IMG/VR virus record: IMGVR_UViG_3300022680_000058
Coordinates: 83,980-147,979 of that record
DNA from: a virus
Reading direction: 5' to 3' (one strand)
Length of the DNA stretch: 64,000 bases
Part shown: positions 1-64,000 of the stretch, piece after piece
How positions within the stretch are numbered: the first letter of the stretch is position 1
Layout of the letters: each line of letters starts with the position of its first letter
The notes under the pieces: generated by a model
The model's database searches: none
Seen by the model: the letters and a program-made list of their open reading frames with translations, nothing else
Told to the model about the DNA's origin: nothing
Translations under genes and position numbers: made by a program

Positions 1-296
1 CTGGAGAGCTTCGACGGATCGTAGCTGAGCATCTCTTTGATGGCAGCCTCGGTGATCATGAATGCCCCATCGATCATCTGGCCCTGAAGTCTCCCACACT
101 CGGAGAGCTCCACGACCTGTTTTCCGGTCATCCGAAGTCTTTTCGCCGCCTCCACCCAGTCATAGACTGTGGTCCAATCAGACGGCTCGAACTCGACGTC
201 CACTCGTGTGACTCTCGTCAACTCCTCAAAGAGAGATGTCTCTCTTCTAATGGCCGTCAGAAACTTCTCCCAATACTGATCCTCTGTCATCTCCAT
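1..296 (-). CDS. Partial (3' truncated) protein with excisionase/HTH_17-like helix-turn-helix
   Basis: Manual translation from ATG at 296: ...YDWVEAAKRLRMTGKQVVELSECGRLQGQMIDGAFMITEAAI...; runs off window edge. Confidence 0.5.
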   Translation of the reverse strand, partial: MEMTEDQYWEKFLTAIRRETSLFEELTRVTRVDVEFEPSDWTTVYDWVEAAKRLRMTGKQVVELSECGRLQGQMIDGAFMITEAAIKEMLSYDPSKLS

Positions 297-302
297 CACA
301 GC

Positions 303-641
303 TCACTCCTTCTCGTCGTCTCCAATTGGACGCCAGTTCGACATCCGAGGCCTGTTGCATGTTCGACAGTATCCGGAATAGCCCTGCTCGACCCGCTCAC
401 CCCGATCTGTCTTTATGGAATTCCCACACTCGGAACACACCCCCTTCGGAACGATGATATCGGGCTCGATGCCAGCGAACTCGAAAAGCTTGTTGAGCTC
501 CTCCGGGGACACCTGTGGAAGTCCCATCGAGACGAAATCCCATCTCCCATCGCCTCGATAGCATGGGTATCCATCCTGACTGTCCCAACGCATCCTCTTG
601 AGGATCGTTCCGACGAGTTCTTTCGCCTCATCCGTTTTCAT
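303..641 (-). CDS. Hypothetical protein with C-terminal CxxC...CxxC zinc ribbon
   Basis: ORF track; likely start MKTDEAKE; CSEC/CRTC motifs. Confidence 0.6.
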   Translation of the reverse strand: MKTDEAKELVGTILKRMRWDSQDGYPCYRGDGRWDFVSMGLPQVSPEELNKLFEFAGIEPDIIVPKGVCSECGNSIKTDRGERVEQGYSGYCRTCNRPRMSNWRPIGDDEKE

Positions 642-1104
642 CGAAATCTTCCTCCTGCCCAAGCTCATAAAGCATCTGAACAAAAACCTTCCGAGGAACC
701 GCGATCCAGTCCTGTTCAGCAGTCTCCACCGGGCGCCCGAGCTTTCGCCACATCTTCGAGGCTAAATCATCGAGCACACTCTTTCTGAATCTGATCGCAA
801 GAAATGGATGCTTGACGAGATCGGCAGCCTCACTCGTGATCTTGTTGAGCCACTCAGCTTTGATGCTGAGACTCTTCCCCTCAGTGGTCTTGCACTCGCC
901 GTGGAACGAAAACGTAGCAGCATCAACATTTGCCACATCTCCCTTGGCGTCGTATCGGCTCCCTGAACCCTTCTGTCGCCGACCACCCAGAGTCTTGGCT
1001 GTGGACTCCTCGTGGCGTCTGGGAGCCTCGTGGTTGGTCCTACGCCTATCAGCGTCGGGTCTCGTGAACCTCGACCCGATCGAAGGCCTCTTCTCGTCCC
1101 TCAC
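628..1104 (-). CDS. Holliday junction resolvase-like PD-(D/E)xK nuclease
   Basis: GSGSRYDAKGDV...GECKTT...SLSIKAEWLNKITSEA matches Hjc-like phage resolvase pattern; downstream of recA. Confidence 0.7.
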   Translation of the reverse strand: MRDEKRPSIGSRFTRPDADRRRTNHEAPRRHEESTAKTLGGRRQKGSGSRYDAKGDVANVDAATFSFHGECKTTEGKSLSIKAEWLNKITSEAADLVKHPFLAIRFRKSVLDDLASKMWRKLGRPVETAEQDWIAVPRKVFVQMLYELGQEEDFDENG

Positions 1105-1442
1105 TAGATCCCACCCTTGATGAGCTCGATCAGTGCCCCCATCTCTCTCTGCCTGTCGATGAGGTCTCCGACTCTTCTGTTGGCAACGATCAGAACCTCA
1201 CGAAGCCTCAACACCTCATCCATCAAGGCGTATTCGATCAACTCCTGGCTGTCGTATTCAACACCGAGGTAGTTTCCGATCTCCACAGCCCAAAACGGAG
1301 CTGTCCCATTGGGCCATGTTCCTTTTGCTCGCAGATGGATGACGTCGTTCACATCAATTGTGTGACGAAACTTCATCACGGGGTATCCTTTTCGATACAA
1401 GTCTCGAAGGATCTCTGTCCTGCTGGTTACCGTTTCAGTCAT
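1104..1442 (-). CDS. Hypothetical protein
   Basis: ORF abutting next gene; TTGACA-17-TATATT promoter upstream. Confidence 0.6.
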   Translation of the reverse strand: MTETVTSRTEILRDLYRKGYPVMKFRHTIDVNDVIHLRAKGTWPNGTAPFWAVEIGNYLGVEYDSQELIEYALMDEVLRLREVLIVANRRVGDLIDRQREMGALIELIKGGI

Positions 1443-1517
1443 GATGTCATAATATAACCTGAATAGGCTCTGTCAATCAATCAACACACACTTTCGTCCA
1501 GGTTGTATAATCGAATC

Positions 1518-1835
1518 ATGAGAGACGTCATAGAGAAGGCCGTCAGACTATTGAGGCAGGGTCACAACAGGGAGGCGCTCAGGGCTCTTGAGAGAGCTCT
1601 GGACATCACAGAGACGGCGACACCCATCCCAGCCCCCATCGAGAAGGCATGCCGCCCAAGTTTCTTTGTCGAGAAAGATGGGAATGGAGGACACCTGTGT
1701 ATTGACGACACAGGATGGCACATCGAGCCGTCAGCGCTTAAGGGTCTTCCGAGCCCTCACGATGAACGGTTTGATGAACAGGTAAAGGAGGTTCTTGACC
1801 GAGGAATCGCTACCGGTCTCATTCGCCGCCTCTAA
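1518..1835 (+). CDS. Hypothetical protein
   Basis: ORF with TATAAT just upstream of ATG at 1518. Confidence 0.55.
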   Translation: MRDVIEKAVRLLRQGHNREALRALERALDITETATPIPAPIEKACRPSFFVEKDGNGGHLCIDDTGWHIEPSALKGLPSPHDERFDEQVKEVLDRGIATGLIRRL

Positions 1836-2039
1836 CCTCCAAAGACGAGCTCTCGTCAGTATCTCAAACGAAGAGACACTGAAAGCGACGAACAAGACAA
1901 AAGTAAAGCCCGCATTGACCCACGATGGCTCGTACAACTGATTCTGAGGGACAAGCAAAAGTGCCTGCATACACACATTAAACGCAGCCAGAAACACAAG
2001 CACCTGTAGACCAATAAACTTCAGAAATAACCACCTCAT
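1731..2039 (-). CDS. Small membrane protein
   Basis: Two hydrophobic segments; ATGA-coupled to 2036..2287. Confidence 0.45.
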   Translation of the reverse strand: MRWLFLKFIGLQVLVFLAAFNVCMQALLLVPQNQLYEPSWVNAGFTFVLFVAFSVSSFEILTRARLWRLEAANETGSDSSVKNLLYLFIKPFIVRARKTLKR

Positions 2040-2287
2040 GATTCGTCCTCCCCTCTATTGTTTTGGCGCCATTGACTGCATGTCTTCCAAAAAGGGAGTG
2101 GCTCCCACCCCGTCCCTCCGTAAACACAGTCAATGTACTCCCTGTATCGGCAAGTGAAACATGTCTCGTTTCGACGCCTCCGGACGATTGCTGTGATCAC
2201 GACGTACAGTATTGCCGAAATGGACACGATAATCACCGGAGCGAACATGCACCAGATCACAATGTCTTTCATCTCCATGGCCATCAC
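2036..2287 (-). CDS. Small membrane protein with Cys-rich tail
   Basis: One TM segment then CFTC..C..C; coupled to recA stop. Confidence 0.55.
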   Translation of the reverse strand: MMAMEMKDIVIWCMFAPVIIVSISAILYVVITAIVRRRRNETCFTCRYREYIDCVYGGTGWEPLPFWKTCSQWRQNNRGEDES

Positions 2288-3576
2288 CTCGCTTGTGCGA
2301 GCTCCTTTAGAATAGCTGTTCTAACGAGTGGGGCCAGGTCAGGATCATTCGTCACAGCCATCTTGAGAGCTGCCTGACTTGCGAACCTCTCACCGGCGAT
2401 CTCGTACTTCCCGCCGTCCTTCGGCTTCGCATCCTTGTGTTCTTTGACAAGATATTTCATCGCGTTTTTGAAGATGAAATCGTCCTCCATAACAGTACCG
2501 GCTGGAACGTTGTCCGTTGATCTCATCGTTTGAGCGAATATCCCCTCAAACCCTCTTGTCGGGGCTGTCCTGTTTTTCGTGATCTTGAAATGGATCGTCT
2601 CCTTCACCGGGAAGATATTCTTCTCTTCCTTCGACCCATACGCCTCCGTGACAGCCTCGACCTTCGACGACAGGAATTTGACCTCTGCATGAATAGCAAA
2701 ATCCTGCCCCTTCCCTCCAGGTTTCGTGCTCGGATCACCGAACATGACACCGATCTTCAATCTTGCTTGGTTCACCCAAATCATCGATGTCATGATGCCC
2801 TTATTCTTGTTCCGGGCACCCATGGAGACCCATCCGCGAATCCCCTTGTTGACCAGTCTCGCCTGAAGACCTTGCTGCCACTTCTCGGCACCTTCTTCGA
2901 TCTCTGTCCTTGGCGTGAAGTGAGCCAACGAATCCACGATGACGATGTCGAACATACCCGACTCCATGATGAGCTGGATGATGTCCGACGCCTCTTCACC
3001 GTTCTCTGGTCGAACATAATAGAGACGCCGATCATCAACACCAACTTCACCAGCCCAGACAGGATCATAGGCATCCTCAGGGTCGATCCACGCCGCAATG
3101 AACTCCTCGTATGAGTTTTCGTTGAGCTCATCTTTCCACTTCTCGACTCGTATTTTGTAGTCCTTGGCACTCTCCGAGAACTTCCCCTTGCTGTCCTTCT
3201 TTCGTTCCGGAAGAATGACAGGAAGAACGGTCTTCCCCTCTTTCACACAATCACAGAACGCCTCAGCATGCCACCTGGCGTCCGAATCTTCTTCGAGCTG
3301 CTCAGGTGTCGGAGGAATCACCTCAAGGTTCTGTGCGGGTCTCAGGCACCTCCGACACAGGTTCTGATTCTTGGCAACGATTCGAGCCGCAGTCGTGGAC
3401 TTACCGCCGGACTTTTCGCCCCACAGCATGATGTTCCGACCATGAGGGAACCCACCACCAAGGCCAGCATCCAGAACAATCGATCCTGTCGTGAGCCTCA
3501 GGTCTCGTGTTCTGTTCGTTCCAGCGTTGAAATTCTTTTTGATGAGCTTGCTTGCCCCGATAGCCCGATCACCCAT
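2284..3576 (-). CDS. recA: RecA-family recombinase with Cys-rich insertion
   Basis: TGSIVLDAGLGGGFPHGR, Walker A GEKSGGKST, IVIVDSLA, QARL, NQAR.KIGVMFGDP, KNRTAP. Confidence 0.93.
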   Translation of the reverse strand: MGDRAIGASKLIKKNFNAGTNRTRDLRLTTGSIVLDAGLGGGFPHGRNIMLWGEKSGGKSTTAARIVAKNQNLCRRCLRPAQNLEVIPPTPEQLEEDSDARWHAEAFCDCVKEGKTVLPVILPERKKDSKGKFSESAKDYKIRVEKWKDELNENSYEEFIAAWIDPEDAYDPVWAGEVGVDDRRLYYVRPENGEEASDIIQLIMESGMFDIVIVDSLAHFTPRTEIEEGAEKWQQGLQARLVNKGIRGWVSMGARNKNKGIMTSMIWVNQARLKIGVMFGDPSTKPGGKGQDFAIHAEVKFLSSKVEAVTEAYGSKEEKNIFPVKETIHFKITKNRTAPTRGFEGIFAQTMRSTDNVPAGTVMEDDFIFKNAMKYLVKEHKDAKPKDGGKYEIAGERFASQAALKMAVTNDPDLAPLVRTAILKELAQAR

Positions 3577-3640
3577 GAACGCACCTCACCTCTCTGGCAT
3601 CGTCACAGATGCCCCTCAGTGACATTGATTGACATCAAAA

Positions 3641-3985
3641 TCAGTAGCTGGGATCTTTCTTCTTGTTCGAGGCGTACTCTCGAACTCCAGCGACCTCGTC
3701 CTCGATGCGTTTCTCGACGAAATTCGACGCCCAATCGTCAGCCGCTTCGACATCTTCTGGGTAACACGGGACCTCGATCGAAACATCGACACGAGCGCTC
3801 TCGTAGTCACCGATGTTCAGAGTCAGACCGTATCCACGCCTAACCCTGGCAACGGGACCATCGAACACAGCGACAGCAACAACCTCATCACTGTGGACTT
3901 CTCGGCCCGTCCCCTTTCTGTACACGTACCTATTGTCGATTCGTGCTACCGTTGCTTCTTCGTGAGGTCCATTCTCCTTCGACAT
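3641..3985 (-). CDS. Conserved-type phage hypothetical protein
   Basis: GLTLNIGDYESARVDVSIE motif; RBS GGAGGAG upstream. Confidence 0.65.
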   Translation of the reverse strand: MSKENGPHEEATVARIDNRYVYRKGTGREVHSDEVVAVAVFDGPVARVRRGYGLTLNIGDYESARVDVSIEVPCYPEDVEAADDWASNFVEKRIEDEVAGVREYASNKKKDPSY

Positions 3986-4003
3986 AATCTTCTCCTCCTG
4001 AAC

Positions 4004-4019
4004 AGGCAATCAATTGCCC
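4004..4019. repeat. Dispersed 16-bp palindrome copy 1
   Basis: AGGCAATCAATTGCCC (1 mismatch). Confidence 0.8.
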
Positions 4020-4022
4020 ACC

Positions 4023-4904
4023 TCATCCAGTTGAAAGAATCCCTTCATCAGGGAGTGGCTTGAATTCAGACCGTTCGAGAGCTTCTTCAATGTCACCCTC
4101 AAACCCAATGGGGACTCCGAGCTCTTTCCAGGACAACCTGATCGCCTCTTTCATCCCCTCATCGACAGGATAAAGGCGCCTCTTGTTACCCACAGCTCGC
4201 CTCACAGCCTCCATCATCTCAAACGTGTAGTACCGATACCTTCGAGTCCCCTGGACGTATGGCGTCCTTGGAATCAGTCCAGTCTGCTCCCACTGGTTCA
4301 GCGTCTGGATAGACCGATCAACGATGAAAGAGAACGCTCCGATCGAAAACATCGCGACCTCGTTCCCATCCTTCAGCCTAAAGAATTTCGGCCTCTGGCT
4401 TCTCGGGACACGAACCATCGCGTTGGTAACATCCACGTTCACATCAGACACGCCGAGATTGTCCCAAGCATCCTTGATCTCTTTGATCATGGACTCGTCG
4501 ACAGGGAACAACCTACGCTTGTCCCCGACGGCACGCTTGACGACCTCCATCATCTCACGAGTATAGAACCTGAACTTCCGCTCCCCATAGACGTATGGGG
4601 TATTCGGAATGATGCCGCTGGAGATCCAGTGATTCAACGTCTGGACAGATCGCCCCACGAACGCCGCGAAATCACCGATCGGATACAGAGTGACCTCTTC
4701 CCCATTGTCAAGAGTAAGAGTCCGGAGCTGCTGGTTCCTCGGGACACGAGCTGTTACGACATCCCGTTGCCTCTCCCGATAATTAGCAGATCTCCTCAAG
4801 ACTTTGTCCCTGTACTCTGGATCGTTGTCGTATCGCTCTTTTCGACGTTTCGCCACGTCACCCTTATTCTTTTCATACCAATTCTTGAAGTAGTCTCCAG
4901 GCAT
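4023..4904 (-). CDS. DNA-binding protein with two tandem MerR-like HTH domains
   Basis: Internal duplication: IGDFAAFVGRSVQTLNHW...IPNTPY...RFYTREMM and IGAFSFIVDRSIQTLNQW...IPRTPY...RYYTFEMM; GGAGG RBS. Confidence 0.75.
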   Translation of the reverse strand: MPGDYFKNWYEKNKGDVAKRRKERYDNDPEYRDKVLRRSANYRERQRDVVTARVPRNQQLRTLTLDNGEEVTLYPIGDFAAFVGRSVQTLNHWISSGIIPNTPYVYGERKFRFYTREMMEVVKRAVGDKRRLFPVDESMIKEIKDAWDNLGVSDVNVDVTNAMVRVPRSQRPKFFRLKDGNEVAMFSIGAFSFIVDRSIQTLNQWEQTGLIPRTPYVQGTRRYRYYTFEMMEAVRRAVGNKRRLYPVDEGMKEAIRLSWKELGVPIGFEGDIEEALERSEFKPLPDEGILSTG

Positions 4905-4949
4905 ACCTCCTCCTAAACAATACAAATATCAGACCATCACATGGGATTG

Positions 4950-5201
4950 TCAAGGGTTAGAGCGTTTTGGAGGCGATTCTATGCCCCCACGAGCGAACTC
5001 TTTTCCAGGGACGTATGAAACATCCCTTGGGCAATGCTTCTCAAACACAGTGAACATCTCATCAACCGCCTTAACAATCTCTCCAGTCGCCACCTCGCCA
5101 GCTCTAGCAACCTCTTCCATCCTCCTCGTCAGAACACGCCTGATGTCGAGCCTGAGAATCATATCCTCGTACTTGTTACCCTTTCGAGACCTTGAACTCA
5201 T
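4950..5201 (-). CDS. Hypothetical protein
   Basis: Fills gap between helicase and MerR-like gene. Confidence 0.5.
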   Translation of the reverse strand: MSSRSRKGNKYEDMILRLDIRRVLTRRMEEVARAGEVATGEIVKAVDEMFTVFEKHCPRDVSYVPGKEFARGGIESPPKRSNP

Positions 5202-7059
5202 TGCTCCAATAGTACCTTTCTCGCCACGCCACTCTTCGAGAAGAGATCGGGACGCCAATGTCTACGATGTCAAAAATAATCGGGACACCCTTGCCCTTAC
5301 ACTTCCCAGCTTTCCATGGACAATAGTGCTCACACTTCCCAGGGTCTTTTGGATCTGGCAAGCAATGGCGCCGACCTCTACCAACAGACTGTTCAACATC
5401 AGATGTCGGGGTGGCGAATCCAACCACATCGATCGGAGGGATATCGGTTCCCTCACTCACCATCTGGAATGACGCAAAAACAACCCTCGCCCGCTCTGCC
5501 TCATAAAGCTCCTCATCAGTAAGAGCTCGCTTCTTTTCCTCAGACTTCTGTTTGATCTTAAAGTACGACGCCAGCTTGTAGAGAGCATCGTTCGAGAGAT
5601 CTTCAAGGATGATTCTCCTAAAACCATCCTCGCTGTGATTGAACTTGTCATTCTCGCACTCAAGAAACTTTTGCGGGAATCCCTCCAGGATCTCCGCTGG
5701 CAACGACACCTCATGGACCTTCTCTTTGGGGTGGTCACCCTCTTCATCAATCGGGAGATATCCGGCCTCATCCACAGCGAGACGATGATAGATAGACCCT
5801 GAATTCCCTTTCCGACGGCTCAAGCTCTTGTAGATAGCGTCAATGGCCATCTCCCTGCCGCCATCTTCCATAGGCCAATCACCCTTCCTGAGGCGTGCTG
5901 TCTTCACACCGGTAAACCACTCCCCCACATAGAATCCAGTCGTGATACCAGCCGATGACAAGTCCTTGTCATTCCTCACAGCCGCCATCAGGTCCGATTC
6001 CAGGCTCCTCAGGTGTTCGAGCCGCTCTGATAGAATCAAAATCTTCCGTCCAGATGATGCCTTCAGAGCCTTCTTCGTCTCCTCGATGATCTTCCAGTTC
6101 CGAGCCGTCAGCTTCGACAGCATCGTGATCGACACAGCGTCATTCATGTCTCTCATGAGTGGTGGAGGCGCCGATACAGGCTTCGGAACCATGACCATCC
6201 GAATATACGGTTTCGGCATCTCTGTGAGCGCCTTGACAATGATCTTGCCAATATGCCACCAGAACACACGATCAGCTCCATCTTTCCGTCTCGGAGTCGC
6301 CGTCAACCCAAGACGAATCGCCGCCGCAAACATCTCTGGAGCCACAGACCACGATGGAGCACCCACGCGGTGACACTCATCTAGAACCAAAACTCCAGGT
6401 CTCTCATATAGCGCCCTCGGGTATCTGTTCCCATCTTCGAGAGCCAAGGACTCCACCATCGCGACAATAATGTCCTTGTCCTCGAAATCACACACCGGAC
6501 CTCGAACCTGCCCGATCTTGGCGCCTGGGAAGAACTTCTTCGCCCGAGAAATCCACTGTTTGAAGAGGAGCTCTTTGTGGACCAAAATGATCGCTGGCAT
6601 CGCCATTCTGTGTATGAACGCAAGGCCAGTCACAGTCTTTCCAAACCCAGTCCCAGCTTGGAAGATACCCCCAAGAGAAAGTCCCAAATCCCTGTTGGAG
6701 TGGCCCTCCAGGCTCATAATCGGGCTGTAGTGCTCGACGAGTTTGTCAACGATCTCCCCCTGCTCCTTGTATGGACCCTCGTGACGGATAGTTGATTCAT
6801 ACTCTCTCTTCTCACCAAACGTGAGGTCCCACTCGTACTCGTAGTCCCCTTTCGCCGTCTGGAACCAGAAATCTCTCGGAACTCCGAATTCTATCTCTGT
6901 CTCTGACCACGCCTTGATCGGGGTTGGCTTCACGTCGTCATCACCGAAATTCCCCATCTTCTTCGGGACAATGAGAAGCTTCTCACGAAGATGCTCGAAG
7001 ACTCTCGGGTCCATCTCAGCCTTCGGAAGCCACACGAGCCCATCAACTCTGATCTTCAT
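5176..7059 (-). CDS. Superfamily 2 (DExH) helicase, UvsW/ResIII-like
   Basis: AGTGFGKT, VLDECH, GLTATP.RKDG, SEGTDIP, QSVGRGRR. Confidence 0.9.
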   Translation of the reverse strand: MKIRVDGLVWLPKAEMDPRVFEHLREKLLIVPKKMGNFGDDDVKPTPIKAWSETEIEFGVPRDFWFQTAKGDYEYEWDLTFGEKREYESTIRHEGPYKEQGEIVDKLVEHYSPIMSLEGHSNRDLGLSLGGIFQAGTGFGKTVTGLAFIHRMAMPAIILVHKELLFKQWISRAKKFFPGAKIGQVRGPVCDFEDKDIIVAMVESLALEDGNRYPRALYERPGVLVLDECHRVGAPSWSVAPEMFAAAIRLGLTATPRRKDGADRVFWWHIGKIIVKALTEMPKPYIRMVMVPKPVSAPPPLMRDMNDAVSITMLSKLTARNWKIIEETKKALKASSGRKILILSERLEHLRSLESDLMAAVRNDKDLSSAGITTGFYVGEWFTGVKTARLRKGDWPMEDGGREMAIDAIYKSLSRRKGNSGSIYHRLAVDEAGYLPIDEEGDHPKEKVHEVSLPAEILEGFPQKFLECENDKFNHSEDGFRRIILEDLSNDALYKLASYFKIKQKSEEKKRALTDEELYEAERARVVFASFQMVSEGTDIPPIDVVGFATPTSDVEQSVGRGRRHCLPDPKDPGKCEHYCPWKAGKCKGKGVPIIFDIVDIGVPISSRRVAWRERYYWSNEFKVSKG

Positions 7060-7784
7060 TCAGAACCCCACAACAAGTCAGTAGCTCCAAGGAAAGGCCC
7101 ATACTTTCCACGCCCAATCAATGATTTTGGCATGAGAGATATCGTTCCAACATTTGCATGTGCAACAGGAACAATAAATCGACCCTTTATCTTGTCATCT
7201 TCAACACACAATAGATCATAAAAGTCACAATCTTTCCCATACTTTATGCTTCCAAACTGATACCATCCAGTTTTGTTCAATATCGACGACTTCACATCAA
7301 CTCTTTTCCCATTTACCAACAAATCAAACGGAGCCTTTGTTGACTGCTCTTCAACATTCATACCTAAAGCACGAAAAAATACAGATTCACTCCTCTCCCA
7401 TTTCTGACCCCTGTGTGTCTCAGAGCCCTTCTGTCCAAGCGAAAGTCTCTTGGCCCAACACCGAAAACCACCTCTTTTCGAGATCACACACGCCAAATCA
7501 TTTCTACCAGCATTTCGCAGCTCCCCTACGGAAGGCATTCTTCCGAACTCCTCACAAAAAGGTTGGAGTTCGGAAGTAATACGCTCCTCAGTCCATGGAG
7601 CACCGCCCCCCTTTGTCTCCAACCCAAGTTTCTTTGCCCAAGCATAAAAACCTCCGGTATTCGACACAGCAAACCCAAGACCACTTAGCCCAGCAGCCTT
7701 TAGCTCGTCGTTTGACGGGAGCCTTCCATCAGACGAAAGTTTTAGAAGAGCGTCACCAATTGCTTCATCTGTCCATTTTTTCAT
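7056..7784 (-). CDS. Putative homing endonuclease (helical repeats + PD-(D/E)xK domain)
   Basis: Two KWT(D/E)E...(L/M)PS..EL...G repeats then APFDLLVNGKRVDVKSS; visibly more AT-rich than flanks. Confidence 0.65.
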   Translation of the reverse strand: MKKWTDEAIGDALLKLSSDGRLPSNDELKAAGLSGLGFAVSNTGGFYAWAKKLGLETKGGGAPWTEERITSELQPFCEEFGRMPSVGELRNAGRNDLACVISKRGGFRCWAKRLSLGQKGSETHRGQKWERSESVFFRALGMNVEEQSTKAPFDLLVNGKRVDVKSSILNKTGWYQFGSIKYGKDCDFYDLLCVEDDKIKGRFIVPVAHANVGTISLMPKSLIGRGKYGPFLGATDLLWGSE

Positions 7785-7829
7785 TCACCAAACGTACATG
7801 ATGAAGCAATCAGTGTCCAATAGAAATCT

Positions 7830-8612
7830 CTAATACGGAATGTCCTCATCGAGCGCATTGTCATCGGAGCTGTTGTCTTCCTGGCCAGAACCGCTCCCAC
7901 CGCTCGAAGAGCTCGAAGGACCACCGAGGAGAGTGAGGAGGTCCGCATTGCTTCGAGGCTTGATGATTTCCTCGAAGTTGTAGGGCTCGATCGGGTTGTA
8001 CTTCAGGAATTTCTCCAGGGTCATGTGCTTCTTCTCGTCGTCGATCCGCTCGTTGACCCTCTTGATGTGATCCGGGAGTTGAGCCTTGACCCATGCGACC
8101 ACGGCGTCTGGCTCGATGACCTCCACGACCGTGATGTCGTCACCCACACGCTCCGTCTGCTTCCCTGAGCGGTAGCAGTCGATGACGAGCCCGCGAAGGT
8201 GCCCATGCTGCTCCTTCAGTCTCTTGAGCTTCTTGAGGGTCCCCGGTCTGTCCTTCCCACCGAGTTTCGGCTCGAAGATCTTCCGACTGAAGCACCAGAG
8301 CCTGCCGTCCTTCCCCTCATTCGGCGTGAGCGTGATGATGGTGTGGAGCCCGACGAAATATGGCCGCTTGTCCGGGAATCTGTCACAGACGGCACACACG
8401 TTCTCCATGCGATTGTTCCGCTTGCACGGCTCGTAATTGTCCCACGAACCGTTGGCCTGGAACTTGTGCTCCCAGAACATCATAGGGTCGTCATCGAGAA
8501 TGATGACACGCTCGGTCTGGTCGACGTTGACCCAGAACCTGGACGGCCCCTTTGAAGGGACATCATCGTAGGCGTGATCCGTCGCTTCGTACCCAGTTTT
8601 GAACCAGCTCAC
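7830..8612 (-). CDS. Single-stranded DNA-binding protein (gp32-like)
   Basis: H..C..CxxC zinc motif, Ser/Gly linker and acidic tail ending DEDIPY; between primase and helicase. Confidence 0.75.
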   Translation of the reverse strand: MSWFKTGYEATDHAYDDVPSKGPSRFWVNVDQTERVIILDDDPMMFWEHKFQANGSWDNYEPCKRNNRMENVCAVCDRFPDKRPYFVGLHTIITLTPNEGKDGRLWCFSRKIFEPKLGGKDRPGTLKKLKRLKEQHGHLRGLVIDCYRSGKQTERVGDDITVVEVIEPDAVVAWVKAQLPDHIKRVNERIDDEKKHMTLEKFLKYNPIEPYNFEEIIKPRSNADLLTLLGGPSSSSSGGSGSGQEDNSSDDNALDEDIPY

Positions 8613-8700
8613 TGTCTTCACCTCCGTACTCAATGAGTACACTTTCCAGTGCTTTCTCGCACCCTGTTATCCGACAATATTAACACATAGTAGGCAACTG

Positions 8701-9897
8701 TCAAGCTGCAACATCAAAAGGTGGCGGACCCAAGAGGTCCAACAAACCATCGGCCCCCATCCCCCCAGGATCTTTACCTTCTTTCGGTATCCTTGCCATC
8801 ACTGGGATACGCCATGCGATCTTTGCCCTGATCTCCTCAGCCATCTTTCGACCAGCAGCATCACCATCCGGCACGACAAGTACCTTGTTGTAGTAAGCGA
8901 TCAACTTCTCGATCTGGCTGTCACCAGGTGCGGACCCGAGCAGAGCAACCACAGGGCGATACCCGAACTGCCAAAGAATCAAAGCGTCCAGGTGTCCCTC
9001 TACGACATACACGAGAGAATCACCATCCTGAACACGATTCTCCCCGAACAGGTGAAGGTTTCGCTTGAACCCGTCGTTGTGAAGATACTTTGGCGTTGAC
9101 GGCTTCTTACAGCCCGCACAACGCTCTTCATCACCGGTAGGCTCTCCACACCTGGAACACGCCAGCACGCCGTCAGGCTCCAGATGACGACACTCCACAC
9201 ACCGATTCTCTCTGGTTGTCTTGGATGACCCACACCACTGGCAGGCGTAGCGACGTCCAGACACCGCCACAAGGCGTCCAGAGCGGTCCCTCATCGGGAT
9301 CAGAAGTCTCCTCATCCTTTTGTCGTGGCCGAGCTCCCACGCCTTGCACGTCTCGATTGTGAGCCCACGATCCAAAGCATACCTCGGGATGCTCCCAATA
9401 AATGGCTCATAGTGAGACCATGGGATCGACAGGACTTCCTCGGCCTCCCGAATGGCTTCTTTATTGTGCCAGGCAATATCCTCGTCTGTCCCCCCCGCAT
9501 CTTTGATCTGTCGCTCGATCTTCTTCTTCTCAATCTCTTCGTGGGTGATCTTCAGGACACGCTTTCTGGCCTGATGGATGGTCGCATCCACCCCTTTTGG
9601 AACCTGCTCAGACTCGCCATCGAGATACTCAATGAACGGAAACAGGTCCGCCCCTGTCTTCGACATGTAGAGGAGGACAAGGTCTCGAAGAGGGCCGCTC
9701 TCGTGACATGTCCGGCATGCATAGATCGGGTCTCCGCTCCCCCCCTCAAGAATGACCATCGATGGTCGGCTGTCTCGACCCTTCGCATGTGTCCATTGAG
9801 CGAGAAGGCAGTTACACCTGACCTTCATGTTATCCTTGGTCGACACCTCCCGAGCCCCAAGAGCTCGCACGATCGACTCCACCTTGTAGACATTCAT
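8701..9897 (-). CDS. DNA primase (Zn-finger + Toprim)
   Basis: N-terminal C..H..DSRPS..CRTC; IPMRDRSGRLVAVSGR; PKYL; VVEGHLDAL; DGDAAG; KDPG. Confidence 0.9.
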   Translation of the reverse strand: MNVYKVESIVRALGAREVSTKDNMKVRCNCLLAQWTHAKGRDSRPSMVILEGGSGDPIYACRTCHESGPLRDLVLLYMSKTGADLFPFIEYLDGESEQVPKGVDATIHQARKRVLKITHEEIEKKKIERQIKDAGGTDEDIAWHNKEAIREAEEVLSIPWSHYEPFIGSIPRYALDRGLTIETCKAWELGHDKRMRRLLIPMRDRSGRLVAVSGRRYACQWCGSSKTTRENRCVECRHLEPDGVLACSRCGEPTGDEERCAGCKKPSTPKYLHNDGFKRNLHLFGENRVQDGDSLVYVVEGHLDALILWQFGYRPVVALLGSAPGDSQIEKLIAYYNKVLVVPDGDAAGRKMAEEIRAKIAWRIPVMARIPKEGKDPGGMGADGLLDLLGPPPFDVAA

Positions 9898-10157
9898 TTC
9901 GATCGCCAGAAAGGATGAGGACCCACAGTGTAATATGGATTGCTGAATTGACGATGTACCCTGTGTTCTTTTTCGAGCTGTCGAAGGGCCTTTTTGACAA
10001 AGTAAAGTGTTGGCCTCCCCCATGTCTTCGGACGGCTCAGCCTCTCCACGATCATCTGTGGATAGTTGACCCCATGAGAGACGCTCTCGAACACTTCTTC
10101 CTTGAATGTCTTGAAAAGCTCTTCATCGCCGAGAGGGCTATCAGTCTTGAACCCCAT
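9894..10157 (-). CDS. Small winged-helix-like protein
   Basis: YPQMIVERL...VKKALRQLEKEHRV pattern. Confidence 0.5.
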   Translation of the reverse strand: MGFKTDSPLGDEELFKTFKEEVFESVSHGVNYPQMIVERLSRPKTWGRPTLYFVKKALRQLEKEHRVHRQFSNPYYTVGPHPFWRSK

Positions 10158-10319
10158 CGAACAAACCTCCCTGCCTTGGCGCCGATTTGAGCTTCCGCCT
10201 GAGCTCAACGTTCTCTTTTTTGAGGCGCTTGATCTCGCAGTCCTTACAGAACCCCTTCGGACCAACGATATCTACCTCCCAAACGAGCGCCCCACAATCC
10301 TGGCAATTCCTGGTATCCA

Positions 10320-10655
10320 TCAACAGAAGTACTGGCCAAGAGAGTTTTTGTGGTTCTCCACCCCCTGGATGATTTCCAGGAACTCTGCGCCGGTGAAGAC
10401 CTCGCCGTACTCACTCTCGATAATATTGACCCCAAAGAACGCCTCACAGAGCAACTCGACGTTCGACCGGTGGATTGCCCAAGCAAACATCTTCGAGCTT
10501 CTCAGACCAACATGACATTGAGGCGCATCATCATGCCTCATGGTCCGAACCGCTGGGCACCCATGTGACACCTCGACGAAAGCCTCTTCCCAGCTATCGA
10601 CCGAAATGTTCGTTTTCTGGCAAATGTGACGAATGAGGTAGAAATTCTTGCTCAT
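10320..10655 (-). CDS. Hypothetical protein
   Basis: HVGLRS...IESEYGE motif; sigma70-like promoter upstream. Confidence 0.6.
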   Translation of the reverse strand: MSKNFYLIRHICQKTNISVDSWEEAFVEVSHGCPAVRTMRHDDAPQCHVGLRSSKMFAWAIHRSNVELLCEAFFGVNIIESEYGEVFTGAEFLEIIQGVENHKNSLGQYFC

Positions 10656-10694
10656 GGATGGATAGTAATCATACGGTTACGCTCTGTCAACGAG

Positions 10695-11171
10695 CTATCC
10701 CGTCATCACCCCATCTGCCCTGAGCTGACTCTCCTCGACGTCCCACCACGGGGTAAAGTCTTCGAGGATCGCGTCGATCTGGTCCATAGAGAAGACACGG
10801 ACATTCAATGGCTTGTGGTATTCAGGGACCTTGAATCTGTGCTCATCGCCGAGCCTCGAACCAAGCCGCCTGTTGTACAGGACATCATCACCGAGTTTCA
10901 CGGGAATTCGTGGGAAGTATCGACGCTTCTCTCCTTCCCTGACGAATGGCCGACCACCGCCGATGGCCACTACGCGACCATACCTACAATCATTCAGCCT
11001 GTAGCGACCGAACTGAGTGTCTTCTTTGGCGCCAACCATCATCTCATTCCCGAGGATGATTCCACCTTCTGTCCGGTCAGGCTGTCCATATTCGACCACA
11101 TAGACGAACGCATTCATCGGTGTGATCGGAAATCCTTCAACCTTCTGACTCTCTATCAACTCTTCTCTCAC
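10695..11171 (-). CDS. groES: GroES-like co-chaperonin
   Basis: ITPMNAFVYV...TEGGIIL...GRVVAIGGG...VKLGDDVLY. Confidence 0.8.
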   Translation of the reverse strand: MREELIESQKVEGFPITPMNAFVYVVEYGQPDRTEGGIILGNEMMVGAKEDTQFGRYRLNDCRYGRVVAIGGGRPFVREGEKRRYFPRIPVKLGDDVLYNRRLGSRLGDEHRFKVPEYHKPLNVRVFSMDQIDAILEDFTPWWDVEESQLRADGVMTG

Positions 11172-11752
11172 TCTCCTTCTCCTTCCTCGAAAAGTGGAAT
11201 CGTCTTTTTGTCATCTGTTCCACGGGCATCATCGACAAGCTCTCGCCAATCGACATCAACCCCACACGCTCGACACTTCAAAACAGGAATGTGGTTATCT
11301 CCAGCCCCCATCTCTCCCCGGAACTTGTCGAGTTCATCCGCATGACCACACTCTCTGCACGTTATGGTCGTGACATATGTCCTGAGGAGAGCCCATGCCA
11401 TCTCGCCGAGGTAGTCATCAAGGCCTCGGATCTTTCCTGCGAACACCCCAGCATCAGGGGATGGAACACGAGCCCCTGTAGGATGCTCTGCGTTTTGTCG
11501 CTGCACGAGCTCTTCGAGGTCCATGCTCACAGAAACATTCGGGATCTCGCCCGATAGATGGTCTATCAACTCATTACCATCCATACCTTCAGCAATTTCT
11601 TTGACAGCATCACGAGACGACGCCATCACAGTCCAAGACACAGTGAACGTCCACTGAACCTCAAAAGACCTCTGTGGATCGACCTTTTCATCCCTCAGGA
11701 ACTCGATCGCTTCCCTCTTGAACCTCTTCCTATCCTCTTCCGAGACCGTCAT
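11168..11752 (-). CDS. Hypothetical protein with zinc ribbon
   Basis: CRECG/CRACG; AGGAGG RBS. Confidence 0.65.
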   Translation of the reverse strand: MTVSEEDRKRFKREAIEFLRDEKVDPQRSFEVQWTFTVSWTVMASSRDAVKEIAEGMDGNELIDHLSGEIPNVSVSMDLEELVQRQNAEHPTGARVPSPDAGVFAGKIRGLDDYLGEMAWALLRTYVTTITCRECGHADELDKFRGEMGAGDNHIPVLKCRACGVDVDWRELVDDARGTDDKKTIPLFEEGEGE

Positions 11753-11779
11753 CTCCCGTACCTCCTGTTGGCCCCTGAA

Positions 11780-12256
11780 TTACGCTGAAAGGTCCGCCCT
11801 GGCGTTCTCCGCATCCGCCAGAATATCAGCCTCCTCCTCCGTCAGCGCCTCCCTTGATGCTTCCCTGACCTCAGATCGAATCTCCCTCGCCTTATCAAAG
11901 ATGTCTACATGGGTTTTCCCTTTGAACGGACCCTTGTATTTCATATCGAGAGACACCTTCAGAACAAACGTCGCGAACAAGCATATGATCTCATTGGCCA
12001 CATACGAGACAACACTGATGAACCCACCAAAAACGACAATCTCTCCAATAGTCCCTGAATGAAAGTACACCCAAATGGCTCCAACCCACACCCCAGTACA
12101 CATCGAGCACGAGATGAGCTCACCAAGCCACCTGAGCGGGTTGTACTTCTTCTCAAAAGACTTCAGAAACTTCCTGAGCCCATTAAAAATCTTTCCAGTC
12201 GAGACAACGATCGTCACGCCCACAAGCCCAACAATCTCAAACGCTGAAATCTCCAT
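11780..12256 (-). CDS. Membrane protein, DUF1360-like
   Basis: WLGELISCSMCTGVWVG between hydrophobic helices. Confidence 0.65.
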   Translation of the reverse strand: MEISAFEIVGLVGVTIVVSTGKIFNGLRKFLKSFEKKYNPLRWLGELISCSMCTGVWVGAIWVYFHSGTIGEIVVFGGFISVVSYVANEIICLFATFVLKVSLDMKYKGPFKGKTHVDIFDKAREIRSEVREASREALTEEEADILADAENARADLSA

Positions 12257-12282
12257 TTTCTCCGTCTCCTAGTATGCTTCTA

Positions 12283-13611
12283 CTAAAAAATGACGTCATC
12301 GAAATTTTCGTCTGCGAACTCCGATGTCTCAACCTGTGTTCCAATCTCACTGAAATCCATCGTCTCCATATCCCACTTGACGACAATCGAACTGATCTGC
12401 GCCTGTCGACGGGCCTTCAATGGCACATAAAGCATCTGCTTATCGAGCTTCATGTCCACATCCTGGAACATGGCGAATAGATTCTGAAAGTCCCAAAGCA
12501 TGGTGTCTGACATCGCCAGAGCATTTTCGAGGCCACCTGTTCCGTGACCCTTCTTGATGGACTTTTTTGACCCCTTCTTGACATCGCCATCTCTGGAGAG
12601 CTGTGAGATAGCAACGAACGGGATATCACACCGCCGATTGAATCCTCTCATCCAGTCAATGGTGTCCAAGATTCGATCGTATCGACCACCCTTCGATCCG
12701 GGACCAGACTTCACACCACCGCTCGCCACCTTCAACATGTAAAGACTATCGATCCCAAGGATGTCGGGCTCGACCGCATCCACAGCCTCTTCGATGTAGC
12801 TCGGACTCAGACGTTCCTCATCATCGAGAATGAAATAATTCTGAGCCGTCTCTCTAAGATTTGTTACCGTCTCGTAATACTTCGGCTCTACGAAGTTTCC
12901 GAGAGACGCCGAAACTACGTGCCCAAAATTCAGCCGACCCCTCATCGCGATCTGCCGCTCGGCGAGCTCCCCGCGAGTCATCTCTGGAGACACAACAAGG
13001 ACCCGCTTTTTCTGCTCAAAGTAAGCATGATCCATGATATTGATAAGAGTGAACGTCTTACCAGTCGATGGCCGAGCAACAAATCCTGTGATTGTCTTCG
13101 GCCACATCCCCATGGTGACATTCGTCATCGTCTCCCACGGGAACGCAATCCCTATTTCACCCCGCTTCGTCCGCTCGTACACATCGACAGCATCATCTAC
13201 AGCTTCAGCAAGGGTGTGAATCCTCACCCGTTTGATGCTCGACTTCTGAAGATGAGCAGCAAGCTTTGAGACCTCCTCTTCCGCCTCCTTCTGCTCACCC
13301 TTCTCCAGATGCTCTGAACTTTTGCTGAGCCCATACCTGAGCGCCCTGAACCTCGACCTCTCGAAGAGTTCATCGAGCACATACGTGATCGACACACCGT
13401 CTTCCACAGGTTCGAGTTTCTTCCCTGTCTTGTCCTGGATCACAGATGACGGAGGAACCGTCTCGTGTTCAGCAATGTGCTTTAAGATAAACCGGAAAGC
13501 AGCTTTCGACGGAGGAAGTAAGATATCATCACAGAGTCCTGCTTCCCGCGCCTTCACAAAGCTTTTGTCGTCCCTGGTAGCCAACCATAGGACAGCATTG
13601 TCCAAATCCAT
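12283..13611 (-). CDS. dnaB: DnaB-like replicative helicase
   Basis: ARPSTGKT, SPEM, GIDSLYML, AISQLSR, KARR. Confidence 0.88.
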   Translation of the reverse strand: MDLDNAVLWLATRDDKSFVKAREAGLCDDILLPPSKAAFRFILKHIAEHETVPPSSVIQDKTGKKLEPVEDGVSITYVLDELFERSRFRALRYGLSKSSEHLEKGEQKEAEEEVSKLAAHLQKSSIKRVRIHTLAEAVDDAVDVYERTKRGEIGIAFPWETMTNVTMGMWPKTITGFVARPSTGKTFTLINIMDHAYFEQKKRVLVVSPEMTRGELAERQIAMRGRLNFGHVVSASLGNFVEPKYYETVTNLRETAQNYFILDDEERLSPSYIEEAVDAVEPDILGIDSLYMLKVASGGVKSGPGSKGGRYDRILDTIDWMRGFNRRCDIPFVAISQLSRDGDVKKGSKKSIKKGHGTGGLENALAMSDTMLWDFQNLFAMFQDVDMKLDKQMLYVPLKARRQAQISSIVVKWDMETMDFSEIGTQVETSEFADENFDDVIF

Positions 13612-13655
13612 AGGACAACCTCTCAGCCTCGAATCGAGGCCAACCTACCTTGGTG

Positions 13656-14303
13656 TTATCCGACAGCCATTCGAGAAGCCATGGCTTCAGCGGCGCCATT
13701 CCTAAGGTTCTCTCCCACGAACTTCAATGGGAGAAGTGTCTCCTTCATGACCTCCATCATCGATGGAATGTAGACACTCATCAGTGAAGCCGCACCCTTC
13801 TTCGACGACGAAAGTGGAAGATTCGTCGTGATGATCGTCGTCCTCTTGGAAGCGGACCTCTCACGGATCAGATTCTCGAAGAGCCTCTCCGTGAACCCAG
13901 TCTCCCCAGGGTGCTCTTTCCCGAGGTCATCAAGGATCAGAACATCAACGGCTCGGGCTCTATCATCAATGCTCTGGTCCTCATCGAACATCGTTCTGTT
14001 GAGGACCGCTTGCCTGAGACTCTCAGCAGTGGTGAAGAACACAGACGCACCACGGCGCCGAGCTTCCATCCCGATCAGAGCAGCCACTGATGTCTTTCCA
14101 ACACCATTGTTGCCCCAGAACAGAAGCCCCTCTCCTCTATCGAGGTTGCCGTCGAGGTCCTTGAGGTATGCCGCGACATGATCCCTGATCCCTTCCGAGA
14201 TCTGATCGAGACGAACATTCCAGAACCGTCGAGGGAGATTCATTCTTTCAACATGAGCCTGCGTGAGGCGCATCCTATGTCCGACGATTCTCATCACCAT
14301 CAC
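13656..14303 (-). CDS. DnaC/IstB-like AAA+ helicase loader
   Basis: GLLFWGNNGVGKT, VLILDDLGKE, IRER, TIITTN; directly upstream of dnaB. Confidence 0.88.
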   Translation of the reverse strand: MMVMRIVGHRMRLTQAHVERMNLPRRFWNVRLDQISEGIRDHVAAYLKDLDGNLDRGEGLLFWGNNGVGKTSVAALIGMEARRRGASVFFTTAESLRQAVLNRTMFDEDQSIDDRARAVDVLILDDLGKEHPGETGFTERLFENLIRERSASKRTTIITTNLPLSSSKKGAASLMSVYIPSMMEVMKETLLPLKFVGENLRNGAAEAMASRMAVG

Positions 14304-14335
14304 CGTCCTATCCCTGAGAGCTCAGAACAGGTTCT

Positions 14336-14794
14336 TCACCCCCAACCGACCGTCGGCGCGTCCTGCGCCGCCTCGTCGTCGTATTCACCTCTCAGGACCC
14401 GCTCCCTCTTCGAGGTCGGAATCCTCACCACACCGTCAATCTCAGCTTTCAGACGCTCTCGCAAGCTCCAGCACAGCTTCATCGGCGGGAGTTCATCTCG
14501 ACGCTCCTGAGCAGATGTCCTGCGTTTCTTCCAGGTCTTGATAAAGTGCCTGACAATCTCTGCTGCCTCATCGAACCCTTCTTCTGACACAAGTTTCTTT
14601 GCCAGAGAATATTCAGCCCCTCCCCACCTTGGGGTGGTACCGAATTCAGCCTTCATTTCTGACGACCATTCCCTGAACAGTGCCCTCGCAGGATTCTCCC
14701 GCTGGAGCCGCTTTGATCTTACTTCCCTGCTCGCCCTGTTTTTTGCCATCCTGGCTTCCAAGGCAGCCCTCATTCCTTGTGCTCGATCCGGCAT
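14336..14794 (-). CDS. Hypothetical protein, possible loader partner/initiator C-terminal-like
   Basis: Helical protein immediately upstream of DnaC-like gene; function by position only. Confidence 0.55.
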   Translation of the reverse strand: MPDRAQGMRAALEARMAKNRASREVRSKRLQRENPARALFREWSSEMKAEFGTTPRWGGAEYSLAKKLVSEEGFDEAAEIVRHFIKTWKKRRTSAQERRDELPPMKLCWSLRERLKAEIDGVVRIPTSKRERVLRGEYDDEAAQDAPTVGWG

Positions 14795-14829
14795 TATCGA
14801 TATATTAGCCCATCAGGACCGATTGTCAA

Positions 14830-15105
14830 TCAGTCCGGAGGCAATACCTCCTCAACATCGTTCGGTTCAACAGCCTCAAGCACTCCATGTCTACGAATCT
14901 CAATTCTGTAGTAGACAGAGAGCCAATTCTTTCCATACCTCGATTGAACATTGGGTCGAAATCTCATGGCCTGGAGTTCATCCATCGTTCTCAAAATGTC
15001 CTTCGCTCCTCTGACCGTGATGACCTCATACACCTTCTTGTCGCTCCTCAGCCTTACCCTTTCTCCAATCCTTGGCCTCGGCCATTGGTTCATGATGTCG
15101 CTCAC
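14830..15105 (-). CDS. Hypothetical SH3/KOW-like protein
   Basis: RIGERVRL...VYEVITV; coupled to upstream ORF. Confidence 0.55.
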   Translation of the reverse strand: MSDIMNQWPRPRIGERVRLRSDKKVYEVITVRGAKDILRTMDELQAMRFRPNVQSRYGKNWLSVYYRIEIRRHGVLEAVEPNDVEEVLPPD

Positions 15106-15446
15106 AGCATCCTCCGGATCATGTTGCTCGTCATCACAACACCGAGCATGAACTTCTCAGCATCCTCTGGAGAAAGCCGCCTCAACTCATCCAGCCTCGG
15201 AGGTGGCCTCTTGACCTTCAGAGCTGTCTCCTGAGCTGCCATCCCAACCTCTGCGAGCTCAACCTTGTTGCCTTGGCCCCACACAGACTCGTTCGAGTAC
15301 ATGACACACCAAGCACACATAGGTCTCTTCTCAATGGTACCATCGTTTTCAACGTCAACAGACCACGAAGCAGATCGCCTCCCACAAACAACACACGCCT
15401 CTCGGTCCTTCAGGAGGCGAACTTCTTCAGCCACGATCGTTATCAA
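15102..15446 (-). CDS. Hypothetical protein with CxxC pairs
   Basis: CVVC/CAWC; AGGAGG RBS. Confidence 0.6.
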   Translation of the reverse strand: MITIVAEEVRLLKDREACVVCGRRSASWSVDVENDGTIEKRPMCAWCVMYSNESVWGQGNKVELAEVGMAAQETALKVKRPPPRLDELRRLSPEDAEKFMLGVVMTSNMIRRML

Positions 15447-15502
15447 CCCATCCTCCTTCTTTTAAGCTATATACTAGATTTGAACTGTCAAAGGAGGTTT
15501 TT

Positions 15503-16324
15503 GTGGGAGTCATCGTAAACGGAGCAGATATCACAGTCCCTGGAGTGCCCAATATCCAGAACTACATCGAAGAACCAAAATTCGCCTTGAAAGCGAATGA
15601 TGGTCGCCCCCGTCCCAACACCTGGGTCCGAGGTATCGTCCTGCACACAACGAAAGGAATCCCTGGAGGACGGCAACGAATCCCTCAAAAAATCAAGTCC
15701 GGGTTCGGGCCAAACTATCGTCGCGATGAAAAAGTCGCCCAGATGTGGAGCATGGACGCGAGAAACGCTGGAGCCCACCTCGTGTGTGACAGCGACGGCT
15801 CCTGGGTCTGCACTGCTGACCTCCAGAATTTCGCCGCCTACCACGCCGGGAACGTCAACACCGTGACCGTCGGGATCGAGATCTATCAGGAGAGCGATGG
15901 AGGACTCTACGAATGCCAGCTCCTAGAAGTCGTCAAGATGATTGACTTCCTAACGCGCCTCTTCAGCATCCAACGACAAATCCACTGGCCGTACAATCGC
16001 CGAGCCATCAAACGAGGTCTCCGTCGAGGGCTCGACATGGTTGGTGTCTACGGGCATCGAGACTGTTCAAACAACAGGGGCCGTGGAGACCCAGGAGACG
16101 CCATCATGGAACGCTTGATCGAGGCTGGATACGAGAGCTTCAACTTCGACGAGGACGAGGACAAAAAAGCTTGGACAGAGAGACAAGAAAGCCTGAACCT
16201 TCTCACCGATGGTGTCCCTGGTCCGAAAACATCAAGGGCTCTGCTCGAAAACGGCTATCGTCACGGACTGTGGATTCCTCGTCCTGGTGACAGTGAGTCA
16301 ATCATTCAAGAAATTCTCACCTGA
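15503..16324 (+). CDS. N-acetylmuramoyl-L-alanine amidase (endolysin) with C-terminal PG-binding motif
   Basis: IVLHTT, GAHL, AYHAG..N...VGIE, YGHRD, DPG; DGVPGPKT. Confidence 0.88.
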   Translation: MGVIVNGADITVPGVPNIQNYIEEPKFALKANDGRPRPNTWVRGIVLHTTKGIPGGRQRIPQKIKSGFGPNYRRDEKVAQMWSMDARNAGAHLVCDSDGSWVCTADLQNFAAYHAGNVNTVTVGIEIYQESDGGLYECQLLEVVKMIDFLTRLFSIQRQIHWPYNRRAIKRGLRRGLDMVGVYGHRDCSNNRGRGDPGDAIMERLIEAGYESFNFDEDEDKKAWTERQESLNLLTDGVPGPKTSRALLENGYRHGLWIPRPGDSESIIQEILT

Positions 16325-17344
16325 TCACCCGCCATATCCCATCTGAACACAGATAGGATCAATGTCCCCCTCATCGCCACACCCCCTGGAACCTGGTCGA
16401 CACCAAAAGGCATTCGCCGTCACCTTCGACGCCTCCAACGATGGGTCTCTGATGAAACCACGAGCACACCCCCAGGCATCGTCACAAGCGCCCCTTGGAA
16501 CCTCACAACGACCTCCCCAGGCAATGATTGGCGCCCCGGTAACCCTTTGCTTGTCTCTCCCGGTGACGAGCCCTGTAGCGAGCTCTACAGTCCTCTCGCA
16601 ATGACGACGATGTCTGTCACTCCAAAGCTTCTCTGGACACCCTGGGGCTTCTCCAGAGCACACCCGTCTCACAGTCCTGGGGAATGCGTCCGGCATCTCA
16701 CAACTCACATCCAACTGAGAAATCCACCGCTGTCGATCATGTCGAGGGGCAGCAGCTCCAACAACAAACCTCGACGCCCGCCTCATCACAGAGATGATTG
16801 TTTCCCCATTGACATCACATTCAGTGATCAATGGAACAGCAGGTCTGTTACAACTCCTGTTCCTGATGTTGTTCAAGACTTGCCATATACCCCTGCAATC
16901 GGCCTCAGAACCCTCCTGCTCGCTCGTGCATATCCTGAGGAGCCCCACAATCGACGCGCCTGTGGACTCCTCTCTCGGGACATTCCACGTCTCAGCACGC
17001 CGAGCCGCCGGTGACTTCCACTGCCATCGCCGAACGCTCCTACCTTGTTTTCTTGACTTGACCTTAGCCTTCTCGGGGAGCTTTATTGACTTGATGGCCT
17101 CTTCTCGTGCCCTTAGGCTTTCCTCGACGTCTACCCACCGTTGACGTTCCCTCTCATCAATCTCCTGCCATCTCCTTTCAACGTCCGAGGCGAGGTCATC
17201 AGTCTCCACGACTCCTTCAATCTCATGATCTTGAGGATTTGAACAACCAAAGAACCAGAGAGCTCCAAGCACAGCGACTGAAAACCACGTCAAAAAACCT
17301 ACGACAGAACAAAACCTTGGCGCGAACCCTTCACGAAAACTCAT
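16325..17344 (-). CDS. Exported/lipoprotein, Cys-rich, SleB (Hydrolase_2)-like N-terminal catalytic helix
   Basis: Signal with FFGC lipobox-like motif; LLRICTSEQEG..DCRGIWQVLNN resembles SleB LAxxIxxEAxGE...V.NR. Confidence 0.5.
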   Translation of the reverse strand: MSFREGFAPRFCSVVGFLTWFSVAVLGALWFFGCSNPQDHEIEGVVETDDLASDVERRWQEIDERERQRWVDVEESLRAREEAIKSIKLPEKAKVKSRKQGRSVRRWQWKSPAARRAETWNVPREESTGASIVGLLRICTSEQEGSEADCRGIWQVLNNIRNRSCNRPAVPLITECDVNGETIISVMRRASRFVVGAAAPRHDRQRWISQLDVSCEMPDAFPRTVRRVCSGEAPGCPEKLWSDRHRRHCERTVELATGLVTGRDKQRVTGAPIIAWGGRCEVPRGACDDAWGCARGFIRDPSLEASKVTANAFWCRPGSRGCGDEGDIDPICVQMGYGG

Positions 17345-17427
17345 GAAGAACCTCCTGTTTTCTGCTTTATTGGATTCTTTTGGTTTGGTTTGCCTCGTGT
17401 GACATCGAGGCTGGACAGGCTATCACA

Positions 17428-17685
17428 TCACCAGTCTTTCGCAAATCCAGGCGGACACGTCCGTTCCTTTTTGGACTTGATCAAGAGCTTCGATGCTGCC
17501 TCACCATGTATCCTGTTTCTGATCTTCAGATGACCACGTTTCTTCAGATACTTGTCACAGTTTTTGTGAACAGCCTTTTGAAAAGCATGCCATCCCATGC
17601 TCTTCCCTTCTCCATCCTCATCTTCATCGTCATTCTTCAGGGGGTCAGGAGGATAAAGAACGTCAACATCAAAATGACCAGCCAT
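17428..17685 (-). CDS. Hypothetical protein
   Basis: ORF in operon. Confidence 0.55.
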   Translation of the reverse strand: MAGHFDVDVLYPPDPLKNDDEDEDGEGKSMGWHAFQKAVHKNCDKYLKKRGHLKIRNRIHGEAASKLLIKSKKERTCPPGFAKDW

Positions 17686-17700
17686 AAGCCACCAACCTTT

Positions 17701-18411
17701 CTATCGTTCTGTGATCCCCCACTCGACCACATCGACCACATCACCAGGCAACTGTTGGACCTGCCCGAAGCTTCTCGGGAGCTCGAACCCTTCAGCGAGC
17801 TTTTCCATTCCAGCTCGAATCAAAGTCGACGTCACGAACTCTTCGACCTGAGACTTCGCGGCAGAAACGACCCTTTCCGCCGACTCCTCGAACTGTTTGA
17901 GAATGAAAGGAGCGCTACTACTGAACCATTTGAATAGCTCAGCAAATATCCACGAGATCCTCTCTCGGTCCTTTTTTGTGAGCGTTTTTTTGCTCAAAAT
18001 CCTGTCGAGCTCTTCCTGACGACCTTCGATTGAAGATGTAAGCTCCCAGACCTGGCTCCGAAACCGCTTCAAGACCTTCACCTGCTCCGACTCGTGGGTC
18101 TCGGGAACAGGCTCGATCTCACCCTTCCCCGTGACGAACTTCAGTGTACACGGTATCCCATCACCATGGTTGAGCGTTGTAATGGCCTGGGCAAACTGGA
18201 CCGGAGACATTTCAAGCTCGATGAGCTCCTGATCCCGAAAAAACCGATCCCGAGAAAGTGAGTGCTGTCGGTATGCTGTCGAGACAACGATCTGGATCTT
18301 GTCCCTGTGATTGTCGAGGTGAGATCCAAAAAGGCGCCCTCCCCCCGTCATTCTACAGATCCGCAACATCCCAAAGCTCTCGTGTTCTTCCCGATCTACC
18401 TTCTCCTTCAT
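17701..18411 (-). CDS. Phage hypothetical protein
   Basis: HESFGML...LFGS...EMSPVQFAQAITTLNHGDGIPCT; strong RBS. Confidence 0.7.
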   Translation of the reverse strand: MKEKVDREEHESFGMLRICRMTGGGRLFGSHLDNHRDKIQIVVSTAYRQHSLSRDRFFRDQELIELEMSPVQFAQAITTLNHGDGIPCTLKFVTGKGEIEPVPETHESEQVKVLKRFRSQVWELTSSIEGRQEELDRILSKKTLTKKDRERISWIFAELFKWFSSSAPFILKQFEESAERVVSAAKSQVEEFVTSTLIRAGMEKLAEGFELPRSFGQVQQLPGDVVDVVEWGITER

Positions 18412-18434
18412 GACAACCTTCTCCTTCTACTCCT

Positions 18435-18475
18435 AAAAAACGTAGCCCCTCCGGCTGGGGTGAACCGGAGGGGCT
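18435..18475 (-). terminator. Intrinsic terminator
   Basis: 11-bp stem AGCCCCTCCGG/CCGGAGGGGCT followed by ACGTTTTTT on minus strand. Confidence 0.85.
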
Positions 18476-18615
18476 TTCCTGTAACAGGGGGGGGTACTGT
18501 CACCCGAACCGATGGCTCGGAAAGACTATTCAAAGCTTCCCCTTACGAACTCAGCGACTATTCATTCGCAGGTAAAAGATCGCGTCTTTGAACAGCCTTT
18601 CCAAACCACCCGTAT
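18435..18615 (-). ncRNA. Structured ~180-nt ncRNA with own promoter and terminator
   Basis: 23-bp stem (18586-18608 with 18513-18535, several G:U), C8-loop hairpin (18481-18503), terminator (18435-18475), promoter at 18622-18650. Confidence 0.7.
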
Positions 18616-18621
18616 ACACCT

Positions 18622-18650
18622 ATCATGGTGTCATGGTATCCGACTGTCAA
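18622..18650 (-). promoter_or_regulatory. Sigma70-like promoter (ncRNA class)
   Basis: TTGACA-17-CATGAT; shares TTGACAGTCG...CATGATAGGTG with 29276-29304. Confidence 0.7.
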
Positions 18651-19861
18651 CTGTCTCCGTTGAATTTTTCAGTCTCAGACCCCCACACGGTCCATCCCTC
18701 ACGATTCTCTCGACAGAACATCTCCAGCTTCGATCCAGGACAAAGCTTCTCCACCAGCTCGTAGAACTCAATTGGCTTTCTCGAATGCTCTCTCACATCC
18801 CCCTTGAGTTCTGTCGTCTGATTCGTCAGATTGACCACAGGGCGCCCCCTCACGGCGAGAATGCAATGCTCAGTTTTTCCACGAAGCCAGTCCCCTAATC
18901 CCATCTTGTTCTTCACCCACGTCAGGATCGTCTTCGGAGTAAACCCCCACGCATCGATCACATGATAGGCCTCATGCATGTGAGCATTCGTTGTCCACAA
19001 CCACAGTATACAATCCTCATGTGCCACAGCGCCCACGTCGAGATCACAAATGTCCTTGATGGACATACACTTGTACTCCGTCGTCCCCCGGTGTGAGGCA
19101 TCCTCATCACGCTTCTCATAGGTCCATGGTGGATCAGCAGAAATGACCCGAAACGGTCCGGTAGGCAGCGGCTGAGGCTCACTCTCGATGCTCTTGATCG
19201 CCTCACTCCTCTTCAGGTTCCGCTGAGCAAGTTTCAGGTTCGATGTGCCCTGCTTCTTGGCAAATTCGACCACCTCTCTCTGTCTCTTTGGTTCGAGCTT
19301 TGCCAACTCGTCGAGGTTGGACCCTGTGTCGAACTCTGACCCTGTGAGCTCTTCGAGAATCTCACCAGAGACTTTCTCTCCTCTGGTGACATCCCTAGCC
19401 ACTGTGGAGCGACCCTTCCCAGAACGCTTTGCGGTGTCCTCAGTGAAAGACAAAGATCTCAAGTTGAGATCTTTCTTGTCATCGCTTTCCGATGTCGAAG
19501 TCGCCTTCCCATGGCCTGTCTCTGGATGCTTCGCCAGATAGAGTGTCTTTCGTCTGGCAGTCAGCTTGGCTCTCTGCGCCGCCGTCAACTCAGCCCTCAC
19601 GAGGTTCTCATCAATCTCGGCGAGCTCAGCTTCAATCTCGTCATATCTCTTGAAGTTCACCGGAATCTCATTCCTGCCGAGCTGTTTGAACGCCGCGAGC
19701 CTATGAGCTCCAGCAACGAGTCGCCTCTCAGGAGTAACGATGATCGGCTGGAGAAGACCAACCTCCTCAATACTCTCGACCAGATTTTGAACCTTCGCCG
19801 GTTCAACGAATCGACGCCCCGAAGGGACAATGACCTCATCCACTGCTACTGTACTCATCAA
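18647..19861 (-). CDS. ParB N-terminal domain fused to MT-A70 N6-adenine methyltransferase
   Basis: GLLQPIIV...LVAGAHRL...IDENL; ADPPW, LWLWTT, WGF, WVK, TEHC, HSRKP, KLEMFCR. Confidence 0.9.
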   Translation of the reverse strand: MMSTVAVDEVIVPSGRRFVEPAKVQNLVESIEEVGLLQPIIVTPERRLVAGAHRLAAFKQLGRNEIPVNFKRYDEIEAELAEIDENLVRAELTAAQRAKLTARRKTLYLAKHPETGHGKATSTSESDDKKDLNLRSLSFTEDTAKRSGKGRSTVARDVTRGEKVSGEILEELTGSEFDTGSNLDELAKLEPKRQREVVEFAKKQGTSNLKLAQRNLKRSEAIKSIESEPQPLPTGPFRVISADPPWTYEKRDEDASHRGTTEYKCMSIKDICDLDVGAVAHEDCILWLWTTNAHMHEAYHVIDAWGFTPKTILTWVKNKMGLGDWLRGKTEHCILAVRGRPVVNLTNQTTELKGDVREHSRKPIEFYELVEKLCPGSKLEMFCRENREGWTVWGSETEKFNGDS

Positions 19862-20117
19862 ACGACCTCTACTACGCCTTCAATCCCTGGGAGCTGTAGT
19901 TGCCCTGGTAATGGGAGCACACCCACACCAGTCTTCACAATCGCTCTCTCCAAGCGACACTTCTGTTGCGATGGACACGCCCTGACATGGGCTTCAAAGT
20001 TTCTTTGGGAAAGGTTGTGGTCAGCAAAAATCTCTCGACCACATATGAGGCACGACCGTGTTAGGCGCCCAAGCATTCTATGAATCTAGTATGACAATCT
20101 CACACTGTCAACCCGAG

Positions 20118-20561
20118 TCACAATACAGCATCGAACCGCTTCTGTGCCGCCGGTCGGATGTCTTTCTTCGGCGTCGGCTTCCACCGCCCGAGGTCCATCT
20201 TGTTGACGCTCTTCTTGGCAGCCTTCTTCGCTCCCCTTCGACCGAGGACGACAGTCACCATGAGACCTTTGACGTTCCCATTCTTGAGCCAGTCCAACGG
20301 TCTGAAGTAGAGGATCTCATCAGAGAACTCCAAGGCATAGTACCAATCCTGGCCACTCCACGATGACAATGGTCCAGGCATCGACGATGAGCTTGCAGGC
20401 TTTGACTTCGACTTCTCCTTCTTGCCCATCACCTGGCCAGGAGACGGGACTGTATAGCCCCCGATCATCGCCTCAGCCATCGTCTCGGACTCACCATCCA
20501 AGAGATTCCCGATCCCCTCCAGCAACACGCCATTCACTGAACGAACATCCATCTCCATCAC
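20118..20561 (-). CDS. Leader-family protein (putative internal head protein)
   Basis: MDVRSVNGVLLEGIGNLLDGESETMAE leader then YTVPSP; basic body. Confidence 0.7.
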   Translation of the reverse strand: MMEMDVRSVNGVLLEGIGNLLDGESETMAEAMIGGYTVPSPGQVMGKKEKSKSKPASSSSMPGPLSSWSGQDWYYALEFSDEILYFRPLDWLKNGNVKGLMVTVVLGRRGAKKAAKKSVNKMDLGRWKPTPKKDIRPAAQKRFDAVL

Positions 20562-20899
20562 CTCAAAATCTTTCCGAGCCGAACCCTACTCCTCGTAGCT
20601 CCCTCAATGTACCTAACCACATCAGGGAGTGTGTCGAGGTGTCGGCTTCGACGCCCAGTCTTCACTTGCGTCGCGACCCAGAACCGCTTCGTGGCATTCG
20701 CCGTGTCGCCCTTCTTGAGCTCGACAAACCACCTGTTGTCGCTGTCCCTGTAGACAGCCCCTCCATTGTGCCGATGGAGAACAATCTCATCTGTCCTAAT
20801 AGGCTCGACGTACAACTCCTGGAGCACCTCAAGATCACCACCTTGAAGGCCAACGATCGCCTCGCCGAGCACAAGATTCACAGCATTGATATCCATCAA
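20558..20899 (-). CDS. Leader-family protein (putative internal head protein)
   Basis: MDINAVNLVLGEAIVGLQGGDLEVLQE leader. Confidence 0.7.
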   Translation of the reverse strand: MMDINAVNLVLGEAIVGLQGGDLEVLQELYVEPIRTDEIVLHRHNGGAVYRDSDNRWFVELKKGDTANATKRFWVATQVKTGRRSRHLDTLPDVVRYIEGATRSRVRLGKILR

Positions 20900-20910
20900 G
20901 CGCCTCTTTC

Positions 20911-21420
20911 TCAGAGCTGCTCAGCAAGGATGTGAAGCTGTGGGAGGTCACCATCTACACCAAGCGTTCCAGTGATCACCTGGAACTGGATCGATGTCAC
21001 CTCGTTGAGGACCGTGTTCCTCCCGAAGGCCTTATAGGTCCCGCTCGACGACTCTCGATAGTAGAGGTTGATATCCGAATTCGCGATTGGAGTGTTTGAA
21101 CCACCACCAACATGGCCAACGAGCGCCCCGATCTCCCCGAGGGTCCCATCGATCCGAACCGGGGTCGAGAAGTTGGCCATCTCCCACTGGATAGTCCCTG
21201 AGCTCCCACTGACGACCGTGATCGAGTTGTTCGCCTCACTGACTGTCGCGTCAGTGGAGGACTCGACGTTTTCAGCCGTGAGGCTCACTCTTTCAAGCTT
21301 CGGAAGCGCCGAGATTCGAGTCTTCAGCGCAGACTTGAAAGTGGTATCGAGGTTCGAGTATGCATCGACAGCATCCGACAGGATCTGCTGAAACATTGAA
21401 AACGTCGTTTGGATTGCCAT
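20911..21420 (-). CDS. Putative virion structural protein
   Basis: Ser/Thr/Gly-rich, beta-rich composition; AAAGGTG RBS. Confidence 0.5.
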   Translation of the reverse strand: MAIQTTFSMFQQILSDAVDAYSNLDTTFKSALKTRISALPKLERVSLTAENVESSTDATVSEANNSITVVSGSSGTIQWEMANFSTPVRIDGTLGEIGALVGHVGGGSNTPIANSDINLYYRESSSGTYKAFGRNTVLNEVTSIQFQVITGTLGVDGDLPQLHILAEQL

Positions 21421-21425
21421 GCTGA

Positions 21426-21884
21426 TCACCTTTCTATTGAGACAGGTCTCGTCTTGTCCGCCCCAGAAGGCATCGACGGCTTCTGCTCTGGTTTGAGTAT
21501 AACACCTGTCTTGGCGCCAAACTTTTTGTTCCACGCCGCGAGAGTCATCGCCCGCCTATACTCATCACCTGGAGCGCCCGTGATCCTCTTCGGTCCGTCT
21601 GACTTCACCCGCTTGAACTGTACCGGGTAGACCGTCCCGAGCGCCACCTCAATGACCGTGTTCTCGTCTTTCAACGACTCAGCGGCGAGCTCTGTCATTG
21701 TGAAGATATCTCGATGGAGAGCATCCTGTCGCCAGTTCCGCTTTGCCGTCCCGTACCCAATGAGAACAGGCGCCTCTTCCATGCGGAAAATCCACACAGT
21801 GAGCTCAGACCCCTTACGCCACCTCACAATGACCTCTCCAGGCGCCATCAAAGCTTCGGATAGCCTCTGAGACAAGGAGAGCAT
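21426..21884 (-). CDS. Hypothetical protein with LSQRLSEAL N-terminal motif
   Basis: In leader-family operon; N-terminus matches LSxxLxEAL motif. Confidence 0.65.
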   Translation of the reverse strand: MLSLSQRLSEALMAPGEVIVRWRKGSELTVWIFRMEEAPVLIGYGTAKRNWRQDALHRDIFTMTELAAESLKDENTVIEVALGTVYPVQFKRVKSDGPKRITGAPGDEYRRAMTLAAWNKKFGAKTGVILKPEQKPSMPSGADKTRPVSIER

Positions 21885-22910
21885 CTACGCCGCCAGGAGC
21901 CCTTTCAGGGACGCTCTGAGGGCTTCGAACATCTTGAGCTGTCGCTTGTCGACCTTCTTCTTTGGGACAGCGACACCCGCCGGAACATGTGGGAACTCTC
22001 CTCTCTGAAGATACTTTTCCATCATGTCAATCCACATCGAGACAGGCCCGAACGCTGGCGACACATAGGCGTTGTACCTATTCATATCGAACTCTCTTCT
22101 GACGACAGCCAACAAATCCTGAAGATCATCACGATCATCACTCTGCATATCCGGCTTCATCACCCGAATGACTGTAGCAAGAGAAGGTTCGTAGTCCTTT
22201 CGCTGCAAGGGAGAGTAACTTCTGTCGCTCGACCCCTTCGCTTCACTCCAAAGCAGCCCCTTCAACAGGGCGATGAACGTGAAAACTCTGGCGTCTGGGA
22301 TCTGAGGTCCGGTATTCGGTGACTTCGGTGCTCTCGGAGGAGGACCAACGATCCGGTCATAGACCGTCGGAGCGCCGCTCTTTCGAGATGCTCTCTTTTT
22401 CGGCTCCTTTACCGTCGCCTTCTTCCCAGGACCGCCGCCCTTCTGCTTCGACACAGCCGCTCTAGCAGCATCGATGAGGTCTCGGATCTTTCTCGCCGCC
22501 AGGACATCACCAAACGTGATATCCGTTCTCTGCCTTGCCTGATCAAGACGCTTCGCGTGAGCCCTTGCCACCTTGAGCCACTCTCTCAACCTGGAAAGGA
22601 CTTCTTTCCTGTACTTCGGAAGCATCTGCTCAGTCTGCTTTGGAAGCTTCTGAAGGAGCTCCCTAACGACACTCGCCTCTGGGGTTCGATTCGGGTCGGT
22701 GAGCTTCCCATGACCAGCAACAAGAGGCTCCAGAGCACTCTCGATGGGGTCCATGACCTCATCATCCGTCGCCCCGACAGCCATCCCATACTTCCGGTGC
22801 ATTTGCATCGGAGAGAGAACTTTGAACCTCTCTGTCAGAGCTTCGATCTCCTCGATCTGAAAAGCCGCGATCGACTGTTCGAGAACCAAATTGACCATCC
22901 TGATGTCCAT
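21885..22910 (-). CDS. Leader-family protein (putative internal head protein)
   Basis: MDIRMVNLVLEQSIAAFQIEEIEALTE-RFKVLSPMQMHRK; GGAGG RBS; ends LLAA. Confidence 0.75.
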   Translation of the reverse strand: MDIRMVNLVLEQSIAAFQIEEIEALTERFKVLSPMQMHRKYGMAVGATDDEVMDPIESALEPLVAGHGKLTDPNRTPEASVVRELLQKLPKQTEQMLPKYRKEVLSRLREWLKVARAHAKRLDQARQRTDITFGDVLAARKIRDLIDAARAAVSKQKGGGPGKKATVKEPKKRASRKSGAPTVYDRIVGPPPRAPKSPNTGPQIPDARVFTFIALLKGLLWSEAKGSSDRSYSPLQRKDYEPSLATVIRVMKPDMQSDDRDDLQDLLAVVRREFDMNRYNAYVSPAFGPVSMWIDMMEKYLQRGEFPHVPAGVAVPKKKVDKRQLKMFEALRASLKGLLAA

Positions 22911-22945
22911 CCTACACCTGCCCTCCGAAAACCAACGTACCACAA

Positions 22946-24898
22946 TCATCGATGGGCAGGACGCCCCACCGACATCTTCCCTGGGTCCCTGACAAATCCT
23001 GTGTCCCAATCTTGAGCCCCTGGATGGAGCGGAATCCCCTTCAATGAGTCACCATCATCAGACACCAATGACCCATCGAGTAGCTGTCTCGCCTTCCACA
23101 TGGGAATGATCTTGATGGATTTCACAGAAATTTCTTTCTTATGCCACAAGACTTCTTCCGGATACGCCCTGTCTGGGAATTCACTCGTTGTGAACAAGAC
23201 TGCCACGTCACGCTTCTTGGCCCTTCCCAGCGGAGAATTCTGAACCGAGGGAACATACACCCCTCCAACAGCTACGGCATAGACCGCTGGCGCCGCATAT
23301 TCGGACTGCCAGACCTTCTTCTTGTCCACCATCCCGAGTGCACCCTTCGAGTCAGTGAAGTGGATATACTGAAGCTTCGACGCTCTCATACGACCAGTCT
23401 TCGCCTCTCGCTCCGAGAGCAACGCTTCAACGAGCTGCGACGACAAGCCTGGTTTCTCTACACCTTCAAGCTTGATCGTCGGGAAAAGAAGCTTGAGCAT
23501 CCCCTTGATTTCTGGAAGCAACGTCCTCGGACCAAACCCCACAAGGTTACCCAAGACCTCACAGAACGCTTCCTCCTCATTTGTCGCTGCATACCCACTG
23601 ATCGGAAGTGCTGCCACAGAGATCCAAGGCGTACCACCGGCATTCAAATACTCTCGAATCGCCGTGATATTTCCCAGCTCATCAACACGCCTTGGATACC
23701 TGTAACGAAGTGTCCGAAGTCTAAGGTATGTGACAGGGTCCTCTTTTTCGAGCCGCTTCTCGAACTCTGAGTCTGTCTCGCCGATCTTCACTCTTCCAAC
23801 GAGCTCTTTCAGATCGAGGTCAACCTTCTTTCTCAAGAACTCCCGCCACCTCATTTTCATCTTCTGAGAGAAAAATGTATTGTAGATGTGGTGTCCCATC
23901 TCATGGGCGAGATACTGAGCAGTCTGATCCGCGCTCTTATCCATCCCCCAAAAAGTCACAAGGACATGATCCCCCTCATACGTCGCTGCATAAAATCTTC
24001 CAGCCTCATCAGATGACGAAAAGTCCAACTTGAATGGGATTTTGTATCTCAAAAGCCACGGGAACACCCTTTGAGCTCTCTTTTTGTAAAGAGCAAGACC
24101 ACGCTCGAACCTTCCCATAAGTTCCCTCTTGTGAGAGTCATTATGGTCATACCCAACGAGCTGCAACGAGAACCCGTCCTTACTGATATTCTGCGGCGCT
24201 TTCTCCTCAGGATGCTTGATCGGGAGCACCTCCCCACCGCCACCGTAGAGACTCGTGCTCTCAGTCCATTCAATAAACTCCTTCAGCCACTTCCATGCCG
24301 CCCGAGAACGCCTCTCAGCCTGTCCCTGCCACTTCTTCCTTCCCCTCTGGAAATCGTAATACTGCCCACTTTTTTCCGGCGTCACGCTTGTCCCACGGTA
24401 CTTGTGCTGAGCCAGCTCCAACCTTTCGAGTGGAAATGTGTTAAGTACGAAATTGAAATCCCACAGCGGCTTTTGGTCATCACGATAGTGACGCCCCCAC
24501 AGCTCATTCGTTTTTCGCTTCCACACTTCAAGCCGAGCCTCGCTCCTCATCATCTGATCAATCATCGGCTTGATCTGTTTGATAATGCTGAGATAGTGAT
24601 CCCTCCAACGATTCACCCCCTCGCTGACCTTCAAAGCGTCATCATAATTCTTGATGTTCCTGTAGCTCCTCATGATGGTGAGAAACTCTTTTCGGAGACG
24701 CTTGACCACGAACTCAGTCAACCCTCCGCTATGACCAGCAACTTTTGACGCGAGCCCCGCTGGAGAAAGGACATGGTAAGTCTTCCCAGCATAACCAGTC
24801 AGTGCCGCCTCGATGAGCGATTCGAGTTCACCATGCTGTAAAACATCTATGGCCTCAATGAGCTCAAAGTTTCTTTGCCTGAGTTCCTCGATAACCAT
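22946..24898 (-). CDS. Leader-family multidomain protein: zincin metallopeptidase + ADP-ribosyltransferase-like domain
   Basis: HEMGH...SGYAATNEEEAFCE; C-terminal YIHFT...AVYAV...YPEEVLW. Confidence 0.7.
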   Translation of the reverse strand: MVIEELRQRNFELIEAIDVLQHGELESLIEAALTGYAGKTYHVLSPAGLASKVAGHSGGLTEFVVKRLRKEFLTIMRSYRNIKNYDDALKVSEGVNRWRDHYLSIIKQIKPMIDQMMRSEARLEVWKRKTNELWGRHYRDDQKPLWDFNFVLNTFPLERLELAQHKYRGTSVTPEKSGQYYDFQRGRKKWQGQAERRSRAAWKWLKEFIEWTESTSLYGGGGEVLPIKHPEEKAPQNISKDGFSLQLVGYDHNDSHKRELMGRFERGLALYKKRAQRVFPWLLRYKIPFKLDFSSSDEAGRFYAATYEGDHVLVTFWGMDKSADQTAQYLAHEMGHHIYNTFFSQKMKMRWREFLRKKVDLDLKELVGRVKIGETDSEFEKRLEKEDPVTYLRLRTLRYRYPRRVDELGNITAIREYLNAGGTPWISVAALPISGYAATNEEEAFCEVLGNLVGFGPRTLLPEIKGMLKLLFPTIKLEGVEKPGLSSQLVEALLSEREAKTGRMRASKLQYIHFTDSKGALGMVDKKKVWQSEYAAPAVYAVAVGGVYVPSVQNSPLGRAKKRDVAVLFTTSEFPDRAYPEEVLWHKKEISVKSIKIIPMWKARQLLDGSLVSDDGDSLKGIPLHPGAQDWDTGFVRDPGKMSVGRPAHR

Positions 24899-24899
24899 C

Positions 24900-26339
24900 C
24901 TACGCCTCCCTCAACGCACCAATGAGCTGATCAGACAGCGACTCCAATCGCCGCTTCTTCCCCATAAACTGCTCGAACCGCTGCCTCTGCTCACGATTGA
25001 GCTTGATCCTACTGAACTGCTGCCCCACATACCCGCTAAAGAGCTCTGCGAACTCCTCTGCATCATCAGTTCCACCGTATTTCGACGGGAACTTCACCTT
25101 CCCAAACCACTCCTTGAATCGACCACGATCATCATGGCTCATGAACTTGAACCAATACCTATGGCCCAATTCATGAATAATAATGTCGGCATCCGTATCA
25201 TTGCTGTAGATGTCCACGCCATCAAGAACACGAGAATACGCCGCTGCTGCCTTTATGGACGTTTTGAAAACAGCCTCATACGATCCAGGCGGAAGCTTGA
25301 TGAAATCCCCATACCACAGACGCGATAGACCTCGACGCCTCAAAAGCGCCTCAACCTTCCTGAGTTCAGAAACAAGCTTGTTCCTGTGTGTCGGTGACAT
25401 CCCCTTGGTGCTTGCCAGGAAAGCACGATCGAATCTCTTCGCCTCACCACCAGAGACCCTCATCTGACTTGTCATCTTCTCTTTGCGAGGGTCCTGAGCA
25501 ATATCCTTGAACACCAGGTTCACACGACCAATATGGACAACATCCTCAACGGGGACGCCAGGGCGGGTCCCATGCTCTGATGGAGCATATCTCCCACCAG
25601 TATCACCCTTAGCTTTCACGAGCCTTGAAAGCGACCTCAGGAGCCGCCCAGAGATAGCCTTCGTAGCCTCCTCAACCCCTTCATCGGCCTTCGCAGGGAT
25701 ACTCCTCAACATCCTGGCATATTCATCCACAGACCTGAACGTGTTGTAGAACACCGGCTCCCCAGAGAATGAAAACTGCCCCTCAGGATGAGACTCGTTC
25801 TTGTAGAACGTGATCGCCCCGATCGCGTCCTTGATCGCCTCCTCAGCCTTCTCGATCTCCTCCACAGTCTTCTTCACTGGCCCAAACTTCTCTTTTCGGT
25901 CCTCGTCCGCTTCCTTCTCAATTTTGACGAGCATGTCATGCATCTTTGGGTCTTCAGACTTCAGCTTTTTCTTGTAAGCTGGAGTCATCCCCGAGACCTT
26001 TCGGAAAGCCTCACGGCTCCAGAGACCCTTCGTCCAATACAGATCCGTCTTGAGCTGCTCGATGGCATTCTTGACCGAGGTCAGATACTCGATAGCATCG
26101 TCGGCAGCCTTGGCGTACTCATCCCATGTCCCGACCTCCTTGACATCCTTTGGCGGTCTCCCTGGGTAATCCTTGACCTTGTCGGCGATACCCTTCCACC
26201 ACTTCCGAATCCCAGAGATCCACTCATCGTCAATCTCATGTCTCTTCCTTGGATTTACCCTGCGATGCATTTGTTGTGGGGTAGGGACCTTGTACGAGCC
26301 CGCCATCGCCGCTTCGAGCAAAACATCGGAAAGTCTCAT
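24900..26339 (-). CDS. Leader-family protein with C-terminal zincin (HExxH) metallopeptidase
   Basis: MRLSDVLLEAAMAGSYKVPTPQQMHRR; IIHELGHRYW...SKYGGTDDAEEFAELF. Confidence 0.75.
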   Translation of the reverse strand: MRLSDVLLEAAMAGSYKVPTPQQMHRRVNPRKRHEIDDEWISGIRKWWKGIADKVKDYPGRPPKDVKEVGTWDEYAKAADDAIEYLTSVKNAIEQLKTDLYWTKGLWSREAFRKVSGMTPAYKKKLKSEDPKMHDMLVKIEKEADEDRKEKFGPVKKTVEEIEKAEEAIKDAIGAITFYKNESHPEGQFSFSGEPVFYNTFRSVDEYARMLRSIPAKADEGVEEATKAISGRLLRSLSRLVKAKGDTGGRYAPSEHGTRPGVPVEDVVHIGRVNLVFKDIAQDPRKEKMTSQMRVSGGEAKRFDRAFLASTKGMSPTHRNKLVSELRKVEALLRRRGLSRLWYGDFIKLPPGSYEAVFKTSIKAAAAYSRVLDGVDIYSNDTDADIIIHELGHRYWFKFMSHDDRGRFKEWFGKVKFPSKYGGTDDAEEFAELFSGYVGQQFSRIKLNREQRQRFEQFMGKKRRLESLSDQLIGALREA

Positions 26340-26421
26340 CGAGCACACCTCGCCCATCCTCCCGAGTATACACCGCCACTCGGATAGAGCCTATCCGTCT
26401 GATTTGATTGGGTCTCAGAAT

Positions 26422-26437
26422 GGGCAATTGATTGCCC
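26422..26437. repeat. Dispersed 16-bp palindrome copy 2
   Basis: GGGCAATTGATTGCCC. Confidence 0.85.
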
Positions 26438-26499
26438 ACTCCAGAAAGAGAAAGGGCCACCATAGTCTCACCATGGCAGCCCTAACGTATTGAAAACAT

Positions 26500-26865
26500 T
26501 GGAGGCGGTCAGAGTCGAACTGACGTCCACACCCCCTCTGCTCGTGAGCTCTACGTGCGTATCTCCTGATCAATCTCGGCGTCATCGAGTTCAGGAGCAA
26601 ACTCTCTGAGCCAGTCGTGCGAGATGTCAGCCGCGCAGGTTACAGAATGAGTCACACACGAGACACTCACTCACTACGCGCCGCTAATGGCGCCCCTTGT
26701 TCCCATAGCAGCAGTCTGGGAGGGACGTGAGATTACGCCGCCAGGCTCATCTCAGGATAGCTGTCAGTGTTGGCAACTGGTTGTTCGTCCTGTTTGACGC
26801 ACAAGGACGATCCTCGGCACGCTCACACAAACGTCATGGGATCTGTCGAAACCTTTTTCGCCCCC
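26500..26865 (-). ncRNA. ssrA: tmRNA, tag peptide (A)ANTDSYPEMSLAA*
   Basis: 5' GGGGGCGAAAAAGGTTTCGAC; 3' GTCAGTTCGACTCTGACCGCCTCCA; acceptor with G3:U70; tag ORF 26774..26733; 366 nt. Confidence 0.95.
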
Positions 26866-26890
26866 TCAAGTCAAAGTGTCTTTGGTGAGC

Positions 26891-27739
26891 TCAGCCACCT
26901 TCTTCGATGTCCTCGATGATTCCGGCGAGACCCTTGATCGCCTTGGCCTCGGAATCTCCGATCGCCCAGAGCACACCCTTGATGAATCCGTCTCCGAGAA
27001 CTTTCGCTGTCTTCGGGTTCTCGATGACCTTCCGGGCGAGTGACTTCTTCGGGGCGAGCACGACAGGACTCTCCGTCGTACCCTTCTGCCCCTTCGCATC
27101 TCGAACCGTCGTTTTCCCCGTCTCCAGCATATTCTCCAGAGCAGCCTTCTGCTCTTCCGGAGAGAGGTCGGCGAGTTCCACAGCCGCACTCATCGAGATC
27201 TTCCCAGCCTCGACAGCGTTTTTGACCTCGGGAATGCAGTCCAAAACCTTCAGCCAGTTGGCGATGGCCGTAGCAGAGACACCGAAGATGACGCCGACCT
27301 CGGCGTTGTTCTTCCCCCTCTGCTTATACCGCTCGGCCTTTTCCGCCTTGGCGATCGGGTCATCATCGACGCGGTGCTCGTTCTCACTCAGAAAGATCCC
27401 CATGATGTGCTCATCACTTCCACGTTTGAGCATGGCAGGGACCTCGATGGGCTGCTCTCCCATCGACAAGAGCTTCTCATTCGCCTTTCTGGCTGCGACC
27501 ACACGACGTCGACCGGCGACCACGAGAGCCCTGTCCCCATCCTTCCGGATCGCGATGGGCTGGATGATACCGTTGACCATGATGTTCTTGACCATCTCCG
27601 GAGAAATCGGCTTCTTGAGCCGCTTCATGTCGTAGAGGTCATGCTCCGGACCATCGTCTGTATCGAGACCAATAATCACAAGGTCTTTTGGATCAAACGA
27701 GTACGCCGTCACCCGCTTCTCGAAGGCGTGCTTCCCCAT
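26891..27739 (-). CDS. ParB/Spo0J-like protein (ParB-N + HTH)
   Basis: GIIQPIAI...VVAGRRRV...SENEHR...AEVGVIFGVSATAIANWL. Confidence 0.85.
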   Translation of the reverse strand: MGKHAFEKRVTAYSFDPKDLVIIGLDTDDGPEHDLYDMKRLKKPISPEMVKNIMVNGIIQPIAIRKDGDRALVVAGRRRVVAARKANEKLLSMGEQPIEVPAMLKRGSDEHIMGIFLSENEHRVDDDPIAKAEKAERYKQRGKNNAEVGVIFGVSATAIANWLKVLDCIPEVKNAVEAGKISMSAAVELADLSPEEQKAALENMLETGKTTVRDAKGQKGTTESPVVLAPKKSLARKVIENPKTAKVLGDGFIKGVLWAIGDSEAKAIKGLAGIIEDIEEGG

Positions 27740-27762
27740 ATCTCCATCTCCGTCTTTCTTGC

Positions 27763-27918
27763 TCACCCTGGAACTCCAATCAGAGCTGCGAGGAAACCAA
27801 TGGTTCCTCCGATATACCAAGGGGCCATGATGACAGCGAGCAATATCGCACCAGCAACGATGTTCAACCCCTCGGCAATCATCCTGACCAGCGACTCAAC
27901 CATCTTTGCCCACGTCAT
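27763..27918 (-). CDS. 51-aa hydrophobic membrane peptide (below ORF-track cutoff)
   Basis: MTWAKMVESLVRMIAEGLNIVAGAILLAVIMAPWYIGGTIGFLAALIGVPG*; GGAG RBS. Confidence 0.55.
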   Translation of the reverse strand: MTWAKMVESLVRMIAEGLNIVAGAILLAVIMAPWYIGGTIGFLAALIGVPG

Positions 27919-27946
27919 GGACCATCTCCAGAATCAAATCAAGCAC

Positions 27947-28108
27947 TGTGTCGCGATGACAAAGTGTACACCACACCGCCGGGTAAGGCGGCGACAGGCG
28001 GACAAACCTGCTCCTCTGGGGTTTCAATCCAGCGTGCGTTCTGGGGTGGCAGCCCCAATGTCCGATCACTTGTCATCACGAGCGCCCCTCTGCCAAGGGA
28101 ACGACACA
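27947..28108 (-). ncRNA. Multibranch structured RNA A
   Basis: Ends pair (TGTGTCG/CGACACA; CGATGACAAAGTG/CACTTGTCATCACG) enclosing five short hairpins. Confidence 0.6.
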
Positions 28109-28113
28109 CAATG

Positions 28114-28236
28114 CGGTAGGGTAGGCTGGACTCGAACCAGCTAGTGACACGGAGACACTCTTTTTTGAGTATCAGAATGGCGACGAAATCAAAACGACCC
28201 ATTCCGACTAGCAACTTCCGTATCGCCACGCTCCCT
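28114..28236 (-). ncRNA. tRNA-like element 1 (non-canonical)
   Basis: T-arm GCTGG-TTCGAGT-CCAGC, imperfect acceptor AGGGAG/CTACCCT, 3' ACCG; oversized middle. Confidence 0.55.
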
Positions 28237-28255
28237 GTGAGCTCTCACCCCAAAA

Positions 28256-28398
28256 AGGAAGTCTAGCCTTTCTCCTCAACTAAAAGCACAACACTTCAAA
28301 GTGCTATGAATCGCCTAATTAGGGCGGTCTAGTCTCGATCCTGGCACACGTAGTCCAAAAGTCCCTTGCAGCAACAGGGCGGTACTGGGCTGACTTCC
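28256..28398 (-). ncRNA. Multibranch structured RNA B
   Basis: Closing stem GGAAGTCAGCC/GGCTAGACTTCC then U-run; internal hairpins. Confidence 0.55.
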
Positions 28399-28505
28399 TG
28401 GTGACGATGGCTGGACTCGAACCAGCGCCTCCCCTCGATACTTCCAGGGCTACCTTCCTCTACAAGGTTTCGGTCTCCTAATCCCTTGCAGGCGGGTCAT
28501 CGCTC
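28399..28505 (-). ncRNA. tRNA-like element 2 (non-canonical)
   Basis: Same 17-nt T-arm as element 1, acceptor (A)GCGATG/CATCGT(C), 3' ACCA; no standard anticodon arm. Confidence 0.6.
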
Positions 28506-28536
28506 AATATGGAGGTACCAATTCCACGAGCCCCGC

Positions 28537-29012
28537 TTAGTACACATCGTCAATTCGCGCTTGCTTTTCTTGACAACCAATCCGGACAAGGCGAGATGCT
28601 GGGCTTCCAGCATCGAACCTCGAAAAATTGTCCCTGGCGATTCGCCAGACGCCAAGCGCCACCTCACTCTCAAGTCTGTCCGGCCAGATTCCTCCACCTG
28701 GCTCCAGTTTCAGTCCGCACAATGCGGAAACCGTCGCACCATCGAGCTCAACCACCACCCGACAGCACAGACCTTTCTAGGCCCACTCCAACCAGGGCAC
28801 CACACGCCCTCGGACAGCTTCAGTGGAAAGTCGAGGACCCGCCCCTCGATGAGACCTGACGCGCCCATTACAACGTCCGTCTCTTCCCAGCCGGGAGACA
28901 GAGACCAAAGAAAAGTCCCGAGGCCATGCCAGATGGTTTTTCTTTCATAACACCTGGGCGACCAGTCTCCCTTATCGAGTTCTTCCGCATTGATCGAGGG
29001 TGGTCGACTCAA
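28537..29012 (-). pseudogene. Probable frameshifted ORF
   Basis: ORFs 28710..29012 and 28537..28758 join if one G is added at GTCGGGTGGTG (~28760). Confidence 0.35.
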
Positions 29013-29087
29013 ACCTCACACGGCGACTGCACCGTATGGGTGGCGCCCATGATTGACACGCCTCGCCTCCACGAATGCTTAGAACCC

Positions 29088-29175
29088 GGTGGGAAGCCGG
29101 GGAATCGAACCCCAAGGCCCAGTGAAAACGACGTGAAGCAACCCGTGTAAGCTTCTATCATTTATGCCGCTTCCC
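29088..29175 (-). ncRNA. tRNA-like element 3 (non-canonical)
   Basis: Perfect 7-bp acceptor GGGAAGC/GCTTCCC, discriminator A + CC(G), T-arm TGGGG-TTCGATT-CCCCG; D/anticodon arms do not form. Confidence 0.65.
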
Positions 29176-29176
29176 A

Positions 29177-29270
29177 TGGCGCGAACAAAACAAGAGTACA
29201 TGGACTCTTTATCGGAACTCTGCCCTGACCGACATGAAAGGAGAGCATTCACTCTCATCTGTCCGCGTCC
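29177..29270 (-). ncRNA. Cloverleaf-like structured RNA C ending in CCA
   Basis: CGCGGACAGA/TTTGTTCGCG closing stem, three internal hairpins; starts at predicted TSS. Confidence 0.55.
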
Positions 29271-29275
29271 CACCT

Positions 29276-29304
29276 ATCATGATGCTGTGAACAGCGACTG
29301 TCAA
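29276..29304 (-). promoter_or_regulatory. Sigma70-like promoter driving ncRNA island
   Basis: TTGACA-17-CATGAT. Confidence 0.7.
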
Positions 29305-30221
29305 GAATCTTTTTTCACCTCGCCAGTACTTTCTTCCTCGTATCTCTCCAAAGCCCTCTTCGCCTCACCTATGGCGAGCTCACAAGCATTCAATGGAACC
29401 AAAAGCTTCTTGACCGCTTGGCCCTCCACACTCTTGATCCACTCCCTGACCTGGTCGACAGTGACAGGCGCCTCCCCATGCCTGAGGATAGAACTCGCCT
29501 CAGCCCCCATGGAAACCCACTTACCCGAAGCCATGGCGAGGACTTCAAGAGGCTGTTCGAGTTCACGACGCCTCTTCTTGAGCACCTTCCTCTCATCCTC
29601 CATCCTCAAGCGAGCTCTCTCTAAATCCTGCCGCTCCCTCTTCACGAGCCTCTCGACCATCACGTCGATCTGTTCAGGCCGAAGCCAGAGACCCTCGAAG
29701 AAGTAGTGCCGATGCTTCACCTGATCCAACTGGACCGCCAGAGCTCGAATCGTAGAGAGTGCCAACTCCTCAGGGAGCGGCTCGATCTTGCGATGCTTCG
29801 CAACCTTCACCTCTCGAATCTTCGAGCCGTTCTTCGTCGCGACCATGAGCCCCCAACCCTCTGGGACCTCATCAGGCTTCACGAGCCCACTGGGAACCGC
29901 GAAGTAGCACTTGTGGAAGTTTTCCTCGACCCACTTCCGCTTGAGAGGGTTCTCCATCTCCTTCCGGAAGTCCGCCCGAGACCTTTTGACTTCGTAGGCA
30001 ACCCGAGTAAACCCCTTGCTGGGCCAGCAGTTGAAAGCCGCGACATCGATCCGCCCTTCGCGACCGTCACCGTATCCCACCCCGGCACGAAGCTCTGTCA
30101 CCACGACCCACTCTGTTCGGTTCGTGTGACGAGCCCTCAGGAGTTCCTCAATGTTGATTTGTGACTTCTCTCTCTTAGGCTCGAAACCGAACCTAGAAAG
30201 AACCTTTGGGGAGTCCACCAC
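29301..30221 (-). CDS. MmcB-like PD-(D/E)xK nuclease-domain protein with coiled coil
   Basis: RIDVAA...AYEVKRSRADF...YFAVP.GLV..EVPEGWGL. Confidence 0.75.
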   Translation of the reverse strand: MVDSPKVLSRFGFEPKREKSQINIEELLRARHTNRTEWVVVTELRAGVGYGDGREGRIDVAAFNCWPSKGFTRVAYEVKRSRADFRKEMENPLKRKWVEENFHKCYFAVPSGLVKPDEVPEGWGLMVATKNGSKIREVKVAKHRKIEPLPEELALSTIRALAVQLDQVKHRHYFFEGLWLRPEQIDVMVERLVKRERQDLERARLRMEDERKVLKKRRRELEQPLEVLAMASGKWVSMGAEASSILRHGEAPVTVDQVREWIKSVEGQAVKKLLVPLNACELAIGEAKRALERYEEESTGEVKKDS

Positions 30222-30520
30222 TACTCCATGGAGGAGGATTCGGGCGGCTCTGGTTCATCACCACTGACGGCGCTCTTGATCTGCTCTTTGGTGTAAACGA
30301 GCGGCGCCTCCTTCTCGACTCGCCTGACGGTCATCCTGAGGAGCTTCATCCTGTCGCCGATTTCCTTGTCGAGGCTGGCCCTCTTCAACTCCAGCTCTTC
30401 GATCTCTTCAGCGAGCGCAGCCGACGAGGAAAACACCCCAGCGGACCACGCCGTCTCAGGCAAATCTGCGACCCATTCGATCTTCTCCACGAGCTCTTTT
30501 GCTGTGACCTTTTTCGGCAT
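30221..30520 (-). CDS. Hypothetical coiled-coil protein
   Basis: Start MPKKVTAK with AGGAG RBS. Confidence 0.6.
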   Translation of the reverse strand: MPKKVTAKELVEKIEWVADLPETAWSAGVFSSSAALAEEIEELELKRASLDKEIGDRMKLLRMTVRRVEKEAPLVYTKEQIKSAVSGDEPEPPESSSME

Positions 30521-30611
30521 ACTGCTTCTCCTTTGGCTACTACTACAGCAGAGCCACACTATACCACAAAGATGCTCTGTGCCATAATATCGAAAAGGTT
30601 GGAGGCACAGG

Positions 30612-30929
30612 ATGGGAGCAGGAGCAGTGAGAAGCTTGAGAGTAGTCGAAGATCCCCACGAGGATTTGCAGGAACTCCTGGAGGCCATGGTCACCAGGCT
30701 CGTCGATAGACCTGATGACATCGTCATCAAAACCATGAAAGCAGCGGACGGATCATCAATCACGTTCGAGGTATTCTGCGACGAAGACGACGTTGGCGCC
30801 GTTCTCGGGTCAAGGGGACGTCACGCCGAGGCGATGAGAACACTCCTCACCGCCGCCGCCGCAGCGATGAGGACACGCGTCTACGTCCAGTTCCTGTCGA
30901 GGGACCACGATGGCATGCCGCCCAGATAG
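30612..30929 (+). CDS. khpA: KhpA-like KH-domain RNA-binding protein
   Basis: ELLEAMVTRLVDRPDDI...DDVGAVLGSRGRHAEAMRTLL. Confidence 0.85.
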   Translation: MGAGAVRSLRVVEDPHEDLQELLEAMVTRLVDRPDDIVIKTMKAADGSSITFEVFCDEDDVGAVLGSRGRHAEAMRTLLTAAAAAMRTRVYVQFLSRDHDGMPPR

Positions 30930-31008
30930 TTTCACACCGAACCCGGTATTCTCATTCGGATTCCCTGGTATCCTCGGGGTCCTTCCATCAACTCAGGAGG
31001 TAAAGGCT

Positions 31009-31650
31009 GTGTTCCCAGCACTCAGCTCAACAGTCATACCCCACGCCCAGGAAATCAAATTCCGACGTGGCGACAGCTTCGACATCGATATCCAAATCCA
31101 GGATGACAGAGACCCTCCAAGCGAAGTCGACGCCTCGAACTCTGTCCTTCGGTTCGGCGCCAAACCAGGATATGGACAATACAACGTTTCCACCCCAAGC
31201 CTGGTCTATGGGAATGATGGGCTTCAAATCTACAAACGATCATACGATGAACTGGAAATCGAACAGGTAAACCCATCAAATGGTCAATTCAAGATTCACA
31301 TCAAGAAGTCAGACACTGTAGAGCACCCTGCGATTCCAATGGTATGGGACCTTGAGCTCACGATACCAACTTCACAACTCTCTGCACCTGGAACAGTCAT
31401 CGTACAAAACGGAGACCCGATCATCCAAGGCATTGGAACCAACTTTGGTGACGATGGCCTCACCGCTGGCGACATCATTGTCATCGAAGGCAGAAGGATC
31501 ATGATCGACACAGTTCACAGTGAAACGTCCATCGAGACAGACTTCACCGGATGGTCTGGAGGGACTGGCCTATCATACGAGCTCTATGTCAGCCAATCTC
31601 GTGTAATTGCCAGTGGTCATTGGACATGTCTCGCTGACGTCGTCATCTAG
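31009..31650 (+). CDS. BppU-like baseplate/tail domain protein
   Basis: I.FRRGDSF....I...VDASNS.L...GQF.I.I...DT...WDLEL; AGGAGG RBS before GTG. Confidence 0.6.
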   Translation: MFPALSSTVIPHAQEIKFRRGDSFDIDIQIQDDRDPPSEVDASNSVLRFGAKPGYGQYNVSTPSLVYGNDGLQIYKRSYDELEIEQVNPSNGQFKIHIKKSDTVEHPAIPMVWDLELTIPTSQLSAPGTVIVQNGDPIIQGIGTNFGDDGLTAGDIIVIEGRRIMIDTVHSETSIETDFTGWSGGTGLSYELYVSQSRVIASGHWTCLADVVI

Positions 31651-31696
31651 CCCCTCCTTGACAACTCGTATTAGTATATACATACTCTCCACCAGT

Positions 31697-31972
31697 ATGG
31701 CTATAAGAGTTCAAAAAGGCGTTGAGGTGCCCAAGCGGTGCCGTGGGTGCGGAAAACCAATCCAAGAGGACGACCGCCGCACCGTCAGAATAACAGTCGG
31801 GCAGCTCCACTCCCTCGAAAAGAAAAAAGAACGATTCGAGGAGGAGCCATCGGACATGTGGGGCTATATGCATGAAATCTGCTTCGGGCTCGCCATCCGC
31901 GACCCTGACGCCATTCGCAAACAAGCGTCGAAATTCAAATCTGCCGACGCCACCGCATCCCCACTCGAATAG
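31697..31972 (+). CDS. Small zinc-binding protein
   Basis: CRGCGKPI...HEIC. Confidence 0.55.
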   Translation: MAIRVQKGVEVPKRCRGCGKPIQEDDRRTVRITVGQLHSLEKKKERFEEEPSDMWGYMHEICFGLAIRDPDAIRKQASKFKSADATASPLE

Positions 31973-32031
31973 TCCTATCTCCACCCCACAACCCCTGGCT
32001 CTCTTTTTTACAAATTTCTACGCCCTGATTA

Positions 32032-32059
32032 TTGACAAACTGAAATCAGGCTATAATAT
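32032..32059 (+). promoter_or_regulatory. Conserved-spacer early-type promoter
   Basis: TTGACAAACTGAAATCA...TAATAT; family with 33266, 37055, 58591, 60114, 60252, 62278. Confidence 0.7.
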
Positions 32060-32083
32060 TAGTGGTGAAAGAGAGGAGTTCTC

Positions 32084-32362
32084 ATGAAAGTTTTCGCCAC
32101 CATCATCACCGGCACCACCTGGGCAATCTACAATCTCCACACCGGAGAACTCCTCGAAAAAAGCGGGGACCGCCGGAAAGAAGTCACTTACAAGGTCGAC
32201 TTCGACTTCGATTGGCCATGGTCGGCTGATCGCAAGTACCAAGACTCGATCCACCAAGTCAGCAACGAAGAGCGGGCCAAGCGCTTTCAGGAGCGTTGGC
32301 CAAACGAATTCGAGGACCCGAACGCCTACACCCCACCGGCTCCCTCGGCCCTCGGTTTCTAA
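32084..32362 (+). CDS. Hypothetical early protein
   Basis: GAGGAG RBS, directly behind promoter. Confidence 0.65.
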   Translation: MKVFATIITGTTWAIYNLHTGELLEKSGDRRKEVTYKVDFDFDWPWSADRKYQDSIHQVSNEERAKRFQERWPNEFEDPNAYTPPAPSALGF

Positions 32363-32373
32363 AGGAGGACACC

Positions 32374-32916
32374 ATGGCCACTAACACCAGCAATGGAAGA
32401 TTCGTCAACATCCCAGCAGAAGACATCAAACGGTGTCTCAACGACATCTGTGAAAAGGTCTCCGAAGCTGGCGGTGTGTGCTCCGAAGGCACCTCTGGGA
32501 AAGAGGTCACCTTCGACATTCAACCCCCCGGCGTGAAAACCTTCGTGAGAGTCTTCACCTCCCTCGGGAGAGGGAGCTCTTCAGTCCGTGGTTGCGGTGA
32601 GGACGCCGTGAGACTCATCGTCGGGTTCATGGGCAAGGACAGACGAGACAGAGACAGGTTCTTCACTGTCAGAAAAAAGACGGTCTACAGGACCGCCCCA
32701 CAGAACGATGACGAATCAGTCCGCGTCGAAGCATTCCTCGAACGCTTCAAAGAGGCGATCAGGGGTGGGTACAAAATCGCCAAACTACACCCCCATTGTC
32801 CTGATTGCGGCGCCCCCATGGCGATCAGAGAAAACAGGGCAACGAAGCACGAATTCCTGGGCTGCTCTAAGTACCCACAATGCAAGAAAACCATCCCACT
32901 CCCCAAAGAGTCATGA
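32374..32916 (+). CDS. Protein with C-terminal topoisomerase-I-type C4 zinc ribbon
   Basis: CPDCGAPMAIR...FLGCSKYPQC. Confidence 0.75.
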   Translation: MATNTSNGRFVNIPAEDIKRCLNDICEKVSEAGGVCSEGTSGKEVTFDIQPPGVKTFVRVFTSLGRGSSSVRGCGEDAVRLIVGFMGKDRRDRDRFFTVRKKTVYRTAPQNDDESVRVEAFLERFKEAIRGGYKIAKLHPHCPDCGAPMAIRENRATKHEFLGCSKYPQCKKTIPLPKES

Positions 32917-33269
32917 GCTACTACGAACGCACAATCCGCGAAATCAATCGACGGCAATGGATCGACCTCGCTTTCGAACTCATCGAAGAGATGATGGACG
33001 AAGGCGAGGACCCTGATTGCAGGCTCCTGAAAGCCGCAGAGAACGTCCATGGATTCATGGAAGGTATGAAACCAGTCAAAGCTCTCAGAACCGCTGGGAA
33101 GCTCGCCCTGGACTATCAAGGATGCCTCCCTCCATCAACAGACTGGCTCAGTTCAAAAGAAATGAGGGCACACTATAGACGTAATGACGCCGCCCAAGTC
33201 ATCAGGTACGCTACAGCCAAGATTCCGCCCTCGAAGAAACTTTTACAAAAAACTCTCCACTCCCGTTGA
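32913..33269 (+). CDS. Hypothetical protein
   Basis: ATGA-coupled to previous gene. Confidence 0.6.
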   Translation: MSYYERTIREINRRQWIDLAFELIEEMMDEGEDPDCRLLKAAENVHGFMEGMKPVKALRTAGKLALDYQGCLPPSTDWLSSKEMRAHYRRNDAAQVIRYATAKIPPSKKLLQKTLHSR

Positions 33270-33308
33270 CAAACGCAAACCAGTGCATATGATGTAAGTG
33301 AACTGGCA

Positions 33309-35417
33309 ATGACATCCAGCGGTGATCCTCTCGGAATTCCGAGAGAAGAAAGGTTTTTTGATATGGCACTCGGAAAAGCAATCGCAACCATGGCGACCGC
33401 AGTCGCAATCTCCACCCAGGACGCTGAAAAAAAGCTCCTCGGTGGCCTCAACCCCGAACAGAAAGAGATCGTTCTCCACGACAAAGGTCCGATCCTCGCC
33501 GCCGCCGTCGCTGGGTCGGGTAAGACCCACACCTTGGTCAACCGGGTCGGCTACCTCACCGCAGTCCGTGGCGTAAATCCTCGCCGCGTTCTCGCCGTCA
33601 CCTTCTCGCGAAAGGGTGCCGAAGAAATGAACGAGCGGCTCGTCTCGCTCATCGGAGACACCGGAGCCAGAGTCGGCACCTTCCACTCCCTCGCTCTCCA
33701 GATTCTCCGAGAAGAAGGACGCATCAAAGACTGGACGATCGATGATCGGGATCGCTACCGCTACTGTGTCAAGGATGCTGTCAGTTGGCAGGGTATGAAG
33801 TGGACCAGAGCTGACCTCACACTTCTTGTCCAATACATCTCGCTTTGCAAGTGCGCTCTCGCCCGTCCCATGACCGCCGAAGCCGAAGCTATCGCCCAAG
33901 ATATCCGGGCGAAAAACCCGCGCCCCTCGACCGTCGTCGAAAAGATGATGGAAGCCTACGATCGAGCAGAAGAAGTCCGAAAAGAGCGTATGATTATCAC
34001 CTTCGATGACATGCTCTTCGACGCCTGTGAACTCCTCTCCAATGACGAAGGTCTCAGGGTCCGCTGGGCTTCAAAATGGGATTACGTCCTTCAGGATGAG
34101 GCCCAAGACCAAAACCTCGGGCAGCTCCTCCTTGGAGAGCTCCTCGCCAAGGACCATCGGAACTACATGCTCGTTGGCGACCCCGCACAGACCATCTACA
34201 CTTGGCGCGGCGCCCGCCCGGAAAAACTCCTCGGGTTCGAGGAAAAGTGGGACGCAAAGAAGGTCATCATGTCGCGGAACTACCGCTGTGGCCAAGAAAT
34301 CATCGGAGTCGCCAACAAGGTGCTCGAATCGATGGACCCAGCGACTCGCCTCGACACTCAAATGATTTGTGAACTCGGAACCACTGCTCAAGTCACCTGC
34401 CGACAGTTCGAGGATCTCGACGAAGAGGCAGAAAGCATCGGTGTCCAGATCAAAGAGGCACTCGAATCCGGTGTGAAGGCCCGAGACATCGGAATCCTCT
34501 ACCGGACCAACGCCCAGAGTCGAGGTCCAGAAGAGGCACTCATTGGTCTCGGAATCCCATACAGGATCATCGGCGGGGTGAACTTCTACGAGCGGAAAGA
34601 AGTCAAGGATCTCCTCGCATACCTCAGGCTCGCCGAAGGCCGTGGGTCGCTTGACGACGTCGCCCGGTGCATCAATGCCCCGTTCCGCTACCTCGGGAAA
34701 GCCTTCGTCGGCAGGGTCCGAGAAGCCACCAAAAAGGCCCGCGTCGCCGCTCGCAAGAACAACGGGCGGATCAGCTACCCAGCACTCATCAAGAAAGTCG
34801 CCCAGCAAGAAGGAATCCAAGCCCGCCAGCGATACTCAGTCCAAGACTGGGCTGACATGATCGAACTCTGTCACTCGAAGATCCAGGCAGGAGAAAAGCC
34901 CGCCAGAATCCTCGAACAGATCATCCTCGATACCCAATATATCGGCTGGCTCACCCGCGACCAAGGCGAGGAGAGCACGGAGAACTCGCGGGTCTCGAAC
35001 GTCCGTGAGATGGTTCGAGCCGCCGAACGATTCCCGACAACCAAAGGACTCCTCGACTACATCGACAAGACTCTCAAGGCCAGCAAAGACCAAAAGAGCA
35101 AAAACAAGAACCCGAACAAAGTTACTTTGACGACGATCCACCGCTCGAAGGGTGGAGAGTTCCCCGTTGTGTTCTCCATCGGCGTCAACGAGGGGATTCT
35201 TCCCCACGCCCGAGCTGAGGAACCCGAAGAAGAGCGACGCCTCTTCTATGTCGCCGTCACCAGGGCAATGAATGAGCTCCACATCTCCTGTGTGAGACAA
35301 GCTGCCATCGGTAACAGAGTCCTCGCTCTCTCCCCCTCACCATTCATCAAGGATGCCGGTCTCGTCATCGAGAGCGACCCCCAAGACATCGCCTTCGGTG
35401 ACCCCAGAGACGTCTAG
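33309..35417 (+). CDS. UvrD/PcrA/Rep superfamily 1 helicase
   Basis: LNPEQ, AVAGSGKT, VTFSRK, TFHS, DEAQD, VGDPAQTIYTWRGA, NYR, LYRTNAQ, TIHRSKG.EF, EERRLFYVAVTRA. Confidence 0.95.
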   Translation: MTSSGDPLGIPREERFFDMALGKAIATMATAVAISTQDAEKKLLGGLNPEQKEIVLHDKGPILAAAVAGSGKTHTLVNRVGYLTAVRGVNPRRVLAVTFSRKGAEEMNERLVSLIGDTGARVGTFHSLALQILREEGRIKDWTIDDRDRYRYCVKDAVSWQGMKWTRADLTLLVQYISLCKCALARPMTAEAEAIAQDIRAKNPRPSTVVEKMMEAYDRAEEVRKERMIITFDDMLFDACELLSNDEGLRVRWASKWDYVLQDEAQDQNLGQLLLGELLAKDHRNYMLVGDPAQTIYTWRGARPEKLLGFEEKWDAKKVIMSRNYRCGQEIIGVANKVLESMDPATRLDTQMICELGTTAQVTCRQFEDLDEEAESIGVQIKEALESGVKARDIGILYRTNAQSRGPEEALIGLGIPYRIIGGVNFYERKEVKDLLAYLRLAEGRGSLDDVARCINAPFRYLGKAFVGRVREATKKARVAARKNNGRISYPALIKKVAQQEGIQARQRYSVQDWADMIELCHSKIQAGEKPARILEQIILDTQYIGWLTRDQGEESTENSRVSNVREMVRAAERFPTTKGLLDYIDKTLKASKDQKSKNKNPNKVTLTTIHRSKGGEFPVVFSIGVNEGILPHARAEEPEEERRLFYVAVTRAMNELHISCVRQAAIGNRVLALSPSPFIKDAGLVIESDPQDIAFGDPRDV

Positions 35418-35528
35418 TCTGTGAGTCCGCCCCTCCCGGCGGTTGCGACATAGGGGGGGCGGGGAGCTCCGGTTCCTCGCCCCCAAACTTTCCCATGTGG
35501 TATGGTTGAAACAGAGAAGAGGGACACC

Positions 35529-36170
35529 ATGGATATCCAAGAAGTCAACGCAATCTTGAACCAGGCGATCGAAGGTCTTCAGTTCGCCGAGATCGAAGCC
35601 CTGGCAGAGTTCACCATTCCATCGCCCGCAGAAATGCACAGACGCTCCGGAATGCCCCTTCCCAAGCCCGAGGTCCCGACACCGGCAGAGATGCACAAGC
35701 GCTCTGGAATGCCCCTCCCTGGCAGCGTCAGAGTGACCAAAGGGAGTCAGCATCCAAAGACAGCTTACCAGTCCGTAGCGTCATCCAAGAAAACGAAGCC
35801 GACCCACTTCTACAATCCACAAGGCAACCTCATGGACCCCGACAAGGGGAGTCGAGCCAACGTCAAGAAAGCTGAAGAGCTCGCCCAGGTCATCCAAGCC
35901 GCCACAGATGAGGTCTACAAAGATTTCGGCATCGAGGGATACTCTCGAAGCAAGAGCGGTGGACTCGTCACCGTGAATCCCAAGAAGAAGTTCATCGCAA
36001 TCGATATCGGGAGCTCAGGAAAGCTCCTCGTTGGTCCGAACAACTTCGTATGGGGCATCAAGGGCTACGGAGTCCGCCACCCTCAGAAGTTCTATGGAAC
36101 TGTCGACGAAATGATCCGGAATGGATTCTCGATCACCATCGGCGGGACGCCCTACATCATCAAGGCCTAA
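35529..36170 (+). CDS. Leader-family protein (putative internal head protein)
   Basis: MDIQEVNAILNQAIEGLQFAEIEALAE then two copies of (I/V)P(S/T)PAEMH(R/K)RSGMPLP. Confidence 0.75.
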   Translation: MDIQEVNAILNQAIEGLQFAEIEALAEFTIPSPAEMHRRSGMPLPKPEVPTPAEMHKRSGMPLPGSVRVTKGSQHPKTAYQSVASSKKTKPTHFYNPQGNLMDPDKGSRANVKKAEELAQVIQAATDEVYKDFGIEGYSRSKSGGLVTVNPKKKFIAIDIGSSGKLLVGPNNFVWGIKGYGVRHPQKFYGTVDEMIRNGFSITIGGTPYIIKA

Positions 36171-36386
36171 ACAGGCTCATCACCACAATCACCACCGCCA
36201 GAACTACCGTCACCAAGAGCCGCCTCAGCATCTTCTTTCGCCACCGCCTCGCTGCCCTCTGCTCAGAAGTTCTTCGACGCCTGAGGCCCTTCCGACGCCT
36301 CACAAAGCTATTCATCCTGTAGCGCCTGTTGACCGAACCGGTCCGCCGCCGCTTTTTGTCCCGTGGTCTGATATTCCAATATCCCA

Positions 36387-36902
36387 TCAAAAAGGCCATG
36401 TAGTTGGATCGAAAAACTCGACAGTGAGCTCAGCACTTCTGGCCCTTTTGATACAATCCCAAGTACCACCCTTCTCTACCTCATCCCAGACGGACAAAAG
36501 AACCCCTCCAGGGGTCTCCGACGCCCAGTCAACCATGTCCTGGTTCCTCTGGGTCATGCACCACGGCCCAGGCCACGGAGCATCACAAGTATACCTCTCC
36601 TCCCGAGCATGAGACAAAAGACGCCTGTGAAGGTCTCTGGACTCTGCTGGCCACCTCTTGTCCTGGTCATGACACGGAAGAAAAGCAATGAAGGGGACAT
36701 GGTTGTGATAGCACCTCGCCGCGAAAAACTGATCCACGCCAAGCGCCATCCCGGTTCCAGCAATCAAGTCGCCCTGTTTCTGGTAGTGCTTCAGGCGCTC
36801 CTCCATCCAATCTCGAATCGCAATGTTCCGTTCGTCGTCCCAGTCATATCCTCCCGGTAACCGGGTCGGCCTGTGACCTGTCACAATGACTCTTAAATCC
36901 AT
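36387..36902 (-). CDS. SLOG-superfamily YspA/DUF1273-like protein
   Basis: VIVTGHRP, GMALGVDQ, RNQDMVD, GGTWDC. Confidence 0.85.
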   Translation of the reverse strand: MDLRVIVTGHRPTRLPGGYDWDDERNIAIRDWMEERLKHYQKQGDLIAGTGMALGVDQFFAARCYHNHVPFIAFLPCHDQDKRWPAESRDLHRRLLSHAREERYTCDAPWPGPWCMTQRNQDMVDWASETPGGVLLSVWDEVEKGGTWDCIKRARSAELTVEFFDPTTWPF

Positions 36903-37102
36903 GAAATCTATAGTAACCACATAGCATCCACTTGCCATATGAAAAACCAATCCTATACTATTATTCAAATCTAGTGGTTCGAGGTATTGGCCCCCTGGCG
37001 CCATCCAGGCGGGCCATCTTTGTGAACAAAGTCTCTTTTACTCTTGACAGGCTATTGACAAACCTAAATCAGTCCACACCTTGCTTGTGGAGGTCAAGAG
37101 AT

Positions 37103-38431
37103 ATGAGAACTCTTCCGATCATCATCGCCATGCTCGCCCTTCTGGCGGCATGTGACGCAGGCCCAGAACGAAGAACCGATGACACAGATCCACCATTGGA
37201 TGGTGACGTCGAACAGCCAGATGGAGACGCCGACGGTGACGCCGAACCAACCGACGGTGACGGAGATGTCGACGGTGACATCGACGGTGACAGTGACGTC
37301 GATGGAGATGTCGACGGTGACGCCGATGGTGACACAGACGACTGCTCCGAAAGCATCGAACTCTGTGATGGCATCGACAACGACTGTGACGGACTCATCG
37401 ACGAAGATGAAGCATCCGACGAATGCACTGCCGGAAACATGTGTATCGACGGAGCATGTGAAACCTCACAGATTACCCACATCACAACCGGCGGGTCACA
37501 CAACTGCGCCCTGAGACACAACGGCAGAATCGCTTGCTGGGGTGGTCCTGGTCGAGCTCTCGGGTATGGCTCCGAAGAACCATCAACACAACCGGTGACA
37601 GTCGCCGAGATTTCAAACGCTGTCGAAATCTCAGCCGGTGGAATCGACGGTGGCGGTCACTCCTGCGCCATCCTTGACACCGACGAAATCTGGTGCTGGG
37701 GTGACAACGACCAAGGCCAACTCGGGACATCTTCGAGCTCCAGAACGAGCACGCCAACGCTCGCAACAAGGACCAGAGCAGAGAGCATCTCCTCGGGGTA
37801 CAAGCACAACTGTGCAATCTCAGACGGAATCCCGCTCTGCTGGGGACAGGGATTCTCCATGAGCCCGATCCCGCTCCCGACGATCTATGCAATCAGCCTC
37901 GAATCGTTCGGAAGCCTGAGCTGTGTCAACCAAGGGTCGTCAGATACAGATTGCTTCGATGGCGTCGGGTCCCCAGATTACTCCTACGACATCACAGGTA
38001 TCGACATCGCCGTCGGATCGAACCACGTCTGTGTGGCCACAGGAGCCCCCTCTTACGGCGTCGAGTGTGCTGGTGACAACACCTATGGCCAGACTTCCAC
38101 GGGTGGCTACAGCCTCCCCAGGGTCGCCGAGGTCACCGCTGGGGACAACCACTCATGTTTCCTCTCGACGAACGGGCACGTCTACTGCTGGGGAAGGAAC
38201 CACAGAGGTCAGCTTGGGATCGGAAACACCACGGACACCTCTGTTCCAACCCAAGTCTATGTCGGGTTTGACCCGCTGTCAGGGGTCATTCAGATTGACG
38301 CTGGGAACAATCACACCTGCGCCCTGACGAACATGGGCGAGGTTCTGTGCTGGGGGGACAACAGCAACGGTCAGCTCGGAAACCTTCACTCTGGTGACTA
38401 TGAGACCCTTCCGTCTCCCGTCGACCTCTAA
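37103..38431 (+). CDS. Lipoprotein with acidic DG linker, Cys/Asp metal-binding repeat and RCC1/BLIP-II repeats
   Basis: Lipobox LAAC; DGDADGD run; ELCDGIDNDCDGLIDE; repeated G..H.CA...CWG.N..GQLG. Confidence 0.9.
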   Translation: MRTLPIIIAMLALLAACDAGPERRTDDTDPPLDGDVEQPDGDADGDAEPTDGDGDVDGDIDGDSDVDGDVDGDADGDTDDCSESIELCDGIDNDCDGLIDEDEASDECTAGNMCIDGACETSQITHITTGGSHNCALRHNGRIACWGGPGRALGYGSEEPSTQPVTVAEISNAVEISAGGIDGGGHSCAILDTDEIWCWGDNDQGQLGTSSSSRTSTPTLATRTRAESISSGYKHNCAISDGIPLCWGQGFSMSPIPLPTIYAISLESFGSLSCVNQGSSDTDCFDGVGSPDYSYDITGIDIAVGSNHVCVATGAPSYGVECAGDNTYGQTSTGGYSLPRVAEVTAGDNHSCFLSTNGHVYCWGRNHRGQLGIGNTTDTSVPTQVYVGFDPLSGVIQIDAGNNHTCALTNMGEVLCWGDNSNGQLGNLHSGDYETLPSPVDL

Positions 38432-38477
38432 CCCTGTCCAAAGTTTCTTTGGGGGACTCCCCATAATCAAGGCTGGT

Positions 38478-38493
38478 GGGCAATCAATTGCCC
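38478..38493. repeat. Dispersed 16-bp palindrome copy 3
   Basis: GGGCAATCAATTGCCC. Confidence 0.85.
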
Positions 38494-39056
38494 GGTCTCT
38501 TCCTCTTCAGATGACGAGCTCTAGAGTTCCTGCTGTGCAAAGCGTCACGAACCACTTCGACATCAACAACTTCAGGCTCCCACACTTGACTCTCGACCTC
38601 GACCCTCACGATCAGAACAGGAATGAATCCGAAAACACTCGGCTCATGAACATGGAATTCCCCGTCTGTCCACCTGAGGTTGATCCCCTTTGCCTTGTTT
38701 TTCTCTCCATCGATCTTGTATCCAACGAGTTTCACACTGACGACATCAATAGCCTTGTCGCCACACCCGCCATATTCCAGACCAAACATTGTCTCCCTTT
38801 CCAGCTTCGCATTTCCAACGATGCTCTGGAAAAGGTCTTTCGCCTTTCTGATCAGGTCAAAATCATGGAATTCCCCACCTTCTCCGTCTCCGACTAGACG
38901 AACCTCAGAGACATCTTGTGGGTAGTCCGTCATCGCCACAAGTCCATGATCCAACTCGATCCTGTCGAAGTGGAACCCATTCTCACAGAGCCACGCTTCA
39001 ACCTCCGGGATCGAGAACATCAAATCAATCGTCTGGCAGTTTTTCACCGCAAACAT
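38484..39056 (-). CDS. Hypothetical protein (paralog of 39108..39515)
   Basis: IDLMFSIPEVEAWLCENGFHFDRIEL vs LDLEFSRDEIHSHLMECGIKFDEVEL. Confidence 0.6.
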   Translation of the reverse strand: MFAVKNCQTIDLMFSIPEVEAWLCENGFHFDRIELDHGLVAMTDYPQDVSEVRLVGDGEGGEFHDFDLIRKAKDLFQSIVGNAKLERETMFGLEYGGCGDKAIDVVSVKLVGYKIDGEKNKAKGINLRWTDGEFHVHEPSVFGFIPVLIVRVEVESQVWEPEVVDVEVVRDALHSRNSRARHLKRKRPGN

Positions 39057-39107
39057 ACTCCTGCTCCTTTCGCCCGAATCAAGGGCAACTACTCCTACTC
39101 AATCACG

Positions 39108-39515
39108 TCAACGGTCTAGGACTGAGAATGCCTCTGGGGCTATACCGCCGAGCACTCCGAACTCGACCGAGACAAACACATCTGCTCGACCTTTTACACG
39201 ACGAACGCCGACCACGGAAAATGTATCACCGAATGAATCCCCTGGCTCACCTATCGACTCGAACTCACCAGGGTTTGACTTGATGACATCGGCGAAGAAC
39301 ATGGCGGCATCAATCCTCGTCTCAACAACGAACATCTCTGCAAGCCCATGGGCTTTCCGAAGAAGGAGGCCATCAATCGCGATATCCCAACCCTTCTCTG
39401 CCACAGGGTAGAGCTCCACTTCGTCAAATTTGATACCACACTCCATCAGATGAGAATGAATCTCGTCCCTGCTGAACTCCAAGTCCAGCCGTTTTCCAAT
39501 GTTGCGAACATGCAT
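39108..39515 (-). CDS. Hypothetical protein (paralog of 38484..39056)
   Basis: Shared N-terminal motif. Confidence 0.6.
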   Translation of the reverse strand: MHVRNIGKRLDLEFSRDEIHSHLMECGIKFDEVELYPVAEKGWDIAIDGLLLRKAHGLAEMFVVETRIDAAMFFADVIKSNPGEFESIGEPGDSFGDTFSVVGVRRVKGRADVFVSVEFGVLGGIAPEAFSVLDR

Positions 39516-39538
39516 TGATCAAACCCCTTCCCACCCCA

Positions 39539-40150
39539 TCAGTTCCGATACGGACTCGATGTCTCTGGAGGGGCGAACTCTTTTGGTTCCTCCCACCCAG
39601 CAACGTGATGACAATTCGGACAGATGATGGCGCAATACGGCCTCGGTTTCCATAGATTCCACCATGGGCGCCTCACCCTCTGACTCATACCCCTAACGAG
39701 TGGCGTGTGTGGATCGCTGTCCTCACCTGGATGGAGTTCGAACCCACAAAATGGACACGTCCCGAACGGAAGCTCTTGGCCCCTCAAACGATCGCATTCA
39801 TCAGGCATAGAAAATGGCGATACGAGCTCTATACTGGCCACATCGCCCCAGCCCGTTTGGACGGTGACAGGCCTTGTATGAGTCGCCTTTTTGAGTGTTT
39901 TGAGGAACGAGAGGATATTAGGGACACGACCAGTCCTCACAATACTGGACCTATCAAACAGCATCCCCTGTGGGTTCAGGTTCAGTTTGATCGAAACCTC
40001 TGGCGCCTTCTCTCTGAGCTCTATCAACCTGTTGTGATCTTGGATGCCTTTCACAACATGAGGGACCTCTCGGTCCATCCTCTCAATCATCTCGCTGATA
40101 ACGCCTCTCGCCCTGAAAATCTCATCAGGAGACATCATCTTGTGGCTCAT
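39539..40150 (-). CDS. Hypothetical protein with C-terminal zinc ribbon
   Basis: CPFCG...CPNCH. Confidence 0.6.
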   Translation of the reverse strand: MSHKMMSPDEIFRARGVISEMIERMDREVPHVVKGIQDHNRLIELREKAPEVSIKLNLNPQGMLFDRSSIVRTGRVPNILSFLKTLKKATHTRPVTVQTGWGDVASIELVSPFSMPDECDRLRGQELPFGTCPFCGFELHPGEDSDPHTPLVRGMSQRVRRPWWNLWKPRPYCAIICPNCHHVAGWEEPKEFAPPETSSPYRN

Positions 40151-40419
40151 GATACCGCCACACACGAAATGGGGGTAAACGTCCACACAGCCACGGGTCC
40201 ATCAGAACAGCCCATCCTTCCCATCATGGCAGAAATCACTAGGAACCTCCAACACTCTCATCGCTGAATGCTGTGTCCAATCCATCTGTCAATGTGGTCT
40301 GTAGACCGCACCACCGCATCGAATCACAATCCTTCCACAATGATAGTGCGTCTAAACTGCTCTGGAGGGTGCCAACCACATCGCCAAGATGGCGACGAAA
40401 TAGGACAAGTCAATGCCGG

Positions 40420-41061
40420 TTATGGAGAAAGGATTTCGATAGCCTTGTCGAGGTCTGCTCGGACCATGCCATTCTCCGTCACCGGCTGGACATGCCGACC
40501 CCTAATGACATTCAGACTCACGCGGTCCGGAAGGACTCCTTCGCTTACACCGTATGGCCAAAGTTTCTTGTCATCGATGACCACGAAACCCTTGACCCAC
40601 CGATTCCTGACCAGCCACCGATGAATTTCAGAAATCCTCGGAAGCGTTGTGTGCTCTGTCGCCCCAATCACCCACCCCTCGAAACCCTTCTCTCGAAGAA
40701 CGTTTTCCATGAACCTCGGACGGCCGTTGAGACGCCACCTCGATATCATCACAAACCCGAGTGCCTCATCCATGTACACCTCCGCAACACGCCTTGCGAG
40801 CTCATTGAGGAGCTTCACAGGTTCTGGGTCGACATGTTCTGCCCACCACTCCGCAGAGCCGTAGTGAGCTGCCTCAAGCTCCTCCTGTGGGTCTCTGGCA
40901 AGAATCTCACCGTCTGGATAGAGCTCGTCAAAAAATGCCTTCGAGTTCAGCACCCCATCAACGTCCAGAAAACAGATGTAACGAACATGACGAAAGTCTC
41001 TTTGAGGGGAATCCTCCTGTATGATGCAAGGAACCTGAGACGGCATGTCAACCACACCCAT
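40420..41061 (-). CDS. HAD-superfamily (Swiss-army-knife RNA-repair type) phosphatase domain
   Basis: FLDVDGVLN, ISRWR, EIHRWL, FVVIDD. Confidence 0.8.
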   Translation of the reverse strand: MGVVDMPSQVPCIIQEDSPQRDFRHVRYICFLDVDGVLNSKAFFDELYPDGEILARDPQEELEAAHYGSAEWWAEHVDPEPVKLLNELARRVAEVYMDEALGFVMISRWRLNGRPRFMENVLREKGFEGWVIGATEHTTLPRISEIHRWLVRNRWVKGFVVIDDKKLWPYGVSEGVLPDRVSLNVIRGRHVQPVTENGMVRADLDKAIEILSP

Positions 41062-41479
41062 TCATATCATCGGGGACAGAGACCCACACCGGAGAGACCG
41101 TCAAAAACTTGCAGGGAAGGTTCTCGAAGTTGATCTTCGACTCTGCGATCCACCCTCTAACGAACGTGTGCCCACTCCTGCACTGTTCCGGCTCTGGTGG
41201 ATACTCCAGCACTTCGAGCCAATCGAAGACCATCGAGATCAGAGTCTTCGTACTCGCCCTACACGGGAAAACTGTCAAACAGTCAGACTTCAATATCGAA
41301 TCAGGATCGCCAGCATAGAACCTGATCGAGTTCCCCCTTGTATCGACAGCCGTCGCACTGAACTCCCTAAGGTCAGACGGCCACCTATCTCCCCATGGCC
41401 TTCTCGATACGAGATCGACAACCCGCTCGAAATCATGCTTCCCATGCGAGCGAACCTCCACATAACTTTCATCAATCAT
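41048..41479 (-). CDS. Hypothetical protein (paralog of 42784..43161)
   Basis: FPC...WL...EYPP.P...GW...TVSP.W shared. Confidence 0.6.
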   Translation of the reverse strand: MIDESYVEVRSHGKHDFERVVDLVSRRPWGDRWPSDLREFSATAVDTRGNSIRFYAGDPDSILKSDCLTVFPCRASTKTLISMVFDWLEVLEYPPEPEQCRSGHTFVRGWIAESKINFENLPCKFLTVSPVWVSVPDDMNGCG

Positions 41480-41531
41480 CTTTTGCTCCTTCTCCTTGTC
41501 AGCCGTGTTCTCGTCGCGTATCGACCATCAC

Positions 41532-42563
41532 TCAATCAACATCTCTCTCATCAGGTGGAAACGCACCAGGAGGGTTCTGAGCTGCCAGAAACGCAAATTG
41601 AGACAGGTCTGGGTTATCCCCATTGGTCTCCGAAATGTGAATCAAAGACCTCCTGAGGTGTTCAATTGTCTCCTTTTGCTCCTGAGGCACTCTGAACATA
41701 CTCATACTCTCGGCATATTTGAGTGCGTCAGAGAGCTTTTTGTCCGCCATTTCGATCTGGTCAGGAACCACATGCCCATAGACCTCAGACTCCTCGTCGT
41801 TTCTAAGAGCAAGAATCGCCTGACGAATACTCCAAATCACACGATCGAAGACCAATTTCTCCCTCTCGATTCGGGACTCTTCCATCGCCTCAGAAAAGCT
41901 CTTACCACCAGGGACGTGGATACGCCCGTCATTGTCACACGTAGCCACGACAGGTATTGACGTCTTAGGGAAAGGTGCTCCAGAGACACCTGGAAGGGTG
42001 TCACCAGACGAAAGATGAATATCCGATGACGACGTATTGGTGATTGTCAGACGAGGGTCTCTTATATCTCCCTTATCGACCCAGATGATACCATCCTCGG
42101 TGATCCTGCAAATGTTCTGTCCAAGCCACTGCCAAAGCTGCGGAATGTTCTCCACCATGGCTGTCGCCCACAAATGAACAGGACTCCTCTCGCCCTTTCT
42201 AGGACTCCCCACCACAACAGAAGGAACACCACGACCCAAGGCATAGGCCCAGTCAGCCGTAGCATCGACTCCACAAGGCAAGAACATGATCACGAGATCC
42301 GCCGTATCGAGGTGCCTCTTGTTCTCCTCGACGTCAGCTCTCCAATCCGGACGGTCCAGATACGTCCCATAGATGTGACGATCCGGATTGAACTCCTCTG
42401 GGAACTTTTCCGGTGCGAGCTCCGGAGCGGTCCGACAGCTCGGGTCCGTGAAGTCATAGGGCTCGAACCCATCCTCCCTCAACATCTCGGCGAGAGCTCG
42501 GACCTGCTCACGATTCTTCCACGACGACGCGATATAGACCTCTGGCTTTCCGTTTTTCATCAT
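41532..42563 (-). CDS. Nucleoside 2-deoxyribosyltransferase-like domain protein
   Basis: VYIASSWKN...YDFT...ADLVIMFLPCG...AYALG. Confidence 0.7.
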   Translation of the reverse strand: MMKNGKPEVYIASSWKNREQVRALAEMLREDGFEPYDFTDPSCRTAPELAPEKFPEEFNPDRHIYGTYLDRPDWRADVEENKRHLDTADLVIMFLPCGVDATADWAYALGRGVPSVVVGSPRKGERSPVHLWATAMVENIPQLWQWLGQNICRITEDGIIWVDKGDIRDPRLTITNTSSSDIHLSSGDTLPGVSGAPFPKTSIPVVATCDNDGRIHVPGGKSFSEAMEESRIEREKLVFDRVIWSIRQAILALRNDEESEVYGHVVPDQIEMADKKLSDALKYAESMSMFRVPQEQKETIEHLRRSLIHISETNGDNPDLSQFAFLAAQNPPGAFPPDERDVD

Positions 42564-42783
42564 AACCTCACACGTATCGCACTTTCGATACGTAGCCCTC
42601 ATAGCCCTCGAATACGACGAACCTGATATCCTCGCCGCCCTCGACCACGATCATGTCCCACATGTACGGGTGGTGACAGCTCGGGCACTCGCCCTCGTTA
42701 CCACAAATCGGATTGGCCTCGGGCGGATCGAATTCATGCCCACACTTCGGGCACTCGGTTTCCTTAGAGCCCATAACAAGACC

Positions 42784-43161
42784 TCACTTGTGGTGCATCG
42801 CCCACTCAGGCGAAACCGTCATGAATGCGGAACTCCAGCCGTCAGCCTCCTCAGCAATTAGATGCCACCCCTTGGTGCAATGGCCATCAATTCCCGGATC
42901 TGGTGGGTATTCCACCGAATCGAGCCATTCCACAATCACCGACACAAGAGCTTCACCCTTGATTTCACAAGGGAAGGGTGTGATATTCTTCTCTTTTGCT
43001 CTCGCCTCGTCATAGTGCCAATAGAAGATGAGAAGCGGCTTCTTTTTTCCATCGATGAGTGTTGATTGAGCATACGCCACAGCACCTTTGTCAATAAGCT
43101 TCATCGCCATATAAAGGTGCTCACGTCCCCTTGAAACAATCTCCACCTTGAAGTTGTCCAT
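42784..43161 (-). CDS. Hypothetical protein (paralog of 41048..41479)
   Basis: EWLDSVEYPPDPGIDGHCTKGW. Confidence 0.65.
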   Translation of the reverse strand: MDNFKVEIVSRGREHLYMAMKLIDKGAVAYAQSTLIDGKKKPLLIFYWHYDEARAKEKNITPFPCEIKGEALVSVIVEWLDSVEYPPDPGIDGHCTKGWHLIAEEADGWSSAFMTVSPEWAMHHK

Positions 43162-43167
43162 CTACTT

Positions 43168-43476
43168 CTACTCCTTCGCTTTCTTCATACTCTCCATGAC
43201 TTCCGCCCGAGGATCAGGATCGTCGCCTTTCGACATTCGGTCTGAAAGCATCCCTCGTGTGGACCAGTTACGACCACACCGGAAATCCACCTTCTTCACA
43301 ACCTCGACGCTCCATTTGTGAGAGGTCATCATGGTCATGTCGAGGTTGACAATCCCACAGACCCTGATGATGTAGTTATCGAGAGAGAGTCTCCCATCGT
43401 CATACTCATGAGCAACATCTCTGATCTTGTCGAGCTCCTCACGAGTCACATATAGCTTTCTCGGGGACAAGAACAT
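43168..43476 (-). CDS. Hypothetical protein
   Basis: ORF in tight operon. Confidence 0.55.
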   Translation of the reverse strand: MFLSPRKLYVTREELDKIRDVAHEYDDGRLSLDNYIIRVCGIVNLDMTMMTSHKWSVEVVKKVDFRCGRNWSTRGMLSDRMSKGDDPDPRAEVMESMKKAKE

Positions 43477-43479
43477 CGA

Positions 43480-44769
43480 CTACTCCTCCAACGGCTCGTC
43501 TCCATGTGATTGTTGAACGTCTCTGAGGTAGCAGATCGCAACGGACGTAATGGTCATCCCGCTTTCGATGACATTGACCTCGTCTTTGGACTCCGAAGGA
43601 TTCCCATACGCCACACATGCCCCGGCAAGGGCGAGCTCCACAGACCGCGTCGGGCCGGAAGCACTCGCCAACAATCCATGGTATATCGGTGGGTTGAATA
43701 AAGCGTGAGGCATCGTCTCGACAGTCACCCTCACGACACCATTATCGTCAATGTCGATCTCCTTGAGCTCTCCAATGACGTCACGAATCTTCGGATCGAC
43801 CACACACTTGTAGACCGTCACCGGAATGAACGAATTCCCCTTCGCTCGCTTGACCGCTTCTTCGAGAGCCCCCTTGGTGTAGACGACATTGTTGGTGTTC
43901 GGAACGCCAGCCTTATACAGAATCCCCGAGACTGTGAATGTATCTTCGCCAGGCTTCTCTTCGTCCCGATTCCAGGTGACCTCTGCCACACGACTTGGCA
44001 TCAATCGCTCTTGGACAGCGGCCTGATCATTTTTGACCCATTTGTACCAAGTATCGTCAACAATCTCTGTCATCTGATTGGCTGAGATAATCTCATCCAA
44101 AGTCAAAACACTCGGCTGCACCTCCTCCAAAGGGTTGTGCTGAGCAGCCATGAGTTCATCGAACCCACAACTACAATGCTTCGCGGCCTCACTCCCAGGA
44201 AACATCCCCCTGGTACAGGTCAACGAGTGCCCCCGCTCTTGAACCCACTTCCGGAGCCTCACAACCTCATCCTGGTACGGCAAGAGAGCTTTGGTCATCT
44301 CGCCCTGAAACTGAAGGTCATCACTGATTCGTTTGTTTTGGGCCTTGAGAAGACGAATCTCACCCCTCATCGCGTCGATATCAGACCGCAACATTGCAGT
44401 ATTACTCGTCGACAAACCTTTTTGTGCTTTCACACCAAAGGCCTCTTCGAGCAATGGCTTGACCTCTGTGACGTCAGATATCACTCTATGATTCTCTGAA
44501 GCACTCCTCCAAGGCATCGGCCTGTCGAACTCTTCGGGGTGTGCCTTCACCCAATCAGGAAGGCCAGGGACGAGCTCAATAGTCGACTCGATCGAACCCT
44601 CGACGAGACATTTTCTATACTCCGGGTCATGGAGAGCATGAGCCGTCGTGGCGACAACACAACAGATCATGTTGCCGCCGCGTGTCTTATTCTCCACCTG
44701 CTCGACGAACCACCCCACATCAGGATGGTCGGAGGTCTTGAGCAGCTCGATAACGTGTTCTCTCTTCAT
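43480..44769 (-). CDS. Multidomain protein with C-terminal degenerate T4 gp21-like prohead protease domain
   Basis: GILYKAGVPNTNNVVYTKGALEEAVK...VDP resembles gp21 N-terminal motif; no GELxHP or GVSSRG. Confidence 0.55.
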   Translation of the reverse strand: MKREHVIELLKTSDHPDVGWFVEQVENKTRGGNMICCVVATTAHALHDPEYRKCLVEGSIESTIELVPGLPDWVKAHPEEFDRPMPWRSASENHRVISDVTEVKPLLEEAFGVKAQKGLSTSNTAMLRSDIDAMRGEIRLLKAQNKRISDDLQFQGEMTKALLPYQDEVVRLRKWVQERGHSLTCTRGMFPGSEAAKHCSCGFDELMAAQHNPLEEVQPSVLTLDEIISANQMTEIVDDTWYKWVKNDQAAVQERLMPSRVAEVTWNRDEEKPGEDTFTVSGILYKAGVPNTNNVVYTKGALEEAVKRAKGNSFIPVTVYKCVVDPKIRDVIGELKEIDIDDNGVVRVTVETMPHALFNPPIYHGLLASASGPTRSVELALAGACVAYGNPSESKDEVNVIESGMTITSVAICYLRDVQQSHGDEPLEE

Positions 44770-45072
44770 TGTCTTCTTTCTCCTCGCCGACGATGGAACC
44801 TGAAGAACGATCTCAGGACTGCATAGACAGAACTACTCTTCTGATGCTCTGCCAAGAAAATCCCCTCGTCCAAGATGGCATTCACGAGCTCAGATATGAC
44901 ATCATGATCTTGACGACCTCGACCTCGACGCCCTTTCCAGCTCTCATCGCCGGATGGTCCAAGAAGAATGTGACCTTCACCTCGTACCCATCGAACAAAT
45001 CAATCATCACGACCTGTTCCCCCTTTCGTCGTACCCGTCATATGCGTCGATCTCACAACTACAGCCCAGCAT
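44766..45072 (-). pseudogene. Probable doubly frameshifted ORF
   Basis: ATG follows upstream stop and last fragment ends ATGA-coupled to next gene; three fragments join by adding one base at two short G/C runs. Confidence 0.35.
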
Positions 45073-45073
45073 C

Positions 45074-45340
45074 TCACTCATCCTCCGCGTCGAGGAAGAA
45101 CCACGCCACCTTCCGATTCATGACCCTCGCAGCCTGTACGAGCGTCCGAATCGAGACCGCCGCCTCTCCGGGCCACTCGAACATGAGGCGCCGCATCTGC
45201 CCTTCTTTGATTCCAGAACGGCTCATGAAGTCCTCACGAGTCACACCTTCTTTGGTCATCCACCGCGAGACCTTCTTCGCGATCCGCGTCCGATGAGCCT
45301 TCTCAAGACTTTTCGCTTCCCTCTGTGTAATCATCGCCAT
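45074..45340 (-). CDS. XRE-like HTH regulator
   Basis: GVTREDFMSRSGI...SIRTLVQAARVMN..VAWFF. Confidence 0.7.
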   Translation of the reverse strand: MAMITQREAKSLEKAHRTRIAKKVSRWMTKEGVTREDFMSRSGIKEGQMRRLMFEWPGEAAVSIRTLVQAARVMNRKVAWFFLDAEDE

Positions 45341-45355
45341 GGTCTTGTTCTCCTC

Positions 45356-46006
45356 TCAGAGTGAGCCCTTCACAATCCACCGGTCGTTATCCCCTCGGTG
45401 CTCATGTACGATCTTCCATGCACCTCCAGCGGAGAGGTCTCCGAGGTAAGCGCCATCCTCGTTATAGAGCGCCTTTTTACCGGCATGCTTCCCCGGTTCC
45501 CTGCAAACCCCGAGACTGTCCAGTGCCTCGTTCAGCGTCTCTCTCCCCTCAGAATCAGGCATGTCGCAGAGACCTTTTCACAATCTTCCGGAGCTCTTCG
45601 ATTGGTTCTCCGAATTCTTTCTCGATTGACCTTCTGAAGTAGACATCATTCCAACAGTGATTGTTTGGAGTGTTGTAAGGCGGCTTCCCGTCAAGCAACA
45701 TCAAATTTCTTTTCAACTTCGCGATATCCATCGTTGTCACTCCATCTGTCCTACAGGACCAATGACGCGGCGATGGTAAATCCCGCCTCCAACTTTGGTT
45801 CCATCACTCTTGTAAAGAGACCCGTTGTCCATCCTAAGCTTGCCGCCTTTTGTAATTTTGACGATCGTACTCTCGTAGATCATCCGGATATCATGACGAA
45901 CATCCTCGTAAACTCCAACAACATCACCGACCTTCAGCTTGGACGCCCACTCAGCCCTCTCAGCATTAGTCATCTCACACCTCAAACCCGACATTTCCTT
46001 TGCCAC
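45356..46006 (-). other. Three small coupled hypothetical ORFs (45356..45562, 45555..45740, 45737..46006)
   Basis: Overlapping stop/start codons. Confidence 0.55.
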
Positions 46007-46082
46007 TTACCGACATGTTGCAGTCGATCAGGACAATGTTCGGGCGATCAGTATCCAATGGTCCATCAGCTATGATGAGACA

Positions 46083-46754
46083 TTAGAAATCCCAATTCAT
46101 CGACCCGTTAGGACTCATGGGGTCAAAAATCTCTCCTGGGCCAAACCCACCACCATGACCCACCACGCTCGAAGACCCTGCCGACGGGCTCTTCGTTACA
46201 CCACTCAGTGTCTTGGTCCGAGTTCCTATCGACACACCTCTCGGCGTCACAGTCAGGTTTGAAAACCTTTCTTTGATTCCCGGTCGACCGAAAGCATCGC
46301 TCATCACAAGCCTATGAACATCCATGGGCTCCAACTCTAGATCCCCACCCATCTCCACCGCCTCGAACCCAAGCCAGTACACATACCTAACGAGGTCTCG
46401 AATCGCATTGACGACAATCATGGAAAAAACTTCGATCAACGACACAGAAGTCACAGACGCCCTGATCATCTCTTCAACACAGTCCCCAACACAGCGCCCC
46501 GGCTCTGTCTTTGGCGAGCCATGCTCCTTGACCTCGAAATCAAGCCATCCATCAAGACCCTTTTCGAGATCATCATTTGAAATGACAGGAACCGCATCAG
46601 GGTGACTTCTCGCCAGCTTGTAACCCATGGAATAGACTTCGGAGACCAAACAATCGATCGCCTTCCTGTACTCCCTGGCCCGCCTCGGCATGTCCCTTGA
46701 AGCAGCCCTGCAAGACTCCTCAAGCCTAACCCGCGCCTCAGTAACACTCGTCAA
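46083..46754 (-). CDS. Hypothetical protein
   Basis: ORF with TTG start and promoter upstream. Confidence 0.55.
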   Translation of the reverse strand: MTSVTEARVRLEESCRAASRDMPRRAREYRKAIDCLVSEVYSMGYKLARSHPDAVPVISNDDLEKGLDGWLDFEVKEHGSPKTEPGRCVGDCVEEMIRASVTSVSLIEVFSMIVVNAIRDLVRYVYWLGFEAVEMGGDLELEPMDVHRLVMSDAFGRPGIKERFSNLTVTPRGVSIGTRTKTLSGVTKSPSAGSSSVVGHGGGFGPGEIFDPMSPNGSMNWDF

Positions 46755-46848
46755 AACTGATCTCCAATCTATTCAGCCATCTTATACACTGAGTTCGGCT
46801 TGTCAATCTCTTCGGAGGCCATTAATCCAGCCAATCCTATCCTGAAAT

Positions 46849-48132
46849 CTATCCATCATCAGAACCCTTCCCTCGGAGCCAGGGCGGCTTCCACTTCCCC
46901 TTGACGAAGGCTGACACCCCCTCGTCGTGACACTTAACGATCCAGAGCTCGGCACTCCTGTATGCGTTTTTCCACTCTCCAACGACGCCACAACTCTGAC
47001 AGGCGACCTCAGAATCATCTGGTTCCTCGTGGGTATAATCGCTCCGCTGGTACTTGATACCCCTGAGTGCCCCGTATTTCTGCGAGAGGTGGATTCTCTG
47101 GCTCGCAATCTCCCACCGGGCTGCCAAGACAGGGTCCATGCCCACGCCGTTTGTGAGGCCCGCCTGGTAGTCCTCATCGAAGTCTGATCCGTAGCCACTT
47201 GTTCCCTTGGCCATGTACCGGACCGCCCGCTCGATCGAAACGGGCAATTGATTGCCCATCTGGTCGCCGAACTCAATGACCTCTCTGTGGACGTGTCCGA
47301 TTTCCTGGCCACAGAAATCCTGGGCGGCGACGGTCAAATCCTCACCAGAGAGCTCGGGGCCAAAGTACAGGACATGAGAATGGACGTGTCCCCTGACCGA
47401 GCACTCGATGGTCCTGAACATCGCCGCCTCGTCACACTTCAGGACTTTGTTCCAAAGGGTCGATACAGCCTTTTTGATGGCGAATGTACGACGCCGAAGA
47501 GCTTCGACGGTCACATCCTCCTCATCAAATGGGTTGTACTTGGTGGTCACAGTGTAGAACTGCCACTTGTAGTCCTCGGGACCTGAAATCCTATCCCAGA
47601 TGTCATTGTAGAATTCCTGTACCTTCTTTGACCTGACCCAGCCACACGTCGGACACGTCGTCCACTTACACGTCCTATGTGAGCCAGCATAGGAACCCGA
47701 CCCCACCCGCTCCTCACCACAGCATTCACACTTCCGGACAGCGACGACAGCTCCACACCTCTCGAACTCCTTGAACCGGCGGGACCACCTGTCTCTCTCT
47801 GGCTTCGGGGCGCCCCTCAGAATATCTCGGGCGGCATCCACTACCCGCTGACGAAAAAGTCGGGGCGAAACACTCTGCACCCTGTCAAAGATTGGATAGG
47901 CACGGATAGAACTAGAATCACCAAAGAGTAACTTACCATCTATAGGGATAGAGGAATCAGAACCGTCTACGTCTCCTCCTCCATGGCTCAGTATCTGGCT
48001 CCCGTACTCCTGTGATAACGCCAGCTCTGCCAGCTCGTCCTCTTCGTCAACACCTTCTGGTATGTACAAACAAGAGTCGTCACTCTCATGCAGCTCTCCA
48101 CTTTCGCTCATCAATCGGTCGGTGAAGCTCAT
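46849..48132 (-). CDS. HUH rolling-circle replication initiator (Rep_1/IS91-like)
   Basis: Zn motif CECC...CKWTTCPTC; motif I FYTVT; motif II HVHSHVL; motif III RYMAK. Confidence 0.82.
   Translation of the reverse strand: MSFTDRLMSESGELHESDDSCLYIPEGVDEEDELAELALSQEYGSQILSHGGGDVDGSDSSIPIDGKLLFGDSSSIRAYPIFDRVQSVSPRLFRQRVVDAARDILRGAPKPERDRWSRRFKEFERCGAVVAVRKCECCGEERVGSGSYAGSHRTCKWTTCPTCGWVRSKKVQEFYNDIWDRISGPEDYKWQFYTVTTKYNPFDEEDVTVEALRRRTFAIKKAVSTLWNKVLKCDEAAMFRTIECSVRGHVHSHVLYFGPELSGEDLTVAAQDFCGQEIGHVHREVIEFGDQMGNQLPVSIERAVRYMAKGTSGYGSDFDEDYQAGLTNGVGMDPVLAARWEIASQRIHLSQKYGALRGIKYQRSDYTHEEPDDSEVACQSCGVVGEWKNAYRSAELWIVKCHDEGVSAFVKGKWKPPWLRGKGSDDG
47242..47257. repeat. Dispersed 16-bp palindrome copy 4 (inside rep)
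   Basis: GGGCAATTGATTGCCC. Confidence 0.85.
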
Positions 48133-48713
48133 TCTCCACCTCCGTTCCATGAACACTTCGACTCTCCGTCACTATTCTTCGTGCATTCAAATCTTGAGCA
48201 CTCTCGCTCTCTTATGATTCTTTTTACCTTCTTATCGAGGCGCAGGATCGTGGGGCGAGCCGACCAGGTGTGGCCGACCAGCAGAGACACGTCAGACGTG
48301 AGGGAATTTTGGTGTAAAGATGCTGATAGGGGTAGACAGCGCACTCGTGGGTGCGCTAGATTTCTTCTTACCATCGAAGCTCTTTCCTTCGTTGGCCAGC
48401 CTGGGCGCCCCGCCCGACCCTCTCAGCGATGATTGGAGCCATCACTTTGAGGGGGCTGGTATGTCTCGCGACCGATATTAGGGTCTATGTGAGGATCGAC
48501 TCTACAGCCGGATCGATGGCAGAGTCAAGCATCATGATCCCTGCGAGTTCACCACCAGAAAATTCATGAATCCATTAAGCGGAAAGTTTGAAACTTTCAA
48601 TCTGTAAGTTGTCGAAATCTGTACGATCTGTGAATTTGTCAGAAAAGACAAAGTTTCTTTGGTTACAACGTGTACGGGGAACCTACGAACTGCTGTGACT
48701 ATTCTCCTTCTCC

Positions 48714-49052
48714 TCAGGTATCGTACCACCTTACCCATGTGACTCCAGACCTAGACAGCGACAGCGACACTGCTCTTGTAGCTGTTCTCGATATTGATTT
48801 TTGTGAAAGTCCGAATCTGGATGCAGCAGTCCTAGACCACGATCTAACCCTTGAACATGATCGCGACCTGAGTCTCGGCCACTTTGATTTGCTCACCGTT
48901 CTCACAAGAACCATGTGTTCAAGATTGGATGGTGAACATGAGCTCATCACTTGTAATGCCAAAATGAGGGGCGCCAAGAGATCAGGGTCCTCTCCCCCTT
49001 CAAGGAGGTGGTCCCAAGCTACTTGGATGTCTTCGGGGAGGTCAAAGATCAT
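48714..49052 (-). CDS. DLPED-family protein with degenerate Ser/Arg-rich tail
   Basis: MIFDLPEDIQVAWDHLLEGGEDPDLLAPLILA. Confidence 0.7.
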   Translation of the reverse strand: MIFDLPEDIQVAWDHLLEGGEDPDLLAPLILALQVMSSCSPSNLEHMVLVRTVSKSKWPRLRSRSCSRVRSWSRTAASRFGLSQKSISRTATRAVSLSLSRSGVTWVRWYDT

Positions 49053-49390
49053 TGCGTTACTCCAGATCTAGACCTAGACCTAGACCCAAACCTAGACCCA
49101 AACCAAGACCTAGACCCAAACCTAGACCAAGACCTAGACCAAGACCTAGACCAAGACCTAGACCAAGACCTAGACCAAGACCCAGACTTAGACTTAGACC
49201 AAGACCTAGACCAAGACCCAGACTTAGACTTAGACTTAGACCAAGACCTAGACCTAGACCAAACTAGAAACGGAACTGATTGTCCATCTTGAACAGCTAA
49301 GATAAGAGGAACCAAGAGTTCGGGGTCTTCTCCTCCTTCAAGAAAGTAATCCCAAGCAACTTGGACGTCCTCTGGCAGATCGAGGATCAT
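49049..49390 (-). CDS. DLPED-family protein with Ser/Arg/Trp repeat tail
   Basis: MILDLPEDVQVAWDYFLEGGEDPELLVPLILA + (SR/SW/SK/SG/FG)n. Confidence 0.75.
   Translation of the reverse strand: MILDLPEDVQVAWDYFLEGGEDPELLVPLILAVQDGQSVPFLVWSRSRSWSKSKSKSGSWSRSWSKSKSGSWSRSWSRSWSRSWSRSWSRFGSRSWFGSRFGSRSRSRSGVTQ
49063..49262. repeat. Hexamer tandem repeat array (minus strand TCTAGG/TCTTGG/TCTAAG/TCTGGG/TTTGGG)
   Basis: About 33 contiguous hexamer units directly visible. Confidence 0.95.
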
Positions 49391-49401
49391 CTGAATATCC
49401 T

Positions 49402-49878
49402 TTACGGTTTGGGAGGATGCTTGATGTGCCTGGAAGAGCCATGCCCACCACCACAAGTCGGGCAAGCATCTTTGGTGTCAGGCCGATCAGCGCCACAGTG
49501 GCGACACTTCACCTCATGAGAAAGAGCTGTAACGTCGAGATACTTCGGCTGCTCTCCACACTTCGGACACGCCTCATTGGTGTCCGGGCGCCGAGTATGA
49601 CAGGAGTGACACTCAATAACCCTTACCCCAATCACAGGTTCATCATGCTCAATCCGTTTGATGGAAAGAGGATTGAAGCTCCTTGCTTTGAAGAAATCCG
49701 CGATACACTCGGAGCAGAATAGCCCACCACCGAGCTTGATCATCTCCGGATCATCACCATGGACATCACAACTGTACCTGAGTTCGATTGTCATCTCTTG
49801 GGTACCCAGCACCTTTCCGGCGGCGAGCGTCGGCAGATCATTCCCAATCCACTTCCGCATGTGATGCAGAAGTACCAA
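49402..49878 (-). CDS. Multi-zinc-ribbon protein
   Basis: Duplicated CxxC...RPDT..ACPxCG; true start probably downstream of ORF start. Confidence 0.65.
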   Translation of the reverse strand: MVLLHHMRKWIGNDLPTLAAGKVLGTQEMTIELRYSCDVHGDDPEMIKLGGGLFCSECIADFFKARSFNPLSIKRIEHDEPVIGVRVIECHSCHTRRPDTNEACPKCGEQPKYLDVTALSHEVKCRHCGADRPDTKDACPTCGGGHGSSRHIKHPPKP

Positions 49879-49904
49879 CTGGTACTACTGCGAACCTTGA
49901 TCAT

Positions 49905-50156
49905 TTACGACTTCTGTTGTTTCGCAAGTCTCCAGACACTCGGCTTTCTTCCGCGCCCTTCGACGTCGGCGAACTCGTTTGTCTCTACCAGGCCTTCGCC
50001 TTCGAGCTTTTTGAGCTGATAGAAGGTGGCCTGTCGTGTGATGTTGAGTTCTGCGGCGATTCCTACAGTGGTCATGCCGAACTCTTTCTCTCTCTTCAGG
50101 ATGCCAAGAATCTTGTTCCACTTGGCGTTTGGTCCTTTTTGAGGTCTCTTTCCCAT
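49905..50156 (-). CDS. Winged-helix (ArsR/HTH_11-like) DNA-binding protein
   Basis: MTTVGIAAELNITRQATFYQLKKLEGEGLV...GRGRKPSVWRL. Confidence 0.8.
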   Translation of the reverse strand: MGKRPQKGPNAKWNKILGILKREKEFGMTTVGIAAELNITRQATFYQLKKLEGEGLVETNEFADVEGRGRKPSVWRLAKQQKS

Positions 50157-50661
50157 CGTTCTGTCCTTTCAGTTCTGACCGCCCACGAGTTTCTCTCGGA
50201 TCTCTTTCAGCGCGTCGATGACTCCATCCACAACCTCGACATCATCCATTCCGATGATGACCCCTTTTTGGTAGTAAAGGCTCTCAGCGACTGGATTGTT
50301 CTTCGTTTTGAATGCGAGGTATTCAACTCGATTATGCCCCGCCTTCGCCTCGAAGGTTGCAACATCAATATCGCTTTCCAGGAATACAAACGCTTGGCCA
50401 TCTTTGAATTCGATTGTCACGGTATCCTCTCCCTGCTTCCCCAAGCCTTGATCTCGTACTCGAAGTGGCGCTTGAGTGGTCCGCTATTTGAGACGCTACT
50501 GCTCTCGACATTGGGAGTCTCAACTCTCCAGCCTTCGGCGCCAATGCCGTTGGCCCAGCTCTCCAGCCGCTTGGTGATTTCCTCCTCAACCTCTGAGACG
50601 TACTTCCCAGCTTGGTCGAGAGTGAACGTGAGATGAAACATCTTGTGCTCGTAGGCCTTCA

Positions 50662-51144
50662 TCAGAACGCCACCAAACTTTCTTTGGACGCATTCTTGAG
50701 CGTCAAGCGATGAGCATCCCTGACCTTCTCTTTCAGCTCCCCATTGACGATCCAGAGTCCTTGTCGCCCTTTGGCATAGACCGGATCATCAAACGGGAGA
50801 ACATTGGCGAGAAGCCATCCATACGGCCCGGAGAACCACGGGTCATAGAGGAACTCATCTTGAGCTGTATCCTCGTGGACATAGCCTATGATCTGTGCCA
50901 CGCCGACGATACATCCTGATGGACACCACTCGTCCGCTGGCGGGTCATAGAGCCTGGCGACCCTCATCGACTCGGCGGCGCCAACGTCGTACTTCATACC
51001 AGCGTGAATCGCGATGAACTTCCCGATCACATCATTGAATGGTTTCCATGGCCTGTTCTCGATACGCTTCCCTCCATAGAAGATCGCGTGAGGCCATGGG
51101 CGCCACAACGTCAGAGCTCGAAGGACTTCTTGTTTCTTCGGCAT
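50662..51144 (-). CDS. ASCH-domain protein
   Basis: ALTLWRPW..AI..GGKRIENRPW...IAIHAG...GCIVG...KGRQGLW. Confidence 0.9.
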   Translation of the reverse strand: MPKKQEVLRALTLWRPWPHAIFYGGKRIENRPWKPFNDVIGKFIAIHAGMKYDVGAAESMRVARLYDPPADEWCPSGCIVGVAQIIGYVHEDTAQDEFLYDPWFSGPYGWLLANVLPFDDPVYAKGRQGLWIVNGELKEKVRDAHRLTLKNASKESLVAF

Positions 51145-51155
51145 CGACTTCTCCT

Positions 51156-52634
51156 TCAGATGGTGTGCTTTTTCCCCTCAAAACTTACCCTGACTGGCGG
51201 GTTGATGCTGTCGAGGTGCTCCATGTAGGTCATCGCCGCCGGACCATCGAGGTCTCCAGCTTTCGCCATGGATGTGACCTCGATGTCACACATGAGAGCT
51301 CCACTCCTGTGATCCACAATCCACCGGCTCACACAGGCAGCATCGAATTCGAGGTCGTAGAAGCTCATCTGGCTGTTCGACTCGAATCGCTCCATCACAC
51401 ACAACTCGTACAAGAGATGGAGATCCCGTGAACTCTCGAAGAAGACCTCATAGAGTGGGACACCCACACCATTGTCCCTGGCGCAGTTCGTCTGTGTGAC
51501 CACGTCAGCCGGGAGCTTCGAGACCATGCCCTGACAGATCCATGCTCGGCGCCCAGTCAGAGGCATCGAGACCACTGGCTGGAACATGAAGAACGGCGAG
51601 ACCAAGAGCTTGAAACGCATGACGACTCCTTTCAGACATCCAGCCTTTCTCTGATGATGTCAGCGAGACGACTGACGGCGGCATATGCCATGATGACGCG
51701 GTCTGACGGGACCATCCCGACGTCATAGATCCATTCCCAAGCGTCCGGCTCGATGTCAGAGTTCATGAGCCCCCTGTAGAGCGTGTCATGAACTTCTCTC
51801 CCGTCACCGTCGAGCCCGATAACATCCTCAGCGTCTCTGATAGCGGCAGTGTAGTCGTCACCAATCTCAGCCCATGTGTCCTCACCGTAGCTCTCGGGCG
51901 CCATGTCGAGCTGGAATTTGATGTCATCACGAGCAACTCGGGACACGAACTGTTTGGTACCGATACCCGTCATGCCGATGGACGCCTTCTCTTCGGCGTG
52001 GTCGAGGCTTCCGTTGGCGATCCAGAACACGAGCTGGCTGGGGACCTCCATTCCGCTGTAGTTGGCGAAGAAAACCCCGTCGATGTCCCCCCACACGGCG
52101 AGACATCGATTCGCCATGACGGCAATCTCACACCAGAGCTGCCCACTCTTGCTGCGAAGCTTCCACCACCCATGACCAAGCTCATCCATGGTGTGCTCGG
52201 CGAACAGTTTGTCTGCATCTGCAATCATCATGGTCTCCCACTCATCGGAAGACATGGGCTCCTTCGCTTTCGCCTTGATCTCCTCCATCTTGGCGCTCAT
52301 CTCATCGAGCTTTTGCTGTGTCGACTTATCGGTCATCTGTGGTTACCTCCATCAAATCGGATTCCAAGTCCTGGTCTGGAACACCATCGTGATCAGATTC
52401 GAGCGGCGATGGGCCTGTGTTCTCGAACATCACCTTGAAAGTGTCAGAGAATGGTTTCTTCCCAGAAGCGATCCAGATCGGGAGGTCGAGTGGCATCAGG
52501 ACAACCAAAAGTGTCCCGAAACAGACCATGATTGCCGCCGCAATGACGCAACAGATGATAAACACAATCATCTTGATCGTGTACCACAGGCGACCCAAGA
52601 ACCCCTCTGGTTTTTTGTCAAAATCTCCGAACAT
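51156..52634 (-). other. Three hypothetical ORFs (51156..51620, 51632..52336, membrane protein 52326..52634)
   Basis: ORF track, AAGGAG/GGAGG RBSs, tight packing. Confidence 0.6.
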
Positions 52635-52720
52635 ACCCCATCCTCCTTGAACGGGAGCTTCCTTTTGTGTGAACAGGTTACCGTTCTATCTTGATGGTTG
52701 TTTTGAATTTGTCAAGATGT

Positions 52721-53806
52721 CTAGTCGCGGAATGTGGAGGGCATGATCGCGTCAGAGCCGGTGAAGTAGTGTTCGGGCCAGACGCCAATATGACTGGCAA
52801 GCTTTCTGGTGCGTCTCCACCGCCCGTTCATGATACTCTGGTTCCAGCGACCATAGTTCGACGTGGCGAGCATCCTGAGCAGTGTTTTGGCGAAGATACG
52901 CTCGTTGGACTTCATCCGATCTCCAGGAACGATGAACCCGGACGCTCCGATCGCATCTCTCATGACGCGGTAAGCGATACTGGGGGCATTCACAGTGTGG
53001 CTGTGAAAGACACACATGGCCAGGTCGAGCTCCAACGTGACACACTTCACAGGATTCTGACAAAGCTTCGCCCGCTCCGGAAGTTCCAGGCTCGAAATAG
53101 AGTCCCCATACACGACGTCCTGAACTGGCATCCGGCGCCGCTGCTTCCGGAAAAGAAACTTTCGCGAGGCCACCCGCTCGGCGAGGTGTTTCTTCTCGAA
53201 GAAGAGCTGTGTCTCGATGGACTTCGGATCGGCGAAGACATTGTGGAAGAGAGTCGCCCAACGCTTGGCTATGAGCCAATTCTCCGTTCTCGCTTTCACC
53301 TTGCCGTGTATTGGGGTGATTCTGTCGCGAAGAATGGCACCGTGAATGATGTCACCAGCAGAATGCTTGATTCGCTCTCCTTTGATGAAACGAGATCCAG
53401 CTTCACGCCATCGAAGGAACCCGTCCTGGGCTAGGTACCAACCCTCAACCTCGAATTGAGTGAAGAGTGCCTGAAGGTGCATCGGGGGCTCTTGAGAAAC
53501 CTCCAGCATCCTGAGGAGCCTCCCAAGACCTCCCTGGTCATCCTCAGCGTTGAAATCCTCATTGGCGAGTTCTCGTGGGTAGACCAGAATGTGCTGACCG
53601 AGTCCGGCGGACATCGCTGTTCCATCCGCCGCCATGATGGACCCGATCCGGCCACCTGTCTCGACCAAAGCTGTCAGAAAAACCGCACGGTCAAGGTGAC
53701 TCTCCTTGATGTCAAGCCCGAAACGTTTGCTGGCGATGTTGTATTCGGGACCGTAGATGACCGGCCCGGAATAGTTGCCGATGCTTTTGTGTCTCACTTG
53801 GACCAT
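52721..53806 (-). CDS. Putative lysozyme-fold peptidoglycan hydrolase
   Basis: TALVETGG...DGTAMSAGLGQ resembles lysozyme-like E...S.G..Q core. Confidence 0.45.
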   Translation of the reverse strand: MVQVRHKSIGNYSGPVIYGPEYNIASKRFGLDIKESHLDRAVFLTALVETGGRIGSIMAADGTAMSAGLGQHILVYPRELANEDFNAEDDQGGLGRLLRMLEVSQEPPMHLQALFTQFEVEGWYLAQDGFLRWREAGSRFIKGERIKHSAGDIIHGAILRDRITPIHGKVKARTENWLIAKRWATLFHNVFADPKSIETQLFFEKKHLAERVASRKFLFRKQRRRMPVQDVVYGDSISSLELPERAKLCQNPVKCVTLELDLAMCVFHSHTVNAPSIAYRVMRDAIGASGFIVPGDRMKSNERIFAKTLLRMLATSNYGRWNQSIMNGRWRRTRKLASHIGVWPEHYFTGSDAIMPSTFRD

Positions 53807-53809
53807 GAA

Positions 53810-55392
53810 TCAACACCAATCGGCGGGGATTCCCATATCTTTCAGGAAATCGATGAAATCGTTGTATCCGTTTCCGACAAAGAGTTCTCGACCCTTGGTC
53901 CTCATATCGTCGTTGAACTTGTCCTCGTCCATCCCAGGAGCGCTGAAGTCCGGTTTCTGACCAACCCACACGAGCTGTGAGAAGTCGTTGTCCACTTCGA
54001 GCTGCCAGCCGTCGAGCTCACCGTCCTTGAACGCTTTGGCGAGCGCCGCATAAGTTGTGTACTTTCCCTTTTCTTCTTCCATGATTTCTCCTTCTACTCC
54101 CTCATCTGGGGTTTGTTACCGCGACCCTCCATCGCTGCAACAGGTACAGCATTGAGGAGTCGCTTCAACCTCTTCGACACAATAAGGTCGTTGATAGGCC
54201 TACCCATATCGATACATGCCTTGATCTTCAACACGAGCGTGAGGGCTTCATTTCGATCATCCTCAAGGTCTTCGTTCGATCTGTTCTCAGCCACGAGTTT
54301 CTCATTCTGGTGCCTCAGACGCTCAATCTCAGAATCCTTCTCAGCGAGAAGCCGAGACATCCTCATCATGCCTTTGCGGCTCATTCTGTTCCCTTTCTAG
54401 ATACTTTTCGCCCTGCCTTACCGTCCCCGCTGCCGTCGGGAAAGTGGAGCCATCCCGCCTCCTCAGCGGCTTCGAGGGTGTCAGCAATCAGACGGAGTTC
54501 ATCCGGCGTGAAATCCGAGAACCGGATCGAGTCCCCGAAGAATCCAGATTTTAAACCAGCACAGAACCGAACCTCACCAACCCCTGTGCGACCAACATAG
54601 AGCCCAGGCTTCCCACAACTCGGACACATGTTTGGCTCCCCTGACCGGTATGGAATGGTCGCGCCTTCAGAACTCACAGCGCCGCCACAATGGAGGCAAT
54701 ACAGGGTGTATCGGCTGGTTGATTTGAAATTGACGTTCGACGGCATCAGTATTCCATCTCTCCATCGTGGCCGTGGTTCGTGACTCGTTTTTCGACAATT
54801 GCCAGTTTTGTGTCGATATCCGAGACCTTAGCTTCAAGTTCTCGGATCGCCGTCATGATGTCCGAGACAGACCACTCCTCAACCTCAGACGATTTGAGTT
54901 GTCGAACACGGACACCACTATCGAGGAGTTCTTCGAGCTGCCTGATCCGGTCACAAGCTCGACACCCAGCAGCCCAGCCAGTTCTTTTCCCGTCGGAATC
55001 GACCCCAGCCAAACGATAGGCGCCGCACTCGCACTCCATCATTTTTGTTTCCGGAGTGGTCATCAGTCCCTGTCTCCACACAGCTCAATCTCAGTGTCCC
55101 CGTCCTCCCACGGAACGTGATCCCACGGCGAAATCGCCGGATTCAACATCTGACCATCCTCAGGGTCGTGAACCCAATGCATCGGCACACCCAGCACTGG
55201 ATGGATGACGCGGGTGAGGTCCACAACGTCAGAGAGTTTCCTTTTGACGCACTTCGTCACCCTCGACATCAAAGACGGAACGTCACTCCTGTGTGGGAGA
55301 ACAACGTCATTGACCCAGTCACCTTCAAGGACATCCGTCTCGAATGTCTCGATCCTGTCGCCCTTGTCTTTCTTGATCACATTTCCGAGCAT
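53810..55392 (-). other. Run of small hypothetical ORFs (53810..54082, 54094..54384, 54381..54746, 54746..55081, 55063..55392)
   Basis: Coupled ORFs, several with CxxC pairs or coiled coils. Confidence 0.6.
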
Positions 55393-55421
55393 TTCAGTAC
55401 CCCTCTCAGTCTTGTTGCAGC

Positions 55422-56624
55422 CTACAGGTGCGGAGGCTCCTTGGCGCCGGGGAAGAGCTTCCTCCCCGTTACGTGGACCTGTTTGAGACCTTCTTTGGAG
55501 TCGGGGTCGACTGGAAGCCTGACGACCTTTCCGTCACCGTCAGGACTCTTCTCGATCTCGACGAGGTTCTCGGCTTCGAGTTCATTGACGATCTGTCCCA
55601 GGCTCTTCTCATCAAGCTGAGCCATCTCCATGAACCAGACGAGTCCTTTCGCGTCCAGTCCAGGTTTTTTGATCTGCAACTCCTGAAGGAGCTTTTTTTT
55701 CGCCATGGCGAGGTATTGAGGTGTCATCTCGATCTCTGGAGAGAGTTTCACCTCACCCTCGGGGACATTCGGTTCGAGCTCCCCGGAATACACCACAACG
55801 AATGAACCATCATCCTTCTCCTCGAAGACCAGAGCACCCATGGCGACCATATCGAAGATGATACTGGCAAGGTTTTCCGAAGCGATAACCCCAGAAGCGA
55901 GAACAAACACATCGCGTTCTGTGAGCCCACCTGGAGCGACATCCCGAGCTCTTCTGAGGAGTTCTGATTGGAATTCTCTGGTAATAATGCCAAACATAGC
56001 GTCAAGGGGCAGAGTCTCTATCTCCTGAGCCTTTTTGAAGAGCTTGCTTGCCTTCACCTGTTCCTCGAACTCGGGAGTGTCTGGCTTGTGGTGCGTGATA
56101 GTAACAGGACCACCATCACCATCATCGGTGGCATCCATCATGAGGTCGGCAGCAGACCCGACGATAACCCAAGACCTGTCACCTCGTGGCCCGAACTCAC
56201 GAAGAACTCCCTGACGCGTCAGTCGAGCGAGTCCGCTCCGGACAGTCGACGGGTTGGCGTTCGGCTTGATCTTGCGGACCTCATCGACAGCATCTTTGAA
56301 GCTGAAGGTGTCCATCACGGTATCTTTGATGAGCTGCCGAAGGACAGTGATCACTCCCCTGTCTCTCTTCTTCGGTTCTTCGGACTTCTCGCTGTCGGCG
56401 TCCCCACCGAAGATTGCTTCGAGCTCCTTGATCTGTTCATCGACTTCGCTGAGCTCGGCTTCGATGGTGACTTTCTTTTTCAGAAGTTCCTCTTTCCTCT
56501 CCCGAAGGACATTGAGGCCAGCATTCGCCTCATCGAGCCTCTCTTGCTTTCGCTGTTCCTCACGCTTTTTGAATTCCTTGAAATCGAACAACTCTTCCTC
56601 CGCTACAAAGCAAAACGTTTCCAT
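55422..56624 (-). CDS. Coiled-coil plus multiple winged-helix-like domain protein
   Basis: N-terminal coiled coil; PSTVRSGLARLTRQGVL; LGQIVNELEAENLV. Confidence 0.65.
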   Translation of the reverse strand: METFCFVAEEELFDFKEFKKREEQRKQERLDEANAGLNVLRERKEELLKKKVTIEAELSEVDEQIKELEAIFGGDADSEKSEEPKKRDRGVITVLRQLIKDTVMDTFSFKDAVDEVRKIKPNANPSTVRSGLARLTRQGVLREFGPRGDRSWVIVGSAADLMMDATDDGDGGPVTITHHKPDTPEFEEQVKASKLFKKAQEIETLPLDAMFGIITREFQSELLRRARDVAPGGLTERDVFVLASGVIASENLASIIFDMVAMGALVFEEKDDGSFVVVYSGELEPNVPEGEVKLSPEIEMTPQYLAMAKKKLLQELQIKKPGLDAKGLVWFMEMAQLDEKSLGQIVNELEAENLVEIEKSPDGDGKVVRLPVDPDSKEGLKQVHVTGRKLFPGAKEPPHL

Positions 56625-56740
56625 AAACCTAAATCATCACAAACGTTTGTCAAGGTATTATGACAGCCATCTCACACCTGATTACAGGGGGAAGTATTTT
56701 TTCGTCTTGTCAACGACTTACGGATGCCCATAATGGGTGG

Positions 56741-56826
56741 TGCATGCGGCGGGACTACTGATACAAGCTCCTTTCCATGATGCCCCAGGGGTCGACAATG
56801 GCTGCGCTCCCTGGGGTTTTCTTTTT
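56741..56826 (+). ncRNA. Putative sRNA 1 of tandem trio
   Basis: TTGTCA-16-CATAAT promoter; GGGACTACTG; CCCCAGGG/CCCTGGGG hairpin + U tract. Confidence 0.6.
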
Positions 56827-56868
56827 CACCCATCCTTGACATTCCATCCTCAGAGGATAAGTTGATCT

Positions 56869-56936
56869 ACAGCCGATGGTCGCGGTGCCATGCACGCCGC
56901 AGTCACCCCCTGGGGATGGGCCTCAGGGGGTTTTTT
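56869..56936 (+). ncRNA. Putative sRNA 2 of tandem trio
   Basis: TTGACA-16-TAAGTT promoter; CCCCCTGGGG/CCTCAGGGGG hairpin + T6. Confidence 0.6.
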
Positions 56937-56970
56937 ATTGACAGAGCATAATCGATGCACATAATGTGAC

Positions 56971-57031
56971 TGTTGGTTGAGGGACTACTGGCCTGGCCCC
57001 CTGGGAATGGTTCTCAGGGGGCTACTTTTTT
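56971..57031 (+). ncRNA. Putative sRNA 3 of tandem trio
   Basis: TTGACA-16-CATAAT promoter; GGGACTACTG; GCCCCCTGGGAA/TTCTCAGGGGGC hairpin + T6. Confidence 0.6.
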
Positions 57032-57043
57032 AAGGAGCACAGA

Positions 57044-57244
57044 ATGTCAAACGATCCAATCGTGGTCGAACTCACCAGAGAGGAAGCCCAAGCCCTGGCC
57101 GACTCCACAAAGGAAACCATCTGGTTTTTGAAAGGAGCGAAATCGAAGTCGAGCAGTGGAAGGGTGAGAAAAGCCCTCAAGGACGTTCGAGATCGACTCC
57201 TGAAAGGGCTTCAGGATGTGAAGGGTTCCAGTGCCTCATCGTGA
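57044..57244 (+). CDS. Small hypothetical protein
   Basis: TAAGGAG RBS. Confidence 0.6.
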   Translation: MSNDPIVVELTREEAQALADSTKETIWFLKGAKSKSSSGRVRKALKDVRDRLLKGLQDVKGSSASS

Positions 57245-57636
57245 CAGCCGAATCCCTCTTTGTGGAAGGTGAAGCCGTTCTCATCATCGGCCCATACGTG
57301 CCGTTGATAGGGCTTCCCTTCCGGGATCGGAGCTCCACACACACAAGTGTGCTCTTTACGAGCCTTCTTGACGAAACGGCTCGACGAGAAAAGAATCTTG
57401 GGGCCTTCGTAATCCATGACTACCTCTCTCCTTTGCACTGTTGACGCGCCGCCGCCTGAATATCTGACATGTCAACGTTGTCAACGTGTTCACAGAACCC
57501 GTCAAAGCACGACGGACAGATCCCATGAGTAACTGTGTCGTCGGGCATCAGGCCCTTGTTGACCCACTTCCCGTCAACAAGGACCCGCTTACACCATGAG
57601 CATTGCCGATACATCCCACACCCCCCCAACGACGGC

Positions 57637-58566
57637 TTACGCCGCCTTCTGGACGTTATCGAGGCTTGTCCAAACAGTTCCAGCGGCTGTCTTGAGACCA
57701 ACCCTCTCACACCCTTCATTGTATTTGTCAGGACCGCGCCAGAAAACCACACCGACTGTCCCATCAGGGGCATCACCGCCGTCAACGACCTTGACCTTGA
57801 CACCCTTCCTGACCCCGTCATTGTCCTGGCGAGCAGCCGATTCTTGCTCTGCTCTCTCTCGGGCCTTTTCGGCTTCCGCGAAACGCTTCTCACACTCATG
57901 ACAGCGAATAGTTCCGCCCTTGCCGTCGTAGGCAGGGACGTAACCGTGGCCACCACAAACCGGGCAGCTTCCGTCCCAATTCTCATGACCTTTGACTGTC
58001 CGAACATTGGCGGCAGCGGTCCAATAGGTCTCGCCGTCGTCGCCATTGAATCCAACTCGCTCGCCGTAGTGCGAGTTGCCGACCCAGAAAACGCGCCCCT
58101 TGGTGCCTTGCTTAACCTTGCAGCGTTTCTTGTAGAGCTCGACATACGAGCCCTTGCGAGGCTGGCGGGCGCGGTCTGTCGCCTCAGCAACGCGAAGCTC
58201 ATGATTCCGGACCACCAGCTTCTCGTTCTCGGCGTCCTGCCATCTGTCATAGAGCGCCTTGACTTCGTCAGTGGCATCAACAATAGCCGTCGAGTCCCAC
58301 TCTTCCCAGGGGCGGCTGTAGTAGCCAGCGTTGCTGTCGTAGACGCCCAAGCTCACCTTCCTGGGCTCGCCCTTGTCGAAATCCCAGACGAGAGCGAAAC
58401 ACTGAGTTCCCCAGACGTCGCTCATGATCCGGACCGACTCCGATCCCTTGTCGAGGACACAGCCGACGAAGGCGACCTCTTCCCACTGGGTCTCGATCGC
58501 CCGGTATCTACCAGCTTTGTAAGGGGCAACCTGAAAGGACTGAGTTCTTCGGAATGTGACGGCCAT
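57637..58566 (-). CDS. Early protein with duplicated SH3/KOW-like domain flanking a zinc ribbon
   Basis: RKG..V....GT.G.VFW.G...ERVG....G..WT...NV twice; CPVCGG...CHEC between. Confidence 0.7.
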   Translation of the reverse strand: MAVTFRRTQSFQVAPYKAGRYRAIETQWEEVAFVGCVLDKGSESVRIMSDVWGTQCFALVWDFDKGEPRKVSLGVYDSNAGYYSRPWEEWDSTAIVDATDEVKALYDRWQDAENEKLVVRNHELRVAEATDRARQPRKGSYVELYKKRCKVKQGTKGRVFWVGNSHYGERVGFNGDDGETYWTAAANVRTVKGHENWDGSCPVCGGHGYVPAYDGKGGTIRCHECEKRFAEAEKARERAEQESAARQDNDGVRKGVKVKVVDGGDAPDGTVGVVFWRGPDKYNEGCERVGLKTAAGTVWTSLDNVQKAA

Positions 58567-58589
58567 TTGCTTTCTCCTGCCAACAACTC

Positions 58590-58645
58590 CAATCTAGTGC
58601 CATGATTAGCGTCTGTCAACTAGCCATGGAAGAAAAAAGCAAAAA
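58590..58645 (-). promoter_or_regulatory. Early-type promoter, near-duplicate of 60113-60168
   Basis: TTGACAGACGCTAATCATGGCAC-TAGATT with T-rich upstream element. Confidence 0.75.
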
Positions 58646-58673
58646 AGCGATCATGGAGATGATCTGGAGTTCG

Positions 58674-58719
58674 AAAGAAAAGAAGGCGCCTCACCGGTCG
58701 TCGGAGCGAGGCGCCTTCG
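58674..58719 (-). terminator. Intrinsic terminator
   Basis: GAAGGCGCCTC/GAGGCGCCTTC stem followed by TTTTCTTT on minus strand. Confidence 0.75.
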
Positions 58720-58786
58720 AGCCCTTAGGCTTATGGTTGGCTGGGCAAAACGTAATCACGACATTTCAGGTGTCAACAAGGTGAGG

Positions 58787-60089
58787 TTAGTCTTTTTTCG
58801 TATCAGACCTTTCGATCCTTCTGCGAGCTATCGCCGCCGCATGGAACGGGCCGTCCTCGGACATGGCGAGCAGTCCTGACCCAGACCCGAAGACGAGCCA
58901 AGATTCTTTGATGTAAACCCCGGCGACAATACGTCCAGGCTTGAAGACGATGGCGAAGATCTCGTATTGCCCCTTGGCAATCGTGAGAATTTCTGAGCCA
59001 TAGAGGCTGACAGCAAAGTTCCAACCGTCAGTACCTGCACCCTTCGGGATGTTGCGAATCAGCTCGGACGCCACGTCAGTCTGATACAAAAACCCATTGA
59101 CCCGCACCGTGTCTTGTTTTCCAGAGAATTCATACTCGAATGGATATCGAGCTCCATCATTGACCCATTGAGCCCTCACCTCAAAAAGCAGACCTGACAT
59201 GGTCACCTCCCCCTTTTGATGAGACCGGCTTTCTTGAATCGCCGGATGTATTCGTTCCATCGCTCTCGACCGCCGACGGCACTAACGATGTCGTTGGGGG
59301 TCGCCCCGAGGTCAGCAGCCTTATCGATCGCCGCCTTGAGAACCGAGGGGTCCTGAGCACTGAGGTGCCGACCGATCTCGTTGAGCGCTGGCTTGATCAC
59401 TGTGTCGTATTTGTTTTCCATCGTTCATGCTCCCCTAGTTGATGATTTCTGTTTGCCAGTAACGTGTGCCGCCCCGAACGTCGCACCCAACGATCTGGAT
59501 CTTCCAGACTCTCATGAGCTCATCAATCGTTCCGTACCAGTATCCAAAACCCCGCCAGAGCTTCTCTGGGTCCAAGACCCACCAGACCTTCCCAGCGACG
59601 TCATAGGCCACTACAGGCGCCTCGAAAGGCACCCCAGCGTTCTCCACCTTCTCGACTGCATTCCAACGATCCATCATCTCGAACTCGACGGGGCGCCGTG
59701 GATGGTCCTGCTCGACTCCTCTACTGATCACTTCGTTACCTCTTCTGTATGCCGCAATACCCATCGTCTTCTCACTTTCCCTCTGCCGAGAGAGCGAGCA
59801 ATTCTTCCGCTCTCGAAGCGAACCAAGCGTAGACCGCCAAGTCTTGGATCTCGTGGTCTCTCATGATCTTGATCCGCCCGGCTTCATCGACCCTCGACTT
59901 GACCCGACGGAATCCACCTTCAGGGAGCTCGATGAACTCGGGGACGTCTGCCGTCTCCCTCATGAGCCGAGCAATCTTTCTGATGATGGTGAACTCGTCA
60001 GTCCTGTGCGTCGTACATGCCCCGAAGAGGACCGCTCTGTCCTGCTCGTTCCTGAGTTCCATACCTTCAGCGTAAGTCGTAAGTGCCAT
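58787..60089 (-). other. Four small early hypothetical ORFs (58787..59200, 59203..59421, 59435..59764, 59772..60089)
   Basis: ORF track with RBSs, between promoter and terminator. Confidence 0.65.
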
Positions 60090-60112
60090 GGGGTCTCTCC
60101 CTCTCACATCAA

Positions 60113-60279
60113 CAATCTAGCCCCATGATTTGCGTCTGTCAACTACCATGCGAAAGAAAAAGCAAAAAGTTGGTTTTGGGTGATCACATCGTTTTACGAT
60201 CTTCCTATATAGGCTCTCAATGCCACCTGAAGAGAAATCGAGCGCCCATTATTGACAAACGCAAACATGGCCATACTAT
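60113..60279. promoter_or_regulatory. Divergent early-type promoter pair at strand switch
   Basis: Minus TTGACAGACGCAAATCA..TAGATT (60114-60142); plus TTGACAAACGCAAACA..TACTAT (60252-60279). Confidence 0.75.
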
Positions 60280-60425
60280 CAGTGGTGAGAGGCCGTCATG
60301 AAAAACACAGAACAGCATGATGATTACGACGCTTGGGCCGAAGAGCGAGCCCATGAGTTCAATGAGCTCGATGACGACAGATTCGACATCAGCTCGTGGC
60401 GCCAATTCAACGACGGAGACGAACA

Positions 60426-63400
60426 ATGAGCTATACCATCGAACAGGTCTACAAAAGGATCGAAGCAATCACCGGGAAGAAGCATCGACACGGACAGCTC
60501 AGCGTCTCCAGGTCTCAGGAGTCACAGAACCCAGGTTCTCCACACACATACTTCGGCACCCTCTCTGTGATAATGGGGATGGAGAAATGTCCAGAGGGGG
60601 GGGAGTACGAGCACAAGGTCGACACCAAGCTCACGATCCAAGCGCTCAACACCTCAGACGAGACAATGGCACTCGCCCATGTCGCCGCGACCTCCGAGCT
60701 CACTCTCATGCTGAGCCATATCAATGCCATCGTCAGAGATGAGCGGTGGGACGACAAGGAATCCATGGACTTCCACATGAAGTGCCGTGAAGAGCTCAAG
60801 GAGACAGAGCATGAATGACACGCCACCATACAAGCGGTTCAGGCTCCACTGGCTCTCTGGTGACACTGAAGTAACCGAGGGACACAACATCGCCCACGCC
60901 TTCAGTCGCGCCGGATATGGGGGTGGTGCAATCAGAGCTCTCGACTGGTACGAGGAGATCAAAGAAGAGGAGAACCATGAGCCGCCGTCGGATCAATAAG
61001 GGACGAGAGAGAAAGCTCTTCAAAAAGCTCAATGCCAGACGACGAGAAGCGAGAGCTCTCCTCGAACGTCCAGACACATGGCCTGAACACTGGATCATGG
61101 AGCGTGTCCTCGACTCATTCAACCTCAAACCAGCATCATGGATCATTCTCAGGACTGGAACATACACCGGTTGGATTTACTGGGAGCAGGAGAATGGATA
61201 CTGGACAGGCGACGTTGATGAGTTCGAGGGTAGAATCCCGACACCTCACGTCTCTGGACGGTCCGCCCAAGAAACTTTGGATGCCTTGAAAAGCTTCATC
61301 GTTGGTGAGATCGCCCGGTATTCAGAGAGACGAGAAATCATCCCGGACGTACGAGGTGACGGTCTTCTTCACATCGTCATTCACAAGGACGACGAAATTA
61401 CAACGAAAAGGGCAGGACAATGACAACATCAGGGAACCTCAGGGCTTTTCAATCCACCGTGTACATCATCAATCGAGACATCACGCCTCTCGGTCACTGC
61501 GTGAAGTATGAGGTCGAAGAGGTGAGAGTCCTTCGACGACAATGGGCGCAGTATCCTGGCGCCGTCTGTGTGGAGCTCAGAACCTCCGAAGGCACCATCA
61601 AGGTCAACATTGGAGATCGTCCCTATGTGGTGATCCTTGGCCACCATGGTCACCCAGAACCTCCTGAGCCCTTTCAAATCAAGACTCAAAAGACGAGACA
61701 TCTCCCCGACGGAACAGCCTACGAAGTCACAACAGAACAAGCCAAGTTCCATTCGATCGGCATGGGGTACGCTCGTGAGTTTGATCAATTCCTCGAAGAG
61801 TACCTCAACGAAACCCCGAGCGTCGCTCTCATCGGGGACTATCGGTTCACCAATGGACTCGACACCAGGGATCAGGGTGCCGCCGCTGACTTCAACATCG
61901 CCCGCGTCGACAGCATCTATGGACAGCTCACAGAGGACGCAGGAGTCGACAACCTCATAGCACAGATGACGGCTCAGAAGTATGTCTACGGGAGCCCCAA
62001 CGCCGCCGCCATGGTCCTCTGCAACGCCAAAATTATGTGCACCGTCGTTCCCGGTGAAAAGCTCCCTGAAGCCCTCCACGTCAACGGTGTCACCATCGAG
62101 CCCGAAGACTTCTTCGAGAGAAAGCTCAGAATCAAGCCCATTACCACACCTGTGGACACCAAAGGGGAGCGCATCAAATTCGGCGGAAAAGGGAACATCT
62201 ACACGAAATCATGGGTCGGCGATGCCATCGCCAAATGGCGAGAAAACAGATAATCGTCAAAAACTTCACCCCCACTGTTGACAAACCAAAACCATACCAC
62301 TAAATTGATTGGTGAGAGGTCAGTGAATGAACGACTTTGTCACCAGAACTGTTGACGGCGCGGCTGCTTTCGCCCGCGCATATCCAACTTGCCCCCCTGA
62401 TGTCACTCTTGCCGATGTCATCGAACCCTATGAAGAGGTCGATGGTGACGTCAAGCAGACCATGGGAACAGTCACAATCCATCGAGCCATCAAGGACCAT
62501 GGACAGAACATCAAAGCTGGTGATCGATACGTTCGGATCGTCACCGGTGGTTACACTGTCGGCGGCGCTCGATGGCTCGATGTCATCAAGGCCAAGCTCG
62601 AAGAAGGACAAGAGATCCCAGGGTGGGCATGGGCCAGGGTTTGTTTTCGCGGATACGTTGAGGAGTAAAACAATGAGCACCAAGCAAGAAGAGATCGATC
62701 TCGATCCCAACAACCCCATCGGGAGAGCCTATGCAGAGGAACTCTGTGAAATCATGGAAGTCGATGCAGGCGCCTTTGCTGGAGATCTTCAAGATATGGC
62801 TCTTGATGCTCATCAACTCGGGCGCCGTGAAGGAATCGAAGAGGGACGAATCAAAGGAATCGAAGAGACTCAACAGTATTTTGACAAACTCCTCTCAAAA
62901 ATCGACGAAAAAATGAACAGAACTACCAGTCTCGGGGCACTTGTTGAGTTCAGAGACCTCCATGAAAATGTCACCATCTTTTCAGGGAATCTCAAGAAAC
63001 TCTTGAAAGACGCCAAAAAAGGATCATGACAATGCCGAGTTCCTTCAGAAGCGACTTTCCAGGCTTCAAAAACTATCCGGCATGCGAAGCCTGTGGAGGT
63101 CCACTAGCCAAGTTCGAGAGCATTCAATGCTCGAAGTGTGCCGCAGAAAATGTCAGACGATTCCTCCAATCCAACGCGTGGCGTCGAGCCAGGGGACACA
63201 AGAACGTCAAAGAATTCGAGATGGAACTCGTCATTCTAAAGAGCAGGTGTAAATCATGACAAAGTGTTTTGGATGTGGAAGAGACCTCGACCATGGCCAC
63301 GATTTCAACTACGGAACTGCTGATCTCGCCGGTGAAAGCAGAAGTTTCTGTGGACGCAACTACCAATACAACAAAGGCTGCTTCATGAAGGCGCTGAAGC

Positions 63401-63912
63401 GGCTCCATGATGATGGGCTCTGTGTCATCTGTGGGGAGCAGAATGACTACTACGCCCCAAGCGGCCCTTGTCACAGGTGTCGAGACAAACTCACATTCGC
63501 CGAAAAGTACCAGCACGAGCCAGCAAGAATCCAGCAAGACGCCATGGAAAAGCTCGCTTACGGACTCGCCAACTACTCTCGATATGGCAAAGAACCAGGA
63601 CAATTGAGAGACCGCTGGCCAGTAATCCTCCTCAAGGACTGTAATGAGGAACTCTCCAGGGCGCTCCTGACATGCCTCAGAGACCTCTGGGAGCTCGACG
63701 TCTCACAGTCACAGGAGAAAGGATTTCAAGAAGGAGCAGACCTCCTCAGAGGCCTCAAGGCTGGAACGATCGGACTCTCCAACTTTCAGGAGAAGGTGGA
63801 AAAGTCTCACAACCGGTGGTCCGACTACGAAAAAGATCGGCGCGGCAAGATTCAGGAACTTCTCGCCATGGCCCTGAAGCTCAAATCAACCGAGGCTAGA
63901 GATGATCTTTGA
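60426..63912 (+). other. Plus-strand early hypothetical ORFs (60426..60818, 60811..60999, 60977..61423, 61420..62253, 62327..62668, 62673..63029, 63026..63259, 63256..63912)
   Basis: Coupled ORFs; internal promoter at 62278; last two with CxxC motifs. Confidence 0.65.
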
Positions 63913-64000
63913 CCTTCCCGAAGATGTCCAAGTTGCTTGGGATCATCTCCTCGAAGACGGGGATGACCCAGAGATTTTGGCGCCCCTCATTCTGGCTCTT
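63902..64000 (+). CDS. Third DLPED-family paralog (truncated by window)
   Basis: MIFDLPEDVQVAWDHLLEDGDDPEILAPLILAL. Confidence 0.8.
   Translation, partial: MIFDLPEDVQVAWDHLLEDGDDPEILAPLILAL

Follow-up and report, generated by a model that had tools for sequence, protein, structure and literature searches.

Does the short gap between two genes of a large environmental phage hold an RNA gene of its own, and what would such an RNA do? The gap of 235 bp is flanked by two minus-strand genes in a 147,979-bp IMG/VR phage record (IMGVR_UViG_3300022680_000058; completeness estimate 77%). Bases 83,980-147,979 of this record were analyzed, and this whole stretch of 64,000 nucleotides is referred to as the window; all positions are window positions unless stated otherwise. 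Upstream of the gap lies a DNA methyltransferase gene with ParB_N and MT-A70 domains, and downstream lies a gene of PHROG family phrog_6452, for whose product neither PDB nor Atlas provided a functional lead. The phrog_6452 gene is the first of a run of small genes that is followed, on the same strand, by a replication module consisting of a DnaC-like loader, a DnaB-like helicase, a primase, a helicase and a UvsX-like recombinase. The candidate RNA element in the gap is unusually clean, with promoter, structure and terminator contained inside 215 bp, and its position at the entry to the replication block means that it could time the switch from early to later genes. To our knowledge, large environmental phages have hardly been explored for regulatory RNAs.

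The dominant feature of the element is a long uninterrupted helix (Table 1) in which five pairs are G:U and which continues, beyond a 1-nt bulge, with 2 further pairs. An earlier reading of this DNA, made without database searches and called the sequence-only reading here, had described a G:U-containing rod of 23 bp; the rod is present and longer than claimed, at 25 uninterrupted pairs. When contiguous stems on both strands of the 147,979-bp record are ranked with G:U pairs allowed and with a tandem repeat near position 49,100 excluded, this helix takes first place. The chance expectation for such a stem, roughly estimated from the base composition of the strand, is ~1e-3 per genome. A transcript running from 18616 to 18435 folds at -85.1 kcal/mol with a z-score of -6.4, and none of 200 shuffled sequences (0/200) folds as well. 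The signal is also specific to one strand, since the interval 18430-18650 gives z = -6.0 on the minus strand versus z = -1.0 on the plus strand. The structure is real and lies far beyond chance.

Table 1. Positions of the RNA element, its predicted parts and its neighbors in the window
Feature	Position	Strand	Details
Predicted transcript, ~180 nt	18435..18615	-	5' end placed from the -10 position; 3' end within the U-tract
Helix 5' arm, 25 bp uninterrupted	18586..18610	-	Pair probabilities 0.91-1.0
Helix 3' arm	18511..18535	-	Pairs 18610-18586 with 18535-18511
Apical region, 50 nt, ill-defined fold with weak stems of 8 bp and 4 bp	18536..18585	-	Pair probability 0.11-0.37
7-bp hairpin with 9-nt C-rich loop; C8 run at 18494-18487	18481..18503	-	Pair probability ~0.48; -5.5 kcal/mol alone
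Intrinsic terminator: 13-bp stem 18475-18444 with 9 G-C pairs, loop CACCCC, 3-nt spacer, U6 tract 18440-18435	18435..18475	-	-26.2 kcal/mol
Promoter-like motif: -35 TTGACA 18650-18645, 17-nt spacer, -10 CATGAT 18627-18622, then AGGTG	18617..18650	-	Consensus scan, 10/12
Second copy of the promoter motif, heading ~1.45 kb without a convincing ORF	29271..29304	-	Recurrence of the 34-nt motif
Upstream gene: ParB_N + MT-A70 DNA methyltransferase, 404 aa	18647..19861	-	Pfam MT-A70 2.9e-33, ParB_N 7.6e-08
Downstream gene: phrog_6452 family protein, 236 aa, function unassigned	17701..18411	-	PHROG family 6452

These results bear first on whether the repeat acts as DNA rather than RNA. An element located between a ParB-domain gene and a replication module might be an operator, an origin or a recombination site, or it might be a chance palindrome, in either case with no RNA function. 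Compared as DNA, however, the two arms agree at no more than 20 of their 25 positions, and the five mismatches all read G:T on one strand and A:C on the opposite one. This pattern of G:U pairs on the minus strand opposite A:C on the plus strand argues for selection on RNA, an argument that is weakened somewhat because the minus strand is G-rich (31% G), a composition that favors G:U pairs. The plus strand folds no better than shuffled sequences, no iterons and no further copies of the element were found, and the promoter and terminator bracket it in the right order and orientation. Taken with the low chance expectation of a 25-bp stem, these observations make a DNA-level repeat or a chance palindrome highly improbable.

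Within the RNA, the 25-bp helix encloses an apical region with a mean unpaired probability of 0.44 across 18536-18585. The inner stems that the sequence-only reading placed here do occur in the minimum-energy fold, but they are weak in the ensemble (Table 1). Coding potential is low on the minus strand of the element, which has no ORF of 60 aa or more; the sole ORF is a 41-aa frame that begins with TTG and runs through the terminator, and by our own estimate an open frame as long as this arises by chance with a probability of ~14%. The broader proposal of a non-coding, strand-specific RNA structure between a promoter and a terminator is thereby borne out (z = -6.4 for the minus strand versus -1.0 for the plus strand, and no convincing ORF). 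A covariance model built from the single sequence, termed R1, recovers only the element itself from the phage's own genome and detects no paralogue. Perfect long helices are normally avoided by bacterial RNAs, since RNase III cuts them. If this RNA is made, its helix would imply either deliberate processing by RNase III or the engagement of a double-strand-binding factor.

Comparison with known RNA families agrees with the sequence-only reading, which recognized no SRP, RNase P or riboswitch signature. At the gathering score, the Rfam scan of the whole window has the tmRNA gene as its sole match, and none falls on the element. With E values up to 10 allowed, the locus yields sub-threshold matches only, all of them on the terminator region; the best is CC3664 (24.7 bits versus a cut-off of 60), and Rhizobiales-2 is also among them. 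The element is a candidate phage-encoded small RNA outside any described family. The tmRNA gene was also used to search for the host: it has no match among phages, and its 5' 21-mer is absent from GTDB genomes.

Several families were compared individually and rejected. One proposal of the sequence-only reading, a 6S-like RNA acting as a decoy for RNA polymerase, fails on architecture. The element is like 6S RNA (ssrS) in its total length of ~180 nt and its partly rod-like shape, but it has no large central bubble and carries a terminator hairpin at its end. Its rod, formed by the 25-bp uninterrupted helix and the 50-nt apical region, accounts for 100 of ~180 nt, the remaining 75 nt form separate hairpins, and Rfam gives no 6S match with E up to 10. 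The actinobacterial 6C RNA has two hairpins with at least 6 C in each loop; here, one loop has 7 C (8 with the closing pair) and the other 4 C, and there is no Rfam match. For a retron msr-msd RNA, the record has no RVT_1 match, and the neighbors of the element are the methyltransferase and phrog_6452 genes. For a Y RNA or YrlA, there is no Rfam match, the helix is unbulged and the phage record contains no TROVE gene.

Some of these families belong to a wider explanation in which the RNA would sequester a protein, whether as a dsRNA mimic, a 6S-like polymerase decoy, a Y-RNA-like partner of Ro, or a Cas9 trap of the tracr-L/viral-sgRNA type. Such a role would suit a perfect 25-bp helix, which is unusual in an ordinary bacterial sRNA, and a position adjoining the methyltransferase gene, a kind of gene typical of anti-restriction. 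The layout of the element also resembles that of tracr-L, in which a short guide, a long stem and a large intervening loop come together with a tail that carries a terminator, and sgRNA-like RNAs of phages have been described (bioRxiv 10.64898/2026.06.01.729453). Shared with tracr-L and the viral sgRNAs are the phage origin, a long stem with G:U pairs, a big loop, and a hairpin plus terminator as the tail; in contrast, the present RNA has neither a 5' single strand of guide length nor a matching CRISPR repeat, and no anti-CRISPR genes were recognized among its neighbors. The predicted start site leaves at most ~5 unpaired nucleotides at the 5' end, versus the ~11-14 nt that a guide needs. An exact or degenerate pattern of the 5' arm, a weak test in that it allowed no further mismatches, revealed no CRISPR repeat from which the arm could derive, with 0 matches in IMG/VR and one chance match, in a coding region, among 185,579 GTDB species genomes. 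A tracr-L or sgRNA-like RNA is hardly probable on these grounds. As to the other forms of decoy, Rfam has no match to 6S, Y RNA, YrlA or tracrRNA, the fold offers neither a central bubble nor a bulged helix for Ro binding, and no gene for a TROVE, dsRBD, ProQ or RNase III protein is present in the phage record. We consider protein sequestration in any of these forms quite unlikely.

Whether the element is transcribed on its own depends on the signals at its two ends. Neither a T7-like RNA polymerase nor a sigma factor is found in the phage record (77% complete), so host-type promoters and terminators are the relevant signals. The minus-strand promoter proposed earlier is present in the consensus scan (Table 1), an assignment made by sequence match alone, and its -35 hexamer shares bases with the TGA stop codon that ends the methyltransferase gene. 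The motif has a second copy in the window, which likewise overlaps an upstream TGA and precedes non-coding structured sequence. The two 34-nt copies are identical at their ends (10 nt on the -35 side and 11 nt on the -10 side) and have a variable 13-nt spacer in between. This pair stands apart among 23 catalogued sites that combine a perfect TTGACA with an acceptable -10 hexamer: most sites have an ORF preceded by a Shine-Dalgarno (SD) sequence within 7-105 nt, and the outliers are the promoter of the element, at 210 nt, and its twin at 29304-29271, at 517 nt. They are the only minus-strand sites in the catalogue with no SD-preceded ORF for at least 200 nt. The recurrence of the motif before non-coding structured sequence supports, at the level of sequence, a probable independent transcription of the element. 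Because a GGTG element 3' of the -10 hexamer is common to several mRNA promoters of the phage, and because a third, looser relative of the 34-nt motif precedes a protein gene, the motif belongs to the general promoter repertoire of the phage and does not define a class of RNA genes. A promoter common to the element and to the larger non-coding region by the tmRNA gene nevertheless hints at a co-regulated RNA program.

At the other end, the proposed intrinsic terminator is confirmed (Table 1). It and the terminator behind the tmRNA gene are the two strongest on the minus strand between 14 and 34 kb. In the ensemble, the loop of the element's terminator is fully open, its stem is fully paired, and no pairing competes for the terminator arms. 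A gap between the stem and the U-tract of an intrinsic terminator should lower the efficiency of termination; because the U-tract here is 3 nt off the stem, termination is probably incomplete. The GTGACAG/CTGTTAC hairpin with a C-rich loop that had been noticed ahead of the terminator is also present, and it is only marginally stable (pair probability ~0.48). Its 9-nt loop contains most of the C8 run; runs of at least six C occur 6 times in 148 kb on the minus strand, and this C8 is one of the two longest.

The interpretation that we favor, tentatively, is that 18435-18615 is a small phage RNA gene of ~180 nt, in which the helix would serve as an RNase III and stability module and the C-rich loops would pair with G-rich sites. 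Under this small-RNA interpretation, host sigma-70 RNA polymerase would initiate near 18615, from the promoter that overlaps the methyltransferase stop codon, and most transcripts would stop at the terminator near 18437 to yield the ~180-nt RNA. Owing to leaky termination, some transcripts would read through into the downstream genes with the RNA at their head, and the RNA possibly doubles as a leader in this way. Both ends of the RNA would be locked in helices, and protection from 5'-end-dependent decay is expected because the 25-bp helix begins almost at the predicted 5' end. The duplex would be long enough for host RNase III, and cleavage would free a 3' piece of ~75 nt that carries the C8-loop and terminator hairpins. 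This C-rich 3' part would be the working end of the molecule, and its pairing partners may be G-rich stretches in or close to ribosome-binding sites.

Base-pairing sRNAs with C-rich loops include RsaE/RoxS, RNAIII with its 3' hairpins, the actinobacterial 6C RNA and Caulobacter CcnA, and C-rich-loop sRNAs of other bacteria pair with G-rich sites at or near ribosome-binding sites. The phage RNA is like them in being a short terminated transcript with C-rich loops, here C7-8 and CACCCC, that could pair with G-rich or SD sequences. It is unlike them in that it has no similarity to them by sequence or covariance model, in that none of them has a perfect 25-bp helix at its 5' end, and in that pairing here is predicted.

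Candidate partners for such pairing, of which anti-SD action through the C loop had been one suggestion of the sequence-only reading, were sought within the phage. The minus strand has a single G9 run, in an intergenic position (target site L171:5427-5442). Only 2-3 nt separate it from the AGGAG that it precedes, which belongs to an 88-aa ORF of the tail module (L171:5149-5415, minus strand), with a tail tube protein gene nearby. Between this G9 site and the hairpin loop plus its 3' arm, 16 contiguous pairs are predicted at -31.9 kcal/mol, a length of complementarity to the hairpin that no other site in the genome approaches. When the flanks are shuffled and the homopolymers kept, 1.3-1.8% of trials attain 16 pairs (p ~0.015); as two homopolymers, C8 and G9 pair almost trivially, and the search for targets was made post hoc. 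A second site, G6AGGG at 18346-18338, lies 65 nt inside 17701-18411 and ranks 11th among 7,397 windows, again post hoc. Both G-rich sites are post hoc leads that consist of predicted pairing and are no proof of regulation. Short-word BLAST for extended antisense targets within the phage returned chance-level matches only.

The searches for relatives described below, which found no homologue of the element, count against the small-RNA interpretation, and so does the lack of a separate promoter for the next gene, which fits a leader equally well. The alternative that follows from the missing promoter is a cis-acting leader of the downstream genes, in which the terminator would be overcome by antitermination and the terminated RNA would be a by-product. 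Its main argument is that a simple scan finds no minus-strand promoter-like site between 18622 and 14829, so the next ~5 genes must be reached by read-through. The DnaC-like, DnaB-like, primase, helicase and UvsX-like genes downstream require expression, and the distance from the U-tract to the ATG at 18411 is only 23 nt, the SD sequence included. A transcript from the second promoter copy would also begin with a long 5' hairpin (~29265-29182) and would then pass terminator-like sites on its way to the ParB-like and tmRNA genes. The two 5' hairpins, however, have no common sequence, and the ensemble contains no alternative pairing that sequesters a terminator arm.

Antitermination could depend on a factor, as for the lambda PR'/tR' system with its 194-nt '6S' transcript, or on RNA, as for the put RNAs of HK022. 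The lambda system is like the present locus in its succession of a constitutive-looking promoter, a transcript of ~180-190 nt, a strong terminator and then a promoter-less operon on the same strand. It differs in that the phage record has no Q-like gene (the Q antiterminator families PF06530 and PF03589 are absent from the 77% complete record), in that no qut, nut or put sequence is recognizable, and in that the lambda transcript is not dominated by a long perfect helix. Regulatory RNAs derived from leaders are exemplified by P1 c4 and P4 CI. With regard to a riboswitch, or to the attenuator for 17701..18411 that the sequence-only reading had suggested, Rfam has no match to a cis-regulatory or leader family, and the ensemble holds no mutually exclusive antiterminator pairing. 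Most phrog_6452 homologues, moreover, have no gap upstream. Taking both sides together, a leader with no role of the RNA in trans is somewhat unlikely.

A more specific version makes the hairpins themselves responsible. In this version, the hairpins flush with the 5' ends behind both promoter copies (18610-18511 and ~29265-29182) would be a new cis-acting RNA that modifies host polymerase and brings about processive antitermination in the manner of put. Polymerase would then run through the 18475-18435 terminator into the replication genes and, from the second copy, would pass the terminator-like sites toward the ParB-like and tmRNA genes. We hold this version to be doubtful at best. A variant that takes the perfect 25-bp helix as an anti-defense decoy RNA is less likely.

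Transcription could also reach the element from farther upstream. A further promoter-like site at 20111-20083 lies upstream of the methyltransferase gene, and transcripts from it would cross that gene and end at the same terminator. Because these transcripts share the terminator, the RNA could occur in two forms, one a primary transcript and the other the 3' UTR of the methyltransferase mRNA. If the second form were the only relevant one, the element would be a 3'-UTR element of the methyltransferase operon, with the helix as a site of RNase III processing or stability, comparable to the RNase III sites of T7 early mRNA or to lambda sib retroregulation; the promoter would be weak or irrelevant, and there would be no function in trans. 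It is well established that RNase III accepts perfect helices of at least 20 bp as substrates, and the 23-bp helices that close tRNA-like domains in two other phage lineages (L112/L113 and L150/L155, described below) would fit processing stems. Known RNase III helices, namely those of T7 early mRNA, the lambda N-leader and sib, and the leader-trailer stalks of rRNA, have in common with the present one that an intergenic helix of at least two turns lies within a transcription unit. The classical phage sites are shorter and have an internal loop, whereas the helix of the phage RNA closes a 50-nt domain directly behind its own promoter, and its cleavage is predicted. The duplication of the promoter motif, with 21 identical flanking positions and a second site that also precedes a non-coding RNA, does not fit an irrelevant promoter, and the C-loop hairpin would be left without a role. 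An exclusive 3'-UTR function is therefore unlikely.

Relatives of the element were searched for at several levels. A blastn search with the RNA against 50,697 phage records found no match, and exact and degenerate patterns for the arm, the C hairpin and the promoter motif returned nothing or chance matches in IMG/VR and GTDB genomes. Neither nhmmer nor the R1 covariance model found a match in ~160 loci around homologues of the downstream gene, and R1 found none in 45 whole records of related viruses. Neither IMG/VR nor the isolated phages yielded a close relative of the phage when searched with its methyltransferase, DnaB-like helicase and phrog_6452 protein. The homologues closest to the downstream gene have 47-52% identity and lie on metagenome contigs in which the upstream element is absent. 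The element is a well-supported candidate from a single genome, and the small-RNA interpretation is put forward on that scale. In 7 of 161 loci, a member of the phrog_6452 family has a tRNA or tmRNA gene nearby, a frequency that does not clearly exceed chance.

The survey of these loci also brought up other stems. Stems of 19 bp in the L040 group of loci were considered as rod RNAs and rejected, as they are AT-rich repeated DNA motifs. Two other phage lineages have uninterrupted 23-bp helices between genes, each of which closes a branched domain of 93-95 nt with tRNA-like features. The L112/L113 domain ends 22 nt upstream of a phrog_6452 homologue, and the L150/L155 domain lies ~390 nt upstream of one. 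The two domains fold with z-scores of -3.9 and -7.0, and there is one weak tRNA-Sec match (25.9 bits). These RNAs are not homologous to the 18435-18615 RNA. By analogy, they suggest that leader-trailer helices around small structured RNAs may recur in large phages, which would fit a role as processing stems.

The second copy of the promoter motif that precedes the candidate small RNA heads approximately 1.45 kb of the minus strand (27821-29304) in which no convincing ORF is found. This stretch opens with a hairpin of approximately 92 nt followed by a tRNA-like unit, which is not called by ARAGORN, and also contains a weak match to the Rfam tRNA model (19 bits, 28402-28469). The stretch is followed in turn by a ParB-like gene, a tmRNA gene and a strong terminator (see the table). 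This arrangement resembles an operon of stable RNAs or a tRNA cluster that has decayed. The tmRNA gene, which encodes the tag ANTDSYPEMSLAA, is present in a phage record that has no canonical tRNA gene.

Structured domains are also located upstream of homologs of phrog_6452, the family of the gene directly downstream of the candidate RNA. In two other phage lineages, uninterrupted 23-bp helices at this position enclose branched, tRNA-like domains of 93-95 nt, one of which includes a T-arm-like hairpin and a weak match to tRNA-Sec. None of these helix domains scores above the Rfam gathering threshold, and none is called by ARAGORN. In a 395-kb phage (L007:4032-4417 and L117:3532-3917), approximately 350 nt separate the phrog_6452 homolog from a tmRNA gene downstream of it, and genes for tRNA-Met and tRNA-Gly come after the tmRNA gene. 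Overall, tRNA or tmRNA genes occur within approximately 3 kb of the phrog_6452-family gene in 7 of the 161 loci.

Coordinates of features in the phage record and in loci with phrog_6452 homologs (window positions unless a locus is named)
Feature	Coordinates	Strand	Remarks
Opening hairpin	about 29265-29182	-	first element of the 27821-29304 stretch
tRNA-like unit	about 29175-29092	-	7-bp acceptor stem, canonical T-arm, ACC
ParB-like gene	26891-27820	-	
tmRNA gene	26497-26865	-	
Strong terminator	26483-26453	-	
Palindromic motif, 20 bp	4001-4020, 26419-26438, 47239-47258		three copies
Tandem array	49028-49291		12-nt period, at least 15 copies
G9 run site	L171:5427-5442 (genome 35426-35441)	-	same phage record, outside the window
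23-bp helix domains	L112:2341-2479, L113:2341-2479, L150:275-415, L155:1968-2108	+	other phages

Further promoters are recognizable in the record. Several sites in 31658-62302 form a family of strong sigma-70-like promoters that shares an extended -35 region, TATTGACAAAC. Directly 3' of the -10 region, many promoters of this phage have the element TGGTGARAG in common. The palindromic motif could serve a phage regulator as its operator; one of the copies sits between the tmRNA terminator and the following gene.

Strand composition is strongly asymmetric across the whole record (45,781 C versus 33,399 G on the plus strand), and in this half of the record the genes lie almost exclusively on the minus strand. 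On that strand, the tandem array yields spurious long G:U stems. The sole G9 run of the minus strand precedes by 2-3 nt the SD of an 88-aa ORF that belongs to the tail module, and sequence complementarity would allow 16 contiguous pairs between this site and the C8-loop hairpin of the candidate RNA.

Follow-up and report, generated by a model that had tools for sequence, protein, structure and literature searches.

The shared N-termini of a diverse set of proteins in this phage probably represent a variant form of the T4-type capsid targeting sequence (CTS) and internal-protein system. The source is an uncultured T4-like phage with a 148-kb record that is ~77% complete, and the window analyzed here (64,000 nucleotides) is the final 64 kb of that record. 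Genome-wide, there are about 10 long leaders, which are acidic and 27 residues in length, and about 6 short leaders of 9 to 15 residues. An earlier note on this DNA had proposed a new, longer targeting peptide. The leader family, its length and the scale of the system are indeed new, but the capsid-targeting principle is already known from T-even phages (PMC3012670, PMC9026906).

The long leader follows the consensus M-D-I-E-R-V-N-x-V-L-x-K-A-I-x-G-L-Q-E-x-E-I-E-x-L/M-x-E, and the short leaders have the core L-S-x-x-L-x-E (in some, L-S-x-x-L-x-E-A). Nearly all leaders of the genome end in L/M/I-x-Glu, which adds Ile to the first residue of the L/M-x-E ending originally described; one long leader (genome 49768) is missing the Glu at position 27. 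The leader is predicted to be helical and does not have hydrophobic signal-peptide character. The pairing of acidic leaders with basic bodies is borne out: the long leaders have net charges of -4 to -7, and the mature tagged bodies have pI values of 9.5 to 10.6, compared with a median of 6.1 for the genome, in which just 14% of proteins exceed 9.5.

The alignment of these leaders is significant. A leader HMM run against the 148-kb genome found nine clear copies (E 2e-15 to 3e-8), each at the start of an ORF. When the window was scanned as 1,218 six-frame segments with a second profile, built solely from seven leaders of a different phage (L006), its four canonical leaders took the first four ranks (E values 2.7e-6, 2.7e-5, 0.01 and 0.22), with matches that start exactly at the start codons. 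Neither tblastn with a 45-residue leader nor megablast with the region returned a match to GenBank phages.

When 1.84 billion proteins were searched with the leader HMM (E<=1e-3), the long leader was found in 115 protein cluster representatives, in 113 of which the match starts within the first 6 residues. Six positions are >90% conserved across the 115 clusters. Glu occupies position 27 in 90 of 114 representatives and is missing from the other 24; among the 90, the residue at position 25 is M in 41, L in 39, I in 8 and V in 2, and Ala directly follows the Glu in 53. None of the 115 representatives has a Pfam domain. When clustered with the repeated Pro motif region removed, the bodies of 92 representatives form ~41 families, and the cargo bodies are themselves domain mosaics. 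Leaders are also exchanged on related bodies. One body with the long leader here has short L-x-E leaders in relatives L003, L022 and L024, and members of the cargo L peptidase family (see below) start with the canonical long leader in P0105 and P0117, with a short one in P0118 and with other h-x-E peptides elsewhere. The search for loci related to cargo L found no close relative, and the eight distant loci related to P0117 all lack the long leader. A complete 192-kb relative has a single, diverged long leader, so not every member of the lineage requires the long form.

The genome also encodes the head machinery expected of a T4-like system. A prohead protease matches Pfam Peptidase_S77 (genome 56398-56844, E 2e-18), the PHROGs head maturation protease (E 9e-49) and the T4 gp21 structure 5jbl (E 8e-9), with G-E-L-D-H-P and S-S-R-G motifs that align. 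H73 and S126/S127 are invariant in seven relatives; His and Ser are the residues that act as the catalytic pair in gp21. Residues 200-546 of the protease ORF make up a C-terminal tail of ~350 residues that is acidic and probably forms a coiled coil. The major capsid protein is of the gp23 type (E 2e-22 against T4 gp23 chains) and has two L/M-x-E sites within the stretch that corresponds to the gp23 cut region.

In the scenario that we favor, each tagged protein would start out with an acidic N-terminal propeptide able to form a helix, either long (~27 residues) or short (9 to 15 residues), that would confer affinity for the assembling prohead core. Once the shell is closed, the gp21-family serine protease would cleave the L/M/I-x-E site behind its Glu, in most cases with Ala as the next residue, and the acidic peptide would leave the head. 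The basic mature protein would remain with the DNA and be delivered into the next host. We infer this core binding, cleavage, packaging and ejection from the S77 protease and gp23-type capsid protein in the same genome, the strictly N-terminal leader with its L/M/I-x-E site, the modularity (leaders exchanged between orthologous bodies, and the many body families), the linkage of leader genes to head genes, the palindrome common to both cargo operons, selection on the peptide, and mature bodies that are basic like T4 internal proteins. The analogy with T4 capsid targeting drawn in the earlier note is supported by the protease, the capsid protein, the leaders and their exchange. Several observations count against capsid targeting: the long leader exceeds any T4 CTS, Glu27 is missing in some copies, the 192-kb relative is nearly devoid of the long form, and the neighbors of the window operon are replication genes.

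The window contains the second cargo operon of the genome, with six tagged genes on the minus strand (20118-26339), and a solitary tagged gene on the plus strand at 35529. This operon is surrounded by replication genes rather than head genes. Its position, together with the predicted helicity of the leader, could be explained if the shared N-terminus were an uncleaved module, such as an oligomerization or partner-binding helix, of fast-diverging early host-takeover proteins unrelated to the capsid. We consider this unlikely, because the leader is strictly N-terminal with a conserved L/M/I-x-E then Ala boundary, short L-x-E peptides replace it on orthologous bodies, and an S77 protease co-occurs. 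In addition, leader genes come immediately after the capsid and adaptor genes, both here and in the relatives L006, L007 and L021; in this genome they form the first cargo cluster, which adjoins the head genes outside the window. The two operons also share a word, the 14-base core of a 16-base palindrome. It precedes the window operon (26423-26436) and, at genome 53042, the adaptor/cargo operon next to the head genes. The word has nine matches where 0.39 are expected, and also occurs a short way ahead of other genes on the minus strand. No copy of the T4 late promoter word TATAAATA exists in the genome, a further point against capsid targeting, so late co-expression is at most hinted at by the shared palindrome. 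Upstream, the cargo unit is bounded by a terminator-like hairpin of 14 pairs (26453-26483, minus strand) at the end of the preceding tmRNA gene, and downstream by a sigma-70-like promoter (TTGACA, 17 bases, TAGATT; 20083-20111, minus strand) just past cargo I.

The six N-termini first described, at 22910, 20896, 20552, 24898 and 26339 on the minus strand and 35529 on the plus strand, translate as quoted. The arrangement of five in an operon and one on the other strand is confirmed, except that a sixth tagged gene in the operon had been missed. Cargo M (24900-26339, minus strand; 479 aa) has a 9-residue short leader ending in L-L-E and followed by Ala. After it come the motif [YF]-x-V-P-[ST]-P (the Pro motif) and a body that resembles zincin peptidases, with HELGH ... 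EEFAE. P0130, 52% identical to cargo M, has the same start position and leader type. In cargo L (22946-24898, minus strand; 650 aa) the long leader is degenerate: it has 30 residues, ends in L-I-E before an Ala, and matches the profile at positions 10-28 with E 0.04. The Pro motif comes next, and the rest of the protein consists of a helical bundle at residues 58-223, a zincin peptidase domain at 227-476 and a C-terminal domain for which the model is poor. Cargo K (21885-22910, minus strand; 341 aa) has a canonical 27-residue leader, the Pro motif version F-K-V-L-S-P and a basic stretch, and in its body a disordered basic linker connects two all-helical domains. Comparison of cargo K with the ESM Atlas gave scores of only ~0.81, and its AF2 model matched generic helical bundles only (Z<9).

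The additional candidate (21426-21884, minus strand; 152 aa, pI 9.8) has a short leader that fits the L-S-x-x-L-x-E-A core. It is followed, still within the operon, by an acidic ORF (20911-21423, minus strand; 170 aa, pI 4.5) with neither leader nor family match. Cargo J (20558-20896, minus strand; 112 aa) has a canonical 27-residue leader, no Pro motif and a mature pI of 10.6. Cargo I (20118-20552, minus strand; 144 aa) has a 27-residue leader ending in M-A-E and followed by Ala, the Pro motif and a Lys/Ser-rich stretch, and P0014 and P0020 are homologs of it. On the strand opposite to the cargo cluster, downstream of a UvrD-type helicase gene, cargo N (35529-36170, plus strand; 213 aa) has a canonical 27-residue leader and then two copies of the Pro motif; the Pro motif and basic stretch are sometimes repeated. 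No window cargo has a family in Pfam or PHROGs. By BLASTP, most pairs of bodies are unrelated, as had been claimed, with the exceptions of the paralog pair G and H and, by hhalign, cargo L and M.

Cargo L and M are, at the level of profile alignment, distant paralogs (hhalign probability 96.3%, E 1.9e-9, 315 columns), and they look like zinc peptidases of the lethal-factor/Pro-Pro-endopeptidase type. HExxH and a downstream Glu ligand are invariant in the L/M family, and in the zincin domain of cargo L the invariant residues are H332, E333, H336, Y436, E443 and E447. Residues 227-476 of the cargo L model match 1yqy_A (Z 9.7), 9g0j_A (Z 9.5) and 6fpc_A (Z 9.0), moderate similarities with 146-163 residues aligned at an rmsd of 3.8-4.5. 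Foldseek matches of the model to the PDB are weak (E 0.01-0.3), and those to BFVD are phage proteins named M34 endopeptidase or peptidase (E 2e-6 to 2e-4). Neither protein matches a Pfam family, including the ATLF/M34 model, at E<=0.01, and a sequence search of solved structures found no match to either. The suggestion of swappable enzymes holds only in part: among the window cargo, just these two proteins, paralogs of each other, have a catalytic signature (the HExxH zincin motif).

Given two peptidase-like cargo proteins, and basic bodies that an acidic leader could mask, it is conceivable that the leader is mainly an inhibitory pro-peptide that keeps toxic cargo silent until removal, or an address for a destination other than the head (membrane, secretion or a phage compartment). 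This seems quite improbable, as most cargo proteins are small and lack a catalytic signature, the leader has no signal-peptide hydrophobicity, and one leader on ~40 unrelated bodies fits an address rather than a fitted inhibitor. Inhibition could also be a second role alongside capsid targeting rather than a replacement for it. A 5' nucleic-acid element (a translational operator, or recent gene conversion) would account for the location of every copy at a gene start, but is ruled out as the cause of the conservation, to near certainty, by codon positions 1, 2 and 3, which have identities of 0.58, 0.68 and 0.39 among leaders, and by identical residues that are encoded by different codons in 201 of 412 pairs. 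Selection acts on the leader peptide.

Beyond T4-type capsid targeting itself, we tentatively raise the possibility of a two-part addressing code, in which the exchangeable, cleavable leader, whether long or short, would direct proteins to the prohead and the retained [YF]-x-V-P-[ST]-P motif and basic stretch would serve in docking to DNA or the portal and in ordered ejection. If so, a cassette of ~45 residues could turn any new gene into an injected effector, and the head would be a general protein-delivery device with at least 15 cargo species, including lethal-factor-like peptidases. If capsid targeting is confirmed, it would not be a peculiarity of T-even phages but a general, evolvable form of addressing in distant T4-like lineages. 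Here the tag is well defined at 27 residues, the set of cargo proteins is large, and there are natural cases of tag swapping; for protein delivery by phages, the leader adds a second candidate for a packaging tag. The ~115 clusters, none matching Pfam, are candidate injected proteins, likely host-takeover or anti-defense factors.

In T4, a variety of internal proteins reach the core by means of propeptides of 10-19 residues, which gp21 cuts off (PMC9026906, PMC3012670, PMC5694885); the CTS is carried by IPI, IPII, IPIII and Alt and cleaved by the prohead protease gp21 (PMC9026906, PMC3012670; Mullaney and Black 1996 cited therein). The putative system described here resembles that of T4 in its N-terminal propeptides ending in hydrophobic-x-Glu, its gp21-family protease and gp23-type capsid protein, its diverse basic cargo with the leader as the sole common part, and cargo loci that differ between related phages. 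The short form is also of T4 length. In contrast, the long form, at 27 residues, is outside the T4 range of 10-19 (PMC9026906) and strongly conserved, and by inspection the terminal h-x-E is all that it has in common with the T4 CTS. There are ~16 tagged proteins per genome rather than a handful, two leader classes that are exchanged on the same bodies, and a second, retained Pro motif after the predicted cut site. Furthermore, this genome has no separate gp22-like scaffold gene, but instead an acidic tail on the protease ORF.

In the giant phages phiKZ, 201phi2-1 and SPN3US, many inner head proteins are substrates of a gp21-related protease, and their propeptides have been inferred to target proteins into the prohead, with N-termini that paralogs may share (PMC5694885, PMC7411985). 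The related protease and the inferred prohead-targeting propeptides are common to both systems. However, the giant-phage propeptides have the motif A/S/G-x-E and many exceed 100 residues (PMC5694885), whereas here the L/M/I-x-E site begins with L, M or I at position 25, and unrelated bodies share a compact leader module of 27 residues. Finally, Iyer et al. 2017 (PMC5512222) described zincin-like metallopeptidase domains in 'polyvalent proteins' that are packaged in capsids. These domains, MEROPS M34 lethal factor and the Pro-Pro endopeptidases have HExxH and a downstream Glu in common with cargo L and M. In polyvalent proteins the zincins are domains of a giant fusion protein, whereas L and M are stand-alone proteins, each with its own CTS-like leader.

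Four genes in the window begin with a canonical 27-residue leader, those for the cargo proteins K (22910, minus strand), J (20896, minus), I (20552, minus) and N (35529, plus). A degenerate long leader opens L (24898, minus; E 0.04, profile positions 10-28), and M starts with a 9-residue short leader (26339, minus). The translations reproduce all six N-termini quoted in the earlier note, which lacked a seventh tagged gene, that of a 152-aa protein (21426-21884, minus) fitting the short-form core L-S-x-x-L-x-E-A. As an independent test, an HMM was made from seven leaders of another phage (L006); of the window's 1,218 six-frame segments, it ranked the four canonical leaders top, with every match starting at the predicted start codon. 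The proposed pairing of acidic leaders with basic bodies also held, given that the long leaders have a net charge of -4 to -7 and that all mature bodies have a pI of 9.5-10.6, against a genome median of 6.1. Right after the predicted cut site, I, K, L, M and N also share a conserved second motif, [YF]-x-[VI]-[PL]-[ST]-P (the Pro motif), with a run of basic residues behind it. N has two copies of this motif and many database relatives have repeats of it; J and the 152-aa protein have none.

Among 1.84 billion cluster representatives, a leader profile matched 115 proteins at E<=1e-3, of which 47 reach E<=1e-10; the match begins within the first 6 residues in 113 of the 115. The L/M-x-E ending described earlier is common but not universal, as Glu occupies position 27 in 90/114 proteins, with M, L, I or V at position 25 in those 90, and is missing in the rest. 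The residue after Glu27 is Ala in 53 of the 90. No credible Pfam domain was found in the 115 proteins. Once the leader and Pro motif had been removed, 92 bodies clustered into ~41 families. L and M are homologous to each other (hhalign 96.3%).

Leaders have been exchanged on bodies of the same family. The body encoded at genome 46538 carries a long leader here and three different short hydrophobic-x-Glu leaders in the relatives L003, L022 and L024. Members of the L peptidase family have canonical long leaders (P0105, P0117), a short leader (P0118) or other short peptides ending L-T-E or L-L-E. The cargo bodies are mosaics themselves: the N-terminal domain of K is found with one or the other of two C-terminal domains, depending on the phage, and the database protein P0001 has three cargo domains in series. 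Leader copies are 0.58, 0.68 and 0.39 identical at codon positions 1, 2 and 3, and half of their identical residues use different codons, which indicates at the sequence level that the copies are old and that constraint acts on the peptide.

L (650 aa) and M (479 aa) have an HExxH motif and a downstream Glu that are invariant throughout their families. An AF2 model of L has a mean pLDDT of 67.5 and a well-modelled core (60-478). Its residues 227-476 match the catalytic domain of anthrax lethal factor and those of two Pro-Pro endopeptidases (Z 9.0-9.7), and also phage proteins annotated as peptidase or M34 endopeptidase; with Foldseek, matches in the PDB alone were weak. Such cargo has precedent, since the polyvalent proteins packaged in capsids contain lethal factor-related zincin peptidases more often than any other domain (PMC5512222). 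Where the peptidase domain of L gives way to an extra C-terminal domain, the short-leader core recurs (L-S-S-Q-L-V-E-A, residues ~486-495) and may be an internal processing site; the paralog M terminates at the homologous motif. K is all-helical with two domains, and structure comparison gave no informative match. No function could be assigned to I, J, N or the 152-aa protein. The earlier phrase "swappable enzymes" may fit L and M, which carry peptidase motifs, but is overstated because most cargo looks like small basic proteins without assigned function. Cargo N neighbours an RCC1-repeat protein (36932-38431, plus) and a YpsA/SLOG-family protein (36387-37004, minus).

The phage is a single record of 147,979 bases (~77% complete by CheckV), of which the window is the last 64 kb. 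The whole genome holds ~10 long and ~6 short leaders, and a second, larger array of tagged genes lies outside the window (genome 46.1-52.2 kb), immediately behind a T4-type head module. This module comprises a terminase, a portal (PHROG 213), two acidic proteins, a prohead protease (Pfam S77 E 2e-18; PHROG 207 E 9e-49; T4 gp21 structure 5jbl E 8e-9), a gp23-type capsid protein (PHROG 138 E 4e-61; T4 gp23 chains E 2e-22) and a head-tail adaptor. His73 and Ser126/127 of the protease are unchanged in seven relatives, and the capsid protein has L/M-x-E sites within the stretch corresponding to the gp23 cut region. No gp22-like scaffold gene was found as a separate ORF. The protease ORF (genome 55255-56895, minus; L002:11255-12895) has a conserved acidic tail of ~350 residues, probably a coiled-coil, which may be the scaffold and has a conserved L-x-E-E site close to its C-terminus. 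The large terminase (genome 60995-64300, minus, partly in L002; 1101 aa) has an insertion of ~400 residues (~117-517) that looks like an intein or homing endonuclease and is missing from L016 and L017; interrupted portal genes likewise occur in L012 and L017. Elsewhere, an acidic 302-aa protein (genome 3873-4781, minus; pI 4.9) begins with the short-leader core M-R-L-S-Q-R-L-D-E-A, so the short leader may also mark a processed structural protein.

Immediately upstream of the window's cargo operon is a tmRNA gene (26497-26865, minus; Rfam RF00023, 118.8 bits) with the ARAGORN tag peptide ANTDSYPEMSLAA, ended by a strong hairpin (26453-26483). After the hairpin comes a 16-base palindrome (14-base core GGCAATCAATTGCC, 26423-26436), followed in close packing by M, L, K, the 152-aa gene, an acidic 170-aa gene without leader (20911-21423, minus), J and I. 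A sigma-70-like promoter (20083-20111) then begins the next unit. Two genes past the downstream end of the operon, and with a sigma-70-like promoter of its own, is a gene without leader that joins a ParB-like nuclease domain to a DNA methyltransferase (18647-19861, minus; PHROG 359, 3264). The palindrome has ~11 copies in the genome, often just 5' of a ribosome-binding site (among them window 4005, 38479 and 47243 and genome 53042). Each cargo operon has one copy at its head, including the adaptor/cargo operon next to the head genes, and others lie shortly before several further gene starts. The palindrome may act as a common regulatory site, and is the sole hint of co-regulation between the two cargo arrays; the late promoter word TATAAATA has zero occurrences in the whole genome.

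Relatives with 63-79% capsid-protein identity are uncultured contigs only, and the closest GenBank phages reach <=33%. Behind the adaptor gene, L006, L007 and L021 have seven consecutive long-leader genes, and L003 and L005 have six short-leader genes at the same location. A complete 192-kb relative has one long leader, which is diverged. Distant relatives encode one conserved acidic protein with a diverged long leader (L016:17227-17583, L024:12001-12600, L020:14009-14611) between neck and tail genes; the leader may have originated in this protein.

In T4, IPI-III and Alt reach the scaffolding core by means of propeptides of 10-19 residues, which gp21 cuts off, and T-even phages have varied basic proteins with only this capsid targeting sequence (CTS) in common (PMC9026906, PMC3012670). 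In giant phages the sites are A/S/G-x-E and the propeptides far longer (PMC5694885). The present system has the same protease and capsid families as T4, and we infer that it operates like that of T4, in which case the leader would bind the core and be cleaved, and the cargo would be packaged and ejected. The T4 internal proteins, too, once looked like small basic proteins without known function. The present system nevertheless differs from that of T4 in the length and sequence of its leader, in its scale, in its two leader classes, which can replace each other, and in the retained second motif.

Follow-up and report, generated by a model that had tools for sequence, protein, structure and literature searches.

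Small RNAs of strictly lytic phages are, to our knowledge, almost unexplored. At lambda pR'-6S RNA-tR', a strong promoter and a short terminated RNA stand upstream of a gene expressed only by read-through, and in ToxI-ToxN the order is repeat, terminator, ORF. A single sRNA was predicted by dRNA-seq in phage phiKZ and could not be confirmed (PMC8244752).

PeSL (promoter-early stem-loop) cassettes were described in the T4-type phages RB49/phi1, T4/PST and KVP40/nt-1 (PMC2839356, PMC4122927). A PeSL is defined by a stable stem-loop, an AT-rich run and a sigma70-like early promoter (PMC2839356). In hyperplastic regions they border ORFans, combining a terminator with a strong early promoter, and they recombine with one another into chimeric PeSLs (PMC2839356, PMC4122927). 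sRNA genes are classically sought as orphan promoter-terminator pairs, and OmrA/OmrB and PrrF1/PrrF2 are tandem siblings of this kind (PMC4211561).

Three back-to-back promoter-to-terminator units, upstream of a small gene, were located within 325 bases (56707-57031, plus strand) of the window, that is, the whole stretch of DNA analysed, which is the final 64 kb of a 147,979-bp IMG/VR virus record with an estimated completeness of 77%. The claims made for them concern this one metagenomic record.

Genomic setting

The phage has a T4-type head, as seen from a gp23 capsid protein (E = 1e-60) and a prohead protease in the record. A tmRNA is present, and a KhpA-type KH-domain protein is encoded at 30612-30929 (PF13083, E = 1e-15); a search for this protein among genome contigs, aimed at host inference, returned no relative. 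Neither Hfq nor ProQ is encoded in the record (77% complete). The record ends form a 99-bp perfect inverted repeat, and the genome is ~90% coding.

Genes were called with a codon-usage model trained on the record. This gave an unbroken minus-strand gene run at ~44.8-60.1 kb, within which the array and a 66-codon ORF (ORF66) make up the only plus-strand island. The island lies in an ORFan-rich stretch ~7 kb from the record end. It is flanked by a well-supported 400-aa gene and a 309-aa gene, both on the minus strand and both outside any known family. The divergent promoter-like site of the 400-aa gene sits back-to-back with P1.

Anatomy of the three units

Promoters of the sigma70 type were taken as TTGACA- and TATAAT-like hexamers 16-18 bp apart, and P1-P3 (Table 1) are predicted from the consensus match only. 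P3 is among the three best such matches in the 148-kb record. The -10 of P2 agrees with the consensus at only 3/6 positions, so P2 was left unlisted by the promoter scan; its -10 is similar to the usual TA[AG][AG][AT]T hexamers of this phage. T1-T3 each consist of a GC-rich hairpin followed by a U-tract, the arrangement expected of Rho-independent terminators, with tails of 6-9 T. Their reverse strands carry no T-run, so each is one-directional, a predicted stop for plus-strand transcription only. The decayed half-terminator T0 is homologous to the 3' arm and T-run of T2 and T3, and a matching 5' arm was not found upstream of it.

Predicted fold energies were -31.1 kcal/mol for RNA 1 and -31.8 kcal/mol for RNA 2, and the fold of RNA 3 had z = -2.95. 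The hairpin begins 24-42 nt downstream of the predicted start in each unit. Units 1 and 2 enclose non-coding cargo of 42 and 33 nt, respectively, without ORF or Shine-Dalgarno sequence, and coding scores were negative for all ORFs overlapping the units. When a hypothetical RNA reading through the array was folded, all three hairpins were kept. By prediction, the units have the layout of sRNA genes, with their own promoter and terminator around an ORF-less transcript of 50-300 nt.

A preliminary description of the locus, made from the sequence, had proposed three ORF-less promoter-to-terminator units here, with transcripts of 60-85 nt and a third -35 adjoining the second T-run. The promoter, hairpin and coding-score evidence confirmed the units. 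The predicted transcripts are indeed short (~80-86, 60-66 and 55-60 nt), and the third -35 was found directly at the second T-run (GGGGGTTTTTTATTGACA).

Table 1. Predicted features of the array and its surroundings (positions in the window)
Feature	Position	Strand	Description
400-aa gene	55422-56624	-	Well supported
Promoter-like site of 400-aa gene	56626..56653	-	TTGACAAACG..., 16-nt spacer, TAGGTT; conserved class A of the phage
T0, decayed half-terminator	56685..56702	+	CAGGGGGAAGTATTTTTT; 4 nt before P1 -35
Promoter P1	56707-56734	+	TTGTCA-16-CATAAT; 10/12 consensus positions
Predicted RNA 1	56741..56826	+	~80-86 nt; 5' hairpin domain, then T1 and T-run
Shared 10-mer, copy 1	56751..56760	+	GGGACTACTG; 16 nt after -10
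Terminator T1	56783-56816	+	-19.9 kcal/mol; tail TTTTCTTTTT
Promoter P2	56836-56863	+	TTGACA-16-TAAGTT; 9/12 consensus positions; weaker promoter
Predicted RNA 2	56870..56937	+	~60-66 nt; 5' hairpin CGCGGUG/CGCCGCA, then T2 and T-run
Terminator T2	56905-56931	+	-19.9 kcal/mol; tail TTTTTTATT
Promoter P3	56938-56965	+	TTGACA-16-CATAAT; 11/12 consensus positions
Predicted RNA 3 (ORF66 leader)	56972..57031	+	~55-60 nt; short open 5' end with 10-mer, T3, T-run
Shared 10-mer, copy 2	56981-56990	+	GGGACTACTG; 15 nt after -10
Terminator T3	56994-57024	+	-21.8 kcal/mol; tail CTTTTTT; T-run 57026-57031
Shine-Dalgarno sequence	57032-57037	+	AAGGAG; directly after T3 T-run
ORF66	57044-57244	+	66-codon ORFan; ATG 6 nt past AAGGAG, 13 nt after T-run
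ORF68	57417 to 57211	-	Convergent small gene; own terminator 57209 to 57173
309-aa gene	57637-58566	-	

Mosaic relationship among the units

Alignment scores were compared with those of shuffled sequences. Units 1 and 3 scored ~6 SD and units 2 and 3 ~7 SD above the shuffles, and units 1 and 2 were at background. Common to units 1 and 3 are the CAGGGGG and T-run before the -35, the -35 itself, GATGCNCATAATG and the 10-mer GGGACTACTG; the stretches between these blocks are only about 20-50% identical. The pattern CAGGGGG-N0-6-TTTTTT has three copies in the 148-kb record (both strands), all at this locus. GATGCNCATAAT was found in the record at P1 and P3 only, as was GATGC[C/A]CATAATG[G/T]G. The 10-mer, identical at 10/10 positions, occurs exactly twice in the whole record, which upholds the sequence reported earlier as common to the 5' regions of units 1 and 3. 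A shared 10-mer arose in 27 of 20,000 shuffles (~1.4e-3), counted without requiring the same distance from the -10. In the predicted fold of RNA 1 it is half-sequestered, GGGA being paired with UCCU and CUACUG partly open; in that of RNA 3 it is mostly unpaired.

T2 and T3 align over 43 nt with 77% identity. Two of the base pairs have changed on both sides and still pair, the outermost from A-U to G-C and the one beside the loop from G-C to A-U, which points to selection on the hairpin. Selection is likewise what the sequence comparison points to for the 10-mer, since this and the hairpin pairs are kept while the flanks are near-random; around the 10-mer, flank identity of units 1 and 3 is only ~20-33%.

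Counted over all siblings, units 1 and 2 share no block, units 1 and 3 the 10-mer and promoter, and units 2 and 3 the terminator. As judged from this pattern, a promoter-plus-5' module and a terminator module are combined independently. Related hairpins with ATGG at the loop had been proposed for the whole array. ATGG is present in all three, and common descent holds for T2 and T3, T1 sharing merely the 4-mer. The units are siblings in the sense of being paralogous in parts, with units 1 and 2 unrelated. The proposed scheme of a variable 5' seed on a constant 3' scaffold does not describe such a mosaic, as units 1 and 3 share the 5' part and not the terminator, and units 2 and 3 the reverse.

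Occurrence in the record and its relatives

Both strands of the record were scanned for terminator-like sites, and ~15 were found at -17 kcal/mol or below. Three of the six strong intergenic terminators in the record are at this locus, and the array is the only same-strand terminator cluster within 400 nt. The sequence feature is real and non-random. The motif CCCWGGG is not enriched genome-wide (26 observed, ~23 expected), and a reading as dispersed protein-binding sites was dropped for that reason.

No Rfam model matched the region at gathering scores, nor at E up to 10 over 56400-57300, where the best score was that of anti-hemB (17.5 bits against a cut-off of 49.5). Searches of IMG/VR gave no relatives of the 400-aa, 309-aa or 66-aa neighbour proteins; among 5.8 billion proteins the 400-aa and 66-aa proteins had none either, the 66-aa protein matching itself only. 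Blastn against 50,697 phage records returned a 28-nt chance match only. Neither a pattern of the T2/T3 hairpin nor one of the promoter plus 10-mer matched any DNA in IMG/VR or JGI metagenomes, and the eight matches to a looser pattern all lacked a promoter or hairpin.

Capsid-protein relatives are known at 63-79% identity. The records of five of them, 441 kb in total, contain no tandem same-strand terminator cluster; their only counterparts to the neighbourhood are distant homologues of the 400-aa protein and ORF68, with the array at neither locus. A search of relatives for arrays with other unit numbers, as had been suggested, thus found none that carries the array, and cross-genome conservation and covariation are accordingly absent.

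Gene downstream of the array and promoter classes

ORF66 has a weakly positive coding score (3.7) and no Pfam or PHROG match. A canonical Shine-Dalgarno sequence and a 66-codon open frame at exactly this place are unlikely by chance. The position of T3 directly before the AAGGAG-N6-ATG of ORF66 suggests that unit 3 is also an attenuated leader, and T3 in a leader with a canonical Shine-Dalgarno sequence would give unit 3, at least, a sufficient cis-acting explanation. This placement of the third terminator in the leader of a small ORF had been missed in the preliminary description.

A comparable unit lies at 18650-18411 (minus strand) and consists of a promoter, a structured leader of ~170-180 nt, a terminator and then AGGAG...ATG, with which a 236-aa gene starts. 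At the junction it closely resembles unit 3 (GGGGCTACGTTTTTTAGGAG against GGGGGCTACTTTTTTAAGGAG).

Most operons of the phage have a conserved promoter, TTGACA[A/G]ACGCAAATCATGG..CTAGATTG (class A), which is dispersed and without stem-loop. Of the TTGACA-type promoters listed genome-wide, those with a CAT[AG]AT -10 number four, namely those of units 1 and 3, of the 18650 leader RNA and at 29304. Each of them stands before an ORF-less transcript, and [A/G]GGTG continues three of the four. The shared -10, in this small sample, ties units 1 and 3 to the other non-coding units of the phage. A putative third GATGC..ATAAT promoter, at genome position 36758, was rejected, being on a gene junction with an overlapping ATG.

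Comparison with described systems

PeSLs are resembled in the T4-type head of the phage; in the junctions T0-P1, T1-P2 and T2-P3, each made of a polyC/polyG stem-loop, an AT-run and a promoter; in the ORFan-rich variable region; in the chimeric unit 3; and in the last junction, which ends in a Shine-Dalgarno sequence and start codon. Both the chimerism of unit 3 and the decay of T0 are consistent with PeSL cassette recombination. Unlike in PeSLs, an ORFan is flanked only after T3, units 1 and 2 enclosing 33-42 nt of non-coding cargo instead. The hairpins lie 24-42 nt inside the transcript and not around the promoter, and GATGCNCATAAT and CAGGGGG..TTTTTT are confined to the locus, whereas a dispersed repeat family would be expected of PeSLs.

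The likeness to OmrA/OmrB and PrrF1/PrrF2 lies in adjacent genes that each have their own promoter and Rho-independent terminator (predicted here), and in a shared 5' element with a divergent remainder, as for units 1 and 3 here. Polymerase that passes the first terminator may give an extra product, as with PrrH in PrrF1/PrrF2. Those sRNAs, however, are conserved across species, detected, Hfq-dependent and provided with validated targets, whereas the present units are predicted and stand in a lytic-type phage. Identity extends here over the 10-mer and the promoter, compared with 21 and 35 nt in OmrA/B and 95% in PrrF.

As at lambda pR'-6S-tR', a short terminated RNA is predicted directly upstream of a gene, here ORF66. 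The locus differs in its three stacked units, in a cargo of one 66-codon ORF instead of a late operon and in having no -10-like pause element in or beside the 10-mer. Q homologues (PF06530 and PF03589) were not found in the record (77% complete). In a type III ToxI-like array, near-identical tandem repeats stand under one promoter and precede a terminator and a ToxN/AbiQ-type toxin gene; here a promoter belongs to every unit, unit 1 is unrelated to unit 2 and ORF66 is without family match.

Within the phage, the orphan units at 18650-18411 and 27951-29304 have the same CAT[AG]AT variant of the -10 as units 1 and 3, and 18650-18411 resembles unit 3 also in its GGGGCTAC-TTTTTT-AGGAG terminator/Shine-Dalgarno junction. 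The RNAs of these two are long (~170-180 nt and 1.3 kb) and highly structured, whereas the array units are minimal.

Interpretation

The locus is tentatively read, at a probability a little short of even, as three autonomous small-RNA units produced by module shuffling, with RNAs 1 and 3 siblings through GGGACUACUG and unit 3 doubling as the attenuated leader of ORF66. Host sigma70 polymerase would read the three tandem units early in infection, and each unit would release a terminated RNA of ~55-85 nt. The units probably yield small RNAs at an early stage of infection; active promoters, working terminators and an action of these RNAs in trans are what we infer. Module A, in units 1 and 3, would comprise a terminator arm, a T-run, a promoter and GGGACUACUG, and module B, in units 2 and 3, the CCCCCUGGG...CUCAGGGGG terminator. 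The two would have been shuffled as PeSL cassettes recombine in T4-type phages. A host RNA or an RNA-binding protein would likely recognise RNAs 1 and 3 through their 10-mer, which is largely accessible and lies ~10-20 nt from the 5' end; RNA 2 would be an unrelated two-hairpin RNA, and T3 would attenuate transcription into ORF66. Speaking for this reading are the three promoter-terminator pairs with 24-42 nt of cargo and no coding signal, the scarcity of strong terminators in the record and their same-strand clustering here only, the pair-keeping substitutions of T2 and T3, the common 10-mer, the -10 variant shared with other non-coding units, the orphan-pair criterion for sRNA genes, and the RNA-rich character of the phage, with its tmRNA and KhpA-type protein. 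Targets within the phage were sought for the 5' parts of the units with RNAduplex and by exact complement search. Over 205 predicted start regions and the whole record, no pairing was better than that of shuffled RNAs, and the targets anticipated in the preliminary description did not appear there. A lytic T4-like phage may even keep an early sRNA family built from mini-cassettes, whose promoter-plus-seed and terminator modules recombine independently, possibly with a KhpA-type protein, a proposal considered speculative and rather unlikely.

Counting against small-RNA units, no Rfam family matched, none of the relatives carries the array, phage targets did not exceed shuffled RNAs, and neither Hfq nor ProQ is encoded in the record; the half-terminator and the mosaic fit neutral cassette shuffling as well, and T3 together with the Shine-Dalgarno sequence behind it brings in control in cis. 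A cis-acting control region is the less likely account when set against small-RNA units: an attenuated promoter/insulator stack would set a low or delayed level of ORF66, with the short RNAs as by-products, and polymerase from P3, less often from P1 or P2, would reach ORF66 only by terminator read-through. The AAGGAG-N6-ATG directly past T3 argues for it, as do the second promoter/leader/terminator/Shine-Dalgarno/gene unit at 18650-18411 with its near-same junction and a possible pairing, in a read-through RNA from P1, of 56836-56851 with the ORF66 start at 57035-57050 (13/16). The stem-loops of PeSLs are terminators or attenuators that prevent overexpression of the ORFan downstream (PMC2839356), and the stack resembles both T4 delayed-early genes behind terminators and PeSL stem-loops damping upstream cassettes. 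Yet three self-blocked promoters would feed one gene poorly, units 1 and 2 adding almost nothing. The -20 kcal/mol hairpins face no competing antiterminator fold, a Q-type antiterminator is not encoded in the record, the 10-mer is without a -10-like pause hexamer (A at position 2, T at 6), and the gene so controlled is an ORFan, only weakly scored as coding and overlapped by an antisense terminator. It is unlikely, more so than control in cis, that the whole array arose as neutral scars when cassettes were shuffled in a hyperplastic region, PeSL-like junctions being left in tandem after ORFan loss and the RNAs having no function. The preliminary description had itself named such scars as its refutation, and the PeSL-like junctions and the decayed half-terminator before P1 keep the scenario alive. 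It draws on the T4-type head and ORFan-rich locus, on the PeSL junction layout with unit 3 as a chimera of units 1 and 2, like recombined PeSLs (PMC2839356, PMC4122927), on the half-decay of T0 and on the lack of the array in all relatives examined. Two PeSLs that recombine, however, leave one chimeric PeSL and not a promoter that opens directly onto a terminator, and it is unlikely that three neighbouring ORFs were all cleanly lost. The genome is, moreover, ~90% coding. Units 1 and 3 have a promoter type that is no dispersed repeat, occurring at this locus only, and the conserved 10-mer and hairpin pairs amid diverged flanks point to selection.

Specialised RNA systems of known kinds are very improbable. 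Three were considered: unit 2 acting as a sponge on unit 1, an array of type III antitoxin-like repeats that guards ORF66, and mimicry of CRISPR repeats. The first goes back to two 7-mers of unit 2 (CATGCAC and CGCCGCA) that have their complements (GTGCATG and TGCGGCG) at the start of unit 1, from which the preliminary description had derived a possible antagonism between the two units. The 7-mers are present. They stand in swapped order, so that no single duplex forms and one pairs at a time; they lie around a palindromic GCATGC, one of them being the 3' arm of unit 2's own hairpin, and the duplex energy of the two units was matched or beaten by 15-21% of shuffled partners. The antagonism was rejected on the swapped order and this shuffle-level energy. 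The order of repeat, terminator and ORF recalls ToxI-ToxN, but a promoter and terminator for each unit is unlike a processed tandem repeat, and ORF66 has no match to ToxN/AbiQ or to any Pfam or PHROG family. The proposed CRISPR-RNA mimicry found no backing in Rfam, where no CRISPR-DR family matched at E up to 10 over 56400-57300.

Should the small-RNA units be expressed and act in trans, a T4-like phage would be using sibling sRNAs in tandem right from the onset of infection, and the cassette-shuffling mechanism of ORFans would extend to RNA genes. A mini-cassette sRNA family, if true, would offer a quick route to new riboregulators against host transcripts. If the units are attenuators or scars, they would still be a clear case of PeSL-style junctions beyond the original description, which covered enterobacterial, Yersinia and Vibrio phages.

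Further observations

The complement of the 10-mer resembles a segment of 16S rRNA (GGUAGUCC), GGCGGGACTACTG resembles the RfaH ops element, and a 7-bp match exists to the start region of ORF68; we judge each of the three to be no more than chance would give.

The terminator of ORF68 (-15.6 kcal/mol) lies inside ORF66 and, being on the minus strand, should shield the array from antisense read-through. ORF68 has five small homologues (E 5e-9 to 9e-4) with a conserved H-x-C-x-C-G motif, by which it is judged a real small cysteine-motif protein. On the other side of the array, the annotated ATG of the 400-aa gene (56624) is 1 nt from the -10 of its promoter, and the true start is therefore probably the TTG at 56591, behind GGAGGA.

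Promoters and leaders

The extended promoter class TTGACA[A/G]ACGCAAATCATGG..CTAGATTG is conserved and was found at no fewer than nine sites in the whole record, where it heads the majority of operons. In many cases a GGTGA[G/A]AGG leader comes after it. Because its spacer is conserved, recognition by some factor beyond sigma70 is suggested. TTGACA-type promoters with a CAT[AG]AT −10 were followed by ORF-less transcripts in all four cases, which include the first and third promoters (P1 and P3) of the three-unit array, and by an [A/G]GGTG continuation in three. These promoters may constitute a separate subclass serving phage RNA genes.

The RNA unit at 18650-18411 consists of a promoter, a structured leader of ~170 nt and a strong terminator (−24.6 kcal/mol). 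Since this terminator lies directly before the AGGAG...ATG of a 236-aa gene, the unit doubles as a terminator-containing leader.

Pairing at the start of ORF66

The segment 56836-56851, around the −35 of the second array promoter (P2), shows complementarity to 57035-57050, the start region of the 66-codon ORFan (ORF66) that follows the third terminator; 13 of the 16 positions match. In the predicted fold of a read-through RNA from P1 this segment sequesters the ORF66 AUG; a transcript from P3 would be without it. The complementarity could be due to chance.

Protein-coding genes and other features

Metagenomes contained five small proteins homologous to the product of ORF68, the small gene convergent with ORF66, with E values between 5e-9 and 9e-4; the product matched no Pfam family. 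It was also similar to repeats within much longer proteins of 939, 531 and 799 aa (7-9 matched stretches). The KhpA-type protein exceeded the curated cut-off for PF13083 (E = 1e-15), and a pattern scan of 185,579 species genomes yielded no close relative of it. For the LAGLIDADG_3 protein, a possible explanation is that a large gene has acquired an intein or a homing endonuclease. A perfect inverted repeat of 99 bp joins the record's two termini in sequence; T4-type genomes do not usually have this, and it could have arisen during assembly. The tmRNA encodes the tag peptide ANTDSYPEMSLAA and is adjoined by a ParB-like gene.

Features of the record, in window coordinates unless marked genome
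Feature	Position	Strand	Details
Promoter, leader and terminator	18650-18411	−	TTGACA-17-CATGAT
236-aa gene	18411-17701
tmRNA, phage	26497-26865	−	complete; Rfam, 118.8 bits
ParB-like gene	26891-27820
KhpA-type KH-domain protein, phage-encoded	30612-30929	+	PF13083
ORF68, 68-aa protein	57211-57417	−	conserved R..A..H-x-C-x-C-G..I..G..Y motif
CAT[AG]AT promoters, TTGACA-type	18650, 29304, 56707, 56938		n = 4
Extended-class promoters, examples	58619-58591, 60142, 60252, 62278, 33266	−, −, +, +, +
737-aa protein	genome 73039-75252	−	LAGLIDADG_3 domain, E = 1e-9
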